Shown here: positions 1-31,464 of the stretch, piece by piece
Layout: each line of letters opens with the position of its first letter
How positions within the stretch are numbered: position 1 is the first letter of the stretch
IMG/VR virus record: IMGVR_UViG_2563366860_000002
Source of the DNA: a virus
Taxonomy: Duplodnaviria; Heunggongvirae; Uroviricota; Caudoviricetes
Length of the DNA: 31,464 nucleotides
Direction: 5' to 3' (one strand)
The notes under the pieces: generated by a model
What the model was told of the DNA's origin: nothing
What the model saw: the letters and a program-made list of their open reading frames with translations, nothing else
Databases searched by the model: none
Position numbers and translations under genes: made by a program

Positions 1-80
1 CCAAATCGTTGCAAATCCCCGTAAAGGCAGATGCGTGCCATGCCCGGTGACGCCAGAGGGAGTGTGTGCGTCGCTGCCAT
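1..80 (-). CDS. I: Tail assembly protein I, N-terminal fragment only (gene continues past window start)
   Basis: ATG at 80 on minus strand gives MAATHTLPLASPGMARICLYGDLQRFG..., matching my recollection of the lambda gpI N-terminus; starts inside the 3' end of K in another frame as in lambda. Confidence 0.55.
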   Translation of the reverse strand, partial: MAATHTLPLASPGMARICLYGDLQRF

Positions 81-721
81 TTGTCGGTGTACCTCTCTCG
101 TTTACTCAGTTGTTCAGGAATATGGTGCAGCAGCTCGCCGTCGCCACAGTAAATGGCGGCATGATTCGGCACCGATGAACCAAAACAGCACAGCAGCACA
201 TCGCCCGGCTGGGCCGCTGACAACGGCACCTGATACAACCCCGTTGCCTCCATATTATCCAGATAGAGATTCTGGCCGTGACGCCACCAGTCATCCCCGC
301 GATGAAAATCCGGCATCTCAATTCCCGCCAGATGGTAAGCGTCCCGGAACAGCGTGTAACAGTCCGTCACCCCGTGCTCAAAGCGCCGCCCGGTGAGATG
401 CGGCACACAGCGGAATTTATGAATCGCCCCCCGGCAGACCAGCCACCACGGCAAATCACTCTGCACCTGCAGCCGCCGGTCGGCCTCACTCAGCCAGGGC
501 AGACCACCGGGGTGGCTGTGGACCAGCGCCACAATCTCTCCCTGCATTTCTGCACTCAGCCAGTCCTCCGGCGACATCCGGAAATACGCCTCCGGCTCAC
601 CAGAGATATTCACGCAGGGAAAATATCTTTCCCCCTCCGGTGTTCTCACCACGAAGCCGCACGACTCCGCTGGCGCACATCGCCGGGCGTGCGCCAGAAT
701 CGCTGATTCTGTCTCTGTCAT
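1..721 (-). CDS. K: Tail tip assembly protein K (JAMM/MPN motif plus NlpC/P60-like region); 3' end at or beyond window start
   Basis: ATG at 719-721 (minus) 5 nt after L stop; hand translation MTETESAILAHARRCAPAESCGFVV...ALVHSHPGGLPWLSEADR... contains the E...HxH...S..D JAMM motif; no stop found down to position 2; absent from ORF track because truncated. Confidence 0.8.
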   Translation of the reverse strand, partial: MTETESAILAHARRCAPAESCGFVVRTPEGERYFPCVNISGEPEAYFRMSPEDWLSAEMQGEIVALVHSHPGGLPWLSEADRRLQVQSDLPWWLVCRGAIHKFRCVPHLTGRRFEHGVTDCYTLFRDAYHLAGIEMPDFHRGDDWWRHGQNLYLDNMEATGLYQVPLSAAQPGDVLLCCFGSSVPNHAAIYCGDGELLHHIPEQLSKRERYTDKWQRRTHSLWRHRAWHASAFTGICNDL

Positions 722-726
722 GGGAT

Positions 727-1425
727 TCACTGCGAAAGTTTGTTAATGGAAAGGAAGCCGCCAAAGTTGCCGACGTTATTGCGAAACTTACAGCCGCTCA
801 GGCATTTGCTGCATTTATCCTTCGTGATATCGGACGTCGGCTGATCATATTCATCCGCGACCGCCGGACCGTGATAACCGCACTCGTCACCGCGATAGGT
901 CCAGGTGCAGGTGTTGGCCAGCATGATGCGCCCCGGAAAAACGGCACCGTCCGTTTCCGTCGGCGTGGACAGTACAAAAGAGGCACTCACCGCGCTCAGT
1001 TCGCTGCACTGCTCGATGCGCCAGCGGCTGATCACCTCCTGCTCCGGATCGGCATCGCTGTTTCCGTTGACGAAGTTCACCGCATCCAGAAAACGGGCGT
1101 AAACCTTACGCCTGACCACCGTTCCGCCGACCAGACTCTGCAGATCTTCCGCCATCCCGGTGACCATGCCGTGCAGGTTAGAAACCGTCAGTGTCGGACG
1201 GGCAGCACTGCCCTTGCCATTCAGTTCAAAACCACTCCCCTGAATGGGGTATGCCTGATACTGCCGCCCCTGCCAGGTAACCGGCTCACCTTTTTCGTTC
1301 TGCTCATTACAGAAAAAATAACGTTCACCACCGACCTCTGTCAGATCGATTTCCCAGAGCACCACCTGGGCTGACTGAGTGAGGCGTGTCGTCTCATGAT
1401 GTGTTTCCTGTGGAATATCCTGCAT
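727..1425 (-). CDS. L: Minor tail protein L
   Basis: 232 aa ORF; MQDIPQETH...EIDLTEVGGERYFFCNEQNEKGEPVTWQGRQYQ... closely resembles lambda gpL as I recall it; same length and position between M and K. Confidence 0.9.
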   Translation of the reverse strand: MQDIPQETHHETTRLTQSAQVVLWEIDLTEVGGERYFFCNEQNEKGEPVTWQGRQYQAYPIQGSGFELNGKGSAARPTLTVSNLHGMVTGMAEDLQSLVGGTVVRRKVYARFLDAVNFVNGNSDADPEQEVISRWRIEQCSELSAVSASFVLSTPTETDGAVFPGRIMLANTCTWTYRGDECGYHGPAVADEYDQPTSDITKDKCSKCLSGCKFRNNVGNFGGFLSINKLSQ

Positions 1426-1434
1426 CAGAGCCTC

Positions 1435-1764
1435 CTATGCCACGACCTGTTCAAAATCTGCCGTTATGGTTACCCACAACGCCCCCACGCTTGCCGACCA
1501 TTTACGACAAACCACCCTGATCGGCTTCCAGTCATAAGGTGGCGTCCACTGAAATGCGCGGACGCCACCGTGCCGTTCCAGAAAGGCTTTTAAAGATGGG
1601 TGTTCACATTTACGAACACGTATCGTCACGCTGTAAGTCGACAACTGGTTATTCAGTCCCGCCGCACGACGCTGTTCATAACCATCGCCAAGCTTCACTG
1701 TCACCACTTTCGGCTCTGATACCACATTCATATCCGGGCGCACTTTCCAGTGAAACGTCTCCAT
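1435..1764 (-). CDS. M: Minor tail protein M
   Basis: 109 aa ORF METFHWKVRPDMNVVSEPKVV...EFEQVVA resembles lambda gpM (109 aa); start overlaps H stop by 1 nt. Confidence 0.9.
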   Translation of the reverse strand: METFHWKVRPDMNVVSEPKVVTVKLGDGYEQRRAAGLNNQLSTYSVTIRVRKCEHPSLKAFLERHGGVRAFQWTPPYDWKPIRVVCRKWSASVGALWVTITADFEQVVA

Positions 1765-4700
1765 TACCGATATGCTCCACTTAACCGACCACCATCACGG
1801 GCCTGCTGTTGCATAAAGTCCGCTGCCGCTTTTTTCCCGAGGTCATAAACCGCCTTCAGGGCAGCCGGACCTATCTGCCCGTTCGTGCCATCGTTATTGA
1901 TCTCGATGTTGTACTGCGGGGAAAACATCGCCATACCTGAACCCCCAATATCCGCCACAACCCCCAGCTTACCGTCAGCACCACGACGCAATGGCAGAAT
2001 GGCTTCAGGTCCCGCTTCCCCCATCACACCCGCGCCTTTTGCAAAAGCAAAAAACGTCGGACGGTTAACCACCGTGCCACTGTAACGACTCAAATCAGCA
2101 GACTGATAAATCCCCCCATTGGCATTCAGGGAAAGGCTGCTGAGATCAAATCCCAGCACACTGCCAATCCCTTTTATCGATTTCATCATGGTTGCCTGCG
2201 CCAGGATTTTCGCCATATCTGACAGCACAGAAGAGGTGAAGGATTTGAAATTGAGTTTGCCGGTAGTGACAAAAGTTGCCAGGCCATTTCCCATGTTGCT
2301 GAAGGCTGACGAGAACACCTGTTCTGCTGTTCCTGCCGTATTATCTGCATCCACGGTAAAATCCTGAAATGCACGCAGGACTCCGTTTTTCCAGTTACCC
2401 TGCACAACTTCAAGCTGTTGCCAGTAACGGCGATTCTCATTCAGTTGTCGGTTCAGGCTCTCCGTCAGCGCCTGCTCGGCCTTTCTGTAGTCATCCGTGT
2501 TATATGTTCCTTTCTGCTCACTATCCCGCCTCAACTGCTCCAGCTGTTGCTGGTATTTCTGGCGAAGACTCAGTTGTACCTGATATCGCTGCCGCTGCTG
2601 ATCACCCATACCCACCGTGGCGATATCCAGGTCATGTTGCTGACGCTGAGCGCGCTCTTCTTCAGCCAGTTGACTGGTCAGCTGAATTGTTTTTTTCTTC
2701 AGCTCGTTGAGTGCCGTCTGTTTCTGAAGCTCCTGCTGTTTTACATCCAGCAGCGTCAGTGCCTGAATCAGTTCATCTTTACGGGCCAGCACACTCTTTT
2801 CATCTGCCGTCAGTTTTTTCCCGTCCAGGTCGCTGATGCGCTGCTGCAGAGCCAGAAGCTGTTTATGCGCTTCTGTCATCCTTTCCGTGGCAATGCCTGC
2901 TGACTGTCTGGCAGCAGCAATCTGTCCTTCCACCTGTGCCTGTTGCTGACTGTACTGCAGCAATAACCGGGTGGCCTCATCATTACGGGGTTCGCGTGTT
3001 TTTTTCTTACCGGATGCCAGGGCTTTCTCGTAACGTTCATTTTCACGTTGTATCGCTGCATCCCTGACAGCCTGATCGGCGTACTGCATGGAATTAATAC
3101 GCGCAATTTCACGCTGATGTCGTGCTGCTTCCGTTTCATTCATCCGGTTCAGTGCAGCATTTTCAGCATTACGTCGTTTCTGTTGCTCCTGATAATTCCG
3201 CTCTGCCTGCTCTTTTGCATCCTGCAAATCCTTCTGGCGTTTTTTCTCCTGAAGATCGTTAAGACGCTGCTGATCGTATTCAACCTGAGAAGATGATGCC
3301 GTCCAGGGGAGTCTTTTCGCCCGCGACACTTTCTCCTGTAAAGCGGCAATCTGTTCATCCAGCGAGTCTTCACGACCAATATTCATGGCCGCATCCCAGA
3401 AACGACTCCACAAATCAGACAGATACTTCAGCGTACTGCCAAGCGCATTGAGGTTATTATCAATATCCGCAGTACGCCGACCGGTTTCCTCTGCCAGTGC
3501 AGACATGGCTATCCGTGCAGCATCACTGGACCGTCCCTGATCCCCAAGGACACGTATCTGCTCAAGCTGAGTGGCAGTAAGAAAATGCAGCTCATTGTCC
3601 AGAGCCTTCGCGGCATTTACAGGATCATCCTTCAGCCGCTTAAACTGATTTATGGTATCGCTGACCGACTGGCCAACCGATCGCTCCATCTGTGCGGCAG
3701 CTCTCGCCACCATACCGATATCGTTTCCACGAAATGCACCACTCCCCACCACCTGAGCCAGCGCACCGGCTGCAGCATGTTGCGTGATACCATTCCCGGA
3801 AATAGCACGACTGAGCGTCCACAGCTGCCCGGCAGTGACTCCGGCATAATGCCCCGTCAGCGACAACTGGCGGTTAAATTCTTCCCCCTCCTTCTGACCG
3901 TCATACCAGGCTTTACCCAGACCATAGACGGACGCGGCAATACCGCCAATAACCCCGCCAAGCATCATGCCTTTCGGTGACATCAGAGTGTCTATCCATC
4001 CGGCACGGTTAGCCAGCGTTATCCCGGATCCCCTCAGCGCCCCTAAATTGCCGCGGGCCAGTTCACCTATCAGAACGCCAATCTCCTGGCGGGCCGCTGC
4101 ACTTTTCAGACCCAGCGAATGCGTGGCTTTTCCTGCCTGCTCCATTTTGCGGATATACACTTCTGCAGCACTGCTTACCCCCAGCTGGGCAGCCTTAGCA
4201 CGAAGCAACTCAGAAGAAGAAAGATTCTGGCGGGTTGCCTGCTCTTTAAGCTGACGGATAAACGCCACTTTCTGTCGGGTAGCCTCTTCCTCAGCCTGCG
4301 TAAGAACACGGGTTTTCGCCGTAACCTCAGAAATCAGCGCCAGATAATCCTGCTGACCAATCCCGCCACTGTTTCTGGCCTGTCGGATCTGCTGCTGAAT
4401 ACGCTGTAATTCCTGCAGCCCCGCACTGGCCTGTTTCACACTGTCAATCTGACGATAAAACGCGGCAGCCGCTTTATCCTGAGCCTCCGCCAGAGCCATG
4501 GCCTGCGCCTGTTCCTCGCGCATTTTCTGGCTCAGTGCCTCCATACGCTGGCGGGTTTGCTCCACCTCGCGGGCCATGCGTTCATGAGCCTGTGCGCTCT
4601 TCTCCACCGTCTGCGCATGGACGGATGCGGCTGTTGCAGCCGAAGAAGCCGCCTGCATTGTCTGCCGGGCGGCCTGAGTCTGACGCTCCATAAAACGCTG

Positions 4701-4829
4701 CATACGGGCAGAAGACCGTTCTGCATCGCTGGCTGCACCATTCAGAAGGTTTTTGATACGGGGAATTTCATTTTTAAACTCTGCCGCATCAATCCCCAAA
4801 TCAATGACCAGGTTGGCTATCTGGTCCAT
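1764..4829 (-). CDS. H: Tail tape measure protein (gpH-like)
   Basis: 1031-codon ORF beginning with TTG at 4859; likely ATG start at 4829 (MDQIANLV...) with GGAGG ~9 nt upstream; long coiled-coil Q/A/R/E-rich centre and Gly-rich C-terminal segment typical of tape measure proteins; sits between G-T and M. Confidence 0.9.
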   Translation of the reverse strand: MDQIANLVIDLGIDAAEFKNEIPRIKNLLNGAASDAERSSARMQRFMERQTQAARQTMQAASSAATAASVHAQTVEKSAQAHERMAREVEQTRQRMEALSQKMREEQAQAMALAEAQDKAAAAFYRQIDSVKQASAGLQELQRIQQQIRQARNSGGIGQQDYLALISEVTAKTRVLTQAEEEATRQKVAFIRQLKEQATRQNLSSSELLRAKAAQLGVSSAAEVYIRKMEQAGKATHSLGLKSAAARQEIGVLIGELARGNLGALRGSGITLANRAGWIDTLMSPKGMMLGGVIGGIAASVYGLGKAWYDGQKEGEEFNRQLSLTGHYAGVTAGQLWTLSRAISGNGITQHAAAGALAQVVGSGAFRGNDIGMVARAAAQMERSVGQSVSDTINQFKRLKDDPVNAAKALDNELHFLTATQLEQIRVLGDQGRSSDAARIAMSALAEETGRRTADIDNNLNALGSTLKYLSDLWSRFWDAAMNIGREDSLDEQIAALQEKVSRAKRLPWTASSSQVEYDQQRLNDLQEKKRQKDLQDAKEQAERNYQEQQKRRNAENAALNRMNETEAARHQREIARINSMQYADQAVRDAAIQRENERYEKALASGKKKTREPRNDEATRLLLQYSQQQAQVEGQIAAARQSAGIATERMTEAHKQLLALQQRISDLDGKKLTADEKSVLARKDELIQALTLLDVKQQELQKQTALNELKKKTIQLTSQLAEEERAQRQQHDLDIATVGMGDQQRQRYQVQLSLRQKYQQQLEQLRRDSEQKGTYNTDDYRKAEQALTESLNRQLNENRRYWQQLEVVQGNWKNGVLRAFQDFTVDADNTAGTAEQVFSSAFSNMGNGLATFVTTGKLNFKSFTSSVLSDMAKILAQATMMKSIKGIGSVLGFDLSSLSLNANGGIYQSADLSRYSGTVVNRPTFFAFAKGAGVMGEAGPEAILPLRRGADGKLGVVADIGGSGMAMFSPQYNIEINNDGTNGQIGPAALKAVYDLGKKAAADFMQQQARDGGRLSGAYR

Positions 4830-5528
4830 AACGCACACCTCCGGAAATACCTTCCCCAAGATGCATCAGTTCTTCGTCCGTTCGCTCCGGTATCCCGTTC
4901 TCTTCCGGTAAAAGGCTGAAATCAGCCACCGCAGCATCACTGCTACCGGACACCATTCTCACGATCAATGCCTTCAGCGAGGCAAACTGCGCATCCATCC
5001 ACACATCACTGAAGCTCTGCATCCGGAAATAATCGCCCCACTCACCAAGCTCAGTGGCCGACATTTCCGACAGCATCCGCCGCCAGTCTGCCCGCCGGAA
5101 CTCCCGGGCAAGCCGCATGACAAACTGCATTTCCCGCGTCAGGACTTTTCCGGCGTCAGCACCTCATGCTCCAAATCCCCGGCATTCTCAATGACTCCCA
5201 TACCGCTCAGCGACAGAACCATCTCCGCCCCCGCTCCCAGGGCATCATACGACCATGTTGTAATAACGGATGCGCAAAGCGTCTCAACATCCTGAGACTG
5301 TTCCGCATTCCACAGTGAGCGGGAAACCAGCCAGGCATTGATATCCATCCCCATCCGCAGAAAAGCAATCTGTCGTTCAGCCTCCGGCAGTTCTCCCTCT
5401 TCGGCATCAAACTTTGCCGTTCGCTGCTGAACAAACGCCAGATATTCAATTCTCTGCAGCCCGGACAGCTCACTGAGCACCACGGACTGCTTTTCATAAT
5501 TAAACGTGCCCTGTTTCAGAAACATCAT
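4801..5528 (-). CDS. Tail assembly chaperone G-T fusion, produced by a putative -1 programmed frameshift near the 3' end of G (T frame 4801..~5153)
   Basis: ORF 4801..5130 is in the -1 frame relative to G and stays open upstream across the G stop; A-rich CCGGAAAAG stretch at ~5145-5153 lies where lambda has its GGGAAAG slip site; junction not proven. Confidence 0.55.
5139..5528 (-). CDS. G: Tail assembly chaperone G
   Basis: ORF 5139..5567 with tandem ATGs at 5528/5525 (MMFLKQGTF...SELSGLQRIEYLAFVQ) preceded by GGAG; N-terminus resembles lambda gpG; position between V and H. Confidence 0.8.
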   Translation of the reverse strand: MMFLKQGTFNYEKQSVVLSELSGLQRIEYLAFVQQRTAKFDAEEGELPEAERQIAFLRMGMDINAWLVSRSLWNAEQSQDVETLCASVITTWSYDALGAGAEMVLSLSGMGVIENAGDLEHEVLTPEKS

Positions 5529-5541
5529 GTTCTCCACCTGC

Positions 5542-5565
5542 AAAAAAGCCCCGGATAACCGGGGC
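5542..5565 (-). terminator. Intrinsic-terminator-like hairpin between V and G (probable partial terminator)
   Basis: Minus strand reads GCCCCGG-TTAT-CCGGGGC followed by TTTTTT, 20 nt after the V stop and just before the G RBS. Confidence 0.45.
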
Positions 5566-5585
5566 AAATGATGAGTATCGTCCTG

Positions 5586-6329
5586 TTAACCTGCGGCGCT
5601 GACAGCCACCGCAGCCACTGCCACAAAATCGCCGTCAGAAGTCATGCCCACAATGCTGACACTGCCCTGCTTCACGCCTTTCACCGTGGCCACAAGCCCG
5701 TTCAGGGTCACCGTGGCAGTCTGTGGATCTGTCGAATGCACACTGATCGCTTTGTCACTGGCTCCGTCAGGTTTTACTGTAAAGGTCAGCGTGGTGGTTG
5801 CTCCCACTTTTACACTGGCAGATGCCGGTGCCACCGTCAGCCCGGTAACGCTCACTGTTTCAGTGCCTTCCTCTGCCAGATACGGACGCCCCACACCGCT
5901 GATTTTCACTGTGCGGGTCATCACGTCTTTTGAGGCAATGGTTTTACCCAGTGAGCTCAGCCAGCCACGGAAAACATCAACAGTGCCGTTGGGATATTTG
6001 ATACGAAACGCGCAGACTTCACCGGAGTCGAACAACTGAACCAGTTTTTTCTGCCCGCTGTCACCCGGACGCCAGGCCAGCGTCGCCGAAGTATCACCGA
6101 CGGATTTCTGCCCCTGGGTTGTCGTTTTCCAGTCTGCATCTTCATCATCGAGATAAGTGTCATCTTCTGCATCAGCGGTCATTTCGCCAGGTTGCAGATC
6201 CTTCACCATCGCAAGACGCAGCCAGTCAGTGTCCGATAAAGGGTTCGCAAACGCATCGCCCTTGCCGGTGTACATCCAGAACGTCGTTCCCGCACCTTTC
6301 GTTTTTGCCAGTGGATTTGGTGTGGTCAT
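5586..6329 (-). CDS. V: Major tail protein V with C-terminal Ig-like (Big_2-type) domain
   Basis: ORF 5586..6335 (GTG); ATG at 6329 with AAAGGAGG upstream; MTTPNPLAKTKGAGTTFWMY... resembles lambda gpV; C-terminal T/V/S-rich repeat consistent with an Ig-like domain. Confidence 0.9.
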   Translation of the reverse strand: MTTPNPLAKTKGAGTTFWMYTGKGDAFANPLSDTDWLRLAMVKDLQPGEMTADAEDDTYLDDEDADWKTTTQGQKSVGDTSATLAWRPGDSGQKKLVQLFDSGEVCAFRIKYPNGTVDVFRGWLSSLGKTIASKDVMTRTVKISGVGRPYLAEEGTETVSVTGLTVAPASASVKVGATTTLTFTVKPDGASDKAISVHSTDPQTATVTLNGLVATVKGVKQGSVSIVGMTSDGDFVAVAAVAVSAAG

Positions 6330-6340
6330 TGCCACCTCCT

Positions 6341-6754
6341 TTAATTCGTGTACGTGATCTGGTACGTGATTTCCGCCATCGCCCAGGTGGCCATCTCATT
6401 ATCACGTTGATAGTTAAAACCGAGAGGGATCAGGGTGTCGATGAGTCCGGAAAGTGCCGGTATATCATTCAGGGCCGGGAAAATGGTGCTCTCCATCCAC
6501 ATATCCAGCTCTGAATCCGGTGCCTGTGCCCGGATGAAGACAGCAATATGCAGAACAGCCTGCCAGTCATCTTCATCCGTCATTTTTCCGGTGTACTGAG
6601 CATCACTCAGCCACACCGCCACGGCAGGCAGTTCCTGCGCATCAATAAATGCCGGAAGCCCGTCAAAAAACGTGGCGCTGTCTCCACACTGTTCCCGAAG
6701 GCGTGCCAGTACGGCCTGGCGGATTTGTGTATGTCGGTTCATCGGGTCAGCCAT
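6341..6754 (-). CDS. U: Tail terminator protein U
   Basis: 137 aa; ...ATFFDGLPAFIDAQELPAVAVWLSDAQYTG...DSELDMWMES...ITYQITY resembles lambda gpU; synteny. Confidence 0.85.
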   Translation of the reverse strand: MADPMNRHTQIRQAVLARLREQCGDSATFFDGLPAFIDAQELPAVAVWLSDAQYTGKMTDEDDWQAVLHIAVFIRAQAPDSELDMWMESTIFPALNDIPALSGLIDTLIPLGFNYQRDNEMATWAMAEITYQITYTN

Positions 6755-7317
6755 AACCTCAGTTGTTGTTTCAGTGCATACCCCAGCTGTTTCGGCATTT
6801 CCGCAGCAATAATGCGGTCGCGGGCATCTTCAAATGCCTGTGTCAGCGGTCCGGACAGCGGGACTTTCACCACATCAATGGGGTAACGATTTTTGCCATC
6901 AATACGCCGCATCACATGCCAGCGACCATTCGCCAGTTGCTGAATAAACGCATCCCGGAAAAGATATTTACCCACCTTCAGCACACTGCCACGGTACTGC
7001 AGTTTTCCACCACGCCGGGCCAGTCTGACCCGGGCTGTCCCCAGCTTAATAGCGGGCAGATTGCCCCGGTTAACGCGGATCCTGGCCGTCATTTTTCCTG
7101 ACGGACTGGCTTTAAACACCCGGACACGCTGACGTACCAGTTTCAGGGGGATCCCTTTCACCTGGTTATCTCCCGCAACGGTATTCCCGGCAACCTGCCG
7201 GGTGGCGACCGAGACCGCTTTCTGTGCCACACGGTTTATCGCCCATGCGCTGGCCTGTGGCACCATACGGGTATCAAGGCTGTTCAGATTACGGATGGCA
7301 TTCTCAAGCCCCTTCAT
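6739..7317 (-). CDS. Z: Tail completion protein Z
   Basis: 192 aa ORF, same length and position as lambda gpZ; overlaps U start by 16 nt. Confidence 0.8.
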   Translation of the reverse strand: MKGLENAIRNLNSLDTRMVPQASAWAINRVAQKAVSVATRQVAGNTVAGDNQVKGIPLKLVRQRVRVFKASPSGKMTARIRVNRGNLPAIKLGTARVRLARRGGKLQYRGSVLKVGKYLFRDAFIQQLANGRWHVMRRIDGKNRYPIDVVKVPLSGPLTQAFEDARDRIIAAEMPKQLGYALKQQLRLWLTR

Positions 7318-7328
7318 CCCACACCTCT

Positions 7329-7604
7329 TTACTCAATAAAGATCATTGGCTTACCGTTAAAACGTTCATGCCGTGTGACCGTCCATTGTTGTCCGTCATA
7401 AACAACGCGATCCCCGCGCCGTGGGCGGTATCCCGAAGAAAACACCACCAGAGAGACCGCAGGTCCGGACAGAGCATTCAGCTCTGCCAGTGTTTCTCCC
7501 GGGATCACAGTCATATCGACATCATTAATCGAGGCTGTCTTTCCCATCTTTCTGACCGTGATAGCATCCATACGCGCTGCCAGCCGGGAAAAGGGATCAG
7601 ACAT
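7329..7604 (-). CDS. Putative head-tail joining / head completion protein (gpFII position)
   Basis: 91 aa ORF with ATG start between the head and tail modules; function assigned by position only. Confidence 0.55.
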   Translation of the reverse strand: MSDPFSRLAARMDAITVRKMGKTASINDVDMTVIPGETLAELNALSGPAVSLVVFSSGYRPRRGDRVVYDGQQWTVTRHERFNGKPMIFIE

Positions 7605-7920
7605 TGAGTTTTACCGGCACTTCTTCTGCACTGGTTCCGGCATCTGCCCAGACAACCCCGACCAGCGGATCAGAGCCGCTGTTAGTCAGCTGAACTTTTC
7701 CGGACTTCAGATAAACCTTCTTACCCGTTTTCATGTCATCCGTTTTCAGCTTAGGCAGCATAAACACACCTTCGGTCATGCCGTCGCCTGTTTCACCCTG
7801 TGGAATATCGGTCAGCGCCACCGCAAAAACATCGCCCACCTGCACCAGATCTCCGCTGCTGATGGCTGCACTGGCAACAATCGCCACCGTTTTTCCTTCT
7901 TCTACAAAATTCTTTGCCAT
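7597..7920 (-). CDS. Small head-associated structural protein (possibly DUF2190-like / decoration or cement protein)
   Basis: ORF 7597..7965; ATG at 7920 (MAKNFVEEGKTVAIVA...) with GGAGA RBS; immediately downstream of the capsid gene; family call is from memory and weak. Confidence 0.55.
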   Translation of the reverse strand: MAKNFVEEGKTVAIVASAAISSGDLVQVGDVFAVALTDIPQGETGDGMTEGVFMLPKLKTDDMKTGKKVYLKSGKVQLTNSGSDPLVGVVWADAGTSAEEVPVKLNV

Positions 7921-7934
7921 AACTGTCTCCGCAC

Positions 7935-7982
7935 AGCCCCGTTCAGGGGCTGATTTCAGGTACAAAAAAAGCCCTTACGGGC
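7935..7982 (-). terminator. Terminator-like hairpins immediately downstream of the capsid gene
   Basis: Minus strand GCCCGTAAGGGC followed by TTTTTTT about 25 nt after the capsid stop at 8007, plus a second hairpin CAGCCCCTGAACGGGGCTG; followed by the RBS of the next gene. Confidence 0.5.
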
Positions 7983-8006
7983 CATCAGAGTTGTTGTCTG
8001 CGACGT

Positions 8007-9965
8007 TTACGCCGTACATTTCACCAGACCGCGGTGATCAACTGGCGCGACACCGGCGTCAATACGCACTTTCGTTGTCACGCCATCCACACTGAAGCCC
8101 TCCATCTGATCAATATATGGCGTATCCACACCGTTGAGATAAGCCACTTCAATCGTATCGGAGCCTTTTGACGCAGCCAGGTAGAAGGTGGTCTGGCTGT
8201 TATCATCAAGACGAGGCTCTGCAATAACGGTCGCAAAATCTTTCACCGGGTTAATAATACCGGCGTTAATGTCAGCCCCCTTGACACTTGAGGAGCGAAT
8301 GACCTGGTTAGCAACAGACTCCATCGCCGTCGGTACCAGTACGAACGCAGGACGAATATTCAGATGACGCTCCCCCTCTTTCTGAACGCGCATCAACTGG
8401 CGGGCTTTATCCAGCGATGCCACGTCCATTGCAGCGCTCTCCAGTACGTTTGCATGTTTCGCTTTATCGAACAGACTTACATTATCTGTGGAGATTTTCG
8501 GGTTAGACGTCAGAATGGCATAAACCAGATCGGCAATAGTGGATTTCGCCGCACGGCCCAGTTTCATCGGGACATCGGTCAGCATATTCAGATCATCATT
8601 GATAATGGCCTGACGGGTGATACTGAACAGCTCGCCATAGGTCGCCAGTGCAATAGTGGCCTGTTTATCTCCGGTGGTGACGTATTTATATTCCGCCCCT
8701 TCACGCACCTGACGTAGAGCACTGAAGCCCCCCATACCCACACGATGGGCAATTTTAAAATCAGACAACTGACCTTTCCGCGTCCACTGTTCATAGGTTT
8801 CAGGGGCATCTTCCCAGCCCTGCAGAATGGCTTTGTTCGCAACATCCAGCAGAATATTACCGAAGTCAGACGTACTGTGTGTGAACGCCGCACCGACCAT
8901 CTGCATCGGGTTATAACCGGAAACCCCAATACCCCGTTCAGTTAGTGACATACGGGCATATTCACGCAGGGTCATCCCGTTGTAGACATTATCACGTTCG
9001 GTTTTTTCAAATCCGGCACGCGCCATCAGCGCCTGGCGAATCCCGTCCCCCACAAAATTACCGTTACCGGCATAAATATGAGCCGGGGTATTTTTATTGG
9101 ATGGCGTGGACTCGCGCCCCATCTCGTTCAACAGCTTTTCACGGGCCTGCTCCAGCGAACATTCAGGATCGGCAAGACACTGGGCCTGCAGCGTCTGATA
9201 ACGCCCGCCAAACATGGCAAACAGATCATTAATACCGTTTACACGCGCTTTTTGCTCTGCCAGTACCTGCGCACGGATACTGTTTTCATCCACCACGGGT
9301 GCTGCTGCCTGCACTGGCGTCCGGGAGGCTGCAGGTTCATCATCCTGTACGCGTGGAGCACTGTTGCGTGGCGGAGTAATCATGTTTCGAATGGATTCCG
9401 GCATCTTTTTAAATTCCTCTGTACGTTTTGACTGAATACATGCCATTGCCTTAACGGCTGGTGTCACCTGATCAGCAAATCCCTGTGCCAGACATTCGGC
9501 ACCGGACATCCAGGTCTCATCCGCCAGCATGGCAGCAATTTCATCGGTGGTTTTCCCGGTTTTCTGTGCATAAGCGGGTAACAGAACCGCCTCAACTTTA
9601 TCGAGCAGGTCGGCATAGGTGCGCATGTCCTCCGCATCACCGCCCGTAAAGCCAAATGGTTTATGAATCATCATGAAGGAGTTTTCCGGCATAATGACCG
9701 GGTTTCCCACCATCGCAATGACCGACGCCATTGACGCCGCCACACCGTCGACATAAACGGTAATGGACGCACCATGTGTTTTCAGTGCATTAAAAATGGC
9801 GATGCCTTCAAAGACATCGCCACCCGGTGAATTAATATGGAGATTAATGTGGGTGATATCGCCCAGTGCATTCAGATCACTGATAAACTGCTTCGCTGTA
9901 ACACCCCAGAAACCAATCTCGTCATAAATATAAATATCCGCGTCACTCTGGTGACCTGCCTGCAT
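8007..9965 (-). CDS. Prohead protease (ClpP/S49-like) fused to major capsid protein
   Basis: ORF 8007..10226; likely ATG at 9965, 14 nt after the portal stop; N-terminal ~200 aa have ClpP-like features (DADIYIYDEIGF..., INSPGGDVFEGIAIFNAL), then an Ala/Gln-rich linker and a ~300 aa C-terminal capsid-like domain. Confidence 0.8.
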   Translation of the reverse strand: MQAGHQSDADIYIYDEIGFWGVTAKQFISDLNALGDITHINLHINSPGGDVFEGIAIFNALKTHGASITVYVDGVAASMASVIAMVGNPVIMPENSFMMIHKPFGFTGGDAEDMRTYADLLDKVEAVLLPAYAQKTGKTTDEIAAMLADETWMSGAECLAQGFADQVTPAVKAMACIQSKRTEEFKKMPESIRNMITPPRNSAPRVQDDEPAASRTPVQAAAPVVDENSIRAQVLAEQKARVNGINDLFAMFGGRYQTLQAQCLADPECSLEQAREKLLNEMGRESTPSNKNTPAHIYAGNGNFVGDGIRQALMARAGFEKTERDNVYNGMTLREYARMSLTERGIGVSGYNPMQMVGAAFTHSTSDFGNILLDVANKAILQGWEDAPETYEQWTRKGQLSDFKIAHRVGMGGFSALRQVREGAEYKYVTTGDKQATIALATYGELFSITRQAIINDDLNMLTDVPMKLGRAAKSTIADLVYAILTSNPKISTDNVSLFDKAKHANVLESAAMDVASLDKARQLMRVQKEGERHLNIRPAFVLVPTAMESVANQVIRSSSVKGADINAGIINPVKDFATVIAEPRLDDNSQTTFYLAASKGSDTIEVAYLNGVDTPYIDQMEGFSVDGVTTKVRIDAGVAPVDHRGLVKCTA

Positions 9966-9978
9966 CCTGAACCAGGAA

Positions 9979-11487
9979 TTATTCTTCGGACTGGTCGTCG
10001 GTGTGCTGCGGCTCCTGTCGTTTCGTTGCGGCACTGCTGCCTCCTTTATCACTGGCCGGATCGGTATCAAATACCAGATCCAGCTTGCGGTTTTCATCAA
10101 TTTCGGCCTTGCGCCGACGTTTGACATCATCCGGATTACGACCACCTGCACGTACCCAGTCTGATTCTGTCGCCGCTCCACCACGAATCTGAATTTTCCA
10201 GGCCTCAGCCTCCTTAACAGGGTCAATCCACGGCATCACCGGTCCGGAATACACCGCGGTATACAGTGAAGAACGATCAAGATCGCGGGGTAGCCTGATA
10301 ACACCGGATGCCACAGCCTGTTTCAGCCAGGCACGATACATCGGGCGGGTGACGGCACCAATAAACCAGTCCTGCAGGATCAGGTAGCCATCAGTGGATT
10401 CAACCAGCTCCTGACGCTGGGCGCTGTAAGTGCCGTTATAGTTGCGTGCCGTACTGGAAAAACTCAGACGACTGCCCGCCGCCACGGCACGCAACTGACC
10501 ATTACGAAAAGTTTCAAGGTTAGGATTGGGACGATCCGACTTCACCATTCCGATTTCTTCGCCGGGTTTCAGATCGTCGTAAATAATGCCTGGCTGAATG
10601 GTAAGCTCGCGTTCATTCTCCTTGCTGCCATTACCATCCGGTTCATAGCTCTGCCCGTCGCCTTTCCGGATGTACATCCCCAGAGCAGCGGCGATCCTTG
10701 CTGCAGTCAGCTCAGAATCTTCATACTCTTTCAGGGCACTGAGGCGGATCAGCACACCGGACAACAAAGACGTCCCGCGCATCTGGTGCAGACGGCGAAC
10801 AAATTTAAGATGCAGCATTCGCTCTGCATCCACTTCTTTGGTTTCCATCTGCCGCCCGGATACGGGACGGCTTTTATACACCAGATATTTTTCGGGACGC
10901 CCCCAGTCATCAACAAACACGCCCTGATTCAGCCTGTTGCTCTCATCACTGGTCATGGGAATAAAGTCCGGCTCGAGCGCCTCCAGCCAGAAATGAACAC
11001 CGGCAGAAGGCGTCAGGCTGTTTATGCGCCCGGAAACCATCTGGGCAAACACCTCACCATCGCGCAGCCAGGTACGCAGCATCAGACGTTCCAGCATCGG
11101 ACGGGTAAACTGCCCGGTGACTTCCGGACTGACAGACCATTCACTCCATCGGGTGCGTATCTCCGCTGCCAGATCACGGGCAATGGCCCCATTGCGTAAT
11201 ACCGGATGTGGCTCGACAATAATCCCGTTTTTCCCCACCACCCGTTCTTCCAGCTTGTCAAATACACCAATAACCAGATCGTGGTTGTTATCAAGGTAAC
11301 GGGCCTGCTCACGTAACGACACGGCCCCGTACTGGCTTAACTGGTCGGCAGTTCGGTTTTCCCGCCGGGCTTTGTGTGTCCGTGTCGTTTTTACGGCCTC
11401 ATAAGCCTGGATCACCGCACGGGAACGCAGCCTTGCCGCTTTCCATCCTGGTGAAAAAACGCCAATCACATCATCAAGAATTGCCAT
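9979..11487 (-). CDS. Portal protein
   Basis: ORF 9979..11559; ATG at 11487 overlaps the gpW-like stop (ATGA); ~500 aa protein between gpW-like/terminase and the protease-capsid gene, as for lambda gpB. Confidence 0.85.
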   Translation of the reverse strand: MAILDDVIGVFSPGWKAARLRSRAVIQAYEAVKTTRTHKARRENRTADQLSQYGAVSLREQARYLDNNHDLVIGVFDKLEERVVGKNGIIVEPHPVLRNGAIARDLAAEIRTRWSEWSVSPEVTGQFTRPMLERLMLRTWLRDGEVFAQMVSGRINSLTPSAGVHFWLEALEPDFIPMTSDESNRLNQGVFVDDWGRPEKYLVYKSRPVSGRQMETKEVDAERMLHLKFVRRLHQMRGTSLLSGVLIRLSALKEYEDSELTAARIAAALGMYIRKGDGQSYEPDGNGSKENERELTIQPGIIYDDLKPGEEIGMVKSDRPNPNLETFRNGQLRAVAAGSRLSFSSTARNYNGTYSAQRQELVESTDGYLILQDWFIGAVTRPMYRAWLKQAVASGVIRLPRDLDRSSLYTAVYSGPVMPWIDPVKEAEAWKIQIRGGAATESDWVRAGGRNPDDVKRRRKAEIDENRKLDLVFDTDPASDKGGSSAATKRQEPQHTDDQSEE

Positions 11488-11699
11488 CAGAACCTCGCCA
11501 GCCGGTACCCGGGATGCCCCCGTCGTCGTGTAATCAGAGCCGCAAGGCGGCGCTCCCACTCCTGCCGTCCCTGCCGGATCTCAGATAAGTTTTCCATGGT
11601 CATCTGCTGACCATTAAAGGTGACGGATTTTCCGTCCAGCACCGCCATTTCAGCTTCCGTATAACGCTGAATCATGGCTTCGATATCATTCTGGTTCAT
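11487..11699 (-). CDS. gpW-like head-tail joining protein
   Basis: ~70 aa; ATG at 11699 overlaps the terminase stop with GGAGG upstream; C-terminal ...RRRGHPGY... resembles lambda gpW; position between terminase and portal. Confidence 0.7.
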   Translation of the reverse strand: MNQNDIEAMIQRYTEAEMAVLDGKSVTFNGQQMTMENLSEIRQGRQEWERRLAALITRRRGHPGYRLARF

Positions 11700-13798
11700 A
11701 ACCATCCTCCGGAAGTCAGCCAGGGGTTAACATCGTCAGTTACTGTTTTCTTCCGTTTTTGTTTTTTAACAGGCGTGGATACCGGTTCCGGTGTGGGTGA
11801 CGGTTCGGTACTGTCCGGGACACACTCCAGCCAGGTTTCCCGGCTCGCCCACTCCGGTGCATCCGGCCAGCGGATCTTTTCGTATCCATGCAGAATGACC
11901 AGAGCCTCGGCATACACCATCAGGTCAAAAGCTTCGTTGGCACCGCGACCCGGCTTACTCCATTTCCCGTCACTGCTCCGCTCTTCATACGTCAGTTCGT
12001 CGTAAAACCAGCTCCCCAGCCAGTCAGGGAAATGCACATAGCCGGGACCTGGCGAGTCACGCCATAACGCGTTATTCACCCGGTCTTTCAGGGCATCCGT
12101 CTGAAGAAGCCAGAGCGGCACATCACCTGCGGCCTGCGCCCGGCGGCCCGTTCGTCCGGTGTTATCAGGGAATGTACGGCTGATCAGTTTTGCGCGCCGG
12201 ATGCTGTCACCCTTAAACAGGTAAATACGTTTACCAAGGCCATCACGACGGCAACGACGCCAGAATTTATAGGCATTATCAGTGACCCCGTCTTCACCGC
12301 CGGAGTCCACCGCCATTGCCATCAGTCGCATTTGTTGAGAAGGATCGGAGGCCAGCGGCCAGCTTTTATGAAAAACATCCGTCAGCAGGACATCCCAGTC
12401 TTCCGGATAGCTGGCCGGATCAATTCGCTGGCTCTCCCCGTCGCTGTCACCGCGCAATGACTGCGTGATGTTGTAACGATCAATAATCCAGCGTTCGCCA
12501 CGGCTGCCATAGCCCGTTACCTGAACCACAAAACGGCGATGACGTCCCGCCTGCACATCCACTGTCGCCACAAGGAAATTAACGCCATCCGGCACACTGC
12601 GGGAAGGAACTGGCTCTGCCCGCTGCTCAAGCAATTCACTTTTTCGTTGCTCCATGCTGGCGCGGGGAAGATAAGGTAATCCCCAGTCGGTATTGATAAC
12701 CGTCTTGAGTGTCTCTTCACTTCCGGTTGTCTCGTATTCCTGTTCTGCAGTAAGCAGTTTGTAAACGAGTTGCGAGAGTGTCTGATAAGCAGCTGCCGGA
12801 CCCTCCATCCAGAATGACGCAATACGTGAACGCCGGGGATCACCATAACGACTGCCATCTGCATTGATGGATTCACCATCCCGTAACCAGACCCCACGTC
12901 CGTTCAGCTCGCGTTTTTGTTCAGGCAAAATCCGTCCTGAACAGGAAGGACACTGAATATAAGCCGCCTCACTTGCCAGCACAGGATCGGCAATATCACG
13001 GAAACCAGCAACCACATCGCCGCAGGGCTGAAAATACTCACCACAGTGTGGACAGGGCCAGTACCAGCGACGGCGATCGCCACGGTTATAGAGCGACAGG
13101 ATCCCCGTGGTTGGTGGAGCCTCATGCGGTGAAGTCCGTCGCCATTTCACATCCTTCACATCCCTGCCGGGGGAACTCTCCACCAGCGTCATACCACTGG
13201 ACATAAATGTGGTGGTACGTTTTGAGGCAAGAGAGAAGGCATCCCCCTCACCATCAATATCTTCCGGAAAACGGTCATAATCCGTCAGCGCCACGCATTT
13301 ATAATCTGATGAAGACATGATATTGACTGACGGCCAGCCGATTTTCAGGTAGTTGCCAGCAAGGAATGTTCTGTCATAAACGTTGTTGTCATTTTTGTTC
13401 GGACTCAGGCGACTGACCACTTCCGGGCTGACGCGAAACGTTCTGGCGAGTCGTTTTTTGGAGTGTTCGCGGGCTTTTTCCTCCGTCATCTGAATGATCA
13501 GCATATCAGCAGGATCGCAAATCACGTTGTAAATCACCCAGCCGTCAATCAGGCCGATAGTCTTGCCGGTTCGTGCCGGGCCAACAAATATCACTGCGTC
13601 GTATTCACGCGAGGCCAGGCAGTTCATAGGCTCAATAACATACGGTGCCACCAGCGGATCCCACGGGACTGAGTTCCCTGCCCCCATAGGCACCCGCATA
13701 TACTGAGCAACGGCATCAGCAACCCGCATTCGTCTCGGTGCGCGAAGGATATAACCTGAATCGGTTCGTGCTGCCTTTGCGGTTTCCTGATTCAGCAT
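11696..13798 (-). CDS. Terminase large subunit (lambda gpA-like)
   Basis: 700 aa; Walker A-like FVGPARTGKT; CPHCGE zinc-ribbon-like motif as I recall in lambda gpA; start overlaps the small-subunit stop. Confidence 0.95.
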   Translation of the reverse strand: MLNQETAKAARTDSGYILRAPRRMRVADAVAQYMRVPMGAGNSVPWDPLVAPYVIEPMNCLASREYDAVIFVGPARTGKTIGLIDGWVIYNVICDPADMLIIQMTEEKAREHSKKRLARTFRVSPEVVSRLSPNKNDNNVYDRTFLAGNYLKIGWPSVNIMSSSDYKCVALTDYDRFPEDIDGEGDAFSLASKRTTTFMSSGMTLVESSPGRDVKDVKWRRTSPHEAPPTTGILSLYNRGDRRRWYWPCPHCGEYFQPCGDVVAGFRDIADPVLASEAAYIQCPSCSGRILPEQKRELNGRGVWLRDGESINADGSRYGDPRRSRIASFWMEGPAAAYQTLSQLVYKLLTAEQEYETTGSEETLKTVINTDWGLPYLPRASMEQRKSELLEQRAEPVPSRSVPDGVNFLVATVDVQAGRHRRFVVQVTGYGSRGERWIIDRYNITQSLRGDSDGESQRIDPASYPEDWDVLLTDVFHKSWPLASDPSQQMRLMAMAVDSGGEDGVTDNAYKFWRRCRRDGLGKRIYLFKGDSIRRAKLISRTFPDNTGRTGRRAQAAGDVPLWLLQTDALKDRVNNALWRDSPGPGYVHFPDWLGSWFYDELTYEERSSDGKWSKPGRGANEAFDLMVYAEALVILHGYEKIRWPDAPEWASRETWLECVPDSTEPSPTPEPVSTPVKKQKRKKTVTDDVNPWLTSGGWL

Positions 13799-14292
13799 TA
13801 CTCCTCCTGCTGTAATTCCTCCTCATCATCCGCACCTGCTTCAGTCACCCGCAGGGCTATCTGATCGCGCAGATCATCAATAATGGACTGAACACGGCTC
13901 ACAGCGGCAGGCTGCAGACCGCAGTCACGTTCAAGAATATCCGGTAATGTCTCCAGCACCTGCACGACCGCTTTTGCCCAGATGGCAAACTCCCGTCTGA
14001 CATCACTGGCCGGAATGAGTTGTGCCGTTTCCTGTTCGAACTTAAGACGCTCACGTTCAGACTGATACCAGGCTTTGCGCTCATGCGCGTCCATTTCGCC
14101 TTCTGCAACCGGCGGTGGTAATGCCAGAAATGCCGACACAATATCAACCACCCGATAAAGCTTGAGGTTGCTTTCATGCCCCCCTGCAACGGGTAGATTT
14201 TGCAGCCTTGCCGCAGCAGTCTGGCGATGTACACCTGACAATGCCGCCAGTTGACTGATATTCAGCGTCAGATTTTTTAACTCTCGATCCAT
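13798..14292 (-). CDS. Terminase small subunit (Nu1-like, N-terminal HTH)
   Basis: 164 aa immediately upstream of and overlapping the large subunit; N-terminal HTH-like LNISQLAALSGVHRQTAAARL; acidic C-terminus; ~180 bp downstream of the cos-like site. Confidence 0.85.
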   Translation of the reverse strand: MDRELKNLTLNISQLAALSGVHRQTAAARLQNLPVAGGHESNLKLYRVVDIVSAFLALPPPVAEGEMDAHERKAWYQSERERLKFEQETAQLIPASDVRREFAIWAKAVVQVLETLPDILERDCGLQPAAVSRVQSIIDDLRDQIALRVTEAGADDEEELQQEE

Positions 14293-14439
14293 ACCCGCTC
14301 CAGAATGTTTTAAACATGCATCTTGCGAACAACTTTAGGCAAACGGTGTTAGTGATGAACAAAAAACAATCAGAATCGACACCATAAAAATAAATCCACT
14401 GTAATATCAATCAATTACAGTAGTGGTGATGACGAATAA

Positions 14440-14540
14440 AATTTCAAAAACTAGCCTTTTTCCGCGACGCTCCCGCCCCGTGGCAGGGGCCCCCACCGGG
14501 AGGACCCGACAGCCTGACAGCCTGACAGCCGTGACGAGCA
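14440..14540 (-). promoter_or_regulatory. Putative cos (cosN-like) DNA packaging site with flanking repeats
   Basis: Minus-strand ACGGGGCGGGAGCGTCGCGG at ~14462-14481 resembles my recollection of lambda cosN (ACGGGGCGGCGACCTCGCGGG) and sits ~180 bp upstream of the small terminase start, as cosN does relative to Nu1; 3 tandem GACAGCCT copies at ~14508-14531; inverted repeat CCACTGTAAT...ATTACAGTAGTGG at ~14396-14426. Confidence 0.45.
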
Positions 14541-14666
14541 TCTGATACAGCGCTTTACATAATGGCATAGGAATAATTCAGAAGGACATCACAGCATGCC
14601 CACACAAATTAGTGTGAGTGTCCTGTTTCTTCCTACGCACAGGACTGACGAGCATGAGGGGAAAAT

Positions 14667-14834
14667 ATGCGAACCATAAATGCCTCATCTTCAGCAATGC
14701 AGCCGGCATCCGAACAGGACGATATTGTAAATTCACCTAATTACGAGGACATTGCAGTAGTTGAATTGCAGCTCTGTATTAGCCTGACAGTGACAGAATG
14801 CGATATTGACTCTGTCACAGGTGAAATAGTTTGA
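14667..14834 (+). CDS. Small acidic hypothetical protein (55 aa)
   Basis: ATG with GAGGGG RBS 6 nt upstream; MRTINASSSAMQPASEQDDIVNSPNYEDIAVVELQLCISLTVTECDIDSVTGEIV; below the ORF-track size cut-off; no family recognised. Confidence 0.35.
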   Translation: MRTINASSSAMQPASEQDDIVNSPNYEDIAVVELQLCISLTVTECDIDSVTGEIV

Positions 14835-14854
14835 ATGATTAGCAGTTATGGTGC

Positions 14855-15061
14855 TCAGTCAACCACCAGGGAATAATCCTTCGAATTCTTATCGTGCTTC
14901 ACCAACGCTGCCTCAATTGCCCTGAATGCTTCCAGAGACACCTGATGTTCTATACATGCAATTACAACATCCGGGTAACTCATAGAAATGGTGCTATTAA
15001 GCATATTTTTTACACGAATCAGATCCAACGAGAGTTCATCAGCAGATTGTTCTTTATTCAT
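14855..15061 (-). CDS. Hypothetical protein (68 aa), convergent with the 55 aa ORF
   Basis: ATG start with GGAG ~9 nt upstream; [21 protein letters not shown]...; no family recognised. Confidence 0.5.
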
Positions 15062-15361
15062 TTTGTCGCTCCATGCGTTTGCTCGTCATCTAGCGGTTAA
15101 AATATTACTTCAAATCTTACTGCATAAAAGAGGAAAAGTATGAAAGTTTGAGTACATCGACCTTACATACATCTGTCGGTTGCATATCCCTCCTGGATGC
15201 CAGCAAGGCTCAATTTTGTTACGCAATCAACACTATTCATTAAAAACAGGCTTAATATTTGACATAAATCATCAACAAAACACAAAGAGGTCAGACCAGA
15301 TTAAAACAATAAACACGATAATGCAAACTACGCGCCATCGTATCACATGGAAGGTTTACCA

Positions 15362-15772
15362 ATGGCTCAGGCTGCCATTTTTAAAGAAATATTCGATCAA
15401 GTGCGTAAAGATTTAAACTGTGAATTATTTTATTCTGAGCTAAAACGTCACAATATCTCACTTTATATTTACTATTTAGCCACAGATAATATTCACATTG
15501 TGTTAGAAAACGACAACATAGTGTTAGTAAAAGGACTCAAAAAGGTTGTAAATGTTAAATTCTCCAGAAACAAACATCTTATAGAGACCTCCTATAATAA
15601 GTTGAAATCAAAAGAAATCACATTTCAACAATACAGGGAAAATCTTGCTAAAGCAGGAGTTTTCCGATGGGTTACAAATATCCAGGAACACCAAAGATAT
15701 TACTATGCCTTTGATAACTCATTACTATTTACTGAAAGCATCCAGAAAACTACACAGATCTTACCACGCTAA
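15362..15772 (+). CDS. DUF1398 (YdfO/YbcV-like) prophage protein
   Basis: ORF 15347..15772; ATG at 15362 ([18 protein letters not shown]...); family call from memory of prophage YdfO-type proteins; AT-rich codon usage typical of moron cargo. Confidence 0.65.
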
Positions 15773-15923
15773 ACCATAACGTCCGGCTTCTCTCACTCCT
15801 GAGCCGGACTGCATTGGTTTAATAAAAACCATCAACAATTGTGATTTAGATATTCGGAACCATTCAAATATAACAAAACCCCGTAAAAACGAGGTTTATG
15901 GATAAATTTTATTATTGAATACA

Positions 15924-16100
15924 TCAGATTAAATTAATCTTGACATCATAGCTTTCAAGACCCGTCATTTTTTCCCGTGCGGTAAACTGAATACTGGTAA
16001 CTTCTTTCCCGGTCTTTTTCTTAAGTTCAATAATTTTTTTTGTTATATATTCAGAAATATCTGCTTCTGCTTTTGTTTTTAAGTTTTCAATATTCATCAT
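15924..16100 (-). CDS. gnsB: GnsA/GnsB-family small protein (58 aa)
   Basis: Hand-translated: MMNIENLKTKAEADISEYITKKIIELKKKTGKEVTSIQFTAREKMTGLESYDVKINLI, resembling E. coli GnsB as I recall it; GAGGAA RBS; not in ORF track (<60 aa). Confidence 0.65.
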   Translation of the reverse strand: MMNIENLKTKAEADISEYITKKIIELKKKTGKEVTSIQFTAREKMTGLESYDVKINLI

Positions 16101-16268
16101 TTCCTCTTTTAGTCTGTTATGACTTTCCAGTTACACAGTAAGTCGATTATATGGTGCAAACGTGTAAAAGATAAGATGAAACATCGCAATAATCAACATA
16201 CGATAGTCTAAATTTTACACAAACAGACAAAGAGAATTTTCCTGAATTATCAATACAATAGCATCAAA

Positions 16269-16499
16269 TCAACTCAAGAGCCTTATTGCTGCTTCCAGAA
16301 TTTCTTCTGAAGTAACATGTCGATCCGCGGCTACATAAATGACTTTATGATCTCCGGTCAGAGATGGAAACCCTGCGGCCATTACAGTAAGGTGTGTTTT
16401 TTCGCCATTTGGATATTCACGCATGATGGTGTTAACTCCAGTCATCGCTGGCACTACCACTGCTGGTTCAGAGTTAAAAAAAACTATGATTTTTTTCAT
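16269..16499 (-). CDS. Hypothetical protein (~76 aa)
   Basis: ORF 16269..16541 (TTG); first ATG at 16499 (MKKIIVFFNSEPAVVVPAMTGVNTIMREYPNGEKTHL...); weak RBS; no family recognised. Confidence 0.45.
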   Translation of the reverse strand: MKKIIVFFNSEPAVVVPAMTGVNTIMREYPNGEKTHLTVMAAGFPSLTGDHKVIYVAADRHVTSEEILEAAIRLLS

Positions 16500-16542
16500 G
16501 ATGTTACCGTAGTATGTGAGTATCCATCGAATAGATACCAAG

Positions 16543-16572
16543 CAAAAAAGCTCCCGAAGGAGCCTTCATTTT
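16543..16572 (-). terminator. Intrinsic terminator downstream of the cspI-like gene
   Basis: Minus strand GGCTCC-TTCG-GGAGCT followed by TTTTTTGCTT; an A-tract on the other side also allows bidirectional function. Confidence 0.5.
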
Positions 16573-16770
16573 CACTTTTTTAAATCCAACGACAGACGGC
16601 TGGCATTTAAGTATTGTGAAATATTATCAAATGTAATCATCATTGATTTACAAAAGATACATTTTGCCCCGAAAGGATTCATGTCAGAAACATCAAAAGA
16701 TGATGTTCTATACTGGGAACCATGACAACACGGGCATCTAAAGTGAATATGGTTTGTAATATTGTCTACC

Positions 16771-16983
16771 TCAAAGCGCCACTACATGAACAGCGGCAGG
16801 ACCTTTAGGTCCGTTCTCAATACCAAATTCAACTTCCTGATTCTCAGTTAATGTTTTGAAATCGTTGCTCTGAATTGCTGAGAAATGGACAAACACATCT
16901 TTGCTGCCATCTTTCGGCGTGATGAAACCAAAACCTTTTTCAGGGTTAAACCATTTCACTAAACCAGTCATTTTGTTAGACAT
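16771..16983 (-). CDS. cspI: Cold shock protein (CspI-like)
   Basis: 70 aa; [38 protein letters not shown]... with canonical CSD RNP motifs (KGFGFI, VFVHF); ~360 bp AT-rich 5' region consistent with a long cold-shock leader. Confidence 0.9.
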
Positions 16984-17346
16984 AATTATTACCTTTTGAA
17001 GAAATTAGCCCTTGGGCAGAATGGTCCGAAAAAAAATATCAGAGAGAAAAACCAACAAGGAAATCTCAAGAGGTACAAATAATAAAATTATAACAATGAC
17101 TGCTTCAGATAAATTTGTAACAAACCAGAACACCATTAACGCATGATTAACCACCCATAGCAAGGATTACTTTTGTAAAGAAAAACACAGCAATGAAAGA
17201 ATAGCTTTATTTATTAATAATAACGTGTCATTCTGATTAAGACCTTTTATCTTACCCTTAAGATTTCAGGAATTTTGGCTCATGGAAGAGTCCTTTTTAT
17301 TTAAATTTTACATTCCGCGATGTAAATGTTCCGATTTAATATTACC

Positions 17347-18370
<1,024 letters not shown>

Positions 18371-18374
<4 letters not shown>

Positions 18375-18658
18375 ATATATTTATGATGAGGACGCTCGTG
18401 CTTATTGGCAGGATTTTCAATCTTAAAGGAGTACTGATGCTGCAGATAAGACTCAACTTTTTCTGACAATTTTTCTGCTACTTCCAGGAAGACTTGCCGG
18501 ACGCTCCTTCTGGCTGCTGCCTCATAAAACTCCAGCGCAGCTCCTTCAACACGGTCCATGGCGACATCCAGGTCAAAAATTTCACCGTCAAAGCGTTCTT
18601 TGTCCTGTAAGGCTACAGTTACCGTAACTTTATTCTCAAAATTACGGACTCCTTTCAC
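18371..18658 (-). CDS. YdfR-like small protein between holin and endolysin
   Basis: 95 aa ORF with GTG start; occupies the slot held by ydfR in Qin-type lysis cassettes; function unknown. Confidence 0.55.
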
Positions 18659-18686
18659 AACCAGTTCATAGTCTTGAGTCGTTGGA

Positions 18687-18902
18687 TTACTCTCCTCTCG
18701 CAGCCTTACGCCTGTCTTCTTTAATCTTGAAATAAAGATTTGTCAGATACGTCAGCAGGCCAAAAACCAGGCTACCCAGCACACCGATTGCAGCCCACTG
18801 TGACGGAGTTACTTTATCGAGTAACTGCAATGCCCAGAAACCAGCATTACCCGCCGATGTGCCATAGGCAACACCTGTTGTTAACTTATCCATTGATTTC
18901 AT
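18687..18902 (-). CDS. S: Class II holin (S21-type pinholin) with dual-start motif
   Basis: ORF 18687..18977; ATG at 18902 gives 71 aa [71 protein letters not shown]; two TM segments; Met1/Met4 start pair; GAGG RBS. Confidence 0.85.
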
Positions 18903-19121
18903 ATCCTCACCCCGATGTACACGGATGGTGCAATATGTTTGAAAAGATCGGAGTCTACGGGGTAGTTTTGACAGCACACGTTGTTCTCAACGGCGCTAAA
19001 AAAACATACACATTAAAAATGTGGGTAATTATTTTGAAAGAAAGTCATATATAAAATAATAATACGAGAAATGTTTTCATATTTAGTGTACTGTATACGG
19101 CCATTTATACAGGAAAAGCCT

Positions 19122-19292
19122 ATGTCAGAACGTAAAAACTCAAAATCACGCCGTAATTATCTCGTTAAATGTTCCTGCCCAAACTGCACCCAAGAGTCAG
19201 AACACAGTTTTTCAAGAGTACAAAAAGGTGCCCTTTTGATCTGCCCTCATTGCAACAAAGTATTCCAGACAAATCTTAAAGCTGTAGCCTGA
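19122..19292 (+). CDS. Small zinc-ribbon protein (56 aa)
   Basis: ORF 19071..19292; ATG at 19122 with AGGAAAA RBS; two CxxC pairs (CSCPNC...CPHC). Confidence 0.5.
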   Translation: MSERKNSKSRRNYLVKCSCPNCTQESEHSFSRVQKGALLICPHCNKVFQTNLKAVA

Positions 19293-19350
19293 TTGATTTT
19301 ATTAGTAACAAGTATTTTTTATATTTTAATAATATATTTAAAGCAGATAA

Positions 19351-19375
19351 TAAAAAACCCGCCTGAGCGGGTTTG
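19351..19375. terminator. Intrinsic terminator, potentially bidirectional (small + strand gene / cspB-like gene)
   Basis: AAAAAACCCGCCTGAGCGGGTTTG: stem ACCCGC/GCGGGT with a T-tract on the minus side and a weaker one on the plus side. Confidence 0.5.
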
Positions 19376-19655
19376 AGATTGTGGTGCTTTTTGTGGGAGT
19401 CATCCACTTACGCACTTTGTTTTGCCATGCCAGCAGTTAGCTTCTGCTGTAAAACTATTCATGCAGCAAACCTGCACTTCACCACAATGGTTAGCATACT
19501 TTTCCTGATTAAGATTTTGCCAAATATGCTAGCCATTGTTTCATGTATTGGACCTCCTTACTTTTTATTAAAGAGATCCAATATTCACTACTCTGTCCGT
19601 ATCTCTACTCAGGCATCAGCCTTCTTCGTTATCGTATACAGACGAGCGATGAATT

Positions 19656-19871
19656 TTAATCAGTAATGATGACATTTGCTGCTGCAGGACCTTTAGCACC
19701 ACTCTCTATAGAGAAGGTAACCTTTTGACCTTCAAATAAGGTTCGATAATTATCATTCTGAATCGCAGAAAAATGCACAAACACATCTTTACTACCATCA
19801 ACAGGAGAAATAAAGCCGAAACCTTTATCAGCGTTAAACCATTTTACTAAACCAGTCATTTTATTTGACAT
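19656..19871 (-). CDS. cspB: Cold shock protein (CspB-like)
   Basis: 71 aa; [38 protein letters not shown]...; canonical CSD. Confidence 0.9.
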
Positions 19872-20171
19872 TCTACATTCCTTAACTTGAGCCTTTCGGC
19901 ATAAATGGTTTGCATAACAGAAACGACTTCGTACTTAATTGGAGAGACTCAAAGAAGGAATAAGTGAATAACACCTGAAATGAGAACTGCTTTAGTAAAC
20001 TACTTCGTATATCGTCTGTTCTTCAAACCGACGCAATCATTAACGCATAGTTGAACATATGAAGCAATGTTTATTTTAGACATCCAGCCATCTTCAACCC
20101 CATCAAAAAACTATAGCTTTCTTCAGGAACGTGTGTATAGTGCGCCAAGTTATCAGTATTAAGGAATTTTT

Positions 20172-20384
20172 TTGTCCCGTAAAATGACAGGAATTGTCAA
20201 AACCTTTGACGGCAAAAGCGGCAAGGGTCTTATCACCCCATCCGATGGTCGTATCGATGTCCAGCTTCATGTTTCAGCGCTCAATCTCCGCGATGCAGAA
20301 GAAATTACCACCGGATTACGCGTGGAATTTTGCCGGATAAATGGTCTGCGTGGCCCTTCAGCTGCCAATGTTTACCTTTCATGA
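20172..20384 (+). CDS. cspF: Cold shock domain protein (CspF/CspH-like, divergent paralog)
   Basis: 70 aa from TTG (AAGGA RBS) or 66 aa from ATG at 20184; [36 protein letters not shown]...; degenerate RNP motifs; divergent from the cspB-like gene. Confidence 0.75.
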
Positions 20385-20438
20385 GCTATATTAAAGCTTT
20401 AATTTCAGGCCCCATCGGATCACACATGGAGAGTTTTT

Positions 20439-20528
20439 ATGAATAACCCCGTCTGTCTTGATGACTGGTTGATTGGCTTTAAAAGCTTATGCTGTACTTT
20501 GGCCGTAATAGCTCTGCTAATAATATAA
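20439..20528 (+). CDS. Possible small hydrophobic peptide (29 aa)
   Basis: ATG with GGAGAG ~6 nt upstream; [29 protein letters not shown]; may be a leader or membrane peptide, or spurious. Confidence 0.25.
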
Positions 20529-20668
20529 TAAGCAGACTCATTGTGTTTAGGGACATTGTACTGGAAGAAAATATTTTAAACATCAGGCAAATAACCAAGT
20601 CACCAGCTAAATAATAAGTTAACAGACATGAGTCCCGGGATGAGATTCAACATTACCATTGCCCCATT

Positions 20669-20709
20669 TAAAGCACAAAACCCGCTCATCAGCGGGTTTT
20701 CTACTTTTT
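20669..20709. terminator. tR'-like intrinsic terminator downstream of the late promoter (bidirectional; also terminates the cspF-like transcript)
   Basis: Stem ACCCGC-TCATCA-GCGGGT flanked by T-tracts on both strands; ~40 nt downstream of the predicted pR' start site on the minus strand. Confidence 0.55.
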
Positions 20710-20739
20710 CTTAACGTCGGGTATACAAAGCCCATCGTT

Positions 20740-20780
20740 GAAAAAATTTTATCCATATTTTTTGAAAAATGCAAACATCA
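20740..20780 (-). promoter_or_regulatory. pR'-like late promoter (with presumed qut site) just downstream of Q
   Basis: Minus strand TTGCAT - 17 nt - TAAAAT at ~20774..20746, within 60 nt of the Q stop. Confidence 0.5.
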
Positions 20781-20805
20781 TGTCGCCATCTTCAGCAAAA
20801 ATCAT

Positions 20806-21558
20806 TTATCTCGTCACCTTCCTCAATTGCGCTTCCGCGTATGCTTCTTCCTGCCAGCACTTTGTTACCAGTTTATCAATGACGTCCGCATACCCCTTAT
20901 ACCACTGATAATCGGTCAGGTCTGGTACCAGCTTCTGGACATGACGTCGTGCCAGCGTGGTCGGTAAACGACTAAATCGGTTTCCATTACAACGCCCACA
21001 AATCTTATATACCGGTACGCCATGAAACCGGGTTCTTTTTTCATCCAGAACAATCCCTTTACCCTTACACCCTCTGCACGCTGTGCTGACTTCGCCCTTA
21101 CCATGGCAATGCTGACATAGTTCCTTCACCCATTCTTCCTTGATTACAGATTCCCCGCGTCTGTAGTGTTTCACCACTTCGCGCAATACATTATAAAATC
21201 CCGTACCTGAACAATGCTCACAGCGAGCCTTACTTGCCGCAGACCTGGAGTAATCAGCAAAGGCAAAATTCACAAGGTAAGGAATAATCTGTAACCGGAT
21301 TTCTTCACTCAATTTGTTCAATGTCGGGTTATCCAGTGCCATCGCGTAATTTAGCAGGCCTTCAATCGCAAACTGAGGGTCCTGAACACCAACTTTTGCC
21401 AGAAATAAGGCCAACCCAAGTGGTGCTTTCGACTGCACCATCCCCTGCGCTGCCATTACATCCGTAATTGTTAAACAACCGGTGCCTGTCGCTGGAGCGT
21501 CATCGCTCAATTTTGGAGATTTTGGGGAGTAATATTTTGGTAAGGCTTCAAGGTTCAT
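20806..21558 (-). CDS. Q: Late gene antiterminator Q
   Basis: 250 aa; Cys/His-rich zinc-binding region (CEHCSGTG...CQHCHGKG...CRGCKGKG...CGRCNG); position immediately upstream of pR'/tR' and the lysis cassette; same length as the Qin-type Q homolog. Confidence 0.85.
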   Translation of the reverse strand: MNLEALPKYYSPKSPKLSDDAPATGTGCLTITDVMAAQGMVQSKAPLGLALFLAKVGVQDPQFAIEGLLNYAMALDNPTLNKLSEEIRLQIIPYLVNFAFADYSRSAASKARCEHCSGTGFYNVLREVVKHYRRGESVIKEEWVKELCQHCHGKGEVSTACRGCKGKGIVLDEKRTRFHGVPVYKICGRCNGNRFSRLPTTLARRHVQKLVPDLTDYQWYKGYADVIDKLVTKCWQEEAYAEAQLRKVTR

Positions 21559-21571
21559 GCTCGTTCTCCAC

Positions 21572-22660
21572 TTACGCCAGTACGCCAGTTGCCAGCGCGC
21601 GATCGATAAAACGAAATATCAGCTCCAGTTGGGAGCCATACTTCTCTTCAAATGCCACTGTATCCGTATGCAGCTCGTTGTGATGCTTTCTGCACAAAGG
21701 CAACACAAAGAGATCATGTGCTTTTGTTCCCATTCCGCCCTGCCCGTGACCAATCAGATGATGCGGATCGTCGGCTGGCATACCGCAGCAAGCACACGGC
21801 TGTGTCTTAACCCAACGAGTGTATTTCTCCTTAACCCAGCGGCGACGTTTAGGCAGCTTCATGAAAGATTCCGGAGACTCTGGATCAACGGTGATGCTTA
21901 CCACCGTCTTTTCCTGTGGTGGTTTTTGTTGCTGGTGGGCGTAAGGCAACGGTGCAAGATTTTCTGTGCGTTGTTTCAATATGCTGGTGGCGGTCTGCTC
22001 TCCCTGTACGATGTCGCTTTCGCGGTACACCGAGCAGATTTTTTCCGCTGGTAATCCCAGCGAACGACGCGATACAGCCTCAGGTAGTGCATCCACCACC
22101 TGATTGCAGACCGCCCACCAGGATAATTCAGCCAAAGATAATTCCCGCTCCTGCGTACCGCTTATTGCGTGACGGATGACGTCAATCACCCATGCTGTCA
22201 GATTTTGTTGAGCAAGCAGCTCCAGTGATTCCGATGTCTGGTCACGCAGTTGGTTGTCGCAGTGCCAGCACAACACCATTGCGCCGGTACCATAACGGTG
22301 AATGACTGTTTCAGTGTGATGGTAATCGCCATTAGGCCACTGGCAGGATGTAACATGACGTAATAGCCAGTCAGACAATGCGCCAACGCCGCCAGTAGCA
22401 CGAATCACCCGTTCGTTACTAAAAAACGGCAGCAATGTTTTGTCTTCTGCCAGCGGCTGGCGAACGGCAGGAACGACTCCGGATGGCAGATTTCGCATGC
22501 TTTTTGGTTCCGGTTCCACCAGCACTCGAGGATTATGAAATATCTGTATGGATTCACGGCCCGGCTTAAGGACCACCAGCCCAAGCTCAGGCACCAGAAC
22601 AGGTCTAAGTAATACCCGCACGTTACCTCCAGATCCGTTGCTGGAAAGTGCGGGACGCAC
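21572..22660 (-). CDS. DUF968 (YdfU-like) protein with C-terminal HNH/zinc-finger-like motif
   Basis: 362 aa from GTG; C-terminal ...QPCACCGMPADDPHHLIGHGQGG...LPLCRKHHNELH; occupies the nin/Q-proximal slot. Confidence 0.75.
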   Translation of the reverse strand: MRPALSSNGSGGNVRVLLRPVLVPELGLVVLKPGRESIQIFHNPRVLVEPEPKSMRNLPSGVVPAVRQPLAEDKTLLPFFSNERVIRATGGVGALSDWLLRHVTSCQWPNGDYHHTETVIHRYGTGAMVLCWHCDNQLRDQTSESLELLAQQNLTAWVIDVIRHAISGTQERELSLAELSWWAVCNQVVDALPEAVSRRSLGLPAEKICSVYRESDIVQGEQTATSILKQRTENLAPLPYAHQQQKPPQEKTVVSITVDPESPESFMKLPKRRRWVKEKYTRWVKTQPCACCGMPADDPHHLIGHGQGGMGTKAHDLFVLPLCRKHHNELHTDTVAFEEKYGSQLELIFRFIDRALATGVLA

Positions 22661-22901
22661 GTGGTGGGCGTTCGGAATAAGGCAGCCTGACAGAGATTAT
22701 CCAGTGCCGATAGTCGAGACTGAGAGCTTTCTTAACCTCGAACCCGCGCCTGCGGTAAGAATGAATCAGCCATTCGGCCTGTTCTGCAGTGCATGGAGGG
22801 TGCTGGAACCATTCAGACTTGAATGCGTGAGAATACCGCCCGTGCGTGCAGGCAAGAACGGGCGAATTATCAGAATTGTAATATTTTACGTTGCGTGCCA
22901 T
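22623..22901 (-). CDS. Hypothetical protein (92 aa), overlaps the DUF968 gene start by 38 nt
   Basis: ATG with GGAG RBS; MARNVKYYNSDNSPVLACTHGRYSHAFKSEWFQHPPCTAEQ...; could instead be a frameshifted N-terminal part of the downstream gene. Confidence 0.5.
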   Translation of the reverse strand: MARNVKYYNSDNSPVLACTHGRYSHAFKSEWFQHPPCTAEQAEWLIHSYRRRGFEVKKALSLDYRHWIISVRLPYSERPPRASRTFQQRIWR

Positions 22902-22967
22902 CGGTTTTCTCCGGTGGCACGGTGTTACTCAGCGGGAGTTCAGCCCCGCGCAAGATTGTAGATGAGT

Positions 22968-23219
22968 TTATTCTTCTGCAAAAGCAGAAAAGCCAGCTTT
23001 TATTCCGATCTCTTTCAATGCCTGTAATGAAGTGACAAACTCACCTTCGCGCAAGATAAATCCGTCCGTGACCCGAGCATCCACAAAATTAATTAACGCA
23101 GCCCCATTCTTTCGCAAACACATAATGCGGTAATGACTAACAAGATTTCCATTTTCAACGCACACAGCATAGAGGCCATCTTCACAAAAAATTTTACGCA
23201 GTTCTTCGATGTTCATCAT
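22968..23219 (-). CDS. Rem-like small prophage protein (83 aa)
   Basis: Tandem ATG start with GGAAGG RBS; length and position (just downstream of hokD, upstream of DUF968) match my recollection of rem in Qin; sequence identity not verified. Confidence 0.55.
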   Translation of the reverse strand: MMNIEELRKIFCEDGLYAVCVENGNLVSHYRIMCLRKNGAALINFVDARVTDGFILREGEFVTSLQALKEIGIKAGFSAFAEE

Positions 23220-23334
23220 CAGAATCCTTCCGGATAATTAGCTCTCCCCTTTAAGGGACCATCCCTCTTATCCCTGCGCGCTACTTAAGTATTTTTGATT
23301 CTATTCCGGCACCGTCCAGATCTTCAAACGCGTT

Positions 23335-23367
23335 GAAAATAAAAACAAAAACCCGCCGAAGCGGGTT
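23335..23367 (-). terminator. Intrinsic terminator downstream of hokD
   Basis: Minus strand ACCCGC-TTCG-GCGGGT followed by TTTTTGTTTTTATTTT. Confidence 0.6.
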
Positions 23368-23435
23368 AAGTGCGGGTGCGTTGAGGATGCCTGCCACATC
23401 AGAGGTGGCGAGGGATTTCTCCCTCGCCGGGTCTC

Positions 23436-23591
23436 TTACTCCTCAGGTTCGTAAGCTGTGAAGACAGCGACCTCCGTCTGGCCGGTTCGGATTCGTACCT
23501 CGCAGAGGTCTTTCCTCGTTACCAGTGCCGTCACTATGACGGTTAAACAGATGACGATCAGGGCGATTAACATCGCCTTTTGCTGCTTCAT
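23436..23591 (-). CDS. hokD: Hok/Gef-family type I toxin (HokD/RelF-like), 51 aa
   Basis: MKQQKAMLIALIVICLTVIVTALVTRKDLCEVRIRTGQTEVAVFTAYEPEE; single TM; the overlapping longer frame (to 23648) is consistent with a mok-like leader ORF. Confidence 0.9.
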   Translation of the reverse strand: MKQQKAMLIALIVICLTVIVTALVTRKDLCEVRIRTGQTEVAVFTAYEPEE

Positions 23592-23599
23592 AGCCTGCT

Positions 23600-23720
23600 T
23601 CTCCTTGCCTTTCGGCTCGTAAGAGGCTAACCTACATGTGTCTAGCATGAAATTGGCCTCAGATTAATGTTAAGCGTCTTGCAGGACGCGTAATGTTAAC
23701 TGGGGCTTTTCTCTATCTGC
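23600..23720 (+). ncRNA. Putative Sok-like antisense RNA opposite the hok mRNA leader (approximate position)
   Basis: Inferred from hok/sok paradigm only; the hok leader region is ORF-poor; no promoter or terminator mapped. Confidence 0.3.
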
Positions 23721-23828
23721 CTTTCAGTGTTCATGCCTGAGACAGATAGCCTCAAGCACCCGCAGCCATTCTACTTAACTCACGTCACCTCGCCAATATG
23801 AAATCAATCAGAAAGGTGATCCATAAAA

Positions 23829-24515
23829 TCACTCCTTCTCTTCTTTTCCGTAGTGGAGTTGGCCAATTTTGATAAGAGGGCGTCCCTGAGATTTGCGGTG
23901 TAGATTGGTATCGCGCAGAGAATACACACAGCCACAATATTCCTGCTGATAGAATTTTTCGCGCTTGCTGATTTCAATCATACGGGACGAGCCGCCCTGC
24001 TTGCGCCAGTTATAATCCCAGTACACCATACCCGGATAATGCGCAACAGCTCGCCGCCCACACTCGTTAACCTGCTGCATATTTTTCCAGCGTGAAATGC
24101 CCAGTGAACTGCTGATCACACTGAAACCATTTTCAGCAGCGTACAACGCTGTCCGCTCAAAACGCATGTCAAAACACATGGTACAACGGATCCCCCTCTC
24201 AGGCTCCCATTCCATTCCTTTGGCACGTTCAAACCAGTTGTCGGTGTCGTAATCAGCATCGATAAACGGCACGCCGTGTTGTTCAGCAAAGCGAATATTT
24301 TCATCCTTACGAATTAAATACTCTTTCTGAGGATGAATGTTCGGGTTGTAGAAAAAGATGGTGTAGTCGATTCCCGAGGCCTGAAGCGCCTCCATCACTT
24401 CACCGGAACATGGAGCACAGCAAGAGTGCAGTAGTAGTTTGTTTGCCCCGTTTGGGAGCTCCAATTTAGGCCGTTTGAAATCAGCAATAGTCATAAATAT
24501 TTTTATTGGGGTCAT
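23829..24515 (-). CDS. DUF208 / QueH-like protein (epoxyqueuosine reductase family homolog)
   Basis: 228 aa; conserved Cys motifs [17 protein letters not shown] and C-terminal [10 protein letters not shown] as I recall for DUF208/QueH; start ambiguous (24515 or 24494), no clear SD. Confidence 0.7.
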
Positions 24516-24668
24516 GAAAATAGCACAGAGTGTAGCATCAGAGCAGGGCTATCGGGAATATATGTCTAAATCTGGTAATATCTGGTTTTGACGCAAAGCG
24601 GACAACCACGCTGGCTCTACCCTGCGCCATGAAAATGTCAATTCACATCTGAACTAATGCTCTTTAAT

Positions 24669-25094
24669 CTAGTAACGTCTAAAATACCTAACATTTCCTT
24701 GATAAAATGCCAGTACACGCTGCATAGCTTCGCTCTTCCGGCACTCGCGACAGATTATATTCAGGCGCCTGTCGTAGCGGCGTATTTCGCCGTCTGGTAA
24801 CGACCAGATAAGGTCCGGATCAACCACTGCAGGTTTCTTCACCTTTGCCCTTGAGAGTTTTTTGCGAGCATTTTGCCAGTCCTTACGCGCCTGTTCAGAC
24901 GGGAATAACCCGTAACCAGAGTTGTATACATCGCCACTGGCAACCAGCTCTCTGGCGAGAACACTCATCAGATATCTTGTCGCACCTGTCTTGGCTTCCA
25001 GTTGCCGCAACGTCTCGCGACCGCTCAGACGTACAAGTTCAACAACCTGCCCTTTAATTTTTTCCCGCTCTTCTTGTGTAAATACTTTTGCCAT
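24669..25094 (-). CDS. Hypothetical nin-region protein (141 aa)
   Basis: ORF 24669..25109 (TTG); ATG at 25094 with GGAGG RBS; basic C-terminus with CxxC (ICRECRK); no family recognised. Confidence 0.6.
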   Translation of the reverse strand: MAKVFTQEEREKIKGQVVELVRLSGRETLRQLEAKTGATRYLMSVLARELVASGDVYNSGYGLFPSEQARKDWQNARKKLSRAKVKKPAVVDPDLIWSLPDGEIRRYDRRLNIICRECRKSEAMQRVLAFYQGNVRYFRRY

Positions 25095-25109
25095 AAGCGC
25101 CTCCGGCAA

Positions 25110-25880
25110 TCACTTTTCCGATACAACACGGCGGGAAGAATCAGTAATCTGTCGAACAATATCCCGGTGCTTGTTCAGCTCCCGCAGCGCGGCGCAGACT
25201 CGCTCCCACTTCTGAACATCACTTTTCGCCCTGCGCAGCGCCAGGTTTGCCCTGCGAAGGGACGGAAAAATCAGCTCATCTGCTTGCGTTTCGGTAAACG
25301 ATGGCAACGGCTGCACAATGTCCGCCACAGTTTCTGTTTTAATTTCTTCCTGTGTTGCGGCTTCCCGGACTGGTAACGCAGCACCTGCTGGCTGAGGAAA
25401 GGCCTTACCATCACTTTCCGTTACCAGCGCGGCTTTCGGCTCTGCTGGTAAATTATCGCCCGGCATGCAGTAACGAAATTTACCGTTCTGATTAACGCGT
25501 GCCAGCCGCCCCGTTGCGGTTACCACCGCCAGCGTGGAAGCAACCTTGCGAGTACTGACACCGAACTTACCCGCCAGTTCCTCACACGTTTTAGCCCCAT
25601 CCTGACCGATAAACTCAATCATCATGTCTGCGGTAACTTTTTGTTCGACCTCCCCGGTCAGCATATCCTGTGCTTCAGATTTTACTGGCCGCTCTTCGGT
25701 TACCCGGGATTCACCTTCGCCAGCCAGAAACCAGGTGTGACCAGTTTTATCAACGACGCCTTTTCTTTTGAGTTCCCACAGCTCGTTGACAGCCTCTTCA
25801 CGACTGATTCCAAGGCGAGCTGCCACCACATGTGAAGAGGCTTTTTTCAGTGCTTTCAGTGCGTCAGATACGGTTTCCAT
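25110..25880 (-). CDS. DUF1627-like prophage protein (N-terminal winged-HTH-like)
   Basis: 256 aa; ATG start; N-terminal ...AARLGISREEAVNELWELKRKGVV...; family call from memory. Confidence 0.65.
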   Translation of the reverse strand: METVSDALKALKKASSHVVAARLGISREEAVNELWELKRKGVVDKTGHTWFLAGEGESRVTEERPVKSEAQDMLTGEVEQKVTADMMIEFIGQDGAKTCEELAGKFGVSTRKVASTLAVVTATGRLARVNQNGKFRYCMPGDNLPAEPKAALVTESDGKAFPQPAGAALPVREAATQEEIKTETVADIVQPLPSFTETQADELIFPSLRRANLALRRAKSDVQKWERVCAALRELNKHRDIVRQITDSSRRVVSEK

Positions 25881-25901
25881 TAAAATTTCCTCCGGACAAA
25901 A

Positions 25902-26648
25902 TTACTTCACAACCCTCATATTGCTGACATTTGGACGCCAGCTATCCCAGTTAAACGTCACCCATCGACCACCGTTCATGGTCATGCGGTCCATAATCCT
26001 CTCACCAAGAAGCGTACTCATTGCGGCATGATTCAGGTTTGTTAACATCCCGACACTGCACAGTGATGCTGTCCGGCGATCAATTATCTGGTGCAATACC
26101 ACCTGCTCGTTTTTCGTCTCCCGCTGAACGCCTATTTCATCCAGGACCAGCAAATCAACCCCGCAAAGCTCCTGTAAAAATTTTTCCCCGGATTTGCCGT
26201 TGTCGTAGCTGTCATGCAACACGCTCATGACGTCAGACACGGTGACGATAATCACGCTGCGCCCCTTCACCATCAGCCGGTTGCCCATCGCCGCTGCAAG
26301 GTGATTTTTCCCGGTGCCGGTTTTACCGCTGAACACAAAATTCGTGCACCCGGTCATCAGTTCGTCAGCTATGGATTTGGCCTGGCTCAGCGCGTATTTT
26401 TGCCCGTCGTTCTGCACCTGATAATTTGCAAACGAGCATTTGCTGTGCAGAGGCTGGATGCCCGAACGATTCAGGATTTTTTCCACCCGCAACTGGCGAT
26501 TCTGGCGGTTAATCTCCTCGCTGCGTTTTCGTCCTTCAGCAAGTTGCCATTCCCGCCACTCCTCCACCGTCCGGTACGGTGGAACCGACCCCTGTGGTGC
26601 AAGTCTGCGAATACGTTCAAGAACCCCAACTGCCGCAATGTTTTTCAT
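25902..26648 (-). CDS. DnaC-like replicative helicase loader (IstB-like AAA+ ATPase)
   Basis: 248 aa; Walker A FSGKTGTGKNHLAAA, Walker B LLVLDEIG; immediately downstream of the O-like initiator. Confidence 0.9.
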   Translation of the reverse strand: MKNIAAVGVLERIRRLAPQGSVPPYRTVEEWREWQLAEGRKRSEEINRQNRQLRVEKILNRSGIQPLHSKCSFANYQVQNDGQKYALSQAKSIADELMTGCTNFVFSGKTGTGKNHLAAAMGNRLMVKGRSVIIVTVSDVMSVLHDSYDNGKSGEKFLQELCGVDLLVLDEIGVQRETKNEQVVLHQIIDRRTASLCSVGMLTNLNHAAMSTLLGERIMDRMTMNGGRWVTFNWDSWRPNVSNMRVVK

Positions 26649-26654
26649 GACACG

Positions 26655-27617
26655 TCACCCCCTGAATCCCGGCGGTATTTCAGTGTCCGGTTCAGAAATG
26701 TGATTCACGCAACGCTGCGCAGGCGAACGCCCCAGGCGGATAACCAGTTCATCCCATTTTTCCCGGAGTTTTGCCGGACTCATGATGTTTTTTACCCAGA
26801 ACGAATCCCGCTGGAGACGCCCAAACATTTCACAAATTTGTCTGTGAGTTCTGCCATCCAGCATCCGCATTGTGCGAACGTCATTGGCCCATGCTGTCCA
26901 GTTGGGTTCTTTCGGTCTAGTGATCTCGCCATCATAGCTGGCCGCCTGCTCGTAAAGACTCACGATTCGTCCCCAGATCCACTGTGCGCACACCAAATCT
27001 TCCTGACTTCCCCACTGGCGTTTTTTCGCACTGAACACAACCGCGTCAGGGTGTCGGGTTAAAAAATCCTGTTCAGCCGTCTGCGGGTCCGGTTGCGAAG
27101 CGTCCGGACAAGAAGATCTTTTATCTGACGGATCAGGTTTTAATACTGACGGATCGGGGTCAATCATCGCCCCCCTAATCGGCAGTTTTTTATCAACAGT
27201 TGATCCATCAAAATTTGACGGGTCAACCGTTGAGGGGTCAATATTTGACGGGTCAACTGTTAACGGGTCATTTTTTGCCGGGCTAATTTTTCTTTTCGGT
27301 TTATATGACTCACGCGCCGCCGCCGCAGCTGCTTCGAGTTTTTCCACATTAAGCCGATAGATATTGCTTACATTACGCCCACCGACCTTACGCTCTTCCT
27401 TCGTCAGCCAGCCCTCTTTCGCCAGTTCTGCAATAGCCGATTTCACTGTGGATTCACTTCTTGCACCGATCTGACGCCGGATAGTTTCAATGGCAGGCCA
27501 TGACACGCCCTCGTCATTGCTGTAGTCTGCAAGACGGGCCATAACCGCCACCCTGGATAAGATCATGCCGGTGAAGGCGCACCCTTCCCAGACAAGACCA
27601 TGAAGCTTGCTGCTCAT
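26655..27617 (-). CDS. Replication initiator (lambda O-like; N-terminal DNA-binding domain)
   Basis: ORF 26655..27632 (GTG); ATG at 27617 with GGGGG RBS; iteron array inside the coding region encodes a repetitive DPSNIDPSTVDPSNFDGSTVD peptide, as in lambda O/ori. Confidence 0.85.
   Translation of the reverse strand: MSSKLHGLVWEGCAFTGMILSRVAVMARLADYSNDEGVSWPAIETIRRQIGARSESTVKSAIAELAKEGWLTKEERKVGGRNVSNIYRLNVEKLEAAAAAARESYKPKRKISPAKNDPLTVDPSNIDPSTVDPSNFDGSTVDKKLPIRGAMIDPDPSVLKPDPSDKRSSCPDASQPDPQTAEQDFLTRHPDAVVFSAKKRQWGSQEDLVCAQWIWGRIVSLYEQAASYDGEITRPKEPNWTAWANDVRTMRMLDGRTHRQICEMFGRLQRDSFWVKNIMSPAKLREKWDELVIRLGRSPAQRCVNHISEPDTEIPPGFRG
27120..27300. repeat. Replication origin: iteron array inside the O-like gene followed by an AT-rich stretch
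   Basis: About 6-7 direct ~15 bp repeats (TTGACGGGTCAACCG / TTGAGGGGTCAATAT / TTGACGGGTCAACTG / TTAACGGGTCATTTT; degenerate copies TGACGGATCAGG, TGACGGATCGGGGTCAAT), then TAATTTTTCTTTTCGGTTTATATGA. Confidence 0.6.
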
Positions 27618-27639
27618 AAAACCCCCGAACACCGTGCTT

Positions 27640-28065
27640 TTAGTGCATCACCACAGCATTCCCTGCCGGGCCGCCGCGATTCATCTGGTCATACAAAACA
27701 ACCGCTGACGCAACAAAATCATCGACATCCTTCACCAGCCGATCCCTCCGTTCGACGATCTCACGGTAATATTCAGAACTGTGGCTGCGCATACGGGCCA
27801 CCAGCAAAGGCGGCATCGCCTTTTCGATCGCCGGTAACAGAGCCTGCATTTTTTCAACAGCATCAGGGGTGTCTTTCTCTACCCAGCGGAAAATTTTCTG
27901 GGTATTGCGAGCCAGGGCTTCCGGATGGCTGTCGTCATACAGTTCTGGGAACGTCATACCCAACTCAAAATAAGCCTGGGTTATTCCAGCTGCTGGAACT
28001 TTTTCGCCATCAGGACGCGCCCAGGCATTCATCGCCATGCGGATGTGTTCATGCTTGATTTTCAT
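27640..28065 (-). CDS. YdaT-like protein (putative toxin-domain regulator in cII position)
   Basis: 141 aa; ATG with GGAG RBS; overlaps the Cro/YdaS-like gene end by 17 nt; family assignment from memory of Rac ydaS-ydaT. Confidence 0.6.
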   Translation of the reverse strand: MKIKHEHIRMAMNAWARPDGEKVPAAGITQAYFELGMTFPELYDDSHPEALARNTQKIFRWVEKDTPDAVEKMQALLPAIEKAMPPLLVARMRSHSSEYYREIVERRDRLVKDVDDFVASAVVLYDQMNRGGPAGNAVVMH

Positions 28066-28330
28066 GAATCAAGCTCCTAGAAAGTGGTTGTGTTAACGTT
28101 TTGGTATCTTCCAGCTCGGGCCAAATATTCATCCAATCAAAAGGCCTTAGTTGCTGACGTGTAACTTCACCATTACTGGCTCGCTCAATAAGGACACATA
28201 ACGATGCCCCTAACACTTGACCTTTACTCAATGCCTTTCTTAGATAACCGATGCTGGTACCACACTCGCATGCAAACATACGCTGTTCATCTGACGAAAG
28301 AGAATTGAGAAATATTCTTAATTCTTCCAT
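28049..28330 (-). CDS. Cro/YdaS-like HTH regulator (first gene of the early-right operon)
   Basis: 93 aa; strong AAGGAG RBS; HTH-like ECGTSIGYLRKALSKGQV; divergent from the repressor across an operator-bearing intergenic region. Confidence 0.75.
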   Translation of the reverse strand: MEELRIFLNSLSSDEQRMFACECGTSIGYLRKALSKGQVLGASLCVLIERASNGEVTRQQLRPFDWMNIWPELEDTKTLTQPLSRSLIHENQA

Positions 28331-28431
28331 AGCTACTCCTTAGTAAACACAGCAAAAGAATACCCACAGGTAAACAAAAGTCAATACCCACAGGTTGTTT
28401 ACCTTGCGGTAATCGCATCTATTATTTACCT
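28331..28431. promoter_or_regulatory. Divergent promoter/operator region (OR-like) between repressor and Cro-like genes
   Basis: Direct repeats of ATACCCACAGGT (two identical 12-mers ~24 bp apart) plus related GTAAAC/GTTTACC half-sites and TTTACCTATGG over the repressor start. Confidence 0.6.
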
Positions 28432-28851
28432 ATGGACAAATATGAATTTAGACGACAGCAACTCATCAAAATTCGTGATGAGAAATGCGATGGTAAAGCG
28501 GTTAACGTGGCCAGAAAGATCGGGCGCGAGCCTTCTTATGTATCAAGAATGTTGTACCCAGAGGGGAAAAAGGGAAAAAAACGGATCGCTGATGATATGG
28601 TGGAGATTATCGAAGAGTCCTTTGGGTTACCCCGGGGATGGATGGATGGTATCGTTTCATCATCAACGAACACAGCCTCCAGTTATGAAACAAGGGTTCT
28701 AACGCCACGACAACGTATTTTTTTAGATCTCTTAGACGAACTGCCAGAAAGTGAAGCGGATAAATTATTAAAAACTCTTGAAGAGAAAAAACAGTATTAC
28801 AATATGATCTACGAAGAAATCCGTAAAAAGAAAGCACAAAACGCATCATAG
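28432..28851 (+). CDS. CI-like prophage repressor (XRE-family HTH; no LexA-type peptidase domain seen)
   Basis: 139 aa; N-terminal HTH (AVNVARKIGREPSYVSRML); C-terminal region lacks S24 Ser/Lys autocleavage features; divergent from the Cro-like gene. Confidence 0.75.
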   Translation: MDKYEFRRQQLIKIRDEKCDGKAVNVARKIGREPSYVSRMLYPEGKKGKKRIADDMVEIIEESFGLPRGWMDGIVSSSTNTASSYETRVLTPRQRIFLDLLDELPESEADKLLKTLEEKKQYYNMIYEEIRKKKAQNAS

Positions 28852-28889
28852 CTCACCAAACAACTAGTCACCAGTTAAGACACCGCAAA

Positions 28890-28935
28890 AATTTACCCAT
28901 GGGTATTTACTTTTTAAATACCTATGGGTATCCTT
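28890..28935. promoter_or_regulatory. Second operator-like cluster (OL-like) downstream of the repressor gene
   Basis: Palindrome TACCCATGGGTA and near-palindrome ATACCTATGGGTAT ~25 bp apart, sharing the TACCCA/TGGGTA half-sites of the OR-like repeats; TTTACT...TAAATA promoter-like spacing. Confidence 0.45.
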
Positions 28936-29116
28936 CTTTTCATACCAACCCACCCCGCCCCACAGAATGCAGGGCAATACTTCGAGTTACCAGGCAGTGG
29001 TCAGGGGTTAAGTAGCCAGCCCGAGGCGTAAGAACATGACGGCAGGGTTCAACTTTAATAACTATGCAGCAGGTTTTTGTTCCGCTACCCCGGCGTTAAG
29101 GGGAAATGAGGTCAGC

Positions 29117-29269
29117 ATGGATACTATCGATCTTGGCAACAGCGAATCTCTGGTATGTGGCGTGTTCCCCAACCAGGACGGTACGTTCACCGCGATGACG
29201 TATACCAGAAGCAAAACGTTTAAAACTGAAGCTGGCGCGCGTCGCTGGTTAACCAGAAACACTGACTGA
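29117..29269 (+). CDS. Small hypothetical protein (50 aa)
   Basis: ORF 29036..29269; ATG at 29117 with GAGG RBS; MDTIDLGNSESLVCGVFPNQDGTFTAMTYTRSKTFKTEAGARRWLTRNTD. Confidence 0.5.
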   Translation: MDTIDLGNSESLVCGVFPNQDGTFTAMTYTRSKTFKTEAGARRWLTRNTD

Positions 29270-29280
29270 TGAGGTTGACG

Positions 29281-29682
29281 ATGGAATTTAAAGATTTACC
29301 AGTACCATTCCAGGAAATGGCATCGAATGTGGTTCGCTCTCAACTGGCGACTCTTGACCTGAGTACCGTAGAAAAGGAAACCATCGATACTATATCCGGT
29401 AACGTGCGTCGTGCCTTTATAGGTCTGTATGAAGAGAAGCGCCTATTCGGCGGACAGAATTCGCCTGAAAACAAGAATCAAGCAAATGATGAGAAGCTGA
29501 AACACATTATCGCCTTACTTTTGGAAGACGCAAAACGTCTACAGCAACTGGAACCAAATGCAGGCACAGAGGCCCGCATTTGGATTGCCATGAAATCACT
29601 CAAATGTGAAAGCAGTGATTATTTCAAAACAACAATTAAAACTACTCAACTTTCGGGAGAGCTACTGAAGAAATTGCCATAA
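29281..29682 (+). CDS. Hypothetical protein (133 aa)
   Basis: ATG at 29281 with GAGG upstream, 12 nt after the previous stop; soluble, acidic; 3' end overlaps the convergent minus-strand gene. Confidence 0.55.
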   Translation: MEFKDLPVPFQEMASNVVRSQLATLDLSTVEKETIDTISGNVRRAFIGLYEEKRLFGGQNSPENKNQANDEKLKHIIALLLEDAKRLQQLEPNAGTEARIWIAMKSLKCESSDYFKTTIKTTQLSGELLKKLP

Positions 29683-29920
29683 GAGCATAGTCTTTCTCTT
29701 GTTCTGCAAGATGAGCATTAATACCTGGTATGGTTTTTTCAAATTTATCTATCTGTTGAATAACAACTTCGCGGTATACGTTTGTTTTTGTACCACCAAG
29801 CGCAGCCGTTAATGCAGAAAGCATATTTAGTATCATATCAGTGCGATATGAAAGAATCCTGATAGCTTCATCTTGTTCTTCAATAATAGATTGCAGGGCC
29901 TCAATTTGCTTTTTATCCAT
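29642..29920 (-). CDS. Hypothetical protein (92 aa), convergent
   Basis: ORF 29642..29959; ATG at 29920 with strong AGGAGG RBS; predicted helical (MDKKQIEALQSIIEEQDEAIRILSYRTDMILNML...). Confidence 0.6.
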   Translation of the reverse strand: MDKKQIEALQSIIEEQDEAIRILSYRTDMILNMLSALTAALGGTKTNVYREVVIQQIDKFEKTIPGINAHLAEQEKDYALMAISSVALPKVE

Positions 29921-29939
29921 TTCACCCTCCTGAGGGTTG

Positions 29940-30480
29940 GTAATTAAGGAGTTCTCCACGGGTCAGGTGGAGTGCGTGCGCCGGACACGGGTGAGCATCC
30001 GGCACTGACAGCTTACTGAAAGGATATGTCCCTGAAAAGTCAGGGCATAACGCGAAAGCGCACGGCGAAATTGGTCTCTCTGTACGGTGTCGTTAAATTT
30101 AGTTCGACCGTGCGCTTCCGGTTGTGGCACTCCGCGAAATGGCGCGGCGGTAAGTATGGCTGGGGTTTCCTCCATTGCTCCAGAAAATGCACCGGGTTGT
30201 CAGGTTGACCATACGCTTAAGTGACAACCCCGCTACAACGCCCTCTGTTATCAATTTTCTGGTGACATTTGGCGGTATCAGTTTTACTCCGTGACTGCTC
30301 TGCCGCCCTTTTTAAAGTGAATTTTGTGATGCGGTGAATGCGGCTATGCGCACGCGGAACAGTTAAAGCAGTAAGGCGGTATTTTACGGGCGTAACGAGC
30401 ATCAACTAACCCGGCGTTAATTGTTAACTGGTTAACGTCACCTGGAGGCACCAGGCACTGCATCACAAAATTCATTGTTG
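29940..30480. other. GC-rich, ORF-poor structured segment (candidate structured RNA / antitermination or regulatory region)
   Basis: No ORF with an RBS; many stable hairpins (CCGGACACGGGTGAGCATCCGG; boxB-like CCCTGA-AAAG-TCAGGG; GCGCACGG...CCGTGCGC; GGTTGTCA...TGACAACC); ends with GCCGCCCTTTTT. Confidence 0.35.
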
Positions 30481-30491
30481 AGGACGCGATA

Positions 30492-30680
30492 ATGGAAACG
30501 TTATTACCAAACGTTAATACGTCTGAAGGTTGTTTTGATATTGGTGTTCTGCTCAGTAACCGGGAGTTTACTGAAGATGCCATTAATATGAGGAAATATG
30601 AGCCTTATCTGCTCAATGATAATTCCATACTTTCCCGAATTGCTCTTCTTGAACTTGGTATTTTCGGAGAACGTCAATGA
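30492..30680 (+). CDS. Hypothetical early-left protein (62 aa)
   Basis: ATG with GAGGA RBS; preceded by dyad CGTTAA-N-TTAACG; stop overlaps next start (ATGA). Confidence 0.5.
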   Translation: METLLPNVNTSEGCFDIGVLLSNREFTEDAINMRKYEPYLLNDNSILSRIALLELGIFGERQ

Positions 30681-30865
30681 CTTCAGCATTTGCACTGATG
30701 ATGACGGTTTTTCTTATAACGGGTGAATCACAGAATGTGATTACCGGAATTTATGCAAGTAAAGAATCCTGCCTCCAGGCAAGAGACGAGCAAAAAATTT
30801 CTGGTGAATGCCTCCCGCTAAAAAAAGTATCGCTGTACCTGAATAACGAAACACCGGCTGGATAA
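30677..30865 (+). CDS. Small membrane protein (62 aa)
   Basis: Translationally coupled to the upstream ORF; N-terminal hydrophobic segment AFALMMTVFLITG. Confidence 0.5.
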   Translation: MTSAFALMMTVFLITGESQNVITGIYASKESCLQARDEQKISGECLPLKKVSLYLNNETPAG

Positions 30866-30960
30866 CCCTCCAGCCATATTAACACCATACCAACGGATTA
30901 AAAATGCCAGCAATGGCAGGGATTCGTTCACCCTGAAATCTGTAATGAGGTTAAAACAAA

Positions 30961-31464
30961 ATGAGTAAGGTCTTTATTTGCGCTGCTATTCCTGATGAAC
31001 AGGCCATAAAAGAAGATAGCGCTGTTGCGGTGGCCACTGCCATTGAAGCTGGTGATGAGCGTCGCGCACGCGCAAAATTTCATTGGCAATTTCTGGAGCA
31101 ATTCCCTGCAGCTCAGGACTGCGCTTATAAATTTATTGTCTGTGAGGATAAACCCGGCATACCCCGCCCTGCCCTCGATTCCTGGGATGCTGAATATATG
31201 CAGGAAAACCGCTGGGATGAGGAGTCTGCTTCCTTTGTCCCGGTTGAGACTGAATCAGATCCGATGAACGTCACTTTTGACAAGCTGGCCCCTGAAGTAC
31301 AGAACGCTGTCATGGTTAAGTTCGACACATGTGAAAACATCACCGTTGATATGGTTATTAGCGCACAGGAATTGTTGCAGGAAGACATGGCAACATTCGA
31401 CGGACATATCGTTGAAGCGTTGATGAAAATGCCAGAAGTTAACGCCATGTATCCGGAGCTTAAG
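30961..31464 (+). CDS. Hypothetical acidic early-left protein, 5' partial (open to window end, at least 168 codons)
   Basis: ATG at 30961 with GAGG ~10 nt upstream; frame open to end of window (hand-verified codon by codon); absent from ORF track because it has no stop in the window. Confidence 0.6.
   Translation, partial: MSKVFICAAIPDEQAIKEDSAVAVATAIEAGDERRARAKFHWQFLEQFPAAQDCAYKFIVCEDKPGIPRPALDSWDAEYMQENRWDEESASFVPVETESDPMNVTFDKLAPEVQNAVMVKFDTCENITVDMVISAQELLQEDMATFDGHIVEALMKMPEVNAMYPELK

Follow-up and report, generated by a model that had tools for sequence, protein, structure and literature searches.

What is a gene for the final step of queuosine (Q) synthesis doing in a lambdoid prophage, when the host of that prophage already has an enzyme for the same step? 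The question is raised by a 31,464-nt stretch of viral DNA (Caudoviricetes; IMG/VR record IMGVR_UViG_2563366860_000002), referred to below as the window, in which a sequence-only reading had recognized a homologue of the epoxyqueuosine reductase QueH. The analysis described here points to the presence, very probably, of a functional QueH that was captured from a bacterial chromosome and is carried as cargo in the nin-equivalent slot of the prophage, where it most likely allows Q to be completed independently of vitamin B12.

The longest ORF for queH in the ORF list of the window occupies positions 23829..24515 on the minus strand and comprises 228 codons; translation of the plus strand over the same interval was riddled with stops. 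The sequence-only reading had reported this ORF and its length of 228 aa but not its strand, and the ORF itself exists, although its start was probably placed seven codons too early. The candidate start codons were compared in an alignment of the upstream regions from seven alleles, five of prophages and two of Klebsiella plasmids. The ATG at 24515 (Met1) was not conserved, being replaced by CATTA in the prophage of strain ST70 and in the Klebsiella plasmid alleles, whereas the ATG at 24494 (Met8) was invariant across the aligned prophage and plasmid alleles. The RefSeq protein WP_000150294.1 also begins at Met8, giving a product of 221 aa, and the N-terminal length of chromosomal QueH homologues fits the same start. 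For these reasons the coding sequence, annotated as epoxyqueuosine reductase QueH on the basis of its Pfam match, its conserved start and its RefSeq counterpart, most likely extends over 23829..24494 on the minus strand. No clear Shine–Dalgarno sequence was found before either ATG.

The DUF208 assignment was confirmed by a strong, full-length match to PF02677 (Epoxyqueuosine reductase QueH, DUF208), which scored 221.5 bits (E = 1.1e-65) against a curated cut-off of 23.5 bits and covered profile positions 1–174 of 175. PF02677 was the sole Pfam family to match the protein. No NCBIfam model matched it in a profile scan, so the QueH name used by RefSeq must derive from another rule. The three cysteine motifs on which the sequence-only reading had relied are indeed present, namely HSCCAPCS (residues 30–37), RCTMCF (residues 110–115) and YCGC (residues 193–196). 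The best sequence match in the PDB was QueH of Thermotoga maritima (7LC5) and relatives (E = 8e-22), to which the identity was only approximately 31 %; nevertheless, all six cysteines of the crystallized T. maritima enzyme (C9, C10, C87, C90, C169 and C171) paired with cysteines of the window protein.

A wider view of these residues was obtained from a family alignment of 52 diverse full-length members, taken from the 4,774 matches (E ≤ 0.001) that emerged when 1.84 billion representatives were searched exhaustively. C32, C33, C36, C111, C114, C194 and C196 are all present in the window protein, and each of these cysteines was found in between 47 and 52 of the 52 homologues. A further seven residues (N59, E65, Y66, R69, E106, R110 and K144) were invariant or nearly so in the 52 sequences and all are retained in the window protein. 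Cys36, within the CCAPC motif, corresponds to Asp13 in T. maritima; since cysteine occupies this position in 50 of the 52 members and is the family consensus, it is the T. maritima enzyme that is the outlier. The assignment of metal ligands is derived from the alignment to the crystallized protein, from conservation within the family and from the way in which mutant entries are named in the PDB. Structures of T. maritima QueH carrying C9S and D13N are available there, together with a queuosine complex, which means that the N-terminal motif is an experimentally probed active-site region.

An AlphaFold2 model of the window protein built from 20 sequences was of moderate confidence (mean pLDDT 70.7, pTM 0.70). 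Its five best fold matches in the PDB were all T. maritima QueH, with TM scores of 0.69–0.71 normalized to the target and a best E value of 7e-10, followed by α-hydrolase folds of the TtuA and LarE type. The predicted fold thus resembles that of T. maritima QueH (7LC5, 7LC7 and 9DEU), which is adenine-nucleotide α-hydrolase-like, and the two proteins agree at the conserved N, E, Y, R and K residues. Within the limits of evidence from sequence and predicted fold, the window protein is established as an intact, full-length member of the QueH family. Unlike the T. maritima gene, however, it is encoded on a prophage whose host has QueG as well.

The genomic setting was examined by running Pfam on 38 further ORFs, comprising the long minus-strand ORFs (at least 90 aa) that matched annotated phage genes and several unassigned ones. 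These contained no families other than lambdoid ones for structure, lysis, regulation and replication, and identified the window as a Rac/Qin-type lambdoid prophage with a gene order that reads from right to left, and the RefSeq annotation of near-identical prophages agreed with this gene map. A cI-like repressor (28432–28851, plus strand) is followed by a YdaS/Cro-like gene and YdaT, and then by the replication module, consisting of an O-like HTH protein, a DnaC/IstB-like ATPase, DUF1627 and, as its last gene, DUF977 (24669..25109, minus strand; PF06163, E = 7e-28). Beyond queH lie a hokD/sok locus, two small ORFs, a DUF968/HNH gene and the Q antiterminator, after which come the lysis genes (holin, DUF1327, lysozyme and DUF2514) and finally DUF1441, the large terminase, the portal, a ClpP–capsid fusion and lambda-like tail genes. 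The location in the nin region proposed from the letters alone was therefore borne out, queH having the replication genes on one side and DUF968 with the Q antiterminator on the other, and being in the orientation of the early-right operon. No tRNA genes were detected in the window by ARAGORN.

Some further features of this map were noted. The DUF968 gene, with an HNH-like C-terminus, abuts the Q antiterminator (20806–22660, minus strand), and the RusA gene that intervenes in the prophages of O104:H4 and F2_407_2_2 is missing. The fusion of a ClpP-like protease to the major capsid protein (8007–10226, minus strand, 739 aa; Pfam CLP_protease and Phage_capsid_4) is represented by a longest ORF that overlaps the portal ORF (9979–11559, minus strand) by approximately 250 nt, and its listed upstream start is probably over-extended.

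Directly downstream of queH is the hokD/sok type I toxin–antitoxin locus, which is complete (23436..23761, minus strand), identified by both Pfam and Rfam. It comprises the Hok ORF (23436–23648, minus strand; HOK_GEF, E = 3e-23) and sok RNA (23586–23761, minus strand; RF01794, 117.8 bits), and a promoter/terminator scan placed a promoter-like site at 23796–23768 and a terminator-like hairpin at 23367–23350, both on the minus strand. A sub-threshold isrK-like Rfam match (E = 0.005) overlaps the terminator region of this locus (23346–23796). Strain ST70 carries queH without a neighbouring hokD, and hokD/sok is a mere neighbour with no functional tie to queH.

Comparison with related prophages showed how queH is inserted. 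In blastn comparisons with the prophage of KS21, homology to the window ended near the end of DUF977 and restarted just upstream of hokD, which delimits a queH cargo segment at approximately 23782..24689 (minus strand). Between DUF977 and hokD the KS21 prophage carries instead approximately 10 small, unrelated hypothetical genes (locus L002, 14350–17250), and because other genes occur there the interval can be regarded as a variable cargo position. Presence of queH thus varies among otherwise related prophages, KS21 lacking it in the same slot. Where queH is present its upstream neighbour is constant: DUF977 adjoined it in 79 of the 80 IMG/VR loci retrieved and in all annotated prophages examined. 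A short methyltransferase fragment was seen between DUF977 and queH in phage HannyBb and in strain 95-3322 (slot loci L009, 5762–5968, and L011, 6768–6953).

The DNA immediately upstream of queH contains a candidate promoter. A conserved block, CTGATGCTACACT (24529..24541, minus strand), lies approximately 40 nt upstream of Met8 and includes an extended −10-like element, TGCTACACT (24537..24529, minus strand). The sequence CTGATGCTACAC was invariant in all seven of the aligned prophage and Klebsiella plasmid upstream regions, with diverging flanks; the final T that completes the −10 hexamer of TGCTACACT differs in ST70, in which the first eight bases are kept. Within the window TGCTACACT occurs only once, and it is also found at −40 of the chromosomal queH of Erwinia. 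In Providencia and Photorhabdus, −10-like hexamers could be discerned by eye approximately 25 to 40 nt upstream of queH. A consensus promoter scan called no promoter upstream of queH, and the corresponding scan revealed no terminator between queH and hok. Rfam detected no riboswitch or other RNA upstream of queH, the only Rfam element being the downstream hok/sok.

In plasmid copies of queH and in divergent prophage copies, homology was limited to the coding sequence and approximately 45–95 nt upstream. This confinement, together with the conservation of TGCTACACT across the copies, suggests that queH moved with its own promoter, for which the TGCTACACT block is the putative candidate. The gene would then behave as an autonomous, moron-like unit that may also be read through from the early operon upon induction. 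It shares with lambdoid morons and accessory genes of the nin region the character of a single optional gene between conserved modules, missing in close relatives and provided with a candidate promoter; unlike a typical moron, it has no detected terminator of its own and its promoter is only putative.

The sequences of the prophage alleles indicate that this gene is being maintained. Pairwise Nei–Gojobori comparisons among four prophage alleles gave dN/dS values of 0.046–0.065, or approximately 0.05, at dS of up to 0.45, and queH is accordingly under strong and long-standing purifying selection within the phage lineage.

With regard to origin, the window protein was 79–86 % identical to chromosomal QueH of Erwinia, Providencia, Photorhabdus, Gibbsiella and Proteus. 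The chromosomal proteins of the Enterobacterales have the same length as the window QueH, and in Erwinia TGCTACACT lies equally far upstream. The neighbours of the chromosomal genes were core or other non-phage genes, including in Photorhabdus, with queH located at purL–glrK in Erwinia and at tmcA–purC in Providencia. Synonymous sites were saturated between the prophage gene and its counterparts in Providencia and Photorhabdus, which indicates that capture from these lineages was not recent. Across the Alpha-, Beta- and Gammaproteobacteria identity within this QueH subfamily was 74–86 %, a range that held for copies from Sphingomonas, Stenotrophomonas, Pseudomonas, Neisseriaceae, Rhizobium and Paracoccus when compared with the E. 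coli prophage copy. Identity this high across classes points either to very severe constraint or to widespread horizontal transfer and, combined with the saturation of synonymous sites, means that no donor can be named.

The sequence-only reading had described a queuosine-pathway enzyme as an unusual cargo for a lambdoid prophage, which overstates the case. A search of 5,426 complete E. coli genomes with the 687-nt ORF gave 995 carriers (approximately 18 %), with at least 80 % of the gene covered in 985 of them and at least 99 % identity in 707; the matches fell in 1,014 chromosomal and three plasmid places, and the carriers include O104:H4, O157:H7, ST131 and APEC strains. A sample of 40 rows from the whole ranking of the 995 uniformly bore the annotation ‘epoxyqueuosine reductase QueH’ with no pseudogene label, although the copy in H104 covers only 65 % of the gene. 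In contrast to this patchy distribution, queG was present in all 5,426 genomes, so queH in E. coli always adds to queG and never replaces it.

Among viral sequences, 190 IMG/VR contigs contained a relative, and the best 80 of these 190 were all 100 % identical. In the isolated Escherichia phage HannyBb the same slot is occupied by a 95 % identical copy, for which the annotation reads ‘hypothetical protein’. More distant QueH homologues (33–78 % identity) were encountered in phage-labelled records, including Acinetobacter phage MD-2021a (328–378 kb), ‘Bacteriophage sp.’ contigs from human faeces and records labelled as Staphylococcus and Listeria phages; several of these are of small size or lack annotation, and may represent contaminating bacterial sequence. 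Among 80 species-representative genomes with the closest homologues (L098–L177), phage genes were neighbours of queH in Escherichia albertii only.

Plasmids form the other group of carriers. PLSDB contained 302 plasmid records with a QueH homologue, 136 of them typed as conjugative, the genera represented including Klebsiella (99), Escherichia (67), Bacillus (48), Ligilactobacillus (32) and Acinetobacter (23); many IncF plasmids are among the carriers. Plasmid-borne QueH showed 87–92 % identity to the window protein. The gene stands alone, 1–4 kb downstream of annotated repA genes, in two IncF plasmids of Klebsiella (L016 and L017, at 7004–7672 in both). The occurrence of the same gene on conjugative plasmids as well as on prophages argues for a benefit to the carrier rather than one specific to the phage.

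That benefit is most readily sought in the cofactor requirements of the two reductases. E. coli does not synthesize the corrin ring de novo. Its complete Q pathway (PMC5372724) ends with QueG (E. coli b4166), a chromosomal enzyme that likewise converts epoxyqueuosine (oQ) into Q but depends on cobalamin and [4Fe–4S] clusters (PMC6461909). All E. coli genomes with queH encode QueG too, and the two enzymes are not homologous, PF02677 being the one Pfam family matched by the window protein. In enteric bacteria grown in glucose–salts medium lacking B12, tRNA has oQ34 rather than Q34, according to Frey et al. (1988) as cited in PMC6850298. QueH has been described as a cobamide-independent, iron-dependent alternative to QueG for this final step (PMC5372724; PMC6461909; PMC13443448).

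As a cobalamin-independent iron–sulfur enzyme (EC 1.17.99.6), the prophage QueH would reduce oQ34 to Q34 in the host tRNA-Asp, tRNA-Asn, tRNA-His and tRNA-Tyr by means of its Fe–S centre, making Q formation independent of the supply of B12. Since QueG needs B12 and E. coli does not make B12 de novo, such B12-independent completion of Q is the most likely selective value of the gene. Under this proposal queH, having been captured from a bacterial chromosome with approximately 45–95 nt of its own upstream DNA, would be carried by Rac/Qin-type lambdoid prophages as an optional gene in their nin-equivalent slot and would allow Q synthesis to be finished without B12 for the lysogen and, upon induction, for the translation of the phage. 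We infer from the evidence above that the protein is catalytically active in E. coli, that it can be expressed from its own promoter and that independence from B12 is the advantage that it brings. Of the two roles suggested by the sequence-only reading, the one in host tRNA modification is thus well supported as an inferred function, whilst for a part in deazaguanine modification of DNA there is no support, no partner gene having been found among the scanned ORFs of the window or in annotated related prophages.

Several other explanations of the gene were weighed against B12-independent completion of Q. The benefit might lie with the phage itself, in that queH would be transcribed with the early-right genes after induction and full Q modification would aid the translation of late genes rich in NAU and NAC codons, any gain to the lysogen being incidental. 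This is rather unlikely as the main explanation, although the two proposals are mutually compatible. It fits the position of queH, which forms part of the early-right operon, shares its orientation and lies after the replication genes and before Q, and the presence of the gene in the isolated phage HannyBb; the share of NAU among Asn, Asp, His and Tyr codons was also higher in late genes (64 %) than in early genes (55 %), but this codon bias is small and not decisive. For single amino acids, NAU usage in the late genes (727–18977) reached 72 % for His and 70 % for Asp; the early genes were those at 20806–28330, and the value for queH itself was 46 %. Less easily accommodated by a benefit to the phage are the close copies on conjugative IncF plasmids, which lack any phage context, and the conserved promoter-like element that accompanies the gene. 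Other cargo fills the slot in related prophages, which indicates that queH is dispensable for the phage cycle, and tRNA turnover within a short lytic cycle would restrict the effect of a modification enzyme. A different kind of service to its carriers would be a conflict-related role. BtuB is the receptor for B12, for the E colicins and for some phages, and colicin E5, which targets the Q-family tRNAs, enters via BtuB. Uncoupling Q from B12 uptake could permit repression or loss of BtuB with Q being retained, or the modification could alter how readily the Q-family tRNAs are attacked by anticodon nucleases, colicin E5 among them. Prophages and conjugative plasmids are typical carriers of conflict genes and both bear queH, which in the window adjoins hok/sok; however, the protein had no match among the PADLOC defence models, and no literature was found on the relative sensitivity of oQ- and Q-containing tRNA to nucleases. 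We judge this role to be improbable.

The remaining two explanations were rejected. That queH is a neutral or decaying passenger without current function might be thought from its redundancy with queG in every genome and from the variability of the slot, but the dN/dS of approximately 0.05 over dS of up to 0.45 and the retention of all conserved cysteines and other invariant residues speak against a pseudogene, as do the intact, QueH-annotated ORFs in the 40 sampled rows of the 995 (H104, with 65 % coverage, included) and the repeated acquisition of the gene by plasmids; we consider a passenger very improbable. Still harder to sustain is a place for QueH in a 7-deazaguanine route that shields phage DNA from restriction, which is improbable in the extreme. 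To our knowledge, epoxyqueuosine has not been described as a constituent of DNA. Queuosine-pathway genes are tied in general to deazaguanine modifications of phage DNA (PMC6884629), and the enzymes of such clusters are phage-encoded, as is the prophage queH. These clusters centre, however, on DpdA and the preQ0 synthesis genes FolE and QueC/D/E. The sequence-only reading had seen no other Que or Dpd genes, and in agreement no DpdA/TGT-like transglycosylase and no FolE, QueC, QueD, QueE or QueF was found among the scanned ORFs of the window, which excludes the integrase end of the prophage; the related prophages annotated in RefSeq likewise lack DpdA/TGT and Que partner genes. It is this absence of partners on which the rejection rests. 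Moreover, the deazaguanine-modifying viruses analysed by Hutinet et al. (2019) are reported to lack QueA, QueG and QueH (PMC6884629), and the window protein is 79–86 % identical to housekeeping QueH with every invariant residue kept.

The identification of the protein is not in itself new, as RefSeq gives the name QueH to exactly this protein, which close to a thousand complete E. coli genomes encode. Phage resources, on the other hand, have an annotation gap. In PHROGs the window protein was assigned to phrog_3217 (E = 1.7e-138), a family of ‘unknown function’ whose profile begins at residue 34, past the CC motif, and the HannyBb copy is a ‘hypothetical protein’. A survey of viruses published in 2019 reported no QueH homologues in the viruses analysed (PMC6884629), and literature searches on QueH of E. 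coli prophages or plasmids returned no specific paper.

What seems to have been under-appreciated is the pattern as a whole: prophages and conjugative plasmids of the Enterobacteriaceae maintain, under strong purifying selection, an enzyme of tRNA modification for a step that the host universally performs with an enzyme of its own, from which it differs in cofactor requirement. More speculatively, and on balance unlikely, QueH on mobile elements such as Escherichia prophages and Klebsiella IncF plasmids may constitute a selected ‘cofactor-independence’ module, which would keep tRNA fully modified in B12-poor niches or after repression or loss of BtuB and could act as a lysogenic-conversion or fitness factor. 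If B12-independent completion of Q by QueH holds true, the queuosine status of approximately 18 % of E. coli strains would respond to B12 in a different way from that of K-12, and this would bear on studies of Q-dependent translation, virulence and biofilm phenotypes.

Follow-up and report, generated by a model that had tools for sequence, protein, structure and literature searches.

An apparently chimeric CI-type repressor flanked by two sets of putative operators in a lambda-like Escherichia coli prophage

The two operator sets of phage lambda, OL and OR, lie around 2.3 kb apart. At the dicC-dicA-dicBp locus of the Qin prophage in E. coli K-12, a cro-like gene and the repressor gene are followed by a promoter, ydfA, the small RNA DicF and dicB. 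The locus behaves as a bistable switch, and its repressor DicA is short and of the non-SOS kind: mitomycin C does not induce it, and the antirepressor Rem relieves its repression (PMC10448788). In K-12, Rem causes a 165-fold derepression of dicBp, around 1% of cells switch this promoter on spontaneously and independently of both Rem and RecA, and its induction by urea or heat depends on DicC (PMC10448788).

Here, we analysed a stretch of 31,464 nucleotides (IMG/VR virus record IMGVR_UViG_2563366860_000002; hereafter "the window") that in all likelihood includes the immunity (lysis-lysogeny) switch of an E. coli prophage of the lambda-like kind, organised as in Qin, with a chimeric CI-type repressor, three OR sites and two OL sites. 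As in lambdoid CI/Cro loci, the repressor and cro genes are divergent, several putative sites lie over the predicted promoters PR and PRM, and a second set is placed on a predicted PL that is codirectional with the repressor gene, but the repressor lacks the S24 (LexA-like) self-cleavage domain of those systems. The window is a mosaic with 99.5% identity to K-12 Qin at 19317-23605 and 99.8% identity to the ompW prophage at 23341-31464, and its positions 27600-30400 are 100% identical to NZ_AP022173.1. No complete genome with the exact rem-repressor junction of the window was found, the best match covering 93%. About 110-120 of 5,426 complete E. coli genomes carry the locus, and the repressor belongs to a protein cluster of 543 member sequences with the RefSeq annotation "hypothetical protein", so that the reading proposed here would assign a function to a gene that is widespread among E. 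coli prophages.

The CI-like repressor (28432-28851, plus strand; 139 aa) is composed of an HTH domain (residues 1-72), a flexible linker (around 73-90) and a helical C-terminal domain of the DicA type (88-139). No Pfam family was detected in it at E <= 0.1, including S24 and HTH_3, and its 139 residues contain neither an Ala-Gly nor a Cys-Gly bond, whereas relatives sharing its N-terminal domain are 221-242 aa long and carry PF00717. The first-pass annotation of this DNA had described a short repressor without a LexA-type cleavage domain, and the profile search for an S24 peptidase bears this out. Across residues 1-75, the N-terminal domain is 76% identical to the S24-type cI of phage mEp043. 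Residues 86-136 instead align with positions 81-131 of the DicA profile (NCBIfam NF007257; E = 1.9e-5), with 24.5 bits against a full-length cut-off of 101 that is not reached, and the C-terminus is 33% identical to that of DicA over 46 residues (BLASTP, E = 2e-7) with LxPxxxxLLxLFxxLPxSE as a common motif; the N-termini of the two proteins are not significantly similar. In a structure model (mean pLDDT 84.9), a disordered linker connects an HTH domain to a helical C-terminus. Its nearest solved folds are XRE/lambda repressor-like proteins and Rep of phage SPC32H, which is under the control of an antirepressor. The predicted N-terminal fold thus resembles XRE/lambda repressor-like domains despite the lack of an HTH_3 match, and a PDB search with the repressor sequence gave nothing significant (best E = 0.078). 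We infer that the repressor is a natural chimera in which the binding domain of an mEp043-type, S24-family cI is joined to a DicA-type C-terminus that replaces the peptidase. Since this C-terminus stands in place of the S24 domain, RecA-stimulated self-cleavage should be unable to inactivate the protein.

It is plausible that induction instead occurs by means other than autocleavage, e.g., through an antirepressor, as the first-pass annotation had proposed, and a search for such a gene elsewhere in the prophage indeed uncovered an ortholog of rem (22968-23219, minus strand), 5.2 kb from the repressor locus. The encoded candidate antirepressor is identical to K-12 Rem at 81 of 83 residues (98%); its assignment to PF27490 (Rem) comes from precomputed data for this exact protein, and our own Pfam profile search of the window gave no Rem match. 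Since the C-terminal domain of the chimeric repressor shares only the above-mentioned 33% identity with that of DicA, its recognition by the same Rem is uncertain. The most likely route of induction would be an antirepressor such as Rem and/or a stochastic flipping between repressor and Cro as for DicA/DicC. Of 80 viral contigs that carry Rem, 57 have a detectable repressor, in every case with a C-terminus of the DicA type and never of the S24 type, a co-occurrence to be read with the fact that the Rem copies are at least 98% identical and represent related prophages, not independent samples. One IMG/VR contig (L113) pairs Rem with the same repressor as in the window. Across ten other genomic contexts of the identical repressor, Rem is found nearby in one, and the rem gene of the window is carried on a 423-bp indel cassette that arrived with Qin-like DNA and is not tightly linked to the repressor.

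The locus might also have no dedicated inducer at all and flip at random or in response to stress, owing to an intrinsic instability of the repressor and to feedback by Cro, with Rem as a passenger gene. This appears rather doubtful to us: the spontaneous and the DicC-dependent, urea- or heat-triggered switching of dicBp in K-12 (PMC10448788) and the lack of Rem from nine of the ten other contexts of the repressor would agree with it, but the strong derepression of dicBp by Rem in K-12 (PMC10448788) and the presence of Rem together with the same repressor in both the window and L113 do not. Stochastic and Rem-dependent routes are not mutually exclusive.

An SOS-dependent induction via a LexA-controlled antirepressor, encoded by the same prophage or acting in trans from another one as described for Gifsy, is unlikely. 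Gifsy-type short repressors are inactivated by such antirepressors, which can also act across heteroimmune phages (PMC3121763), and some factor other than Rem may serve the majority of prophages that carry the exact repressor without a nearby rem. Yet the window contains no exact match to the LexA box CTGT-N8-ACAG, its matches with one mismatch are at chance level (10 versus 10.3 expected) and all lie away from rem, and dicBp of K-12 was reported to be unresponsive to mitomycin C (PMC10448788). A tblastn search gave no match to a Gifsy repressor. As another candidate antirepressor, an ash/Rha module at the far end of the NZ_AP022173.1 prophage was considered and dropped, with neither a LexA box nor the operator motif nearby; because the window is a mosaic, this module is also not established for its genome.

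With an antirepressor such as Rem and/or stochastic flipping as the preferred route, we would tentatively suggest that oligomerisation and Rem sensitivity both reside in the DicA-type C-terminus, which would thus be a portable module. This domain is joined to three or more DNA-binding domains that are unrelated to one another, namely those of DicA, of CI from phage Tritos and of the 139-aa repressor studied here. If the suggestion is true, the replacement of S24 by a DicA module in an mEp043-type cI would place induction under Rem instead of RecA cleavage and leave immunity specificity (operators and Cro) untouched, and the window would be a natural test case for the mechanism of Rem, as it combines an almost identical Rem with a repressor that shares nothing but its C-terminus with DicA. 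More generally, nature offers one DNA-binding domain whose C-terminal partner can be of the S24 or the DicA type, and one C-terminus with three binding domains. Because the same domains occur in swapped combinations, it becomes testable how Rem inactivates DicA-type repressors and which part of the repressor sets the induction route.

The repressor gene is separated by 101 bp from a divergent cro-like repressor gene (28049-28330, minus strand) encoding a YdaS-type HTH protein with 73% identity to gp51 (Cro) of mEp043 (phrog_35; weakly PF15943). Downstream of cro follows a CII-like gene of the YdaT family (27640-28065, minus strand; PF06254; phrog_163, CII-like activator). All repeats at this locus share the core TACC-N4-GGTA, and the N-terminal HTH domain of the repressor would recognise these 12-bp cores within an extended consensus of around TTACCyryrGGTAA. 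Between the two genes, the OR1-like operator TACCCACAGGTA (28361-28372; exact motif) is located within the spacer of a predicted leftward PR and shares two bases with the -10 hexamer of this promoter, the OR2-like operator TACCCACAGGTT (28385-28396; one mismatch) adjoins the -35 of PR, and the OR3-like operator TACCTTGCGGTA (28400-28411; exact motif) overlaps the -35 hexamer and spacer of a predicted PRM. A possible weak fourth site or half-site, TACCTATGGACA (28427-28438; repeat family D1), covers the repressor start codon, deviates from the core at two positions and is without a counterpart in the related loci examined.

Both promoters reach 9/12 in the consensus scan, PR at 28357-28384 on the minus strand (-35 TTGACT at 28384-28379, -10 TATTCT at 28362-28357) and PRM at 28398-28425 on the plus strand (-35 TTTACC at 28398-28403, -10 TATTAT at 28420-28425). 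From these elements, we infer a PRM start at or near the A of the repressor ATG (28432), which is not preceded by a Shine-Dalgarno sequence. With a start so placed, the repressor mRNA is probably leaderless, and OR2 could activate PRM because it is centred ca. 41.5 bp upstream of this start, close to the position of OR2 in lambda. OR1 and OR2 on the leftward PR would control cro, the CII-like gene and the replication genes, and OR3 over the PRM -35 would mediate negative autoregulation of the repressor. Precedents for leaderless repressor mRNAs are those of lambda cI and PaaR2 (PMC8630535).

We compared this layout to 21 related loci from genome contigs that encode the same repressor N-terminal domain, obtained from Edwardsiella, Klebsiella, Brenneria, Pantoea, Leclercia, Yersinia, Atlantibacter, Arsenophonus and a Hydrogenophilaceae MAG. 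In mEp043 and all but one of these 21 loci, the motif is found again with its spacing (24/15 bp and 25 bp) and with promoter elements overlapping it; the half-sites are near-invariant and the central four bases and the spacers vary. An OR1-type site is located 71-75 bp before the repressor ATG except in the two most distant loci (L025 and L026), eleven loci have a GGTT variant of OR2 at -47 to -50, and the OR3-type site is at -32/-33 in most loci and at -35 in L021. Also kept across loci are the PR elements, i.e., a TCAA block (the -35 TTGA on the other strand) and a TAnnnT -10, and relatives have a conserved TA...T block at the same distance as the PRM -10. In mEp043 itself, sites are found at -72, -47 and -32 from the ATG together with two sites spaced by 25 bp on a PL annotated as putative, which is at the place equivalent to the PL predicted in the window. 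An operator motif and promoter layout are thereby defined for one immunity group across many Enterobacterales.

A natural exchange is seen in Tritos, which shares the DNA of the window at 27651-28077, 28735-28850 (C-terminal domain) and 28948-29248 but not at 28078-28734 (cro, OR and DNA-binding domain) or 28851-28947 (OL). Its own repeat, approximately ATGTAC-N6-GTACAT, has three copies at OR and two at OL. The exchange in Tritos thus covers both operator sets along with the DNA-binding domain, with which they co-vary. This joint replacement and the recurrence in the related loci and mEp043 strongly support the initial suggestion that OR- and OL-like sets bracket the repressor gene.

On the other side of the repressor gene, the OL2-like operator TACCCATGGGTA (28894-28905; a palindrome and exact motif match) begins 43 bp after the stop, directly upstream of the PL -35. 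The OL1-like operator TACCTATGGGTA (28919-28930; exact motif), the core of ATACCTATGGGTAT at 28918-28931, follows at 25 bp spacing and overlaps the spacer and -10 of PL. These sites are the upstream and downstream members of a pair conserved in the related loci, where the two are spaced by 24-26 bp and located 43 to 1837 bp after the stop. The predicted PL (28906-28934, plus strand; -35 TTTACT at 28906-28911, -10 TATCCT at 28929-28934) would be the equivalent of dicBp and has an 8/12 consensus match that was read by eye and is below the threshold of the scanner. Its layout is found in all 21 aligned loci, with a -35 directly after the first site and a TAnnnT -10 that overlaps the end of the second by two bases; PR and PL share this order of site, -35, site and a -10 that starts in the second site's last two bases.

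Downstream, the early-left operon begins with a ydfA-like gene (29118-29269, plus strand; DUF1391, PF07151) that is annotated in the 100% identical E. coli stretch and located in a region with 91% DNA identity to the ydfA region of K-12. It also includes the DicF small RNA (30257-30308, plus strand; Rfam RF00039, 77 bits versus a gathering score of 48), and dicB is annotated in the E. coli genome that is 99.8% identical over 23341-31464. Like dicA, the repressor gene thus sits directly upstream of a ydfA-dicF-dicB operon and its predicted promoter. Through the OL sites on this outward PL, the repressor would control ydfA, DicF and dicB.

The OL pair may have a bearing on the repressor transcript as well. 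In RNA, it is predicted to form a 16-bp hairpin followed by UCCUUCUUUU (28894-28940, plus strand; MFE -23.4 kcal/mol, z = -5.3), and a terminator scan flags 28894-28930 with the T-rich tail. No other terminator is found between the repressor stop and OL in the window, in contrast to compact relatives, where a separate GC-rich terminator is present. It is thus conceivable, if somewhat speculative, that the OL operators have a dual role and also terminate the repressor transcript. That the palindromes are an intrinsic terminator hairpin of this transcript and not operators is very improbable, since the hairpin is AU-rich with C residues interrupting its tail, the OL sequence matches the OR sites, and Tritos exchanges the pair together with the DNA-binding domain. 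In addition, the pair recurs in around 20 loci at its widely varying distance from the stop, usually past a separate terminator and always accompanied by an identically placed -35 and -10.

The operator reading of the repeats is also backed by their distribution. A motif search across all 31,464 bp of the window finds four exact copies of TACC-N4-GGTA (at 28361, 28400, 28894 and 28919) that are all confined to 28361-28930, i.e., to this locus, and the fifth copy at 28385 appears once a single mismatch is permitted. Among 100 dinucleotide-preserving shuffles of the window, none reaches four matches (mean 0.18, maximum 2). Apart from the shortness of a core with eight specified bases, nothing speaks for chance similarities or relics without regulatory role, and the probability of this reading is negligible given the result of the shuffles and the conservation of position, spacing and half-site bases across genera where neighbouring bases diverge. 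The repeats named in the first-pass annotation were all recovered (AATACCCACAGGT in two identical copies at 28359-28371 and 28383-28395 and those at 28894-28905 and 28918-28931), but it had overlooked the third intergenic site at 28400-28411. The TACCCA hexamer was discarded as a signal because it is uninformative alone (19 matches versus 11.2 expected, a weak enrichment); the informative unit is the 12-bp core. Literature searches with the operator strings returned unrelated primer sequences only, and the titles and abstracts listed for mEp043 gave no account of its operators.

Among the known systems, Gifsy-type prophages have a small repressor that is not cleaved and, outside the immunity region, an antirepressor gene controlled by LexA (PMC3121763). 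The repressor of the window is small and without S24 domain as well, and the gene of the candidate antirepressor Rem lies outside the immunity region, but no LexA box was found near rem or elsewhere in the window. PaaR2/YdaS of CP-933P and lambda CI/Cro compare with the window in that their repressor and cro genes diverge; the multiple operators over PR and PRM, the further operator set at PL and the leaderless repressor mRNA of these systems (PMC8630535) are likewise predicted for the window. They differ in their operator sequences, the PaaR2 gene is followed by a toxin-antitoxin pair, and lambda CI has the S24 domain that the repressor of the window lacks.

Tritos CI and similar 139-aa repressors have a C-terminal domain that is 72% identical to that of the window repressor. 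These repressors agree with the latter in length and position and are flanked by the same YdaT-like, ydfA, DicF and dicB elements. Their N-terminal domain, their Cro and the repeat at OR and OL are different, and no Rem match was found in Tritos. The reverse is true for mEp043 (Aguilavirus), which resembles the window in the repressor N-terminal domain and Cro (76% and 73% identity), the operator core, the 25-bp spacing of the OL pair, the layout of PL and an OR spacing of 25/15 bp versus 24/15 bp. Repressors of the mEp043 type are unlike the chimeric one in being 221-242 aa long with a PF00717 S24 domain and are presumably inducible via RecA. In such loci, OL is found 70-1837 bp after the stop, usually past a separate terminator and sometimes other genes, and the downstream operon of mEp043 begins with N and not with ydfA, dicF and dicB.

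A match in overall build is the dicC-dicA-dicBp locus of Qin, which has the same gene order, a similarly short repressor (135-139 aa) without S24 domain and with a related C-terminal domain, repeats that are found between the two divergent genes and, surrounding a -35, also 40-90 bp past the repressor stop, and a rem gene adjoining hokD. The separation of only ca. 500 bp between operator sets that the first-pass annotation had singled out is thus real but not unusual, being normal for the dicA locus of Qin. In contrast, the DNA-binding domains are unrelated, with the window repressor lacking a Pfam HTH_3 match and falling short of the NCBIfam DicA cut-off, and the operators of Qin, read by eye as approximately TTAGY-N3/4-RGCTAA, differ from the TACC-N4-GGTA of the window. 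The Cro protein of Qin is similarly distinct (DicC/P22_Cro-like versus YdaS-like), and Qin is cryptic, whereas the prophage of the window carries a full set of structural genes.

The window carries an E. coli lambda-like prophage with tail, head, portal, terminase, Q antiterminator and lysis genes and is a mosaic: a late-regulatory block (19317-23605; cspB/cspF, the Q antiterminator, ydfU, rem and hokD) is 99.5% identical to the cryptic prophage Qin of K-12, and the replication, immunity and early-left block (23341-31464) is 99.8% identical to an ompW-integrated prophage. This exact junction was found in no complete E. coli genome of the collection, the best match covering 93%. Genes for a DnaC-like loader (25902-26648), a replication initiator (26655-27632), a CII-like/YdaT protein (27640-28065) and a cro-like protein (28049-28330) lie on the minus strand, followed on the plus strand by the 139-aa repressor ORF (28432-28851), a ydfA-like DUF1391 gene (29118-29269) and the DicF RNA (30257-30308); dicB, an exonuclease, xis and int come next in an E. 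coli genome with 99.8% identity over 23341-31464. The minus-strand stretches 16744-17129, 19640-20032 and 23586-23761 hold two cspA-type thermoregulator leaders of cold-shock gene paralogues as well as the sok antitoxin RNA and hokD toxin gene of the prophage. Between hokD and the replication genes lies a gene for the epoxyqueuosine reductase QueH (23829-24515, minus strand), a metabolic passenger in the early-right region, and a conserved ORF of 92-105 aa (phrog_18692; 29642-29959, minus strand) lies antisense in the stretch of the early-left operon that separates the ydfA-like genes from DicF.

The repeats listed in the first-pass annotation were all recovered by a motif search of the window, namely two copies of AATACCCACAGGT (28359-28371 and 28383-28395), TACCCATGGGTA (28894-28905) and ATACCTATGGGTAT (28918-28931). 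Their common core, TACC-N4-GGTA, has four exact matches in the 31,464 bp (28361, 28400, 28894 and 28919), all within the region described here, and shuffled sequence gave 0.18 on average and never reached four; allowing one mismatch adds a fifth copy (GGTT) at 28385, and the site at 28400 had been overlooked. The hexamer TACCCA by itself is enriched only weakly, and the operator strings had no match in the searchable open-access literature. Directly over the repressor start codon and the predicted transcription start lies TACCTATGGACA (28427-28438), with a good left half-site, TTTACCTATGG, that is the same as in OL1; relatives lack it, and it may either have arisen by chance or serve as an additional autoregulatory site.

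We judged the operator role of these repeats by comparative sequence tests. In phage mEp043, copies with no mismatch or one lie at -72, -47 and -32 from the cI start codon, and its annotated putative PL has an additional pair spaced by 25 bp; the sites in the window lie at -71, -47 and -32 from the repressor start, with a pair 25 bp apart, and its cro-like protein is 73% identical to mEp043 Cro. A scan with one genome per bacterial species yielded 21 loci encoding the N-terminal domain of the repressor (Edwardsiella, Klebsiella, Brenneria, Pantoea, Leclercia, Yersinia, Atlantibacter, Arsenophonus and a Hydrogenophilaceae MAG). Except in the two most distant loci (42-49% identity), the motif is found 71-75 bp 5' of the ATG; it recurs at -32/-33 in most and as the GGTT variant at -47 to -50 in 11 of the 21, and the downstream pair, spaced 24-26 bp, lies 43 to 1837 bp 3' of the stop codon. 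In 93 such sites, conservation exceeds 97% at half-site positions A2, C3 and C4 and at their partner bases, and the central four bases and inter-site spacers are variable. Phage Tritos is a natural swap experiment: it shares 27651-28077 (84%), 28735-28850 (75%, C-terminal domain) and 28948-29248 (95%) with the window, and the intervening 28078-28734 (cro, OR and the DNA-binding domain) and 28851-28947 (97 bp with OL) are not common to both. In both gaps Tritos has a repeat of its own (about ATGTAC-N6-GTACAT), with three copies at OR and two at OL, so that both operator sets travel with the DNA-binding domain and Cro, as true operators should. These comparisons strongly support an operator role of the window sites and bear out the proposal of OR- and OL-like sets bracketing the repressor.

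In some S24-type relatives (mEp043, L002, at 5053-5076; also L014 and L017), the same half-sites form a wider inverted repeat (TTACCTG-N10-CAGGTAA) ca. 30-40 bp 5' of the OL pair; this repeat is absent from the window and may act as a differently spaced third OL element. Klebsiella loci L007 and L010-L013 hold TTTGCTATATTTT at the OR2 position instead of the motif and have one OL site with AACC replacing TACC, a variant operator layout inside the same repressor family.

The repressor itself is a "hypothetical protein" in RefSeq with a full-length match to PHROG 5736 ("transcriptional regulator"), and a Pfam search found no domain. Its database relatives form two classes, proteins of ca. 135-140 aa that are alike along their entire length and a large class of 221-242-aa LexA-family proteins with PF00717 (Peptidase_S24) whose match, at 65-82% identity, is confined to the first 75-85 residues or so; mEp043 cI belongs to the latter (76% identity over residues 1-75). 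The last 50 residues resemble the C-terminus of DicA (NCBIfam DicA model positions 81-131, E 1.9e-5; BLASTP 33% identity, E 2e-7) and are 72% identical to that of the 139-aa Tritos CI, which has an unrelated N-terminal domain. In an AlphaFold model (mean pLDDT 84.9), the N-terminal domain consists of four helices and includes a helix-turn-helix (residues 23-40); a disordered linker (77-86) connects it to two C-terminal helices (92-103 and 106-138). In Foldseek searches against the PDB, the N-terminal domain falls among XRE/lambda-repressor-like folds, with a weak top match to the antirepressor-controlled Rep of Salmonella phage SPC32H (5D50). The repressor is therefore confirmed to lack the S24 (LexA-type) cleavage domain, as initially proposed, and is a chimera of the N-terminal domain of an S24-type cI and a DicA-type C-terminus, joined in the linker after a conserved GWMDGI. 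Its Gly-Lys-Lys-Gly-Lys-Lys codons contain an A7 run (28575-28581) preceded by an A5 run (28567-28571); database proteins P0010-P0017 and P0019 start in an overlapping ORF (28442-28702) and enter the repressor frame at this tract, which points to frameshifted and probably inactive alleles in several genomes, or else to errors of sequencing.

Predicted promoter elements keep a fixed register with the sites across related loci. TCAA right before OR2 reads as TTGA on the opposite strand, where it belongs to the PR -35, the PRM -35 is contained in ATTTACC at OR3, and a TA...T block lies 7-12 bp 5' of the ATG; at OL, a -35 (TTGAC/TTTAC) directly follows the first site and a -10 (TAnnnT) begins within the final two bases of the second, so that PR (minus strand) and PL have one design of site, -35, site and -10. 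OR1 (28361-28372) would sit in the PR spacer and overlap the -10 TATTCT (28362-28357), OR2 (28385-28396) would abut the -35 TTGACT (28384-28379), and OR3 (28400-28411) would cover the PRM -35 TTTACC (28398-28403). The centre of OR2 lies ca. 41.5 bp 5' of the predicted PRM start, near the position of lambda OR2, so that it could activate PRM. Spacings of 24-25 bp centre-to-centre in OR1-OR2 and the OL pair are presumably close to those of lambda's cooperatively bound operator pairs, and the conserved weak GGTT half-site of OR2 would fit a dependence on cooperativity between paired sites. The PRM -10 TATTAT (28420-28425) should put transcription initiation close to the A of the ATG (28432) and no Shine-Dalgarno sequence precedes this ATG, so the mRNA probably lacks a leader, as has been demonstrated for those of lambda cI and PaaR2 (PMC8630535). 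OL2 (28894) and OL1 (28919) would bracket the PL -35 TTTACT (28906-28911) and overlap the -10 TATCCT (28929-28934) of a promoter predicted to drive ydfA, DicF and dicB.

Pairing of the two OL sites also yields a hairpin of 16 bp (-22 to -23 kcal/mol, z = -5.3), with UCCUUCUUUU after it. Every relative with OL near the stop codon has a separate GC-rich terminator between the two; the window has none there, and no other locus in the comparison has as stable an OL hairpin, making it plausible, if somewhat doubtful, that the hairpin also terminates the repressor transcript. Such termination would guard the cell from read-through into dicF and dicB.

Induction by something other than RecA-mediated autocleavage, for example an antirepressor, had been proposed, and a candidate antirepressor is indeed encoded at 22968-23219 (minus strand), where 81 of 83 residues are identical to K-12 Rem. 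In K-12, Rem, whose gene adjoins hokD, derepresses dicBp 165-fold (PMC10448788), and Gifsy antirepressors work on repressors differing in operator specificity (PMC3121763). We tentatively predict Rem-mediated relief of the window repressor as the induction route, though we stop short of calling it probable. An identical Rem protein elsewhere adjoins classical DicA repressors, and more distant homologues occur in PPompW (dicA) and Rac prophages. Rem co-occurs with the DicA-type C-terminus and never with the S24 type in 80 Rem-carrying IMG/VR contigs (56 with a DicA-type repressor, one chimera, L113, and 23 with none detectable), which are not an independent sample because the Rem copies are near-identical. 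This is weakly consistent with Rem acting through the C-terminal domain, the sole region common to these repressors, but the C-terminal domains of the repressor and DicA share just 33% identity. Against this route, too, the 423-bp rem segment (22918-23341), between the hokD terminator and a 92-aa ORF, behaves as a small insertion/deletion cassette, since ompW prophages that are otherwise 99.8% identical have about 57 bp in its place, and arrived together with the Qin-like DNA; of ten further contexts in which the identical repressor occurs, nine lack rem nearby, a search of Tritos found no Rem match, and the window contains no LexA box, near rem or elsewhere. As an alternative, a switch that flips stochastically or under stress, with no dedicated inducer, seems unlikely; K-12 dicBp is turned on spontaneously in about 1% of cells (PMC10448788). 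An SOS-linked antirepressor acting in trans is quite improbable, and dicBp is unresponsive to mitomycin C (PMC10448788). Related prophages carry an Ash and Rha-domain gene (L045, 11943-12797; L005, NZ_AP022173.1, 7504-8333), in one case fused (284 aa) just 5' of dicB under PL and in another as a two-gene module at the far prophage end adjoining a truncated ompW; its surroundings hold no LexA box and no repressor motif.

The layout of K-12 Qin is the same as that in the window, with dicC, dicA, repeats flanking a TTGACC -35 about 40-90 bp 3' of the dicA stop, and then ydfA; homology between K-12 and the window picks up again at 29079. Operators lie in the dicA-dicC and dicA-dicBp intervals of K-12, and DicA is a short repressor without an Ala-Gly cleavage site (PMC10448788); PaaR2/YdaS of CP-933P has footprinted OR- and PL-type operators (PMC8630535). 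The gap of ca. 500 bp between OR and OL that had drawn attention is thus real but normal for the dicA-type class and not peculiar to this prophage. The locus is a dicA-type lambdoid immunity region that had not been annotated before, distinguished by joining the binding domain and operators of an S24-type immunity group to a DicA-type C-terminus. The design is textbook, and the natural domain swaps make the mode of action of Rem readily accessible to experiment.

Follow-up and report, generated by a model that had tools for sequence, protein, structure and literature searches.

Do the three small genes that follow the repressor of this prophage form a locus expressed in the lysogen, comparable to rexAB or sieB, or do they belong to the early-left operon that the repressor controls? 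The window, by which we mean the whole 31,464-nucleotide stretch of DNA that was analysed, is a lambdoid E. coli prophage integrated at ompW. An initial annotation had placed two co-directional genes of 50 and 133 aa directly downstream of the repressor, with a 92-aa gene converging on them and overlapping by ~40 nt. This layout was confirmed, the overlap between ORF2 and ORF3 amounting to 41 nt (29642-29682):

29117-29269, plus strand: ORF1, 50 aa, YdfA/YdaF homologue (DUF1391) that opens the early-left operon
29281-29682, plus strand: ORF2, 133 aa, mosaic early-left gene
29642-29920, minus strand: ORF3, 92 aa, AT-rich, antisense-embedded orphan (phrog_18692)

The ORFs are not due to chance, as indicated by the DUF1391 match of ORF1, the homologues of ORF2 and the omega values of the ORF2 C-module and of ORF3, and NCBI PGAP calls the same three coding sequences (WP_001725971, WP_001339605 and WP_016239000) in E. 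coli chromosomes of identical sequence. E. coli WP7-S17-ESBL-01 and EC1 match the window at 100% identity over 28400-30500. An in-frame ATG at 29269 would lengthen ORF2 to 137 aa; this start and a 77-aa start for ORF1 were both dropped, as the shorter forms have better Shine-Dalgarno (SD) spacing and agree with PGAP and with the O157 variants. The strong ribosome-binding site ascribed to the 92-aa gene proved to be a perfect AGGAGG on the minus strand (29926-29931), located 5 nt ahead of the ATG.

Operator-like sites between the repressor and ORF1

The position just downstream of the repressor, on which the proposal of a lysogen-expressed exclusion locus was built, is correct as such, but an operator pair and a promoter-like site intervene between the repressor stop (28851) and ORF1. 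The elements of this region are as follows:

28361-28372 and 28385-28396: OR-type operator pair (TACCCACAGGTA and TACCCACAGGTT)
28432-28851, plus strand: repressor, 139 aa, helix-turn-helix, without S24 peptidase domain (phrog_5736 'transcriptional regulator', E 6e-70)
28894-28905 and 28919-28930: OL-type operator pair, overlapping the candidate PL
28906-28934, plus strand: candidate PL (-35 TTTACT, 28906-28911; -10 TATCCT, 28929-28934; hexamers read from the sequence)

The repressor gene, whose product has no match in Pfam, diverges from a Cro/YdaS-like gene (28049-28330, minus strand) and a YdaT-like gene (27640-28065, minus strand). Searching for TACCCAYRGGTA with at most one mismatch returned six matches, all within the two operator sites, a number reached by none of 100 shuffles. 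Operator-like 12-mers are confined to OR and to a site 43 nt past the repressor stop, where the OL-like pair (28894-28930) is the same in type as OR. The hexamers of the candidate PL provide 8 of 12 consensus matches, which is below the threshold of the promoter scan, so that the scan missed them; we infer that PL lies at 28906-28934. ORF1 starts 187 nt past the OL-like operators and 266 nt past the repressor, and the leader in this interval (28941-29104) is 87% identical to the racR-ydaG spacer of Rac.

In lambda, rexAB is located between cI and OL. Because the operators begin 43 nt past the repressor stop, the equivalent slot is empty here, and ORF1 and ORF2 both lie beyond the operators. 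Since the operators stand between, 'downstream of the repressor' cannot be read as 'rex-like' at this locus, and this misreading is hereby corrected. That all three genes would form a rexAB-type, lysogen-expressed exclusion cassette co-transcribed with the repressor is, in our estimation, highly improbable: ORF1 and ORF2 are indeed co-directional with the repressor and start within 266 nt of it, but the operators and the promoter-like site separate them from it, the relatives of ORF1 in Qin and Rac belong to a repressed operon, ORF3 lies on the opposite strand, and PADLOC and Pfam returned no defence matches.

ORF1, ORF2 and the dicBF-type early-left operon

The Pfam match of ORF1 to PF07151 (DUF1391) has an E-value of 1.9e-27, scores 95.1 bits where the cut-off is 27.3, and extends over 47 of the 48 profile positions; ORF1 also falls into phrog_751. 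Its region is equivalent to the ydfA site of Qin and the ydaF site of Rac, ydaF being preceded in Rac by ydaG. In Qin, the dicBF transcript starts ahead of ydfA and is kept down by DicA, a cI-like repressor, and in Rac a fall in racR expression raises ydaF and ydaG ~40-fold. Downstream of ORF1 and ORF2, and co-directional with them, the window carries DicF, DicB and YdfD, as in the Qin-type dicBF operon:

30257-30308, plus strand: DicF sRNA (Rfam RF00039, 77 bits against a gathering score of 48)
30492-30680, plus strand: dicB (Pfam DicB, E 6.4e-37)
30677-30865, plus strand: ydfD-like gene (Pfam DUF1482, E 1.5e-14)

The annotation of dicB and of the ydfD-like gene is the same in locus L001. The order of repressor, operators, DUF1391 gene, spacer element, DicF, DicB and DUF1482 gene is shared with the Qin operon (ydfA-ydfB-ydfC-dicF-dicB-ydfD), although ydfB and ydfC are replaced here by ORF2 and the antisense ORF3, and although Qin DicA and the repressor of the window belong to different families. 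Taken together, these results show that ORF1 and ORF2 are members of the early-left operon and its two opening genes. This agrees with the second option of the initial annotation, namely early-left genes expressed from an OL-like promoter, in that a DUF1391 gene is the first gene of the operon type repressed by DicA or RacR; for these two genes, the rexAB-like option had to be given up.

ORF2 is a conserved N-module fused to a YmfJ-like module:

29281-29445, plus strand: N-module, aa 1-55
29485-29682, plus strand: YmfJ-like module, aa 69-133, after a low-confidence linker

The PHROG matches of ORF2 divide along the same line (phrog_1363 and phrog_6937 at aa 1-62, phrog_12693 and phrog_30817 at aa 69-117), and its AF2 model (overall pLDDT 63) comprises a confident helical hairpin at aa 1-55 (pLDDT about 83), the remainder being low. 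We found 259 homologues, and variants occur in which either N-module type is joined to differing C-terminal parts. Residues 69-131 align with a stand-alone 71-aa gene of Salmonella, and comparison of the C-module with Salmonella gave omega values of 0.14-0.42. The similarity to the YmfJ family (phrog_12693) is not full-length, aa 69-117 matching profile positions 2-51 of 102 (E 3e-16); at the DNA level, ORF2 and ymfJ align over 97 nt (78%), with the N-terminal motif alone in common. The earlier impression that the three genes match nothing recognisable is therefore superseded for ORF1, by its DUF1391 domain, and for part of ORF2, by its YmfJ-like motif. ORF3 shows no similarity in Pfam, PADLOC or the PDB.

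The e14 genes ymfJ and ymfI likewise form a convergent overlapping pair directly downstream of a repressor. ORF2 aa 69-114 correspond to the N-terminal motif of YmfJ, whereas the C-terminal half of YmfJ differs, YmfI (phrog_8894, with GhoS-like relatives) is unrelated to ORF3, and e14 lacks the structured element that precedes DicF in the window (see below). The 'excludome' of MG1655, which collects pairs whose convergent transcription overlaps in 50% or more of 58 RNA-seq samples, includes ymfI-ymfJ as well as sieB-ydaF, and during the SOS response ymfJ is induced late (log2 4.8) and ymfI much less (log2 2.0). In the literature, ymfI and ymfJ are mostly named within deletions; a search by the protein accessions of the three genes of the window retrieved no papers. 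As the coding regions of ORF2 and ORF3 overlap by 41 nt, their full-length mRNAs, if any, must overlap as well.

ORF3, an antisense gene under purifying selection

Comparison of ORF3 with its Salmonella homologues gave omega values of 0.08-0.25, and in one such comparison the differences comprised 28 third-position, nine first-position and no second-position changes, showing that ORF3 is a real gene under purifying selection. The exact sequence is present on at least 960 contigs and intact in 44 of 49 IMG/VR sample copies, and the length and motifs of the family are kept down to 33% identity across different phage types. The family comprises about 33 cluster representatives, all from Enterobacteriaceae where the source gives an organism; a tblastn search with ORF3 of 50,697 deposited phage genomes gave no match. 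At a GC content of 0.37, ORF3 is set apart from both the window (0.49) and the adjoining structured element (0.54).

To describe ORF3 as an antisense ORF that arose by chance, or as an ordinary gene of the lytic cycle without a role in the lysogen, is hence improbable given this selection, third-position bias and conservation, to which comes a perfect SD that is common to many alternative genes at the same position. Such a description would accommodate the scans, which found neither a consensus sigma-70 promoter nor a terminator for ORF3, the lack of a known domain, and the fact that minus-strand ORFs farther upstream, across the structured element, vary among homologous loci.

The predicted ORF3 product is acidic (pI 4.95), carries no transmembrane-like segment and was modelled by AF2 as three helices (pLDDT 69). 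Searches of ORF2, ORF3 and their counterparts against Pfam, PHROGs and PADLOC returned just PHROGs of unknown function, and a profile search of PDB sequences returned nothing. In a Foldseek comparison of the ORF3 model with the PDB, no match reached E <= 0.001; the best, a ribosomal-S20-like three-helix bundle at E 0.36, was taken as non-specific. PADLOC v2 returned no hit below E 0.02 for ORF1-3, nor for most of the alternative proteins encoded at the ORF3 position; the exception among these, a 63-aa zinc-ribbon protein, weakly matches PDC-M14A, a candidate model (E 3.5e-4, 19 bits).

The suggestion of a sieB-type gene was borne out for ORF3 in position, though not in homology. As in lambda, P22 and Rac, where sieB is a lone reverse gene within the early-left operon and converges on the gene upstream of it, ORF3 faces its upstream neighbour; N and sieB abut in lambda, ydaF (DUF1391) and sieB overlap by 4 nt in Rac, and the sequence upstream of ORF3-family genes is homologous to that upstream of Rac sieB. 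In P22, translation of sieB is controlled by an antisense RNA. However, BLASTP of ORF3 with Rac SieB produced no alignment, PF14163 matches the SieB proteins of Rac and lambda (E 1e-29 to 1e-31) but not ORF3, and SieB, at 162-184 aa, is about twice the length of ORF3, which has no hydrophobic segment. ORF3 is thus not a homologue of SieB; in our preferred reading it would be an accessory gene at the sieB position that may be expressed while PL is silent.

The convergent arrangement raises the question of whether ORF2 and ORF3 are functionally coupled. Pore-forming colicin operons combine an inducible forward gene with a convergent constitutive immunity gene. By analogy, ORF2 and ORF3 could be a cognate effector/immunity or toxin/antitoxin pair, in which ORF3 would neutralise an active, variable C-terminal domain of ORF2 or, with the roles exchanged, be neutralised by it. 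Consistent with such a pair, there is one-to-one co-variation in 122 loci between the reverse-gene type and the C-terminal part of its forward gene (overlaps of 23, 41, 11 and 23 nt), the combination of the 71-aa YmfJ-like gene with the ORF3 homologue, 41-nt overlap included, has been kept in both E. coli and Salmonella (about 70% identity), and the pairing of YmfJ-like and YmfI-family genes recurs in e14 and in phage pAEv1818. The co-variation is, however, explained by physical linkage between two flanking recombination targets, which needs no functional tie.

ORF3 homologues (33-46% identity) are found antisense in the early operons of otherwise different prophages. Among these, P2-like prophages carry int, C, cox and an unrelated gene that converges on the ORF3 homologue; other homologues lie downstream of S24-type cI repressors or beside an integrase. 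The forward partners in the P2-like loci bear no relation to ORF2 save for their last ~17 residues, a stretch encoded within the overlap or adjacent to it. This conserved tail (…SGELLKK…) was considered as a functional peptide, but this was rejected as the simplest reading because its coding sequence falls inside or alongside the overlap with the part of ORF3 that encodes the conserved C-terminus. Co-occurrence is not obligate, ORF3 homologues being accompanied by unrelated forward genes or by none that overlaps; conversely, the YmfJ-like module also occurs with non-homologous reverse genes (the YmfI family), an A-type forward domain is found without its usual reverse gene, A77, in D-type loci, and no similarity to any toxin-antitoxin or immunity family was detected. 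We therefore judge a cognate pair to be unlikely, if slightly less so than a chance or purely lytic ORF3, and an independently mobile ORF3, with no dependence on ORF2 as a partner, to be more likely.

The reverse-gene slot and its structured upstream element

Upstream of ORF3, on the side of DicF, three features were delineated:

29921-29932, minus strand: shared translation-initiation region (AGGAGG at 29926-29931, 5-nt spacer)
29933-30256: conserved structured element of ~320 nt between the slot and DicF, with a ~24-bp helix and two proximal hairpins
30038-30010, minus strand: candidate slot promoter within this pre-DicF element (-35 TTTTCA, 30038-30033; -10 TAAGCT, 30015-30010)

In 122 IMG/VR loci, four unrelated ORFs on the minus strand are preceded by one and the same leader and SD, and related SDs precede further families. 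At least 11 families of small ORFs, unrelated by BLASTP, alternate behind this element and SD. Qin and phage Tritos have an empty slot; homology of the window to Tritos breaks off at about 29270, close to the stop codon of ydfA, and sets in again at 29933. In Rac, the homologous slot is occupied by sieB, the upstream region of which shares the sRNA terminator and helix blocks with that of the ORF3 family. These comparisons show that the slot is homologous between loci and hypervariable in content. As a further observation, one slot allele reaches the Pfam gathering score for GhoS (21.2 bits against 21), the antitoxin that acts by cleaving RNA in a type V toxin-antitoxin system.

For the pre-DicF element, identity is 86-88% with Qin (86%), phage Tritos and O157, and 71-76% with P2-like prophages. 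It displays six to seven compensatory base pairs, which can be read on either strand; with respect to G-U patterns, one-sided changes lean towards the plus (DicF) strand, and several invariant G-U pairs can form on the minus strand only. The element is absent from Rfam, a search of 28850-30500 at a permissive E-value retrieving DicF and a sub-threshold STnc100 only. In most of 50 distinct upstream sequences, the hexamers of the candidate slot promoter are located at a fixed distance from the hairpin, which hints at a minus-strand slot promoter. As the best candidate in the window, however, they reach 7 of 12 consensus positions, and their sequence is also conserved in phages with an empty slot.

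The slot is mostly tied to a pre-sRNA element and a DicF/KilS-type sRNA that precede a gene for an FtsZ inhibitor (dicB or kilR). As overexpression of DicF and DicB is toxic, ORF3 might guard or regulate its own early-left operon, e.g. by damping leaky DicF, DicB and YdfD at the RNA level or by stabilising lysogeny, and the GhoS-like slot allele would be in keeping with such a function. Nevertheless, we regard this explanation as rather unlikely, since some ORF3 homologues reside in loci without the pre-DicF element (L130, L132 and L135), ORF3 bears no nucleic-acid-binding or nuclease signature, and Qin and Tritos do without a slot gene.

ORF3 also resembles prophage morons: it is an AT-rich insertion, brings translation signals of its own and runs counter to the lytic operon around it, which the literature describes as typical of accessory loci. 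It differs from them in that no promoter/terminator pair was found and in that it lies behind a structured element which is likewise present at empty-slot loci.

On balance, the locus is probably the start of a repressor-controlled early-left operon of the dicBF type, in which ORF3 is a separate mobile antisense gene, arranged in an excludon-like manner, that occupies a swap-prone slot and serves an accessory role. The operon would be read from the OL/PL-type region right after the repressor through ORF1, ORF2 and the structured RNA element, from which DicF would be processed, and on into dicB, ydfD, an exonuclease gene, xis and int. ORF3 would have been inserted antisense after the first early-left genes and ahead of the pre-DicF element, at the sieB position of lambda, P22 and Rac. 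In the most likely working model, which is excludon-like, PL is held off by the repressor during lysogeny and ORF3 would be transcribed from the minus strand and translated by means of its strong SD, and we infer its expression in the lysogen from this arrangement. Firing of PL may then shut off ORF3 through convergent transcription across the 41-nt 3' overlap and through double-stranded RNA. The product, presumably a soluble, acidic three-helix protein without a dedicated partner, would act as an accessory factor for the prophage, for which phage exclusion or abortive infection is our leading guess, by analogy of position.

A more far-reaching model, which we put forward tentatively and consider possible rather than probable, holds that the position of ORF3 is a previously undescribed, hypervariable reverse-gene slot in early operons of temperate phages of enterobacteria, shared by the lambdoid Rac/Qin-type and the P2-like immunity types. 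The ~320-nt element and the SD would constitute a common expression platform, behind which recombination swaps about a dozen unrelated proteins of 57-99 aa (among them helical bundles, zinc ribbons and a GhoS-like fold), with sieB in Rac. ORF3 would then be a new effector against phages or against defence systems that works without a partner, is expressed in the lysogen and is turned off by convergent transcription from PL.

Overall, what had been three 'hypothetical proteins' are resolved here into a homologue of YdfA, an early-left gene of mosaic make-up and an accessory gene in antisense orientation. Should the slot model prove correct, prophages would hold a compact, clonable set of small proteins from at least 11 families, including that of ORF3, of which sieB is the sole characterised occupant and which could be screened for phage exclusion, for anti-defence activity and for control of DicF and DicB; moreover, a conserved structured RNA that is absent from Rfam would accompany the DicF/KilS-type sRNAs in many prophages.

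Genes and operators beyond the repressor

Downstream of the repressor, the three small ORFs were found as the initial annotation had described them, including the very strong ribosome binding site of the 92-aa gene (a perfect AGGAGG with a 5-nt spacer) and the overlap of about 40 nt in the convergent pair, which measures 41 nt between ORF2 and ORF3.

28361 and 28385: operator sites (OR) in the divergent region, TACCCAYRGGTA with at most one mismatch
28432-28851: repressor, phrog_5736
28894 and 28919: operator sites (OL) beyond the repressor, the first beginning 43 nt past its stop
29117-29269, + strand: ORF1, 50 aa
29281-29682, + strand: ORF2, 133 aa (four residues longer from an in-frame ATG at 29269)
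29642-29920, - strand: ORF3, 92 aa
29926-29931, - strand: Shine-Dalgarno sequence of ORF3

Several E. coli chromosomes were 100% identical over 28400-30500 (2.1 kb), where PGAP annotates the same three CDS as 'DUF1391 family protein' and two 'hypothetical protein'; the prophage end carries xis and int adjoining ompW. Of 5,426 complete E. coli genomes, only 59 had the full 28400-30500 stretch and 124 had the ORF2/ORF3 cassette (coverage of at least 80%), and none of the deposited phage genomes contained the whole region.

To the left of the repressor lie, divergently, a Cro/YdaS-like gene, a YdaT-like gene and a replication gene. Searching the whole 31-kb window for the 12-mer TACCCAYRGGTA with at most one mismatch returned six matches, corresponding to four sites in two places (both OL sites match on both strands), a number reached in 0 of 100 shuffles. 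The second operator pair brackets weak candidate hexamers for an early-left promoter, PL (TTTACT-17 nt-TATCCT), which were read by eye and fall below the promoter-scan threshold. In lambda, the interval from cI to OL contains rexA and rexB, and N comes after PL; in the window, the gap between the repressor and the second operator pair holds no gene. Since the operators come directly after the repressor with nothing between, ORF1 and ORF2 occupy the N-side, early-left position. The rexAB-equivalent position proposed for them was consequently not borne out, the operators separating both genes from the repressor, and the alternative offered at the time, early-left genes behind an OL-like promoter, fits both by operator placement and homology.

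The true rex-equivalent slot (directly after the repressor and co-directional), empty in the window, is filled in some Salmonella and related prophages by a 310-aa protein with a DUF6932 protein, or by a HipA-like kinase with DUF3037 (L006, 6011-7413; L007, 4968-6370; L135, 4628-6276). Elsewhere, the window carries prophage-borne cold-shock-type leaders and a hok/sok module, the sok match adjoining hokD in an identical chromosome.

16744-17129, - strand: cspA-thermoregulator match, 113 bits
19640-20032, - strand: cspA-thermoregulator match, 159 bits
23586-23761, - strand: sok antitoxin RNA, 118 bits

ORF1, the dicBF-type operon and its structured element

ORF1 clearly belongs to DUF1391 (E 1.9e-27), an already known family that includes YdfA of Qin and YdaF of Rac, both at the corresponding position in these K-12 prophages. 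On the same strand it is followed by DicF (Rfam, 77 bits), DicB and a DUF1482/YdfD homologue, and the leader preceding it shares 87% identity with the Rac racR-ydaG spacer. The dicBF transcript of Qin begins at dicBp upstream of ydfA, is repressed by the cI-like DicA, and yields DicF upon release by RNase III and RNase E; in Rac, lowered racR expression raises ydaF and ydaG about 40-fold. Because of the operator placement and the Qin and Rac homology, ORF1 and ORF2 are expected to be repressed in the lysogen, and removal of the repressor would allow their transcription from PL as early-left genes.

The 81 nt before the ORF1 start (29036-29116) are 100% identical to phage Tritos, the ydfA body differing at scattered sites; begun at the in-frame ATG at 29036, ORF1 would have 77 aa, the long form annotated in Tritos. 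Given its perfect conservation, this leader sequence suggests an RNA-level or regulatory role rather than coding. Between DicF and dicB, a sub-threshold Rfam match to STnc100 (30320-30469, + strand; 30.9 bits against a gathering score of 47) may represent a conserved dicB leader.

Upstream of DicF lies a non-coding element.

29933-30256 (to DicF): element, about 320 nt; also at L141 2563-2883, L002 3724-4044, L136 3675-3986 and L134 3667-3987

Copies in Qin, Tritos and O157 prophages are 86-88% identical to it, those in prophages whose immunity region is of the P2 type (int-C-cox) 71-76%, and Rfam has no entry for it. It holds a helix of about 24 bp, a plausible RNase III substrate, and two proximal hairpins; hairpin changes are compensatory (CTCCAC/GTGGAG, CCCGAC/GTCGGG, CCAAC/GTTGG), with 6-7 compensatory pairs when folded on either strand. 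At the place of DicF, Salmonella and P2-like prophages have terminator-like hairpins after the element in the early-operon sense (L136, 3600-3680; L134, 3600-3650; L005, 4712-4770; L140, 2906-3003), and Rac has the annotated sRNA KilS, which suggests that DicF/KilS-type sRNAs form a family, processed out of one shared platform but differing in their bodies.

The reverse-gene slot and ORF3

Compared with Tritos and Qin (ydfA-ydfB-ydfC), homology ends near the ydfA stop and returns at 29933. Using the exact leader as anchor in IMG/VR, we recovered 122 loci in which the same Shine-Dalgarno sequence is followed by one of four unrelated minus-strand ORFs, A77, B92 (ORF3), C73 and D63. Anchoring on the proximal hairpin added 64-, 69-, 99- and 57-aa proteins, two zinc-ribbon types and a 94-aa GhoS-like protein, for a total of at least 11 families mutually unrelated by BLASTP, as well as some loci without any reverse gene. 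The ORF3 position is, as judged from these sequence surveys, a swap slot; we found no prior description of such a hypervariable slot for reverse genes, placed behind a conserved structured element.

The 94-aa slot protein (MAKFTVRIELR…; L177 in IMG/VR) scores 21.2 bits against Pfam GhoS, barely above the gathering score of 21, and shares 45% identity with gp19 of phage pAEv1818. Both gp19 and YmfI of the K-12 prophage e14 match phrog_8894, and YmfI may be a GhoS/Cas2-like small protein; related loci are L138 2741-3022 and L003 3244-3585 (both - strand).

In Rac, the slot-equivalent reverse gene is sieB, which converges on ydaF (DUF1391) with a 4-nt overlap. The regions upstream of Rac sieB and of a Salmonella ORF3 homologue have several blocks in common, namely the terminator of an sRNA (KilS in Rac, a DicF-like one in Salmonella), GACTACACACAGYAATGTC, CAACCGGAGGCGCACTCC and GAAATRCGCCTTCGTGTTGTGCCC. 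On account of these blocks and the same convergent place, the ORF3 and Rac sieB slots are, by sequence, homologous; the ORF3 position is likewise analogous to that of lambda sieB, which abuts N convergently. By sequence and profile comparison, ORF3 is not a SieB homologue, so that the earlier 'sieB-type' idea holds for position, including the homologous Rac slot, and fails for the protein. Control by an antisense RNA is known for sieB of P22. An accessory gene lying antisense in the sieB position, at the start of an early-left operon, is a known kind of arrangement, of which ORF3 is a new, uncharacterised case.

Against its Salmonella homologues (70-72% identity), ORF3 gave omega values of 0.18-0.25 (Nei-Gojobori), and two Salmonella copies compared with each other gave 0.08 (28 third-, 9 first- and 0 second-position differences); the outcome was the same with the overlap removed. 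By its substitution pattern, ORF3 is a real gene of a small orphan family. Word-indexed searching together with a full HMMER scan (1.8 billion representatives) returned only about 33 cluster representatives, always from Enterobacteriaceae where an organism is named (E. coli, Salmonella, Klebsiella oxytoca), with identities as low as 33% and the motifs R-T/S-D-x-x-L-N-x-L-S-A-L and S-S-V-A-L-P kept. The exact sequence occurs in at least 960 contigs, and tblastn found no match in 50,697 deposited phage genomes. ORF3 is AT-rich, with a GC content of 0.37 against 0.49 in the window and 0.54 in the adjacent element. The protein is acidic (pI 4.95), has no TM-like stretch and is predicted to form three helices (pLDDT 69), with no significant structural or sequence neighbours. 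Searching by protein accession found no papers on ORF2 or ORF3.

The convergent pair and its expression

By its profile matches, ORF2 is a mosaic: residues 1-62 (the N-module) match phrog_1363, 6937 and 2151, and residues 69-117 match phrog_12693 (YmfJ of e14), 30817 and others. AF2 predicted a confident helical hairpin at residues 1-55 (pLDDT about 83), followed by a linker and a helical C-terminal part, both of low confidence. In Salmonella prophages, a stand-alone 71-aa gene is the counterpart of residues 69-131, and in E. coli the N-module occurs in two sequence variants fused to several unrelated C-terminal parts. Relatives of either module in Stx2a, Shigella and Pectobacterium phages and pAEv1818 are all annotated hypothetical; none were found in Pfam, PADLOC or PDB.

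Such a pair could be an effector/immunity-like couple: among E. coli loci, each type of reverse gene goes strictly with its own C-terminal part of the forward gene, and in Salmonella the 71-aa gene and the ORF3 homologue are kept together, 41-nt overlap included. However, ORF3 homologues in P2-like prophages converge on unrelated 109-214-aa proteins with only the last ~17 residues in common, for other homologues no overlapping partner is annotated, YmfI-family genes are alternative partners of the YmfJ-like module (e14, pAEv1818), and the A-type forward domain, normally paired with A77, is present without it in D-type loci. These four observations of partner independence disfavour an obligate couple, and linkage between two recombination targets, the conserved N-modules and the element, is sufficient to explain the co-variation.

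The ~17-residue tail of the P2-like forward genes is encoded in or beside the overlap. Forward genes otherwise unrelated end in a common …S/P-G/E-E-L-L-x-K/Q-x-x stop (window, 29642-29682; L005, L129, L134, L136), since each of them runs across the same stretch (21-41 nt) of the conserved 3' end of ORF3; the overlap gave rise to a captured tail.

In the proposed model, ORF3 is an accessory gene that was acquired independently and occupies the sieB position, and its expression is expected to be mutually exclusive with PL activity. Precedents are the K-12 convergent pairs ymfI-ymfJ and sieB-ydaF, whose transcription overlaps in half or more of 58 RNA-seq samples; in the SOS response ymfJ is strongly induced late and ymfI changes much less. 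Expression of ORF3 is the weak link of the model, as our scan found no consensus promoter or terminator for it. Most of the 50 distinct upstream sequences carry a promoter-like TTTTCA-17 nt-TAAACT 6 nt ahead of the proximal hairpin (-10 of TAAGCT in the window, score 7/12; TATTAT or TAAAAT at nearly the same place in diverged lineages). Loci with an empty slot conserve this sequence too, and it may act for the opposite strand.

Position by itself suggests, by analogy, a possible exclusion function for ORF3; a reasonable alternative is that it keeps the toxic DicF/DicB module of its own prophage in check. Genes antisense to lytic genes are typically accessory loci. The slot pattern, common to lambdoid and P2-like prophages and including sieB in Rac, is the part worth following up.

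Follow-up and report, generated by a model that had tools for sequence, protein, structure and literature searches.

Sequence analysis of the dicF-dicB locus in a Qin-like lambdoid prophage: a known small RNA gene beside two conserved structured RNA modules

The dicF gene encodes one of the first bacterial regulatory RNAs to be described. In Escherichia coli K-12, its product is a 53-nt Hfq-dependent small RNA (sRNA) that two nucleases, RNase III and RNase E, release from the polycistronic dicBF RNA (PMC10448788, PMC5069750). The 5' end of a 190-nt species is made by RNase III and that of the 53-nt species by RNase E (PMC10448788), and the 3' ends arise either by intrinsic termination (53 nt) or by an RNase III cut of read-through RNA (72 nt) (PMC10448788, PMC5069750), the 72-nt DicF thus being an RNase III product (PMC5069750). 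Transcripts of 1146 nt (ending at dicF) and of 1608 nt (through ydfD) are known from the same strain (PMC10448788, PMC5069750). A second structured RNA that bears on the present locus is STnc100, a prophage-associated RNA of Gammaproteobacteria, the function of which is described as unclear (bioRxiv 10.64898/2026.05.13.724894).

The window analyzed here is the whole stretch of 31,464 nucleotides of IMG/VR virus record IMGVR_UViG_2563366860_000002 (Caudoviricetes). An initial annotation had singled out its positions 29940-30480 as a GC-rich, hairpin-dense and ORF-free segment. The GC content there is indeed 0.514, versus 0.400 in 29400-29939 and 0.406 in 30481-31020; with a whole-window value of 0.492, the segment is GC-rich relative to its immediate neighbors only. 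The density of hairpins is also borne out, as the + strand folds more stably than dinucleotide shuffles both in 29940-30320 (z = -2.96) and in 30300-30500 (z = -3.97); the minus strand of the segment folds well too (z = -3.93 against the same kind of shuffles). The framing of the segment as a space between two operons did not hold. It sits within a single + strand early-left operon that runs from a ydfA-like gene to dicF, dicB and a ydfD-like gene, all on the + strand, and the 92-aa minus-strand ORF on its left is an antisense insert in that operon.

A structured sRNA or a processed leader had been among the proposals for the segment, and this option proved correct: the segment encodes DicF, as seen from both an Rfam match and the alignment to K-12 dicF. 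The Rfam scan, which had been suggested as a check and was run on the whole window, found DicF (RF00039) at 30257-30308 (+), the 77.0 bits (E = 1.4e-15) exceeding the gathering score of 48. The match spans model positions 1-52 of 52, without any non-canonical pair in the Rfam structure line. The RNA shows a single-stranded 5' seed, a two-part hairpin and a U-run, and dicB follows about 180 nt downstream in this early operon of the prophage. In comparison with K-12, 52 of the 53 nt are identical; the sole change, G12A at window position 30267, lies near the 5' seed, and the 3' part that pairs with ftsZ is the same as in K-12. Pfam matches to DicB, DUF1391 (YdfA) and DUF1482 (YdfD) stand in the gene order of K-12 (Table 1). 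On these matches, the segment is the known dicF sRNA gene with its processing leader, just upstream of dicB, and hence real and already known; it is almost certainly the non-coding center of dicBF, the pL-type early-left operon in a Qin-like lambdoid prophage of E. coli. The identity of DicF and DicB, the homologous leader, the predicted stems and the covariation of the two blocks here called A and B are established in this analysis.

Table 1. Coordinates of features in and around the dicF-dicB segment (window positions, except for entries that begin with L, which are positions in or names of other loci)
Feature	Position	Strand	Basis or remark
ydfA-like ORF, DUF1391	29117-29269	+	Pfam, 95 bits
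5' leader part	29936-30029	+	Left end of the K-12 Qin homology, shortly after the start of the 92-aa minus-strand ORF
boxB-like hairpin, CCCTGA-AAAG-TCAGGG	30030-30045	+	Sequence check
Interrupted upstream stem	30056-30069 paired with 30103-30117	+	MFE and centroid folds
Block A, four-way-junction RNA domain	30121-30239	+	RNAalifold consensus
Block A, P1	30121-30128/30232-30239	+	
Block A, P2	30132-30147	+	
Block A, P3	30148-30151/30191-30194	+	Carries variable hairpin P3b, 30160-30183
Block A, P4	30196-30228	+	
A/U-rich single-stranded linker, GCCCTCTGTTATCAAT	30240-30255	+	Abuts DicF 5' end
DicF sRNA, 53 nt	30256-30308	+	Alignment to annotated K-12 dicF; Rfam RF00039
DicF intrinsic terminator stems	30271-30277/30301-30307 and 30279-30282/30294-30297	+	
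DicF U5 tail (TTTTT)	30309-30313	+	Sequence check
Block B, structured dicB leader	30316-30476	+	Fold, z = -3.97 (30300-30500)
Block B 21-bp closing helix	30316-30336 paired with 30456-30476	+	Ends 3 nt before dicB Shine-Dalgarno
dicB Shine-Dalgarno, GAGGA	30480-30484	+	
dicB CDS, 62 aa	30492-30680	+	Pfam DicB, 125.5 bits; annotated in the identical locus of RefSeq CE10
ydfD-like gene, DUF1482	30677-30865	+	Pfam, 54 bits
Block B homologues	L263:1501-1646, L264:1501-1634, L265:1501-1621, L137:2501-2616, L136:3842-3961		
Variant cargo loci	L222-L260, L140, L147, L166 and others		
Arrays with isrK and C4	L166:1171-1359, L255:2874-3062, L186:3635-3820, L241:1001-1183		

The likeness to the Qin prophage of K-12 extends beyond the sRNA itself. 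The order ydfA-like ... dicF, dicB, ydfD-like is shared, with the layout of b1574/b1575; the ydfC-dicF-dicB spacer aligns from about 29936 to the start of dicB at 90% mean column identity; and the predicted stems stand where the published RNase III, RNase E and terminator ends are expected. However, ydfB and ydfC lie upstream in K-12, whereas the window has a 133/137-aa ORF and the antisense 92-aa ORF instead. The repressor gene of the window is unrelated to dicA and without a Pfam match. Differences in both sequence and length were also seen in the variable loops, namely P3b in block A and the insert in block B.

A 601-nt query from the locus had matches in 4715 of the 5426 complete E. coli genomes, where it hit two places in the median and ten at most. 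The segment is 100% identical in strain CE10 and in many other strains, in which dicB is annotated, and it is also found in functional phages, namely Tritos (the record of which annotates DicF) and mEp460. A scan of genome contigs with the DicF pattern gave 13 loci, half of which belong to metagenome-assembled genomes (MAGs) assigned to unrelated taxa and share little beyond the pattern, so that the scan contributed hardly any diversity. The finding as given matters little, being the rediscovery of dicF in one of very many prophage copies. What is gained is that the coordinates of DicF, its terminator, the likely nuclease sites and dicB are now fixed, and that about 280 nt outside DicF turn out to be two conserved structured modules with covariation that current annotation ignores. 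Only blocks A and B and the variable cargo between them have some novelty, the DicF locus itself being already known. As to prior descriptions, the searchable literature, which does not cover key older papers, holds only the annotation of a 'dicF-like region' in P1 and general statements about STnc100.

The leader opens with a part whose predicted fold includes the hairpins GGAGTTCTCC and GCCGGA...TCCGGC. It is a mosaic: the identity of 29940-30119 in about 100 relatives falls into classes of approximately 50%, 61%, 78-90% and 98-100%. Further downstream is an interrupted stem, the arms of which are nearly invariant among the relatives while its apical part is variable; a sequence homologous to this upstream stem appears in Fig. 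S1 of PMC10448788. The stem has only 10 + 4 bp with a bulge, which is short for a classical RNase III substrate, and its variation consists of wobble or one-sided changes only, so that covariation is uninformative there. Counting 190 nt back from 30308-30313 leads to 30119-30124, where the upstream stem has its 3' foot and the next domain its first base. The coincidence of this foot with the expected 5' end of the 190-nt species points to an upstream RNase III site at about 30119-30124, a placement by length arithmetic on the K-12 species and by predicted structure. The RNase E cut that makes the 5' end of DicF would fall, from the alignment to K-12 dicF, at the 3' edge of the A/U-rich linker, 30255/30256. 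Counting 72 nt forward from 30256 leads to about 30327, in the middle of the 5' arm of the 21-bp helix that closes block B (30316-30336), and we infer from this length and the predicted structure that a downstream RNase III site near 30327 may give the 72-nt DicF.

Between the upstream stem and the linker lies block A, which is the 5' body of the published 190-nt precursor. Its consensus structure, a four-way junction, was obtained with RNAalifold from 31 non-redundant relatives. In these 31 copies 98.4% of the cells are paired, and double changes were found at seven pairs, as compared with 2.1 in column shuffles (none of 500 shuffles reached seven) and with zero to two pairs in slid-partner controls. 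Hairpin P3b is represented by many different self-complementary sequences among the relatives. The covariation analysis across homologues, which had also been suggested as a check on a structured RNA, thus gave support for block A, and it did so for block B as well (see below). A covariance model of block A, named R1, found exactly one copy in the window, with 143.7 bits. Block A did not match any Rfam family in a scan of 29600-30800, in which nothing with E <= 5 was found beyond DicF, a sub-threshold STnc100 and one chance snoRNA match. Nor is the four-way junction a tRNA or tmRNA-like gene by ARAGORN, which found none in 29800-30600.

BLAST searches showed that the sub-blocks of the segment travel separately among phages. 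The stretch 30121-30247 recurs at about 80% identity in Stx2c phages, Ayreon, 2H10, cdtI, the Salmonella phage F1055 and the leader of the ban operon of P1 and P7, and was found in 61 phage records in all. The leader of P1, annotated as a 'dicF-like region' (GenBank AF234172), resembles the present locus in that block A (97.6 bits with R1) is followed by an intrinsic terminator and lies directly downstream of a repressor-controlled promoter. However, the RNA after block A in P1 is not DicF but a hairpin, GCCCATCTTCGGGTGGGC, followed by U7, with no Rfam DicF match, and the ban operon continues with tRNA genes and tciA, not with dicB.

The sequence that follows the closing helix of block A varies, and at least ten classes of it were distinguished among the IMG/VR contigs with block A. 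Each class ends in a GC-rich hairpin and a U-run, and DicF is the commonest. Some of the other classes keep the stem base UUUGGCGG with different seeds and loops, and one keeps the 5' seed of DicF with a different terminator; of ten variant cargo loci scanned, none reached the Rfam gathering score for DicF. In most of the E. coli classes, the downstream sequence returns to the constant start of block B. The slot between the two blocks therefore looks like an exchangeable sRNA slot, and, as far as their sequences tell, blocks A and B behave as constant scaffolds that flank different terminator-bearing RNAs in lambdoid and P1-like phages. Tentatively, and with less than even confidence, DicF could be regarded as one interchangeable cargo in a phage RNA cassette, in which block A would have a function of its own, either in read-through or as a processing and stability platform on which seeds are swapped. 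If the modules are functional scaffolds, both for exchangeable sRNAs and for leaders of early toxic genes, this would help explain how temperate phages diversify sRNAs that target the host, and also the tight post-transcriptional control of division inhibitors. In some related prophages, the antisense RNAs isrK and C4 were seen within a few hundred nt after the array of block A, cargo and block B (Table 1), so that some early-left operons are runs of structured RNAs.

Block A may have a role beyond that of a precursor body. One such role would be that of a cis-acting RNA that modifies the polymerase, in analogy to the put RNAs of HK022, or that otherwise sets the read-through of the terminator; if true, it would let phages without N express the rest of the early operon. 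In favor of it, the conservation of block A, with covariation, extends from lambdoid pL operons to the ban leader of P1/P7, the loop sequences of the block are nearly invariant, as expected of a binding surface, and an intrinsic terminator follows at about 10-90 nt in every class seen. In Ayreon and the Stx2c phages, about 300 nt separate block A from the cI-proximal promoter upstream of it, an interval that holds no ORF of the size of N; in P1, it starts about 35 nt after Pban, before a strong terminator and 2.4 kb before ban. The HK022 put RNAs and lambda nut sites are likewise structured RNAs of early operons located upstream of intrinsic terminators, and no N gene is evident here. However, a put-type element, which the initial annotation had also raised, was not shown: R1 made only chance-level matches on the HK022 putL and putR regions, reaching, with filters off, 5.9 bits (E about 9) beside putL and having no match at putR. 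There is no detectable similarity of sequence or structure, and size and topology differ, an approximately 120-nt four-way junction standing against two stem-loops of about 70 nt (PMC9378689). A large share of the K-12 transcripts do terminate at dicF, and block A accumulates in the stable 190-nt RNA (PMC10448788), which fits a precursor or stabilizing role equally well. In addition, block A is about 1.2 kb from the promoter in this window. We therefore consider an action on the polymerase or on read-through unlikely.

Downstream of DicF, block B forms the structured leader of dicB. Its 21-bp closing helix encloses conserved hairpins (GCGTTAATTGTTAACTGGTTAACGT; CCTGGAGGCACCAGG) and a variable insert. 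Among seven diverse homologues, 11 of the 33 predicted pairs show compensatory changes, among them the complete exchange of one hairpin stem and of part of the closing helix. The changes in the 21-bp helix among close relatives are wobble or one-sided, and the helix is supported only after homologues of the Klebsiella and P1 types are added. Homologues of block B were found in 47 phage records, and in these it directly precedes different division-inhibitor or host-toxic genes: dicB in Qin-type prophages, kilR in Rac-SA53, a cluster of small ORFs and kil, directly downstream, in a Klebsiella phage, and tciA/terB in P1, P7 and D6. Block B is, going by the alignment, a distant, sub-threshold relative of STnc100 (RF02076): 30306-30524 scored 31.1 bits, below the gathering score of 47 (E = 1.2e-4), in an alignment that spans model positions 1-206, and the homologues of P7 and P1 scored 43.0 and 33.4 bits, both also below the threshold. 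The two share a helix-closed multi-hairpin architecture and the motifs GGUGAAU and UCACCnGGAGGCACCnGGCAC. However, reports of canonical STnc100 place it in late regions, such as downstream of stx2, whereas block B is the 5' leader of early division-inhibitor genes, and its 21-bp closing helix in the window agrees with an RNase III cut known from the literature. Weak matches of R1 (13-14 bits, E about 0.07-0.09) were seen on the STnc100-like elements of P7 (L137:2485-2626) and P1 (L136:3826-3971); these may reflect a distant relation between blocks A and B or chance, and are too weak for a claim.

The match to STnc100, although below the threshold, raises the alternative that block B is an independent trans-acting sRNA of this type, given that Rfam classes STnc100 as an sRNA gene and that it is a prophage-associated sRNA related to PasD (bioRxiv 10.64898/2026.05.13.724894); or block B might hold a separate promoter for dicB, since an earlier study, in the form in which PMC10448788 cites it, suggested a promoter upstream of that gene. 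However, the score is under the family threshold, and Ragunathan et al. saw no sign of a promoter within the K-12 operon (PMC10448788). In seven diverse phages, moreover, block B stops 3-45 nt short of the Shine-Dalgarno sequence and the ATG of the following gene and lacks its own terminator, an arrangement typical of a 5' leader. That block B is an independent sRNA or harbors a promoter is thus improbable, and the most suitable reading is a conserved, structured 5' leader for toxic early genes; in the dicB and kilR phages, this leader carries a long helix suited to RNase III. It may also have a role beyond that of a leader.

The known features of K-12 and the predicted structures suggest the following course of events. 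When the repressor is lifted, transcription would proceed from the pL-like promoter at about 28.9 kb through the ydfA-like genes into the leader, and the RNA would fold into the upstream stem, block A, the DicF hairpins and block B (Table 1). Most transcripts would end at the intrinsic terminator of DicF, and the remainder would read into dicB and the ydfD-like gene. A cut by RNase III at the foot of the upstream stem would yield the precursor of about 190 nt, and a cut by RNase E in the A/U-rich linker would release the mature 53-nt DicF; in the read-through RNA, RNase III would cut the 21-bp helix of block B, giving the 72-nt DicF and a dicB mRNA with a short leader. Together with Hfq, DicF would then use its 3' part to repress ftsZ and its 5' part to repress xylR, pykA and manX, and DicB would block division through MinC. 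The dependence on these nucleases, the RNA species and the targets of DicF are carried over from the K-12 literature, and would apply here by analogy.

The hairpin CCCTGA-AAAG-TCAGGG, quoted in the initial annotation as reminiscent of lambda nut boxB, is present in the segment, upstream of an intrinsic terminator and within the early-left operon, and has the 10-mer CCCTGAAAAG in common with boxB of lambda nutL. It might on these grounds recruit an N-like antiterminator for read-through of the DicF terminator and later ones. The hairpin has a 6-bp stem and an AAAG tetraloop, as compared with a 5-bp stem and a GAAAA pentaloop; the nearest boxA match on the + strand (CGCTCTTA-like, with one mismatch) is at 29907-29915, 115 nt upstream, and the window as a whole has no more boxA-like matches than chance would give (20, with 20.9 expected). 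A Pfam search found no N-like family among the proteins of the operon, and some 1.1 kb separate the hairpin from the pL-like promoter. Of about 100 relatives, only about a quarter have it intact, and the changes are one-sided: the commonest relatives, K-12 included, read ...CCCTGAAAAGTCAGACC, in which GG>AC on one side breaks two pairs, others have CCC>CCA or CTC, and about a quarter have unrelated sequence at this place. Unlike the lambda nut sites, this is a hairpin without boxA and without N, and it is not conserved; a nut site is accordingly rejected as extremely improbable, and the lead can be dropped.

A decayed coding gene, or a gene for a small protein, is similarly hard to credit as an explanation of the interval: mechanical six-frame ORFs of 45-70 aa do overlap it on both strands, and some phage records have automatic 'hypothetical protein' calls under the match, but none of these ORFs (70 aa or shorter) is conserved, the ATG of the 60-aa + ORF reading ATT in K-12 and that of the 70-aa - ORF lying inside a variable loop that differs in K-12, while indels among relatives are not multiples of three and are limited to hairpin loops, substitutions are compensatory across helices, and the RefSeq (PGAP) annotation has no CDS here in either CE10 (identical locus) or K-12. 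The homologues do not show the interval as a pseudogene, and this reading is rejected.

The start of the operon appears to be of the pL type, with operator-like palindromes, TACCCATGGGTA, and plausible -35 and -10 sequences at about 28.9 kb, roughly 1 kb upstream of the segment. Half-palindromes of the form TACCCA(C/T)(A/G)GGTA are repeated at 28360-28430 and at 28890-28935, flanking the 139-aa gene in the position of the repressor (28432-28851), neither related to dicA nor matched in Pfam; by their sequence and arrangement, the two groups look like operators of the OR and OL types. An inverted repeat at 28894-28930 was called a 'terminator' by a simple scan.

The 92-aa ORF (29642-29920, minus strand), antisense inside the early-left operon, has a strong AGGAGG Shine-Dalgarno sequence and shares 41 nt with the 3' end of the 133/137-aa + ORF. 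Pfam had no match for it, and a protein search gave only unnamed hypothetical proteins of E. coli and Salmonella. A simple scan of the segment did not find a minus-strand promoter for this ORF, only weak candidates being visible by eye; the promoter may sit in the DicF leader.

Elsewhere in the window, Rfam matches to the cspA thermoregulator were found at 19640-20032 (-) with 158.8 bits and at 16744-17129 (-) with 112.8 bits. These are, to judge from the matches, cold-shock-protein genes of the prophage with their 5' UTRs, as with cspB/cspF/cspI in Qin. A match to the sok antitoxin RNA at 23586-23761 (-), with 117.8 bits, implies a toxin-antitoxin module of the hok/sok type, comparable to that with hokD in Qin. 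In the identical locus of CE10 (L001:5062-7534, corresponding to the window from about 30961), the exonuclease-domain gene past the ydfD-like gene is frameshifted in RefSeq, so that this copy of the prophage may be defective.
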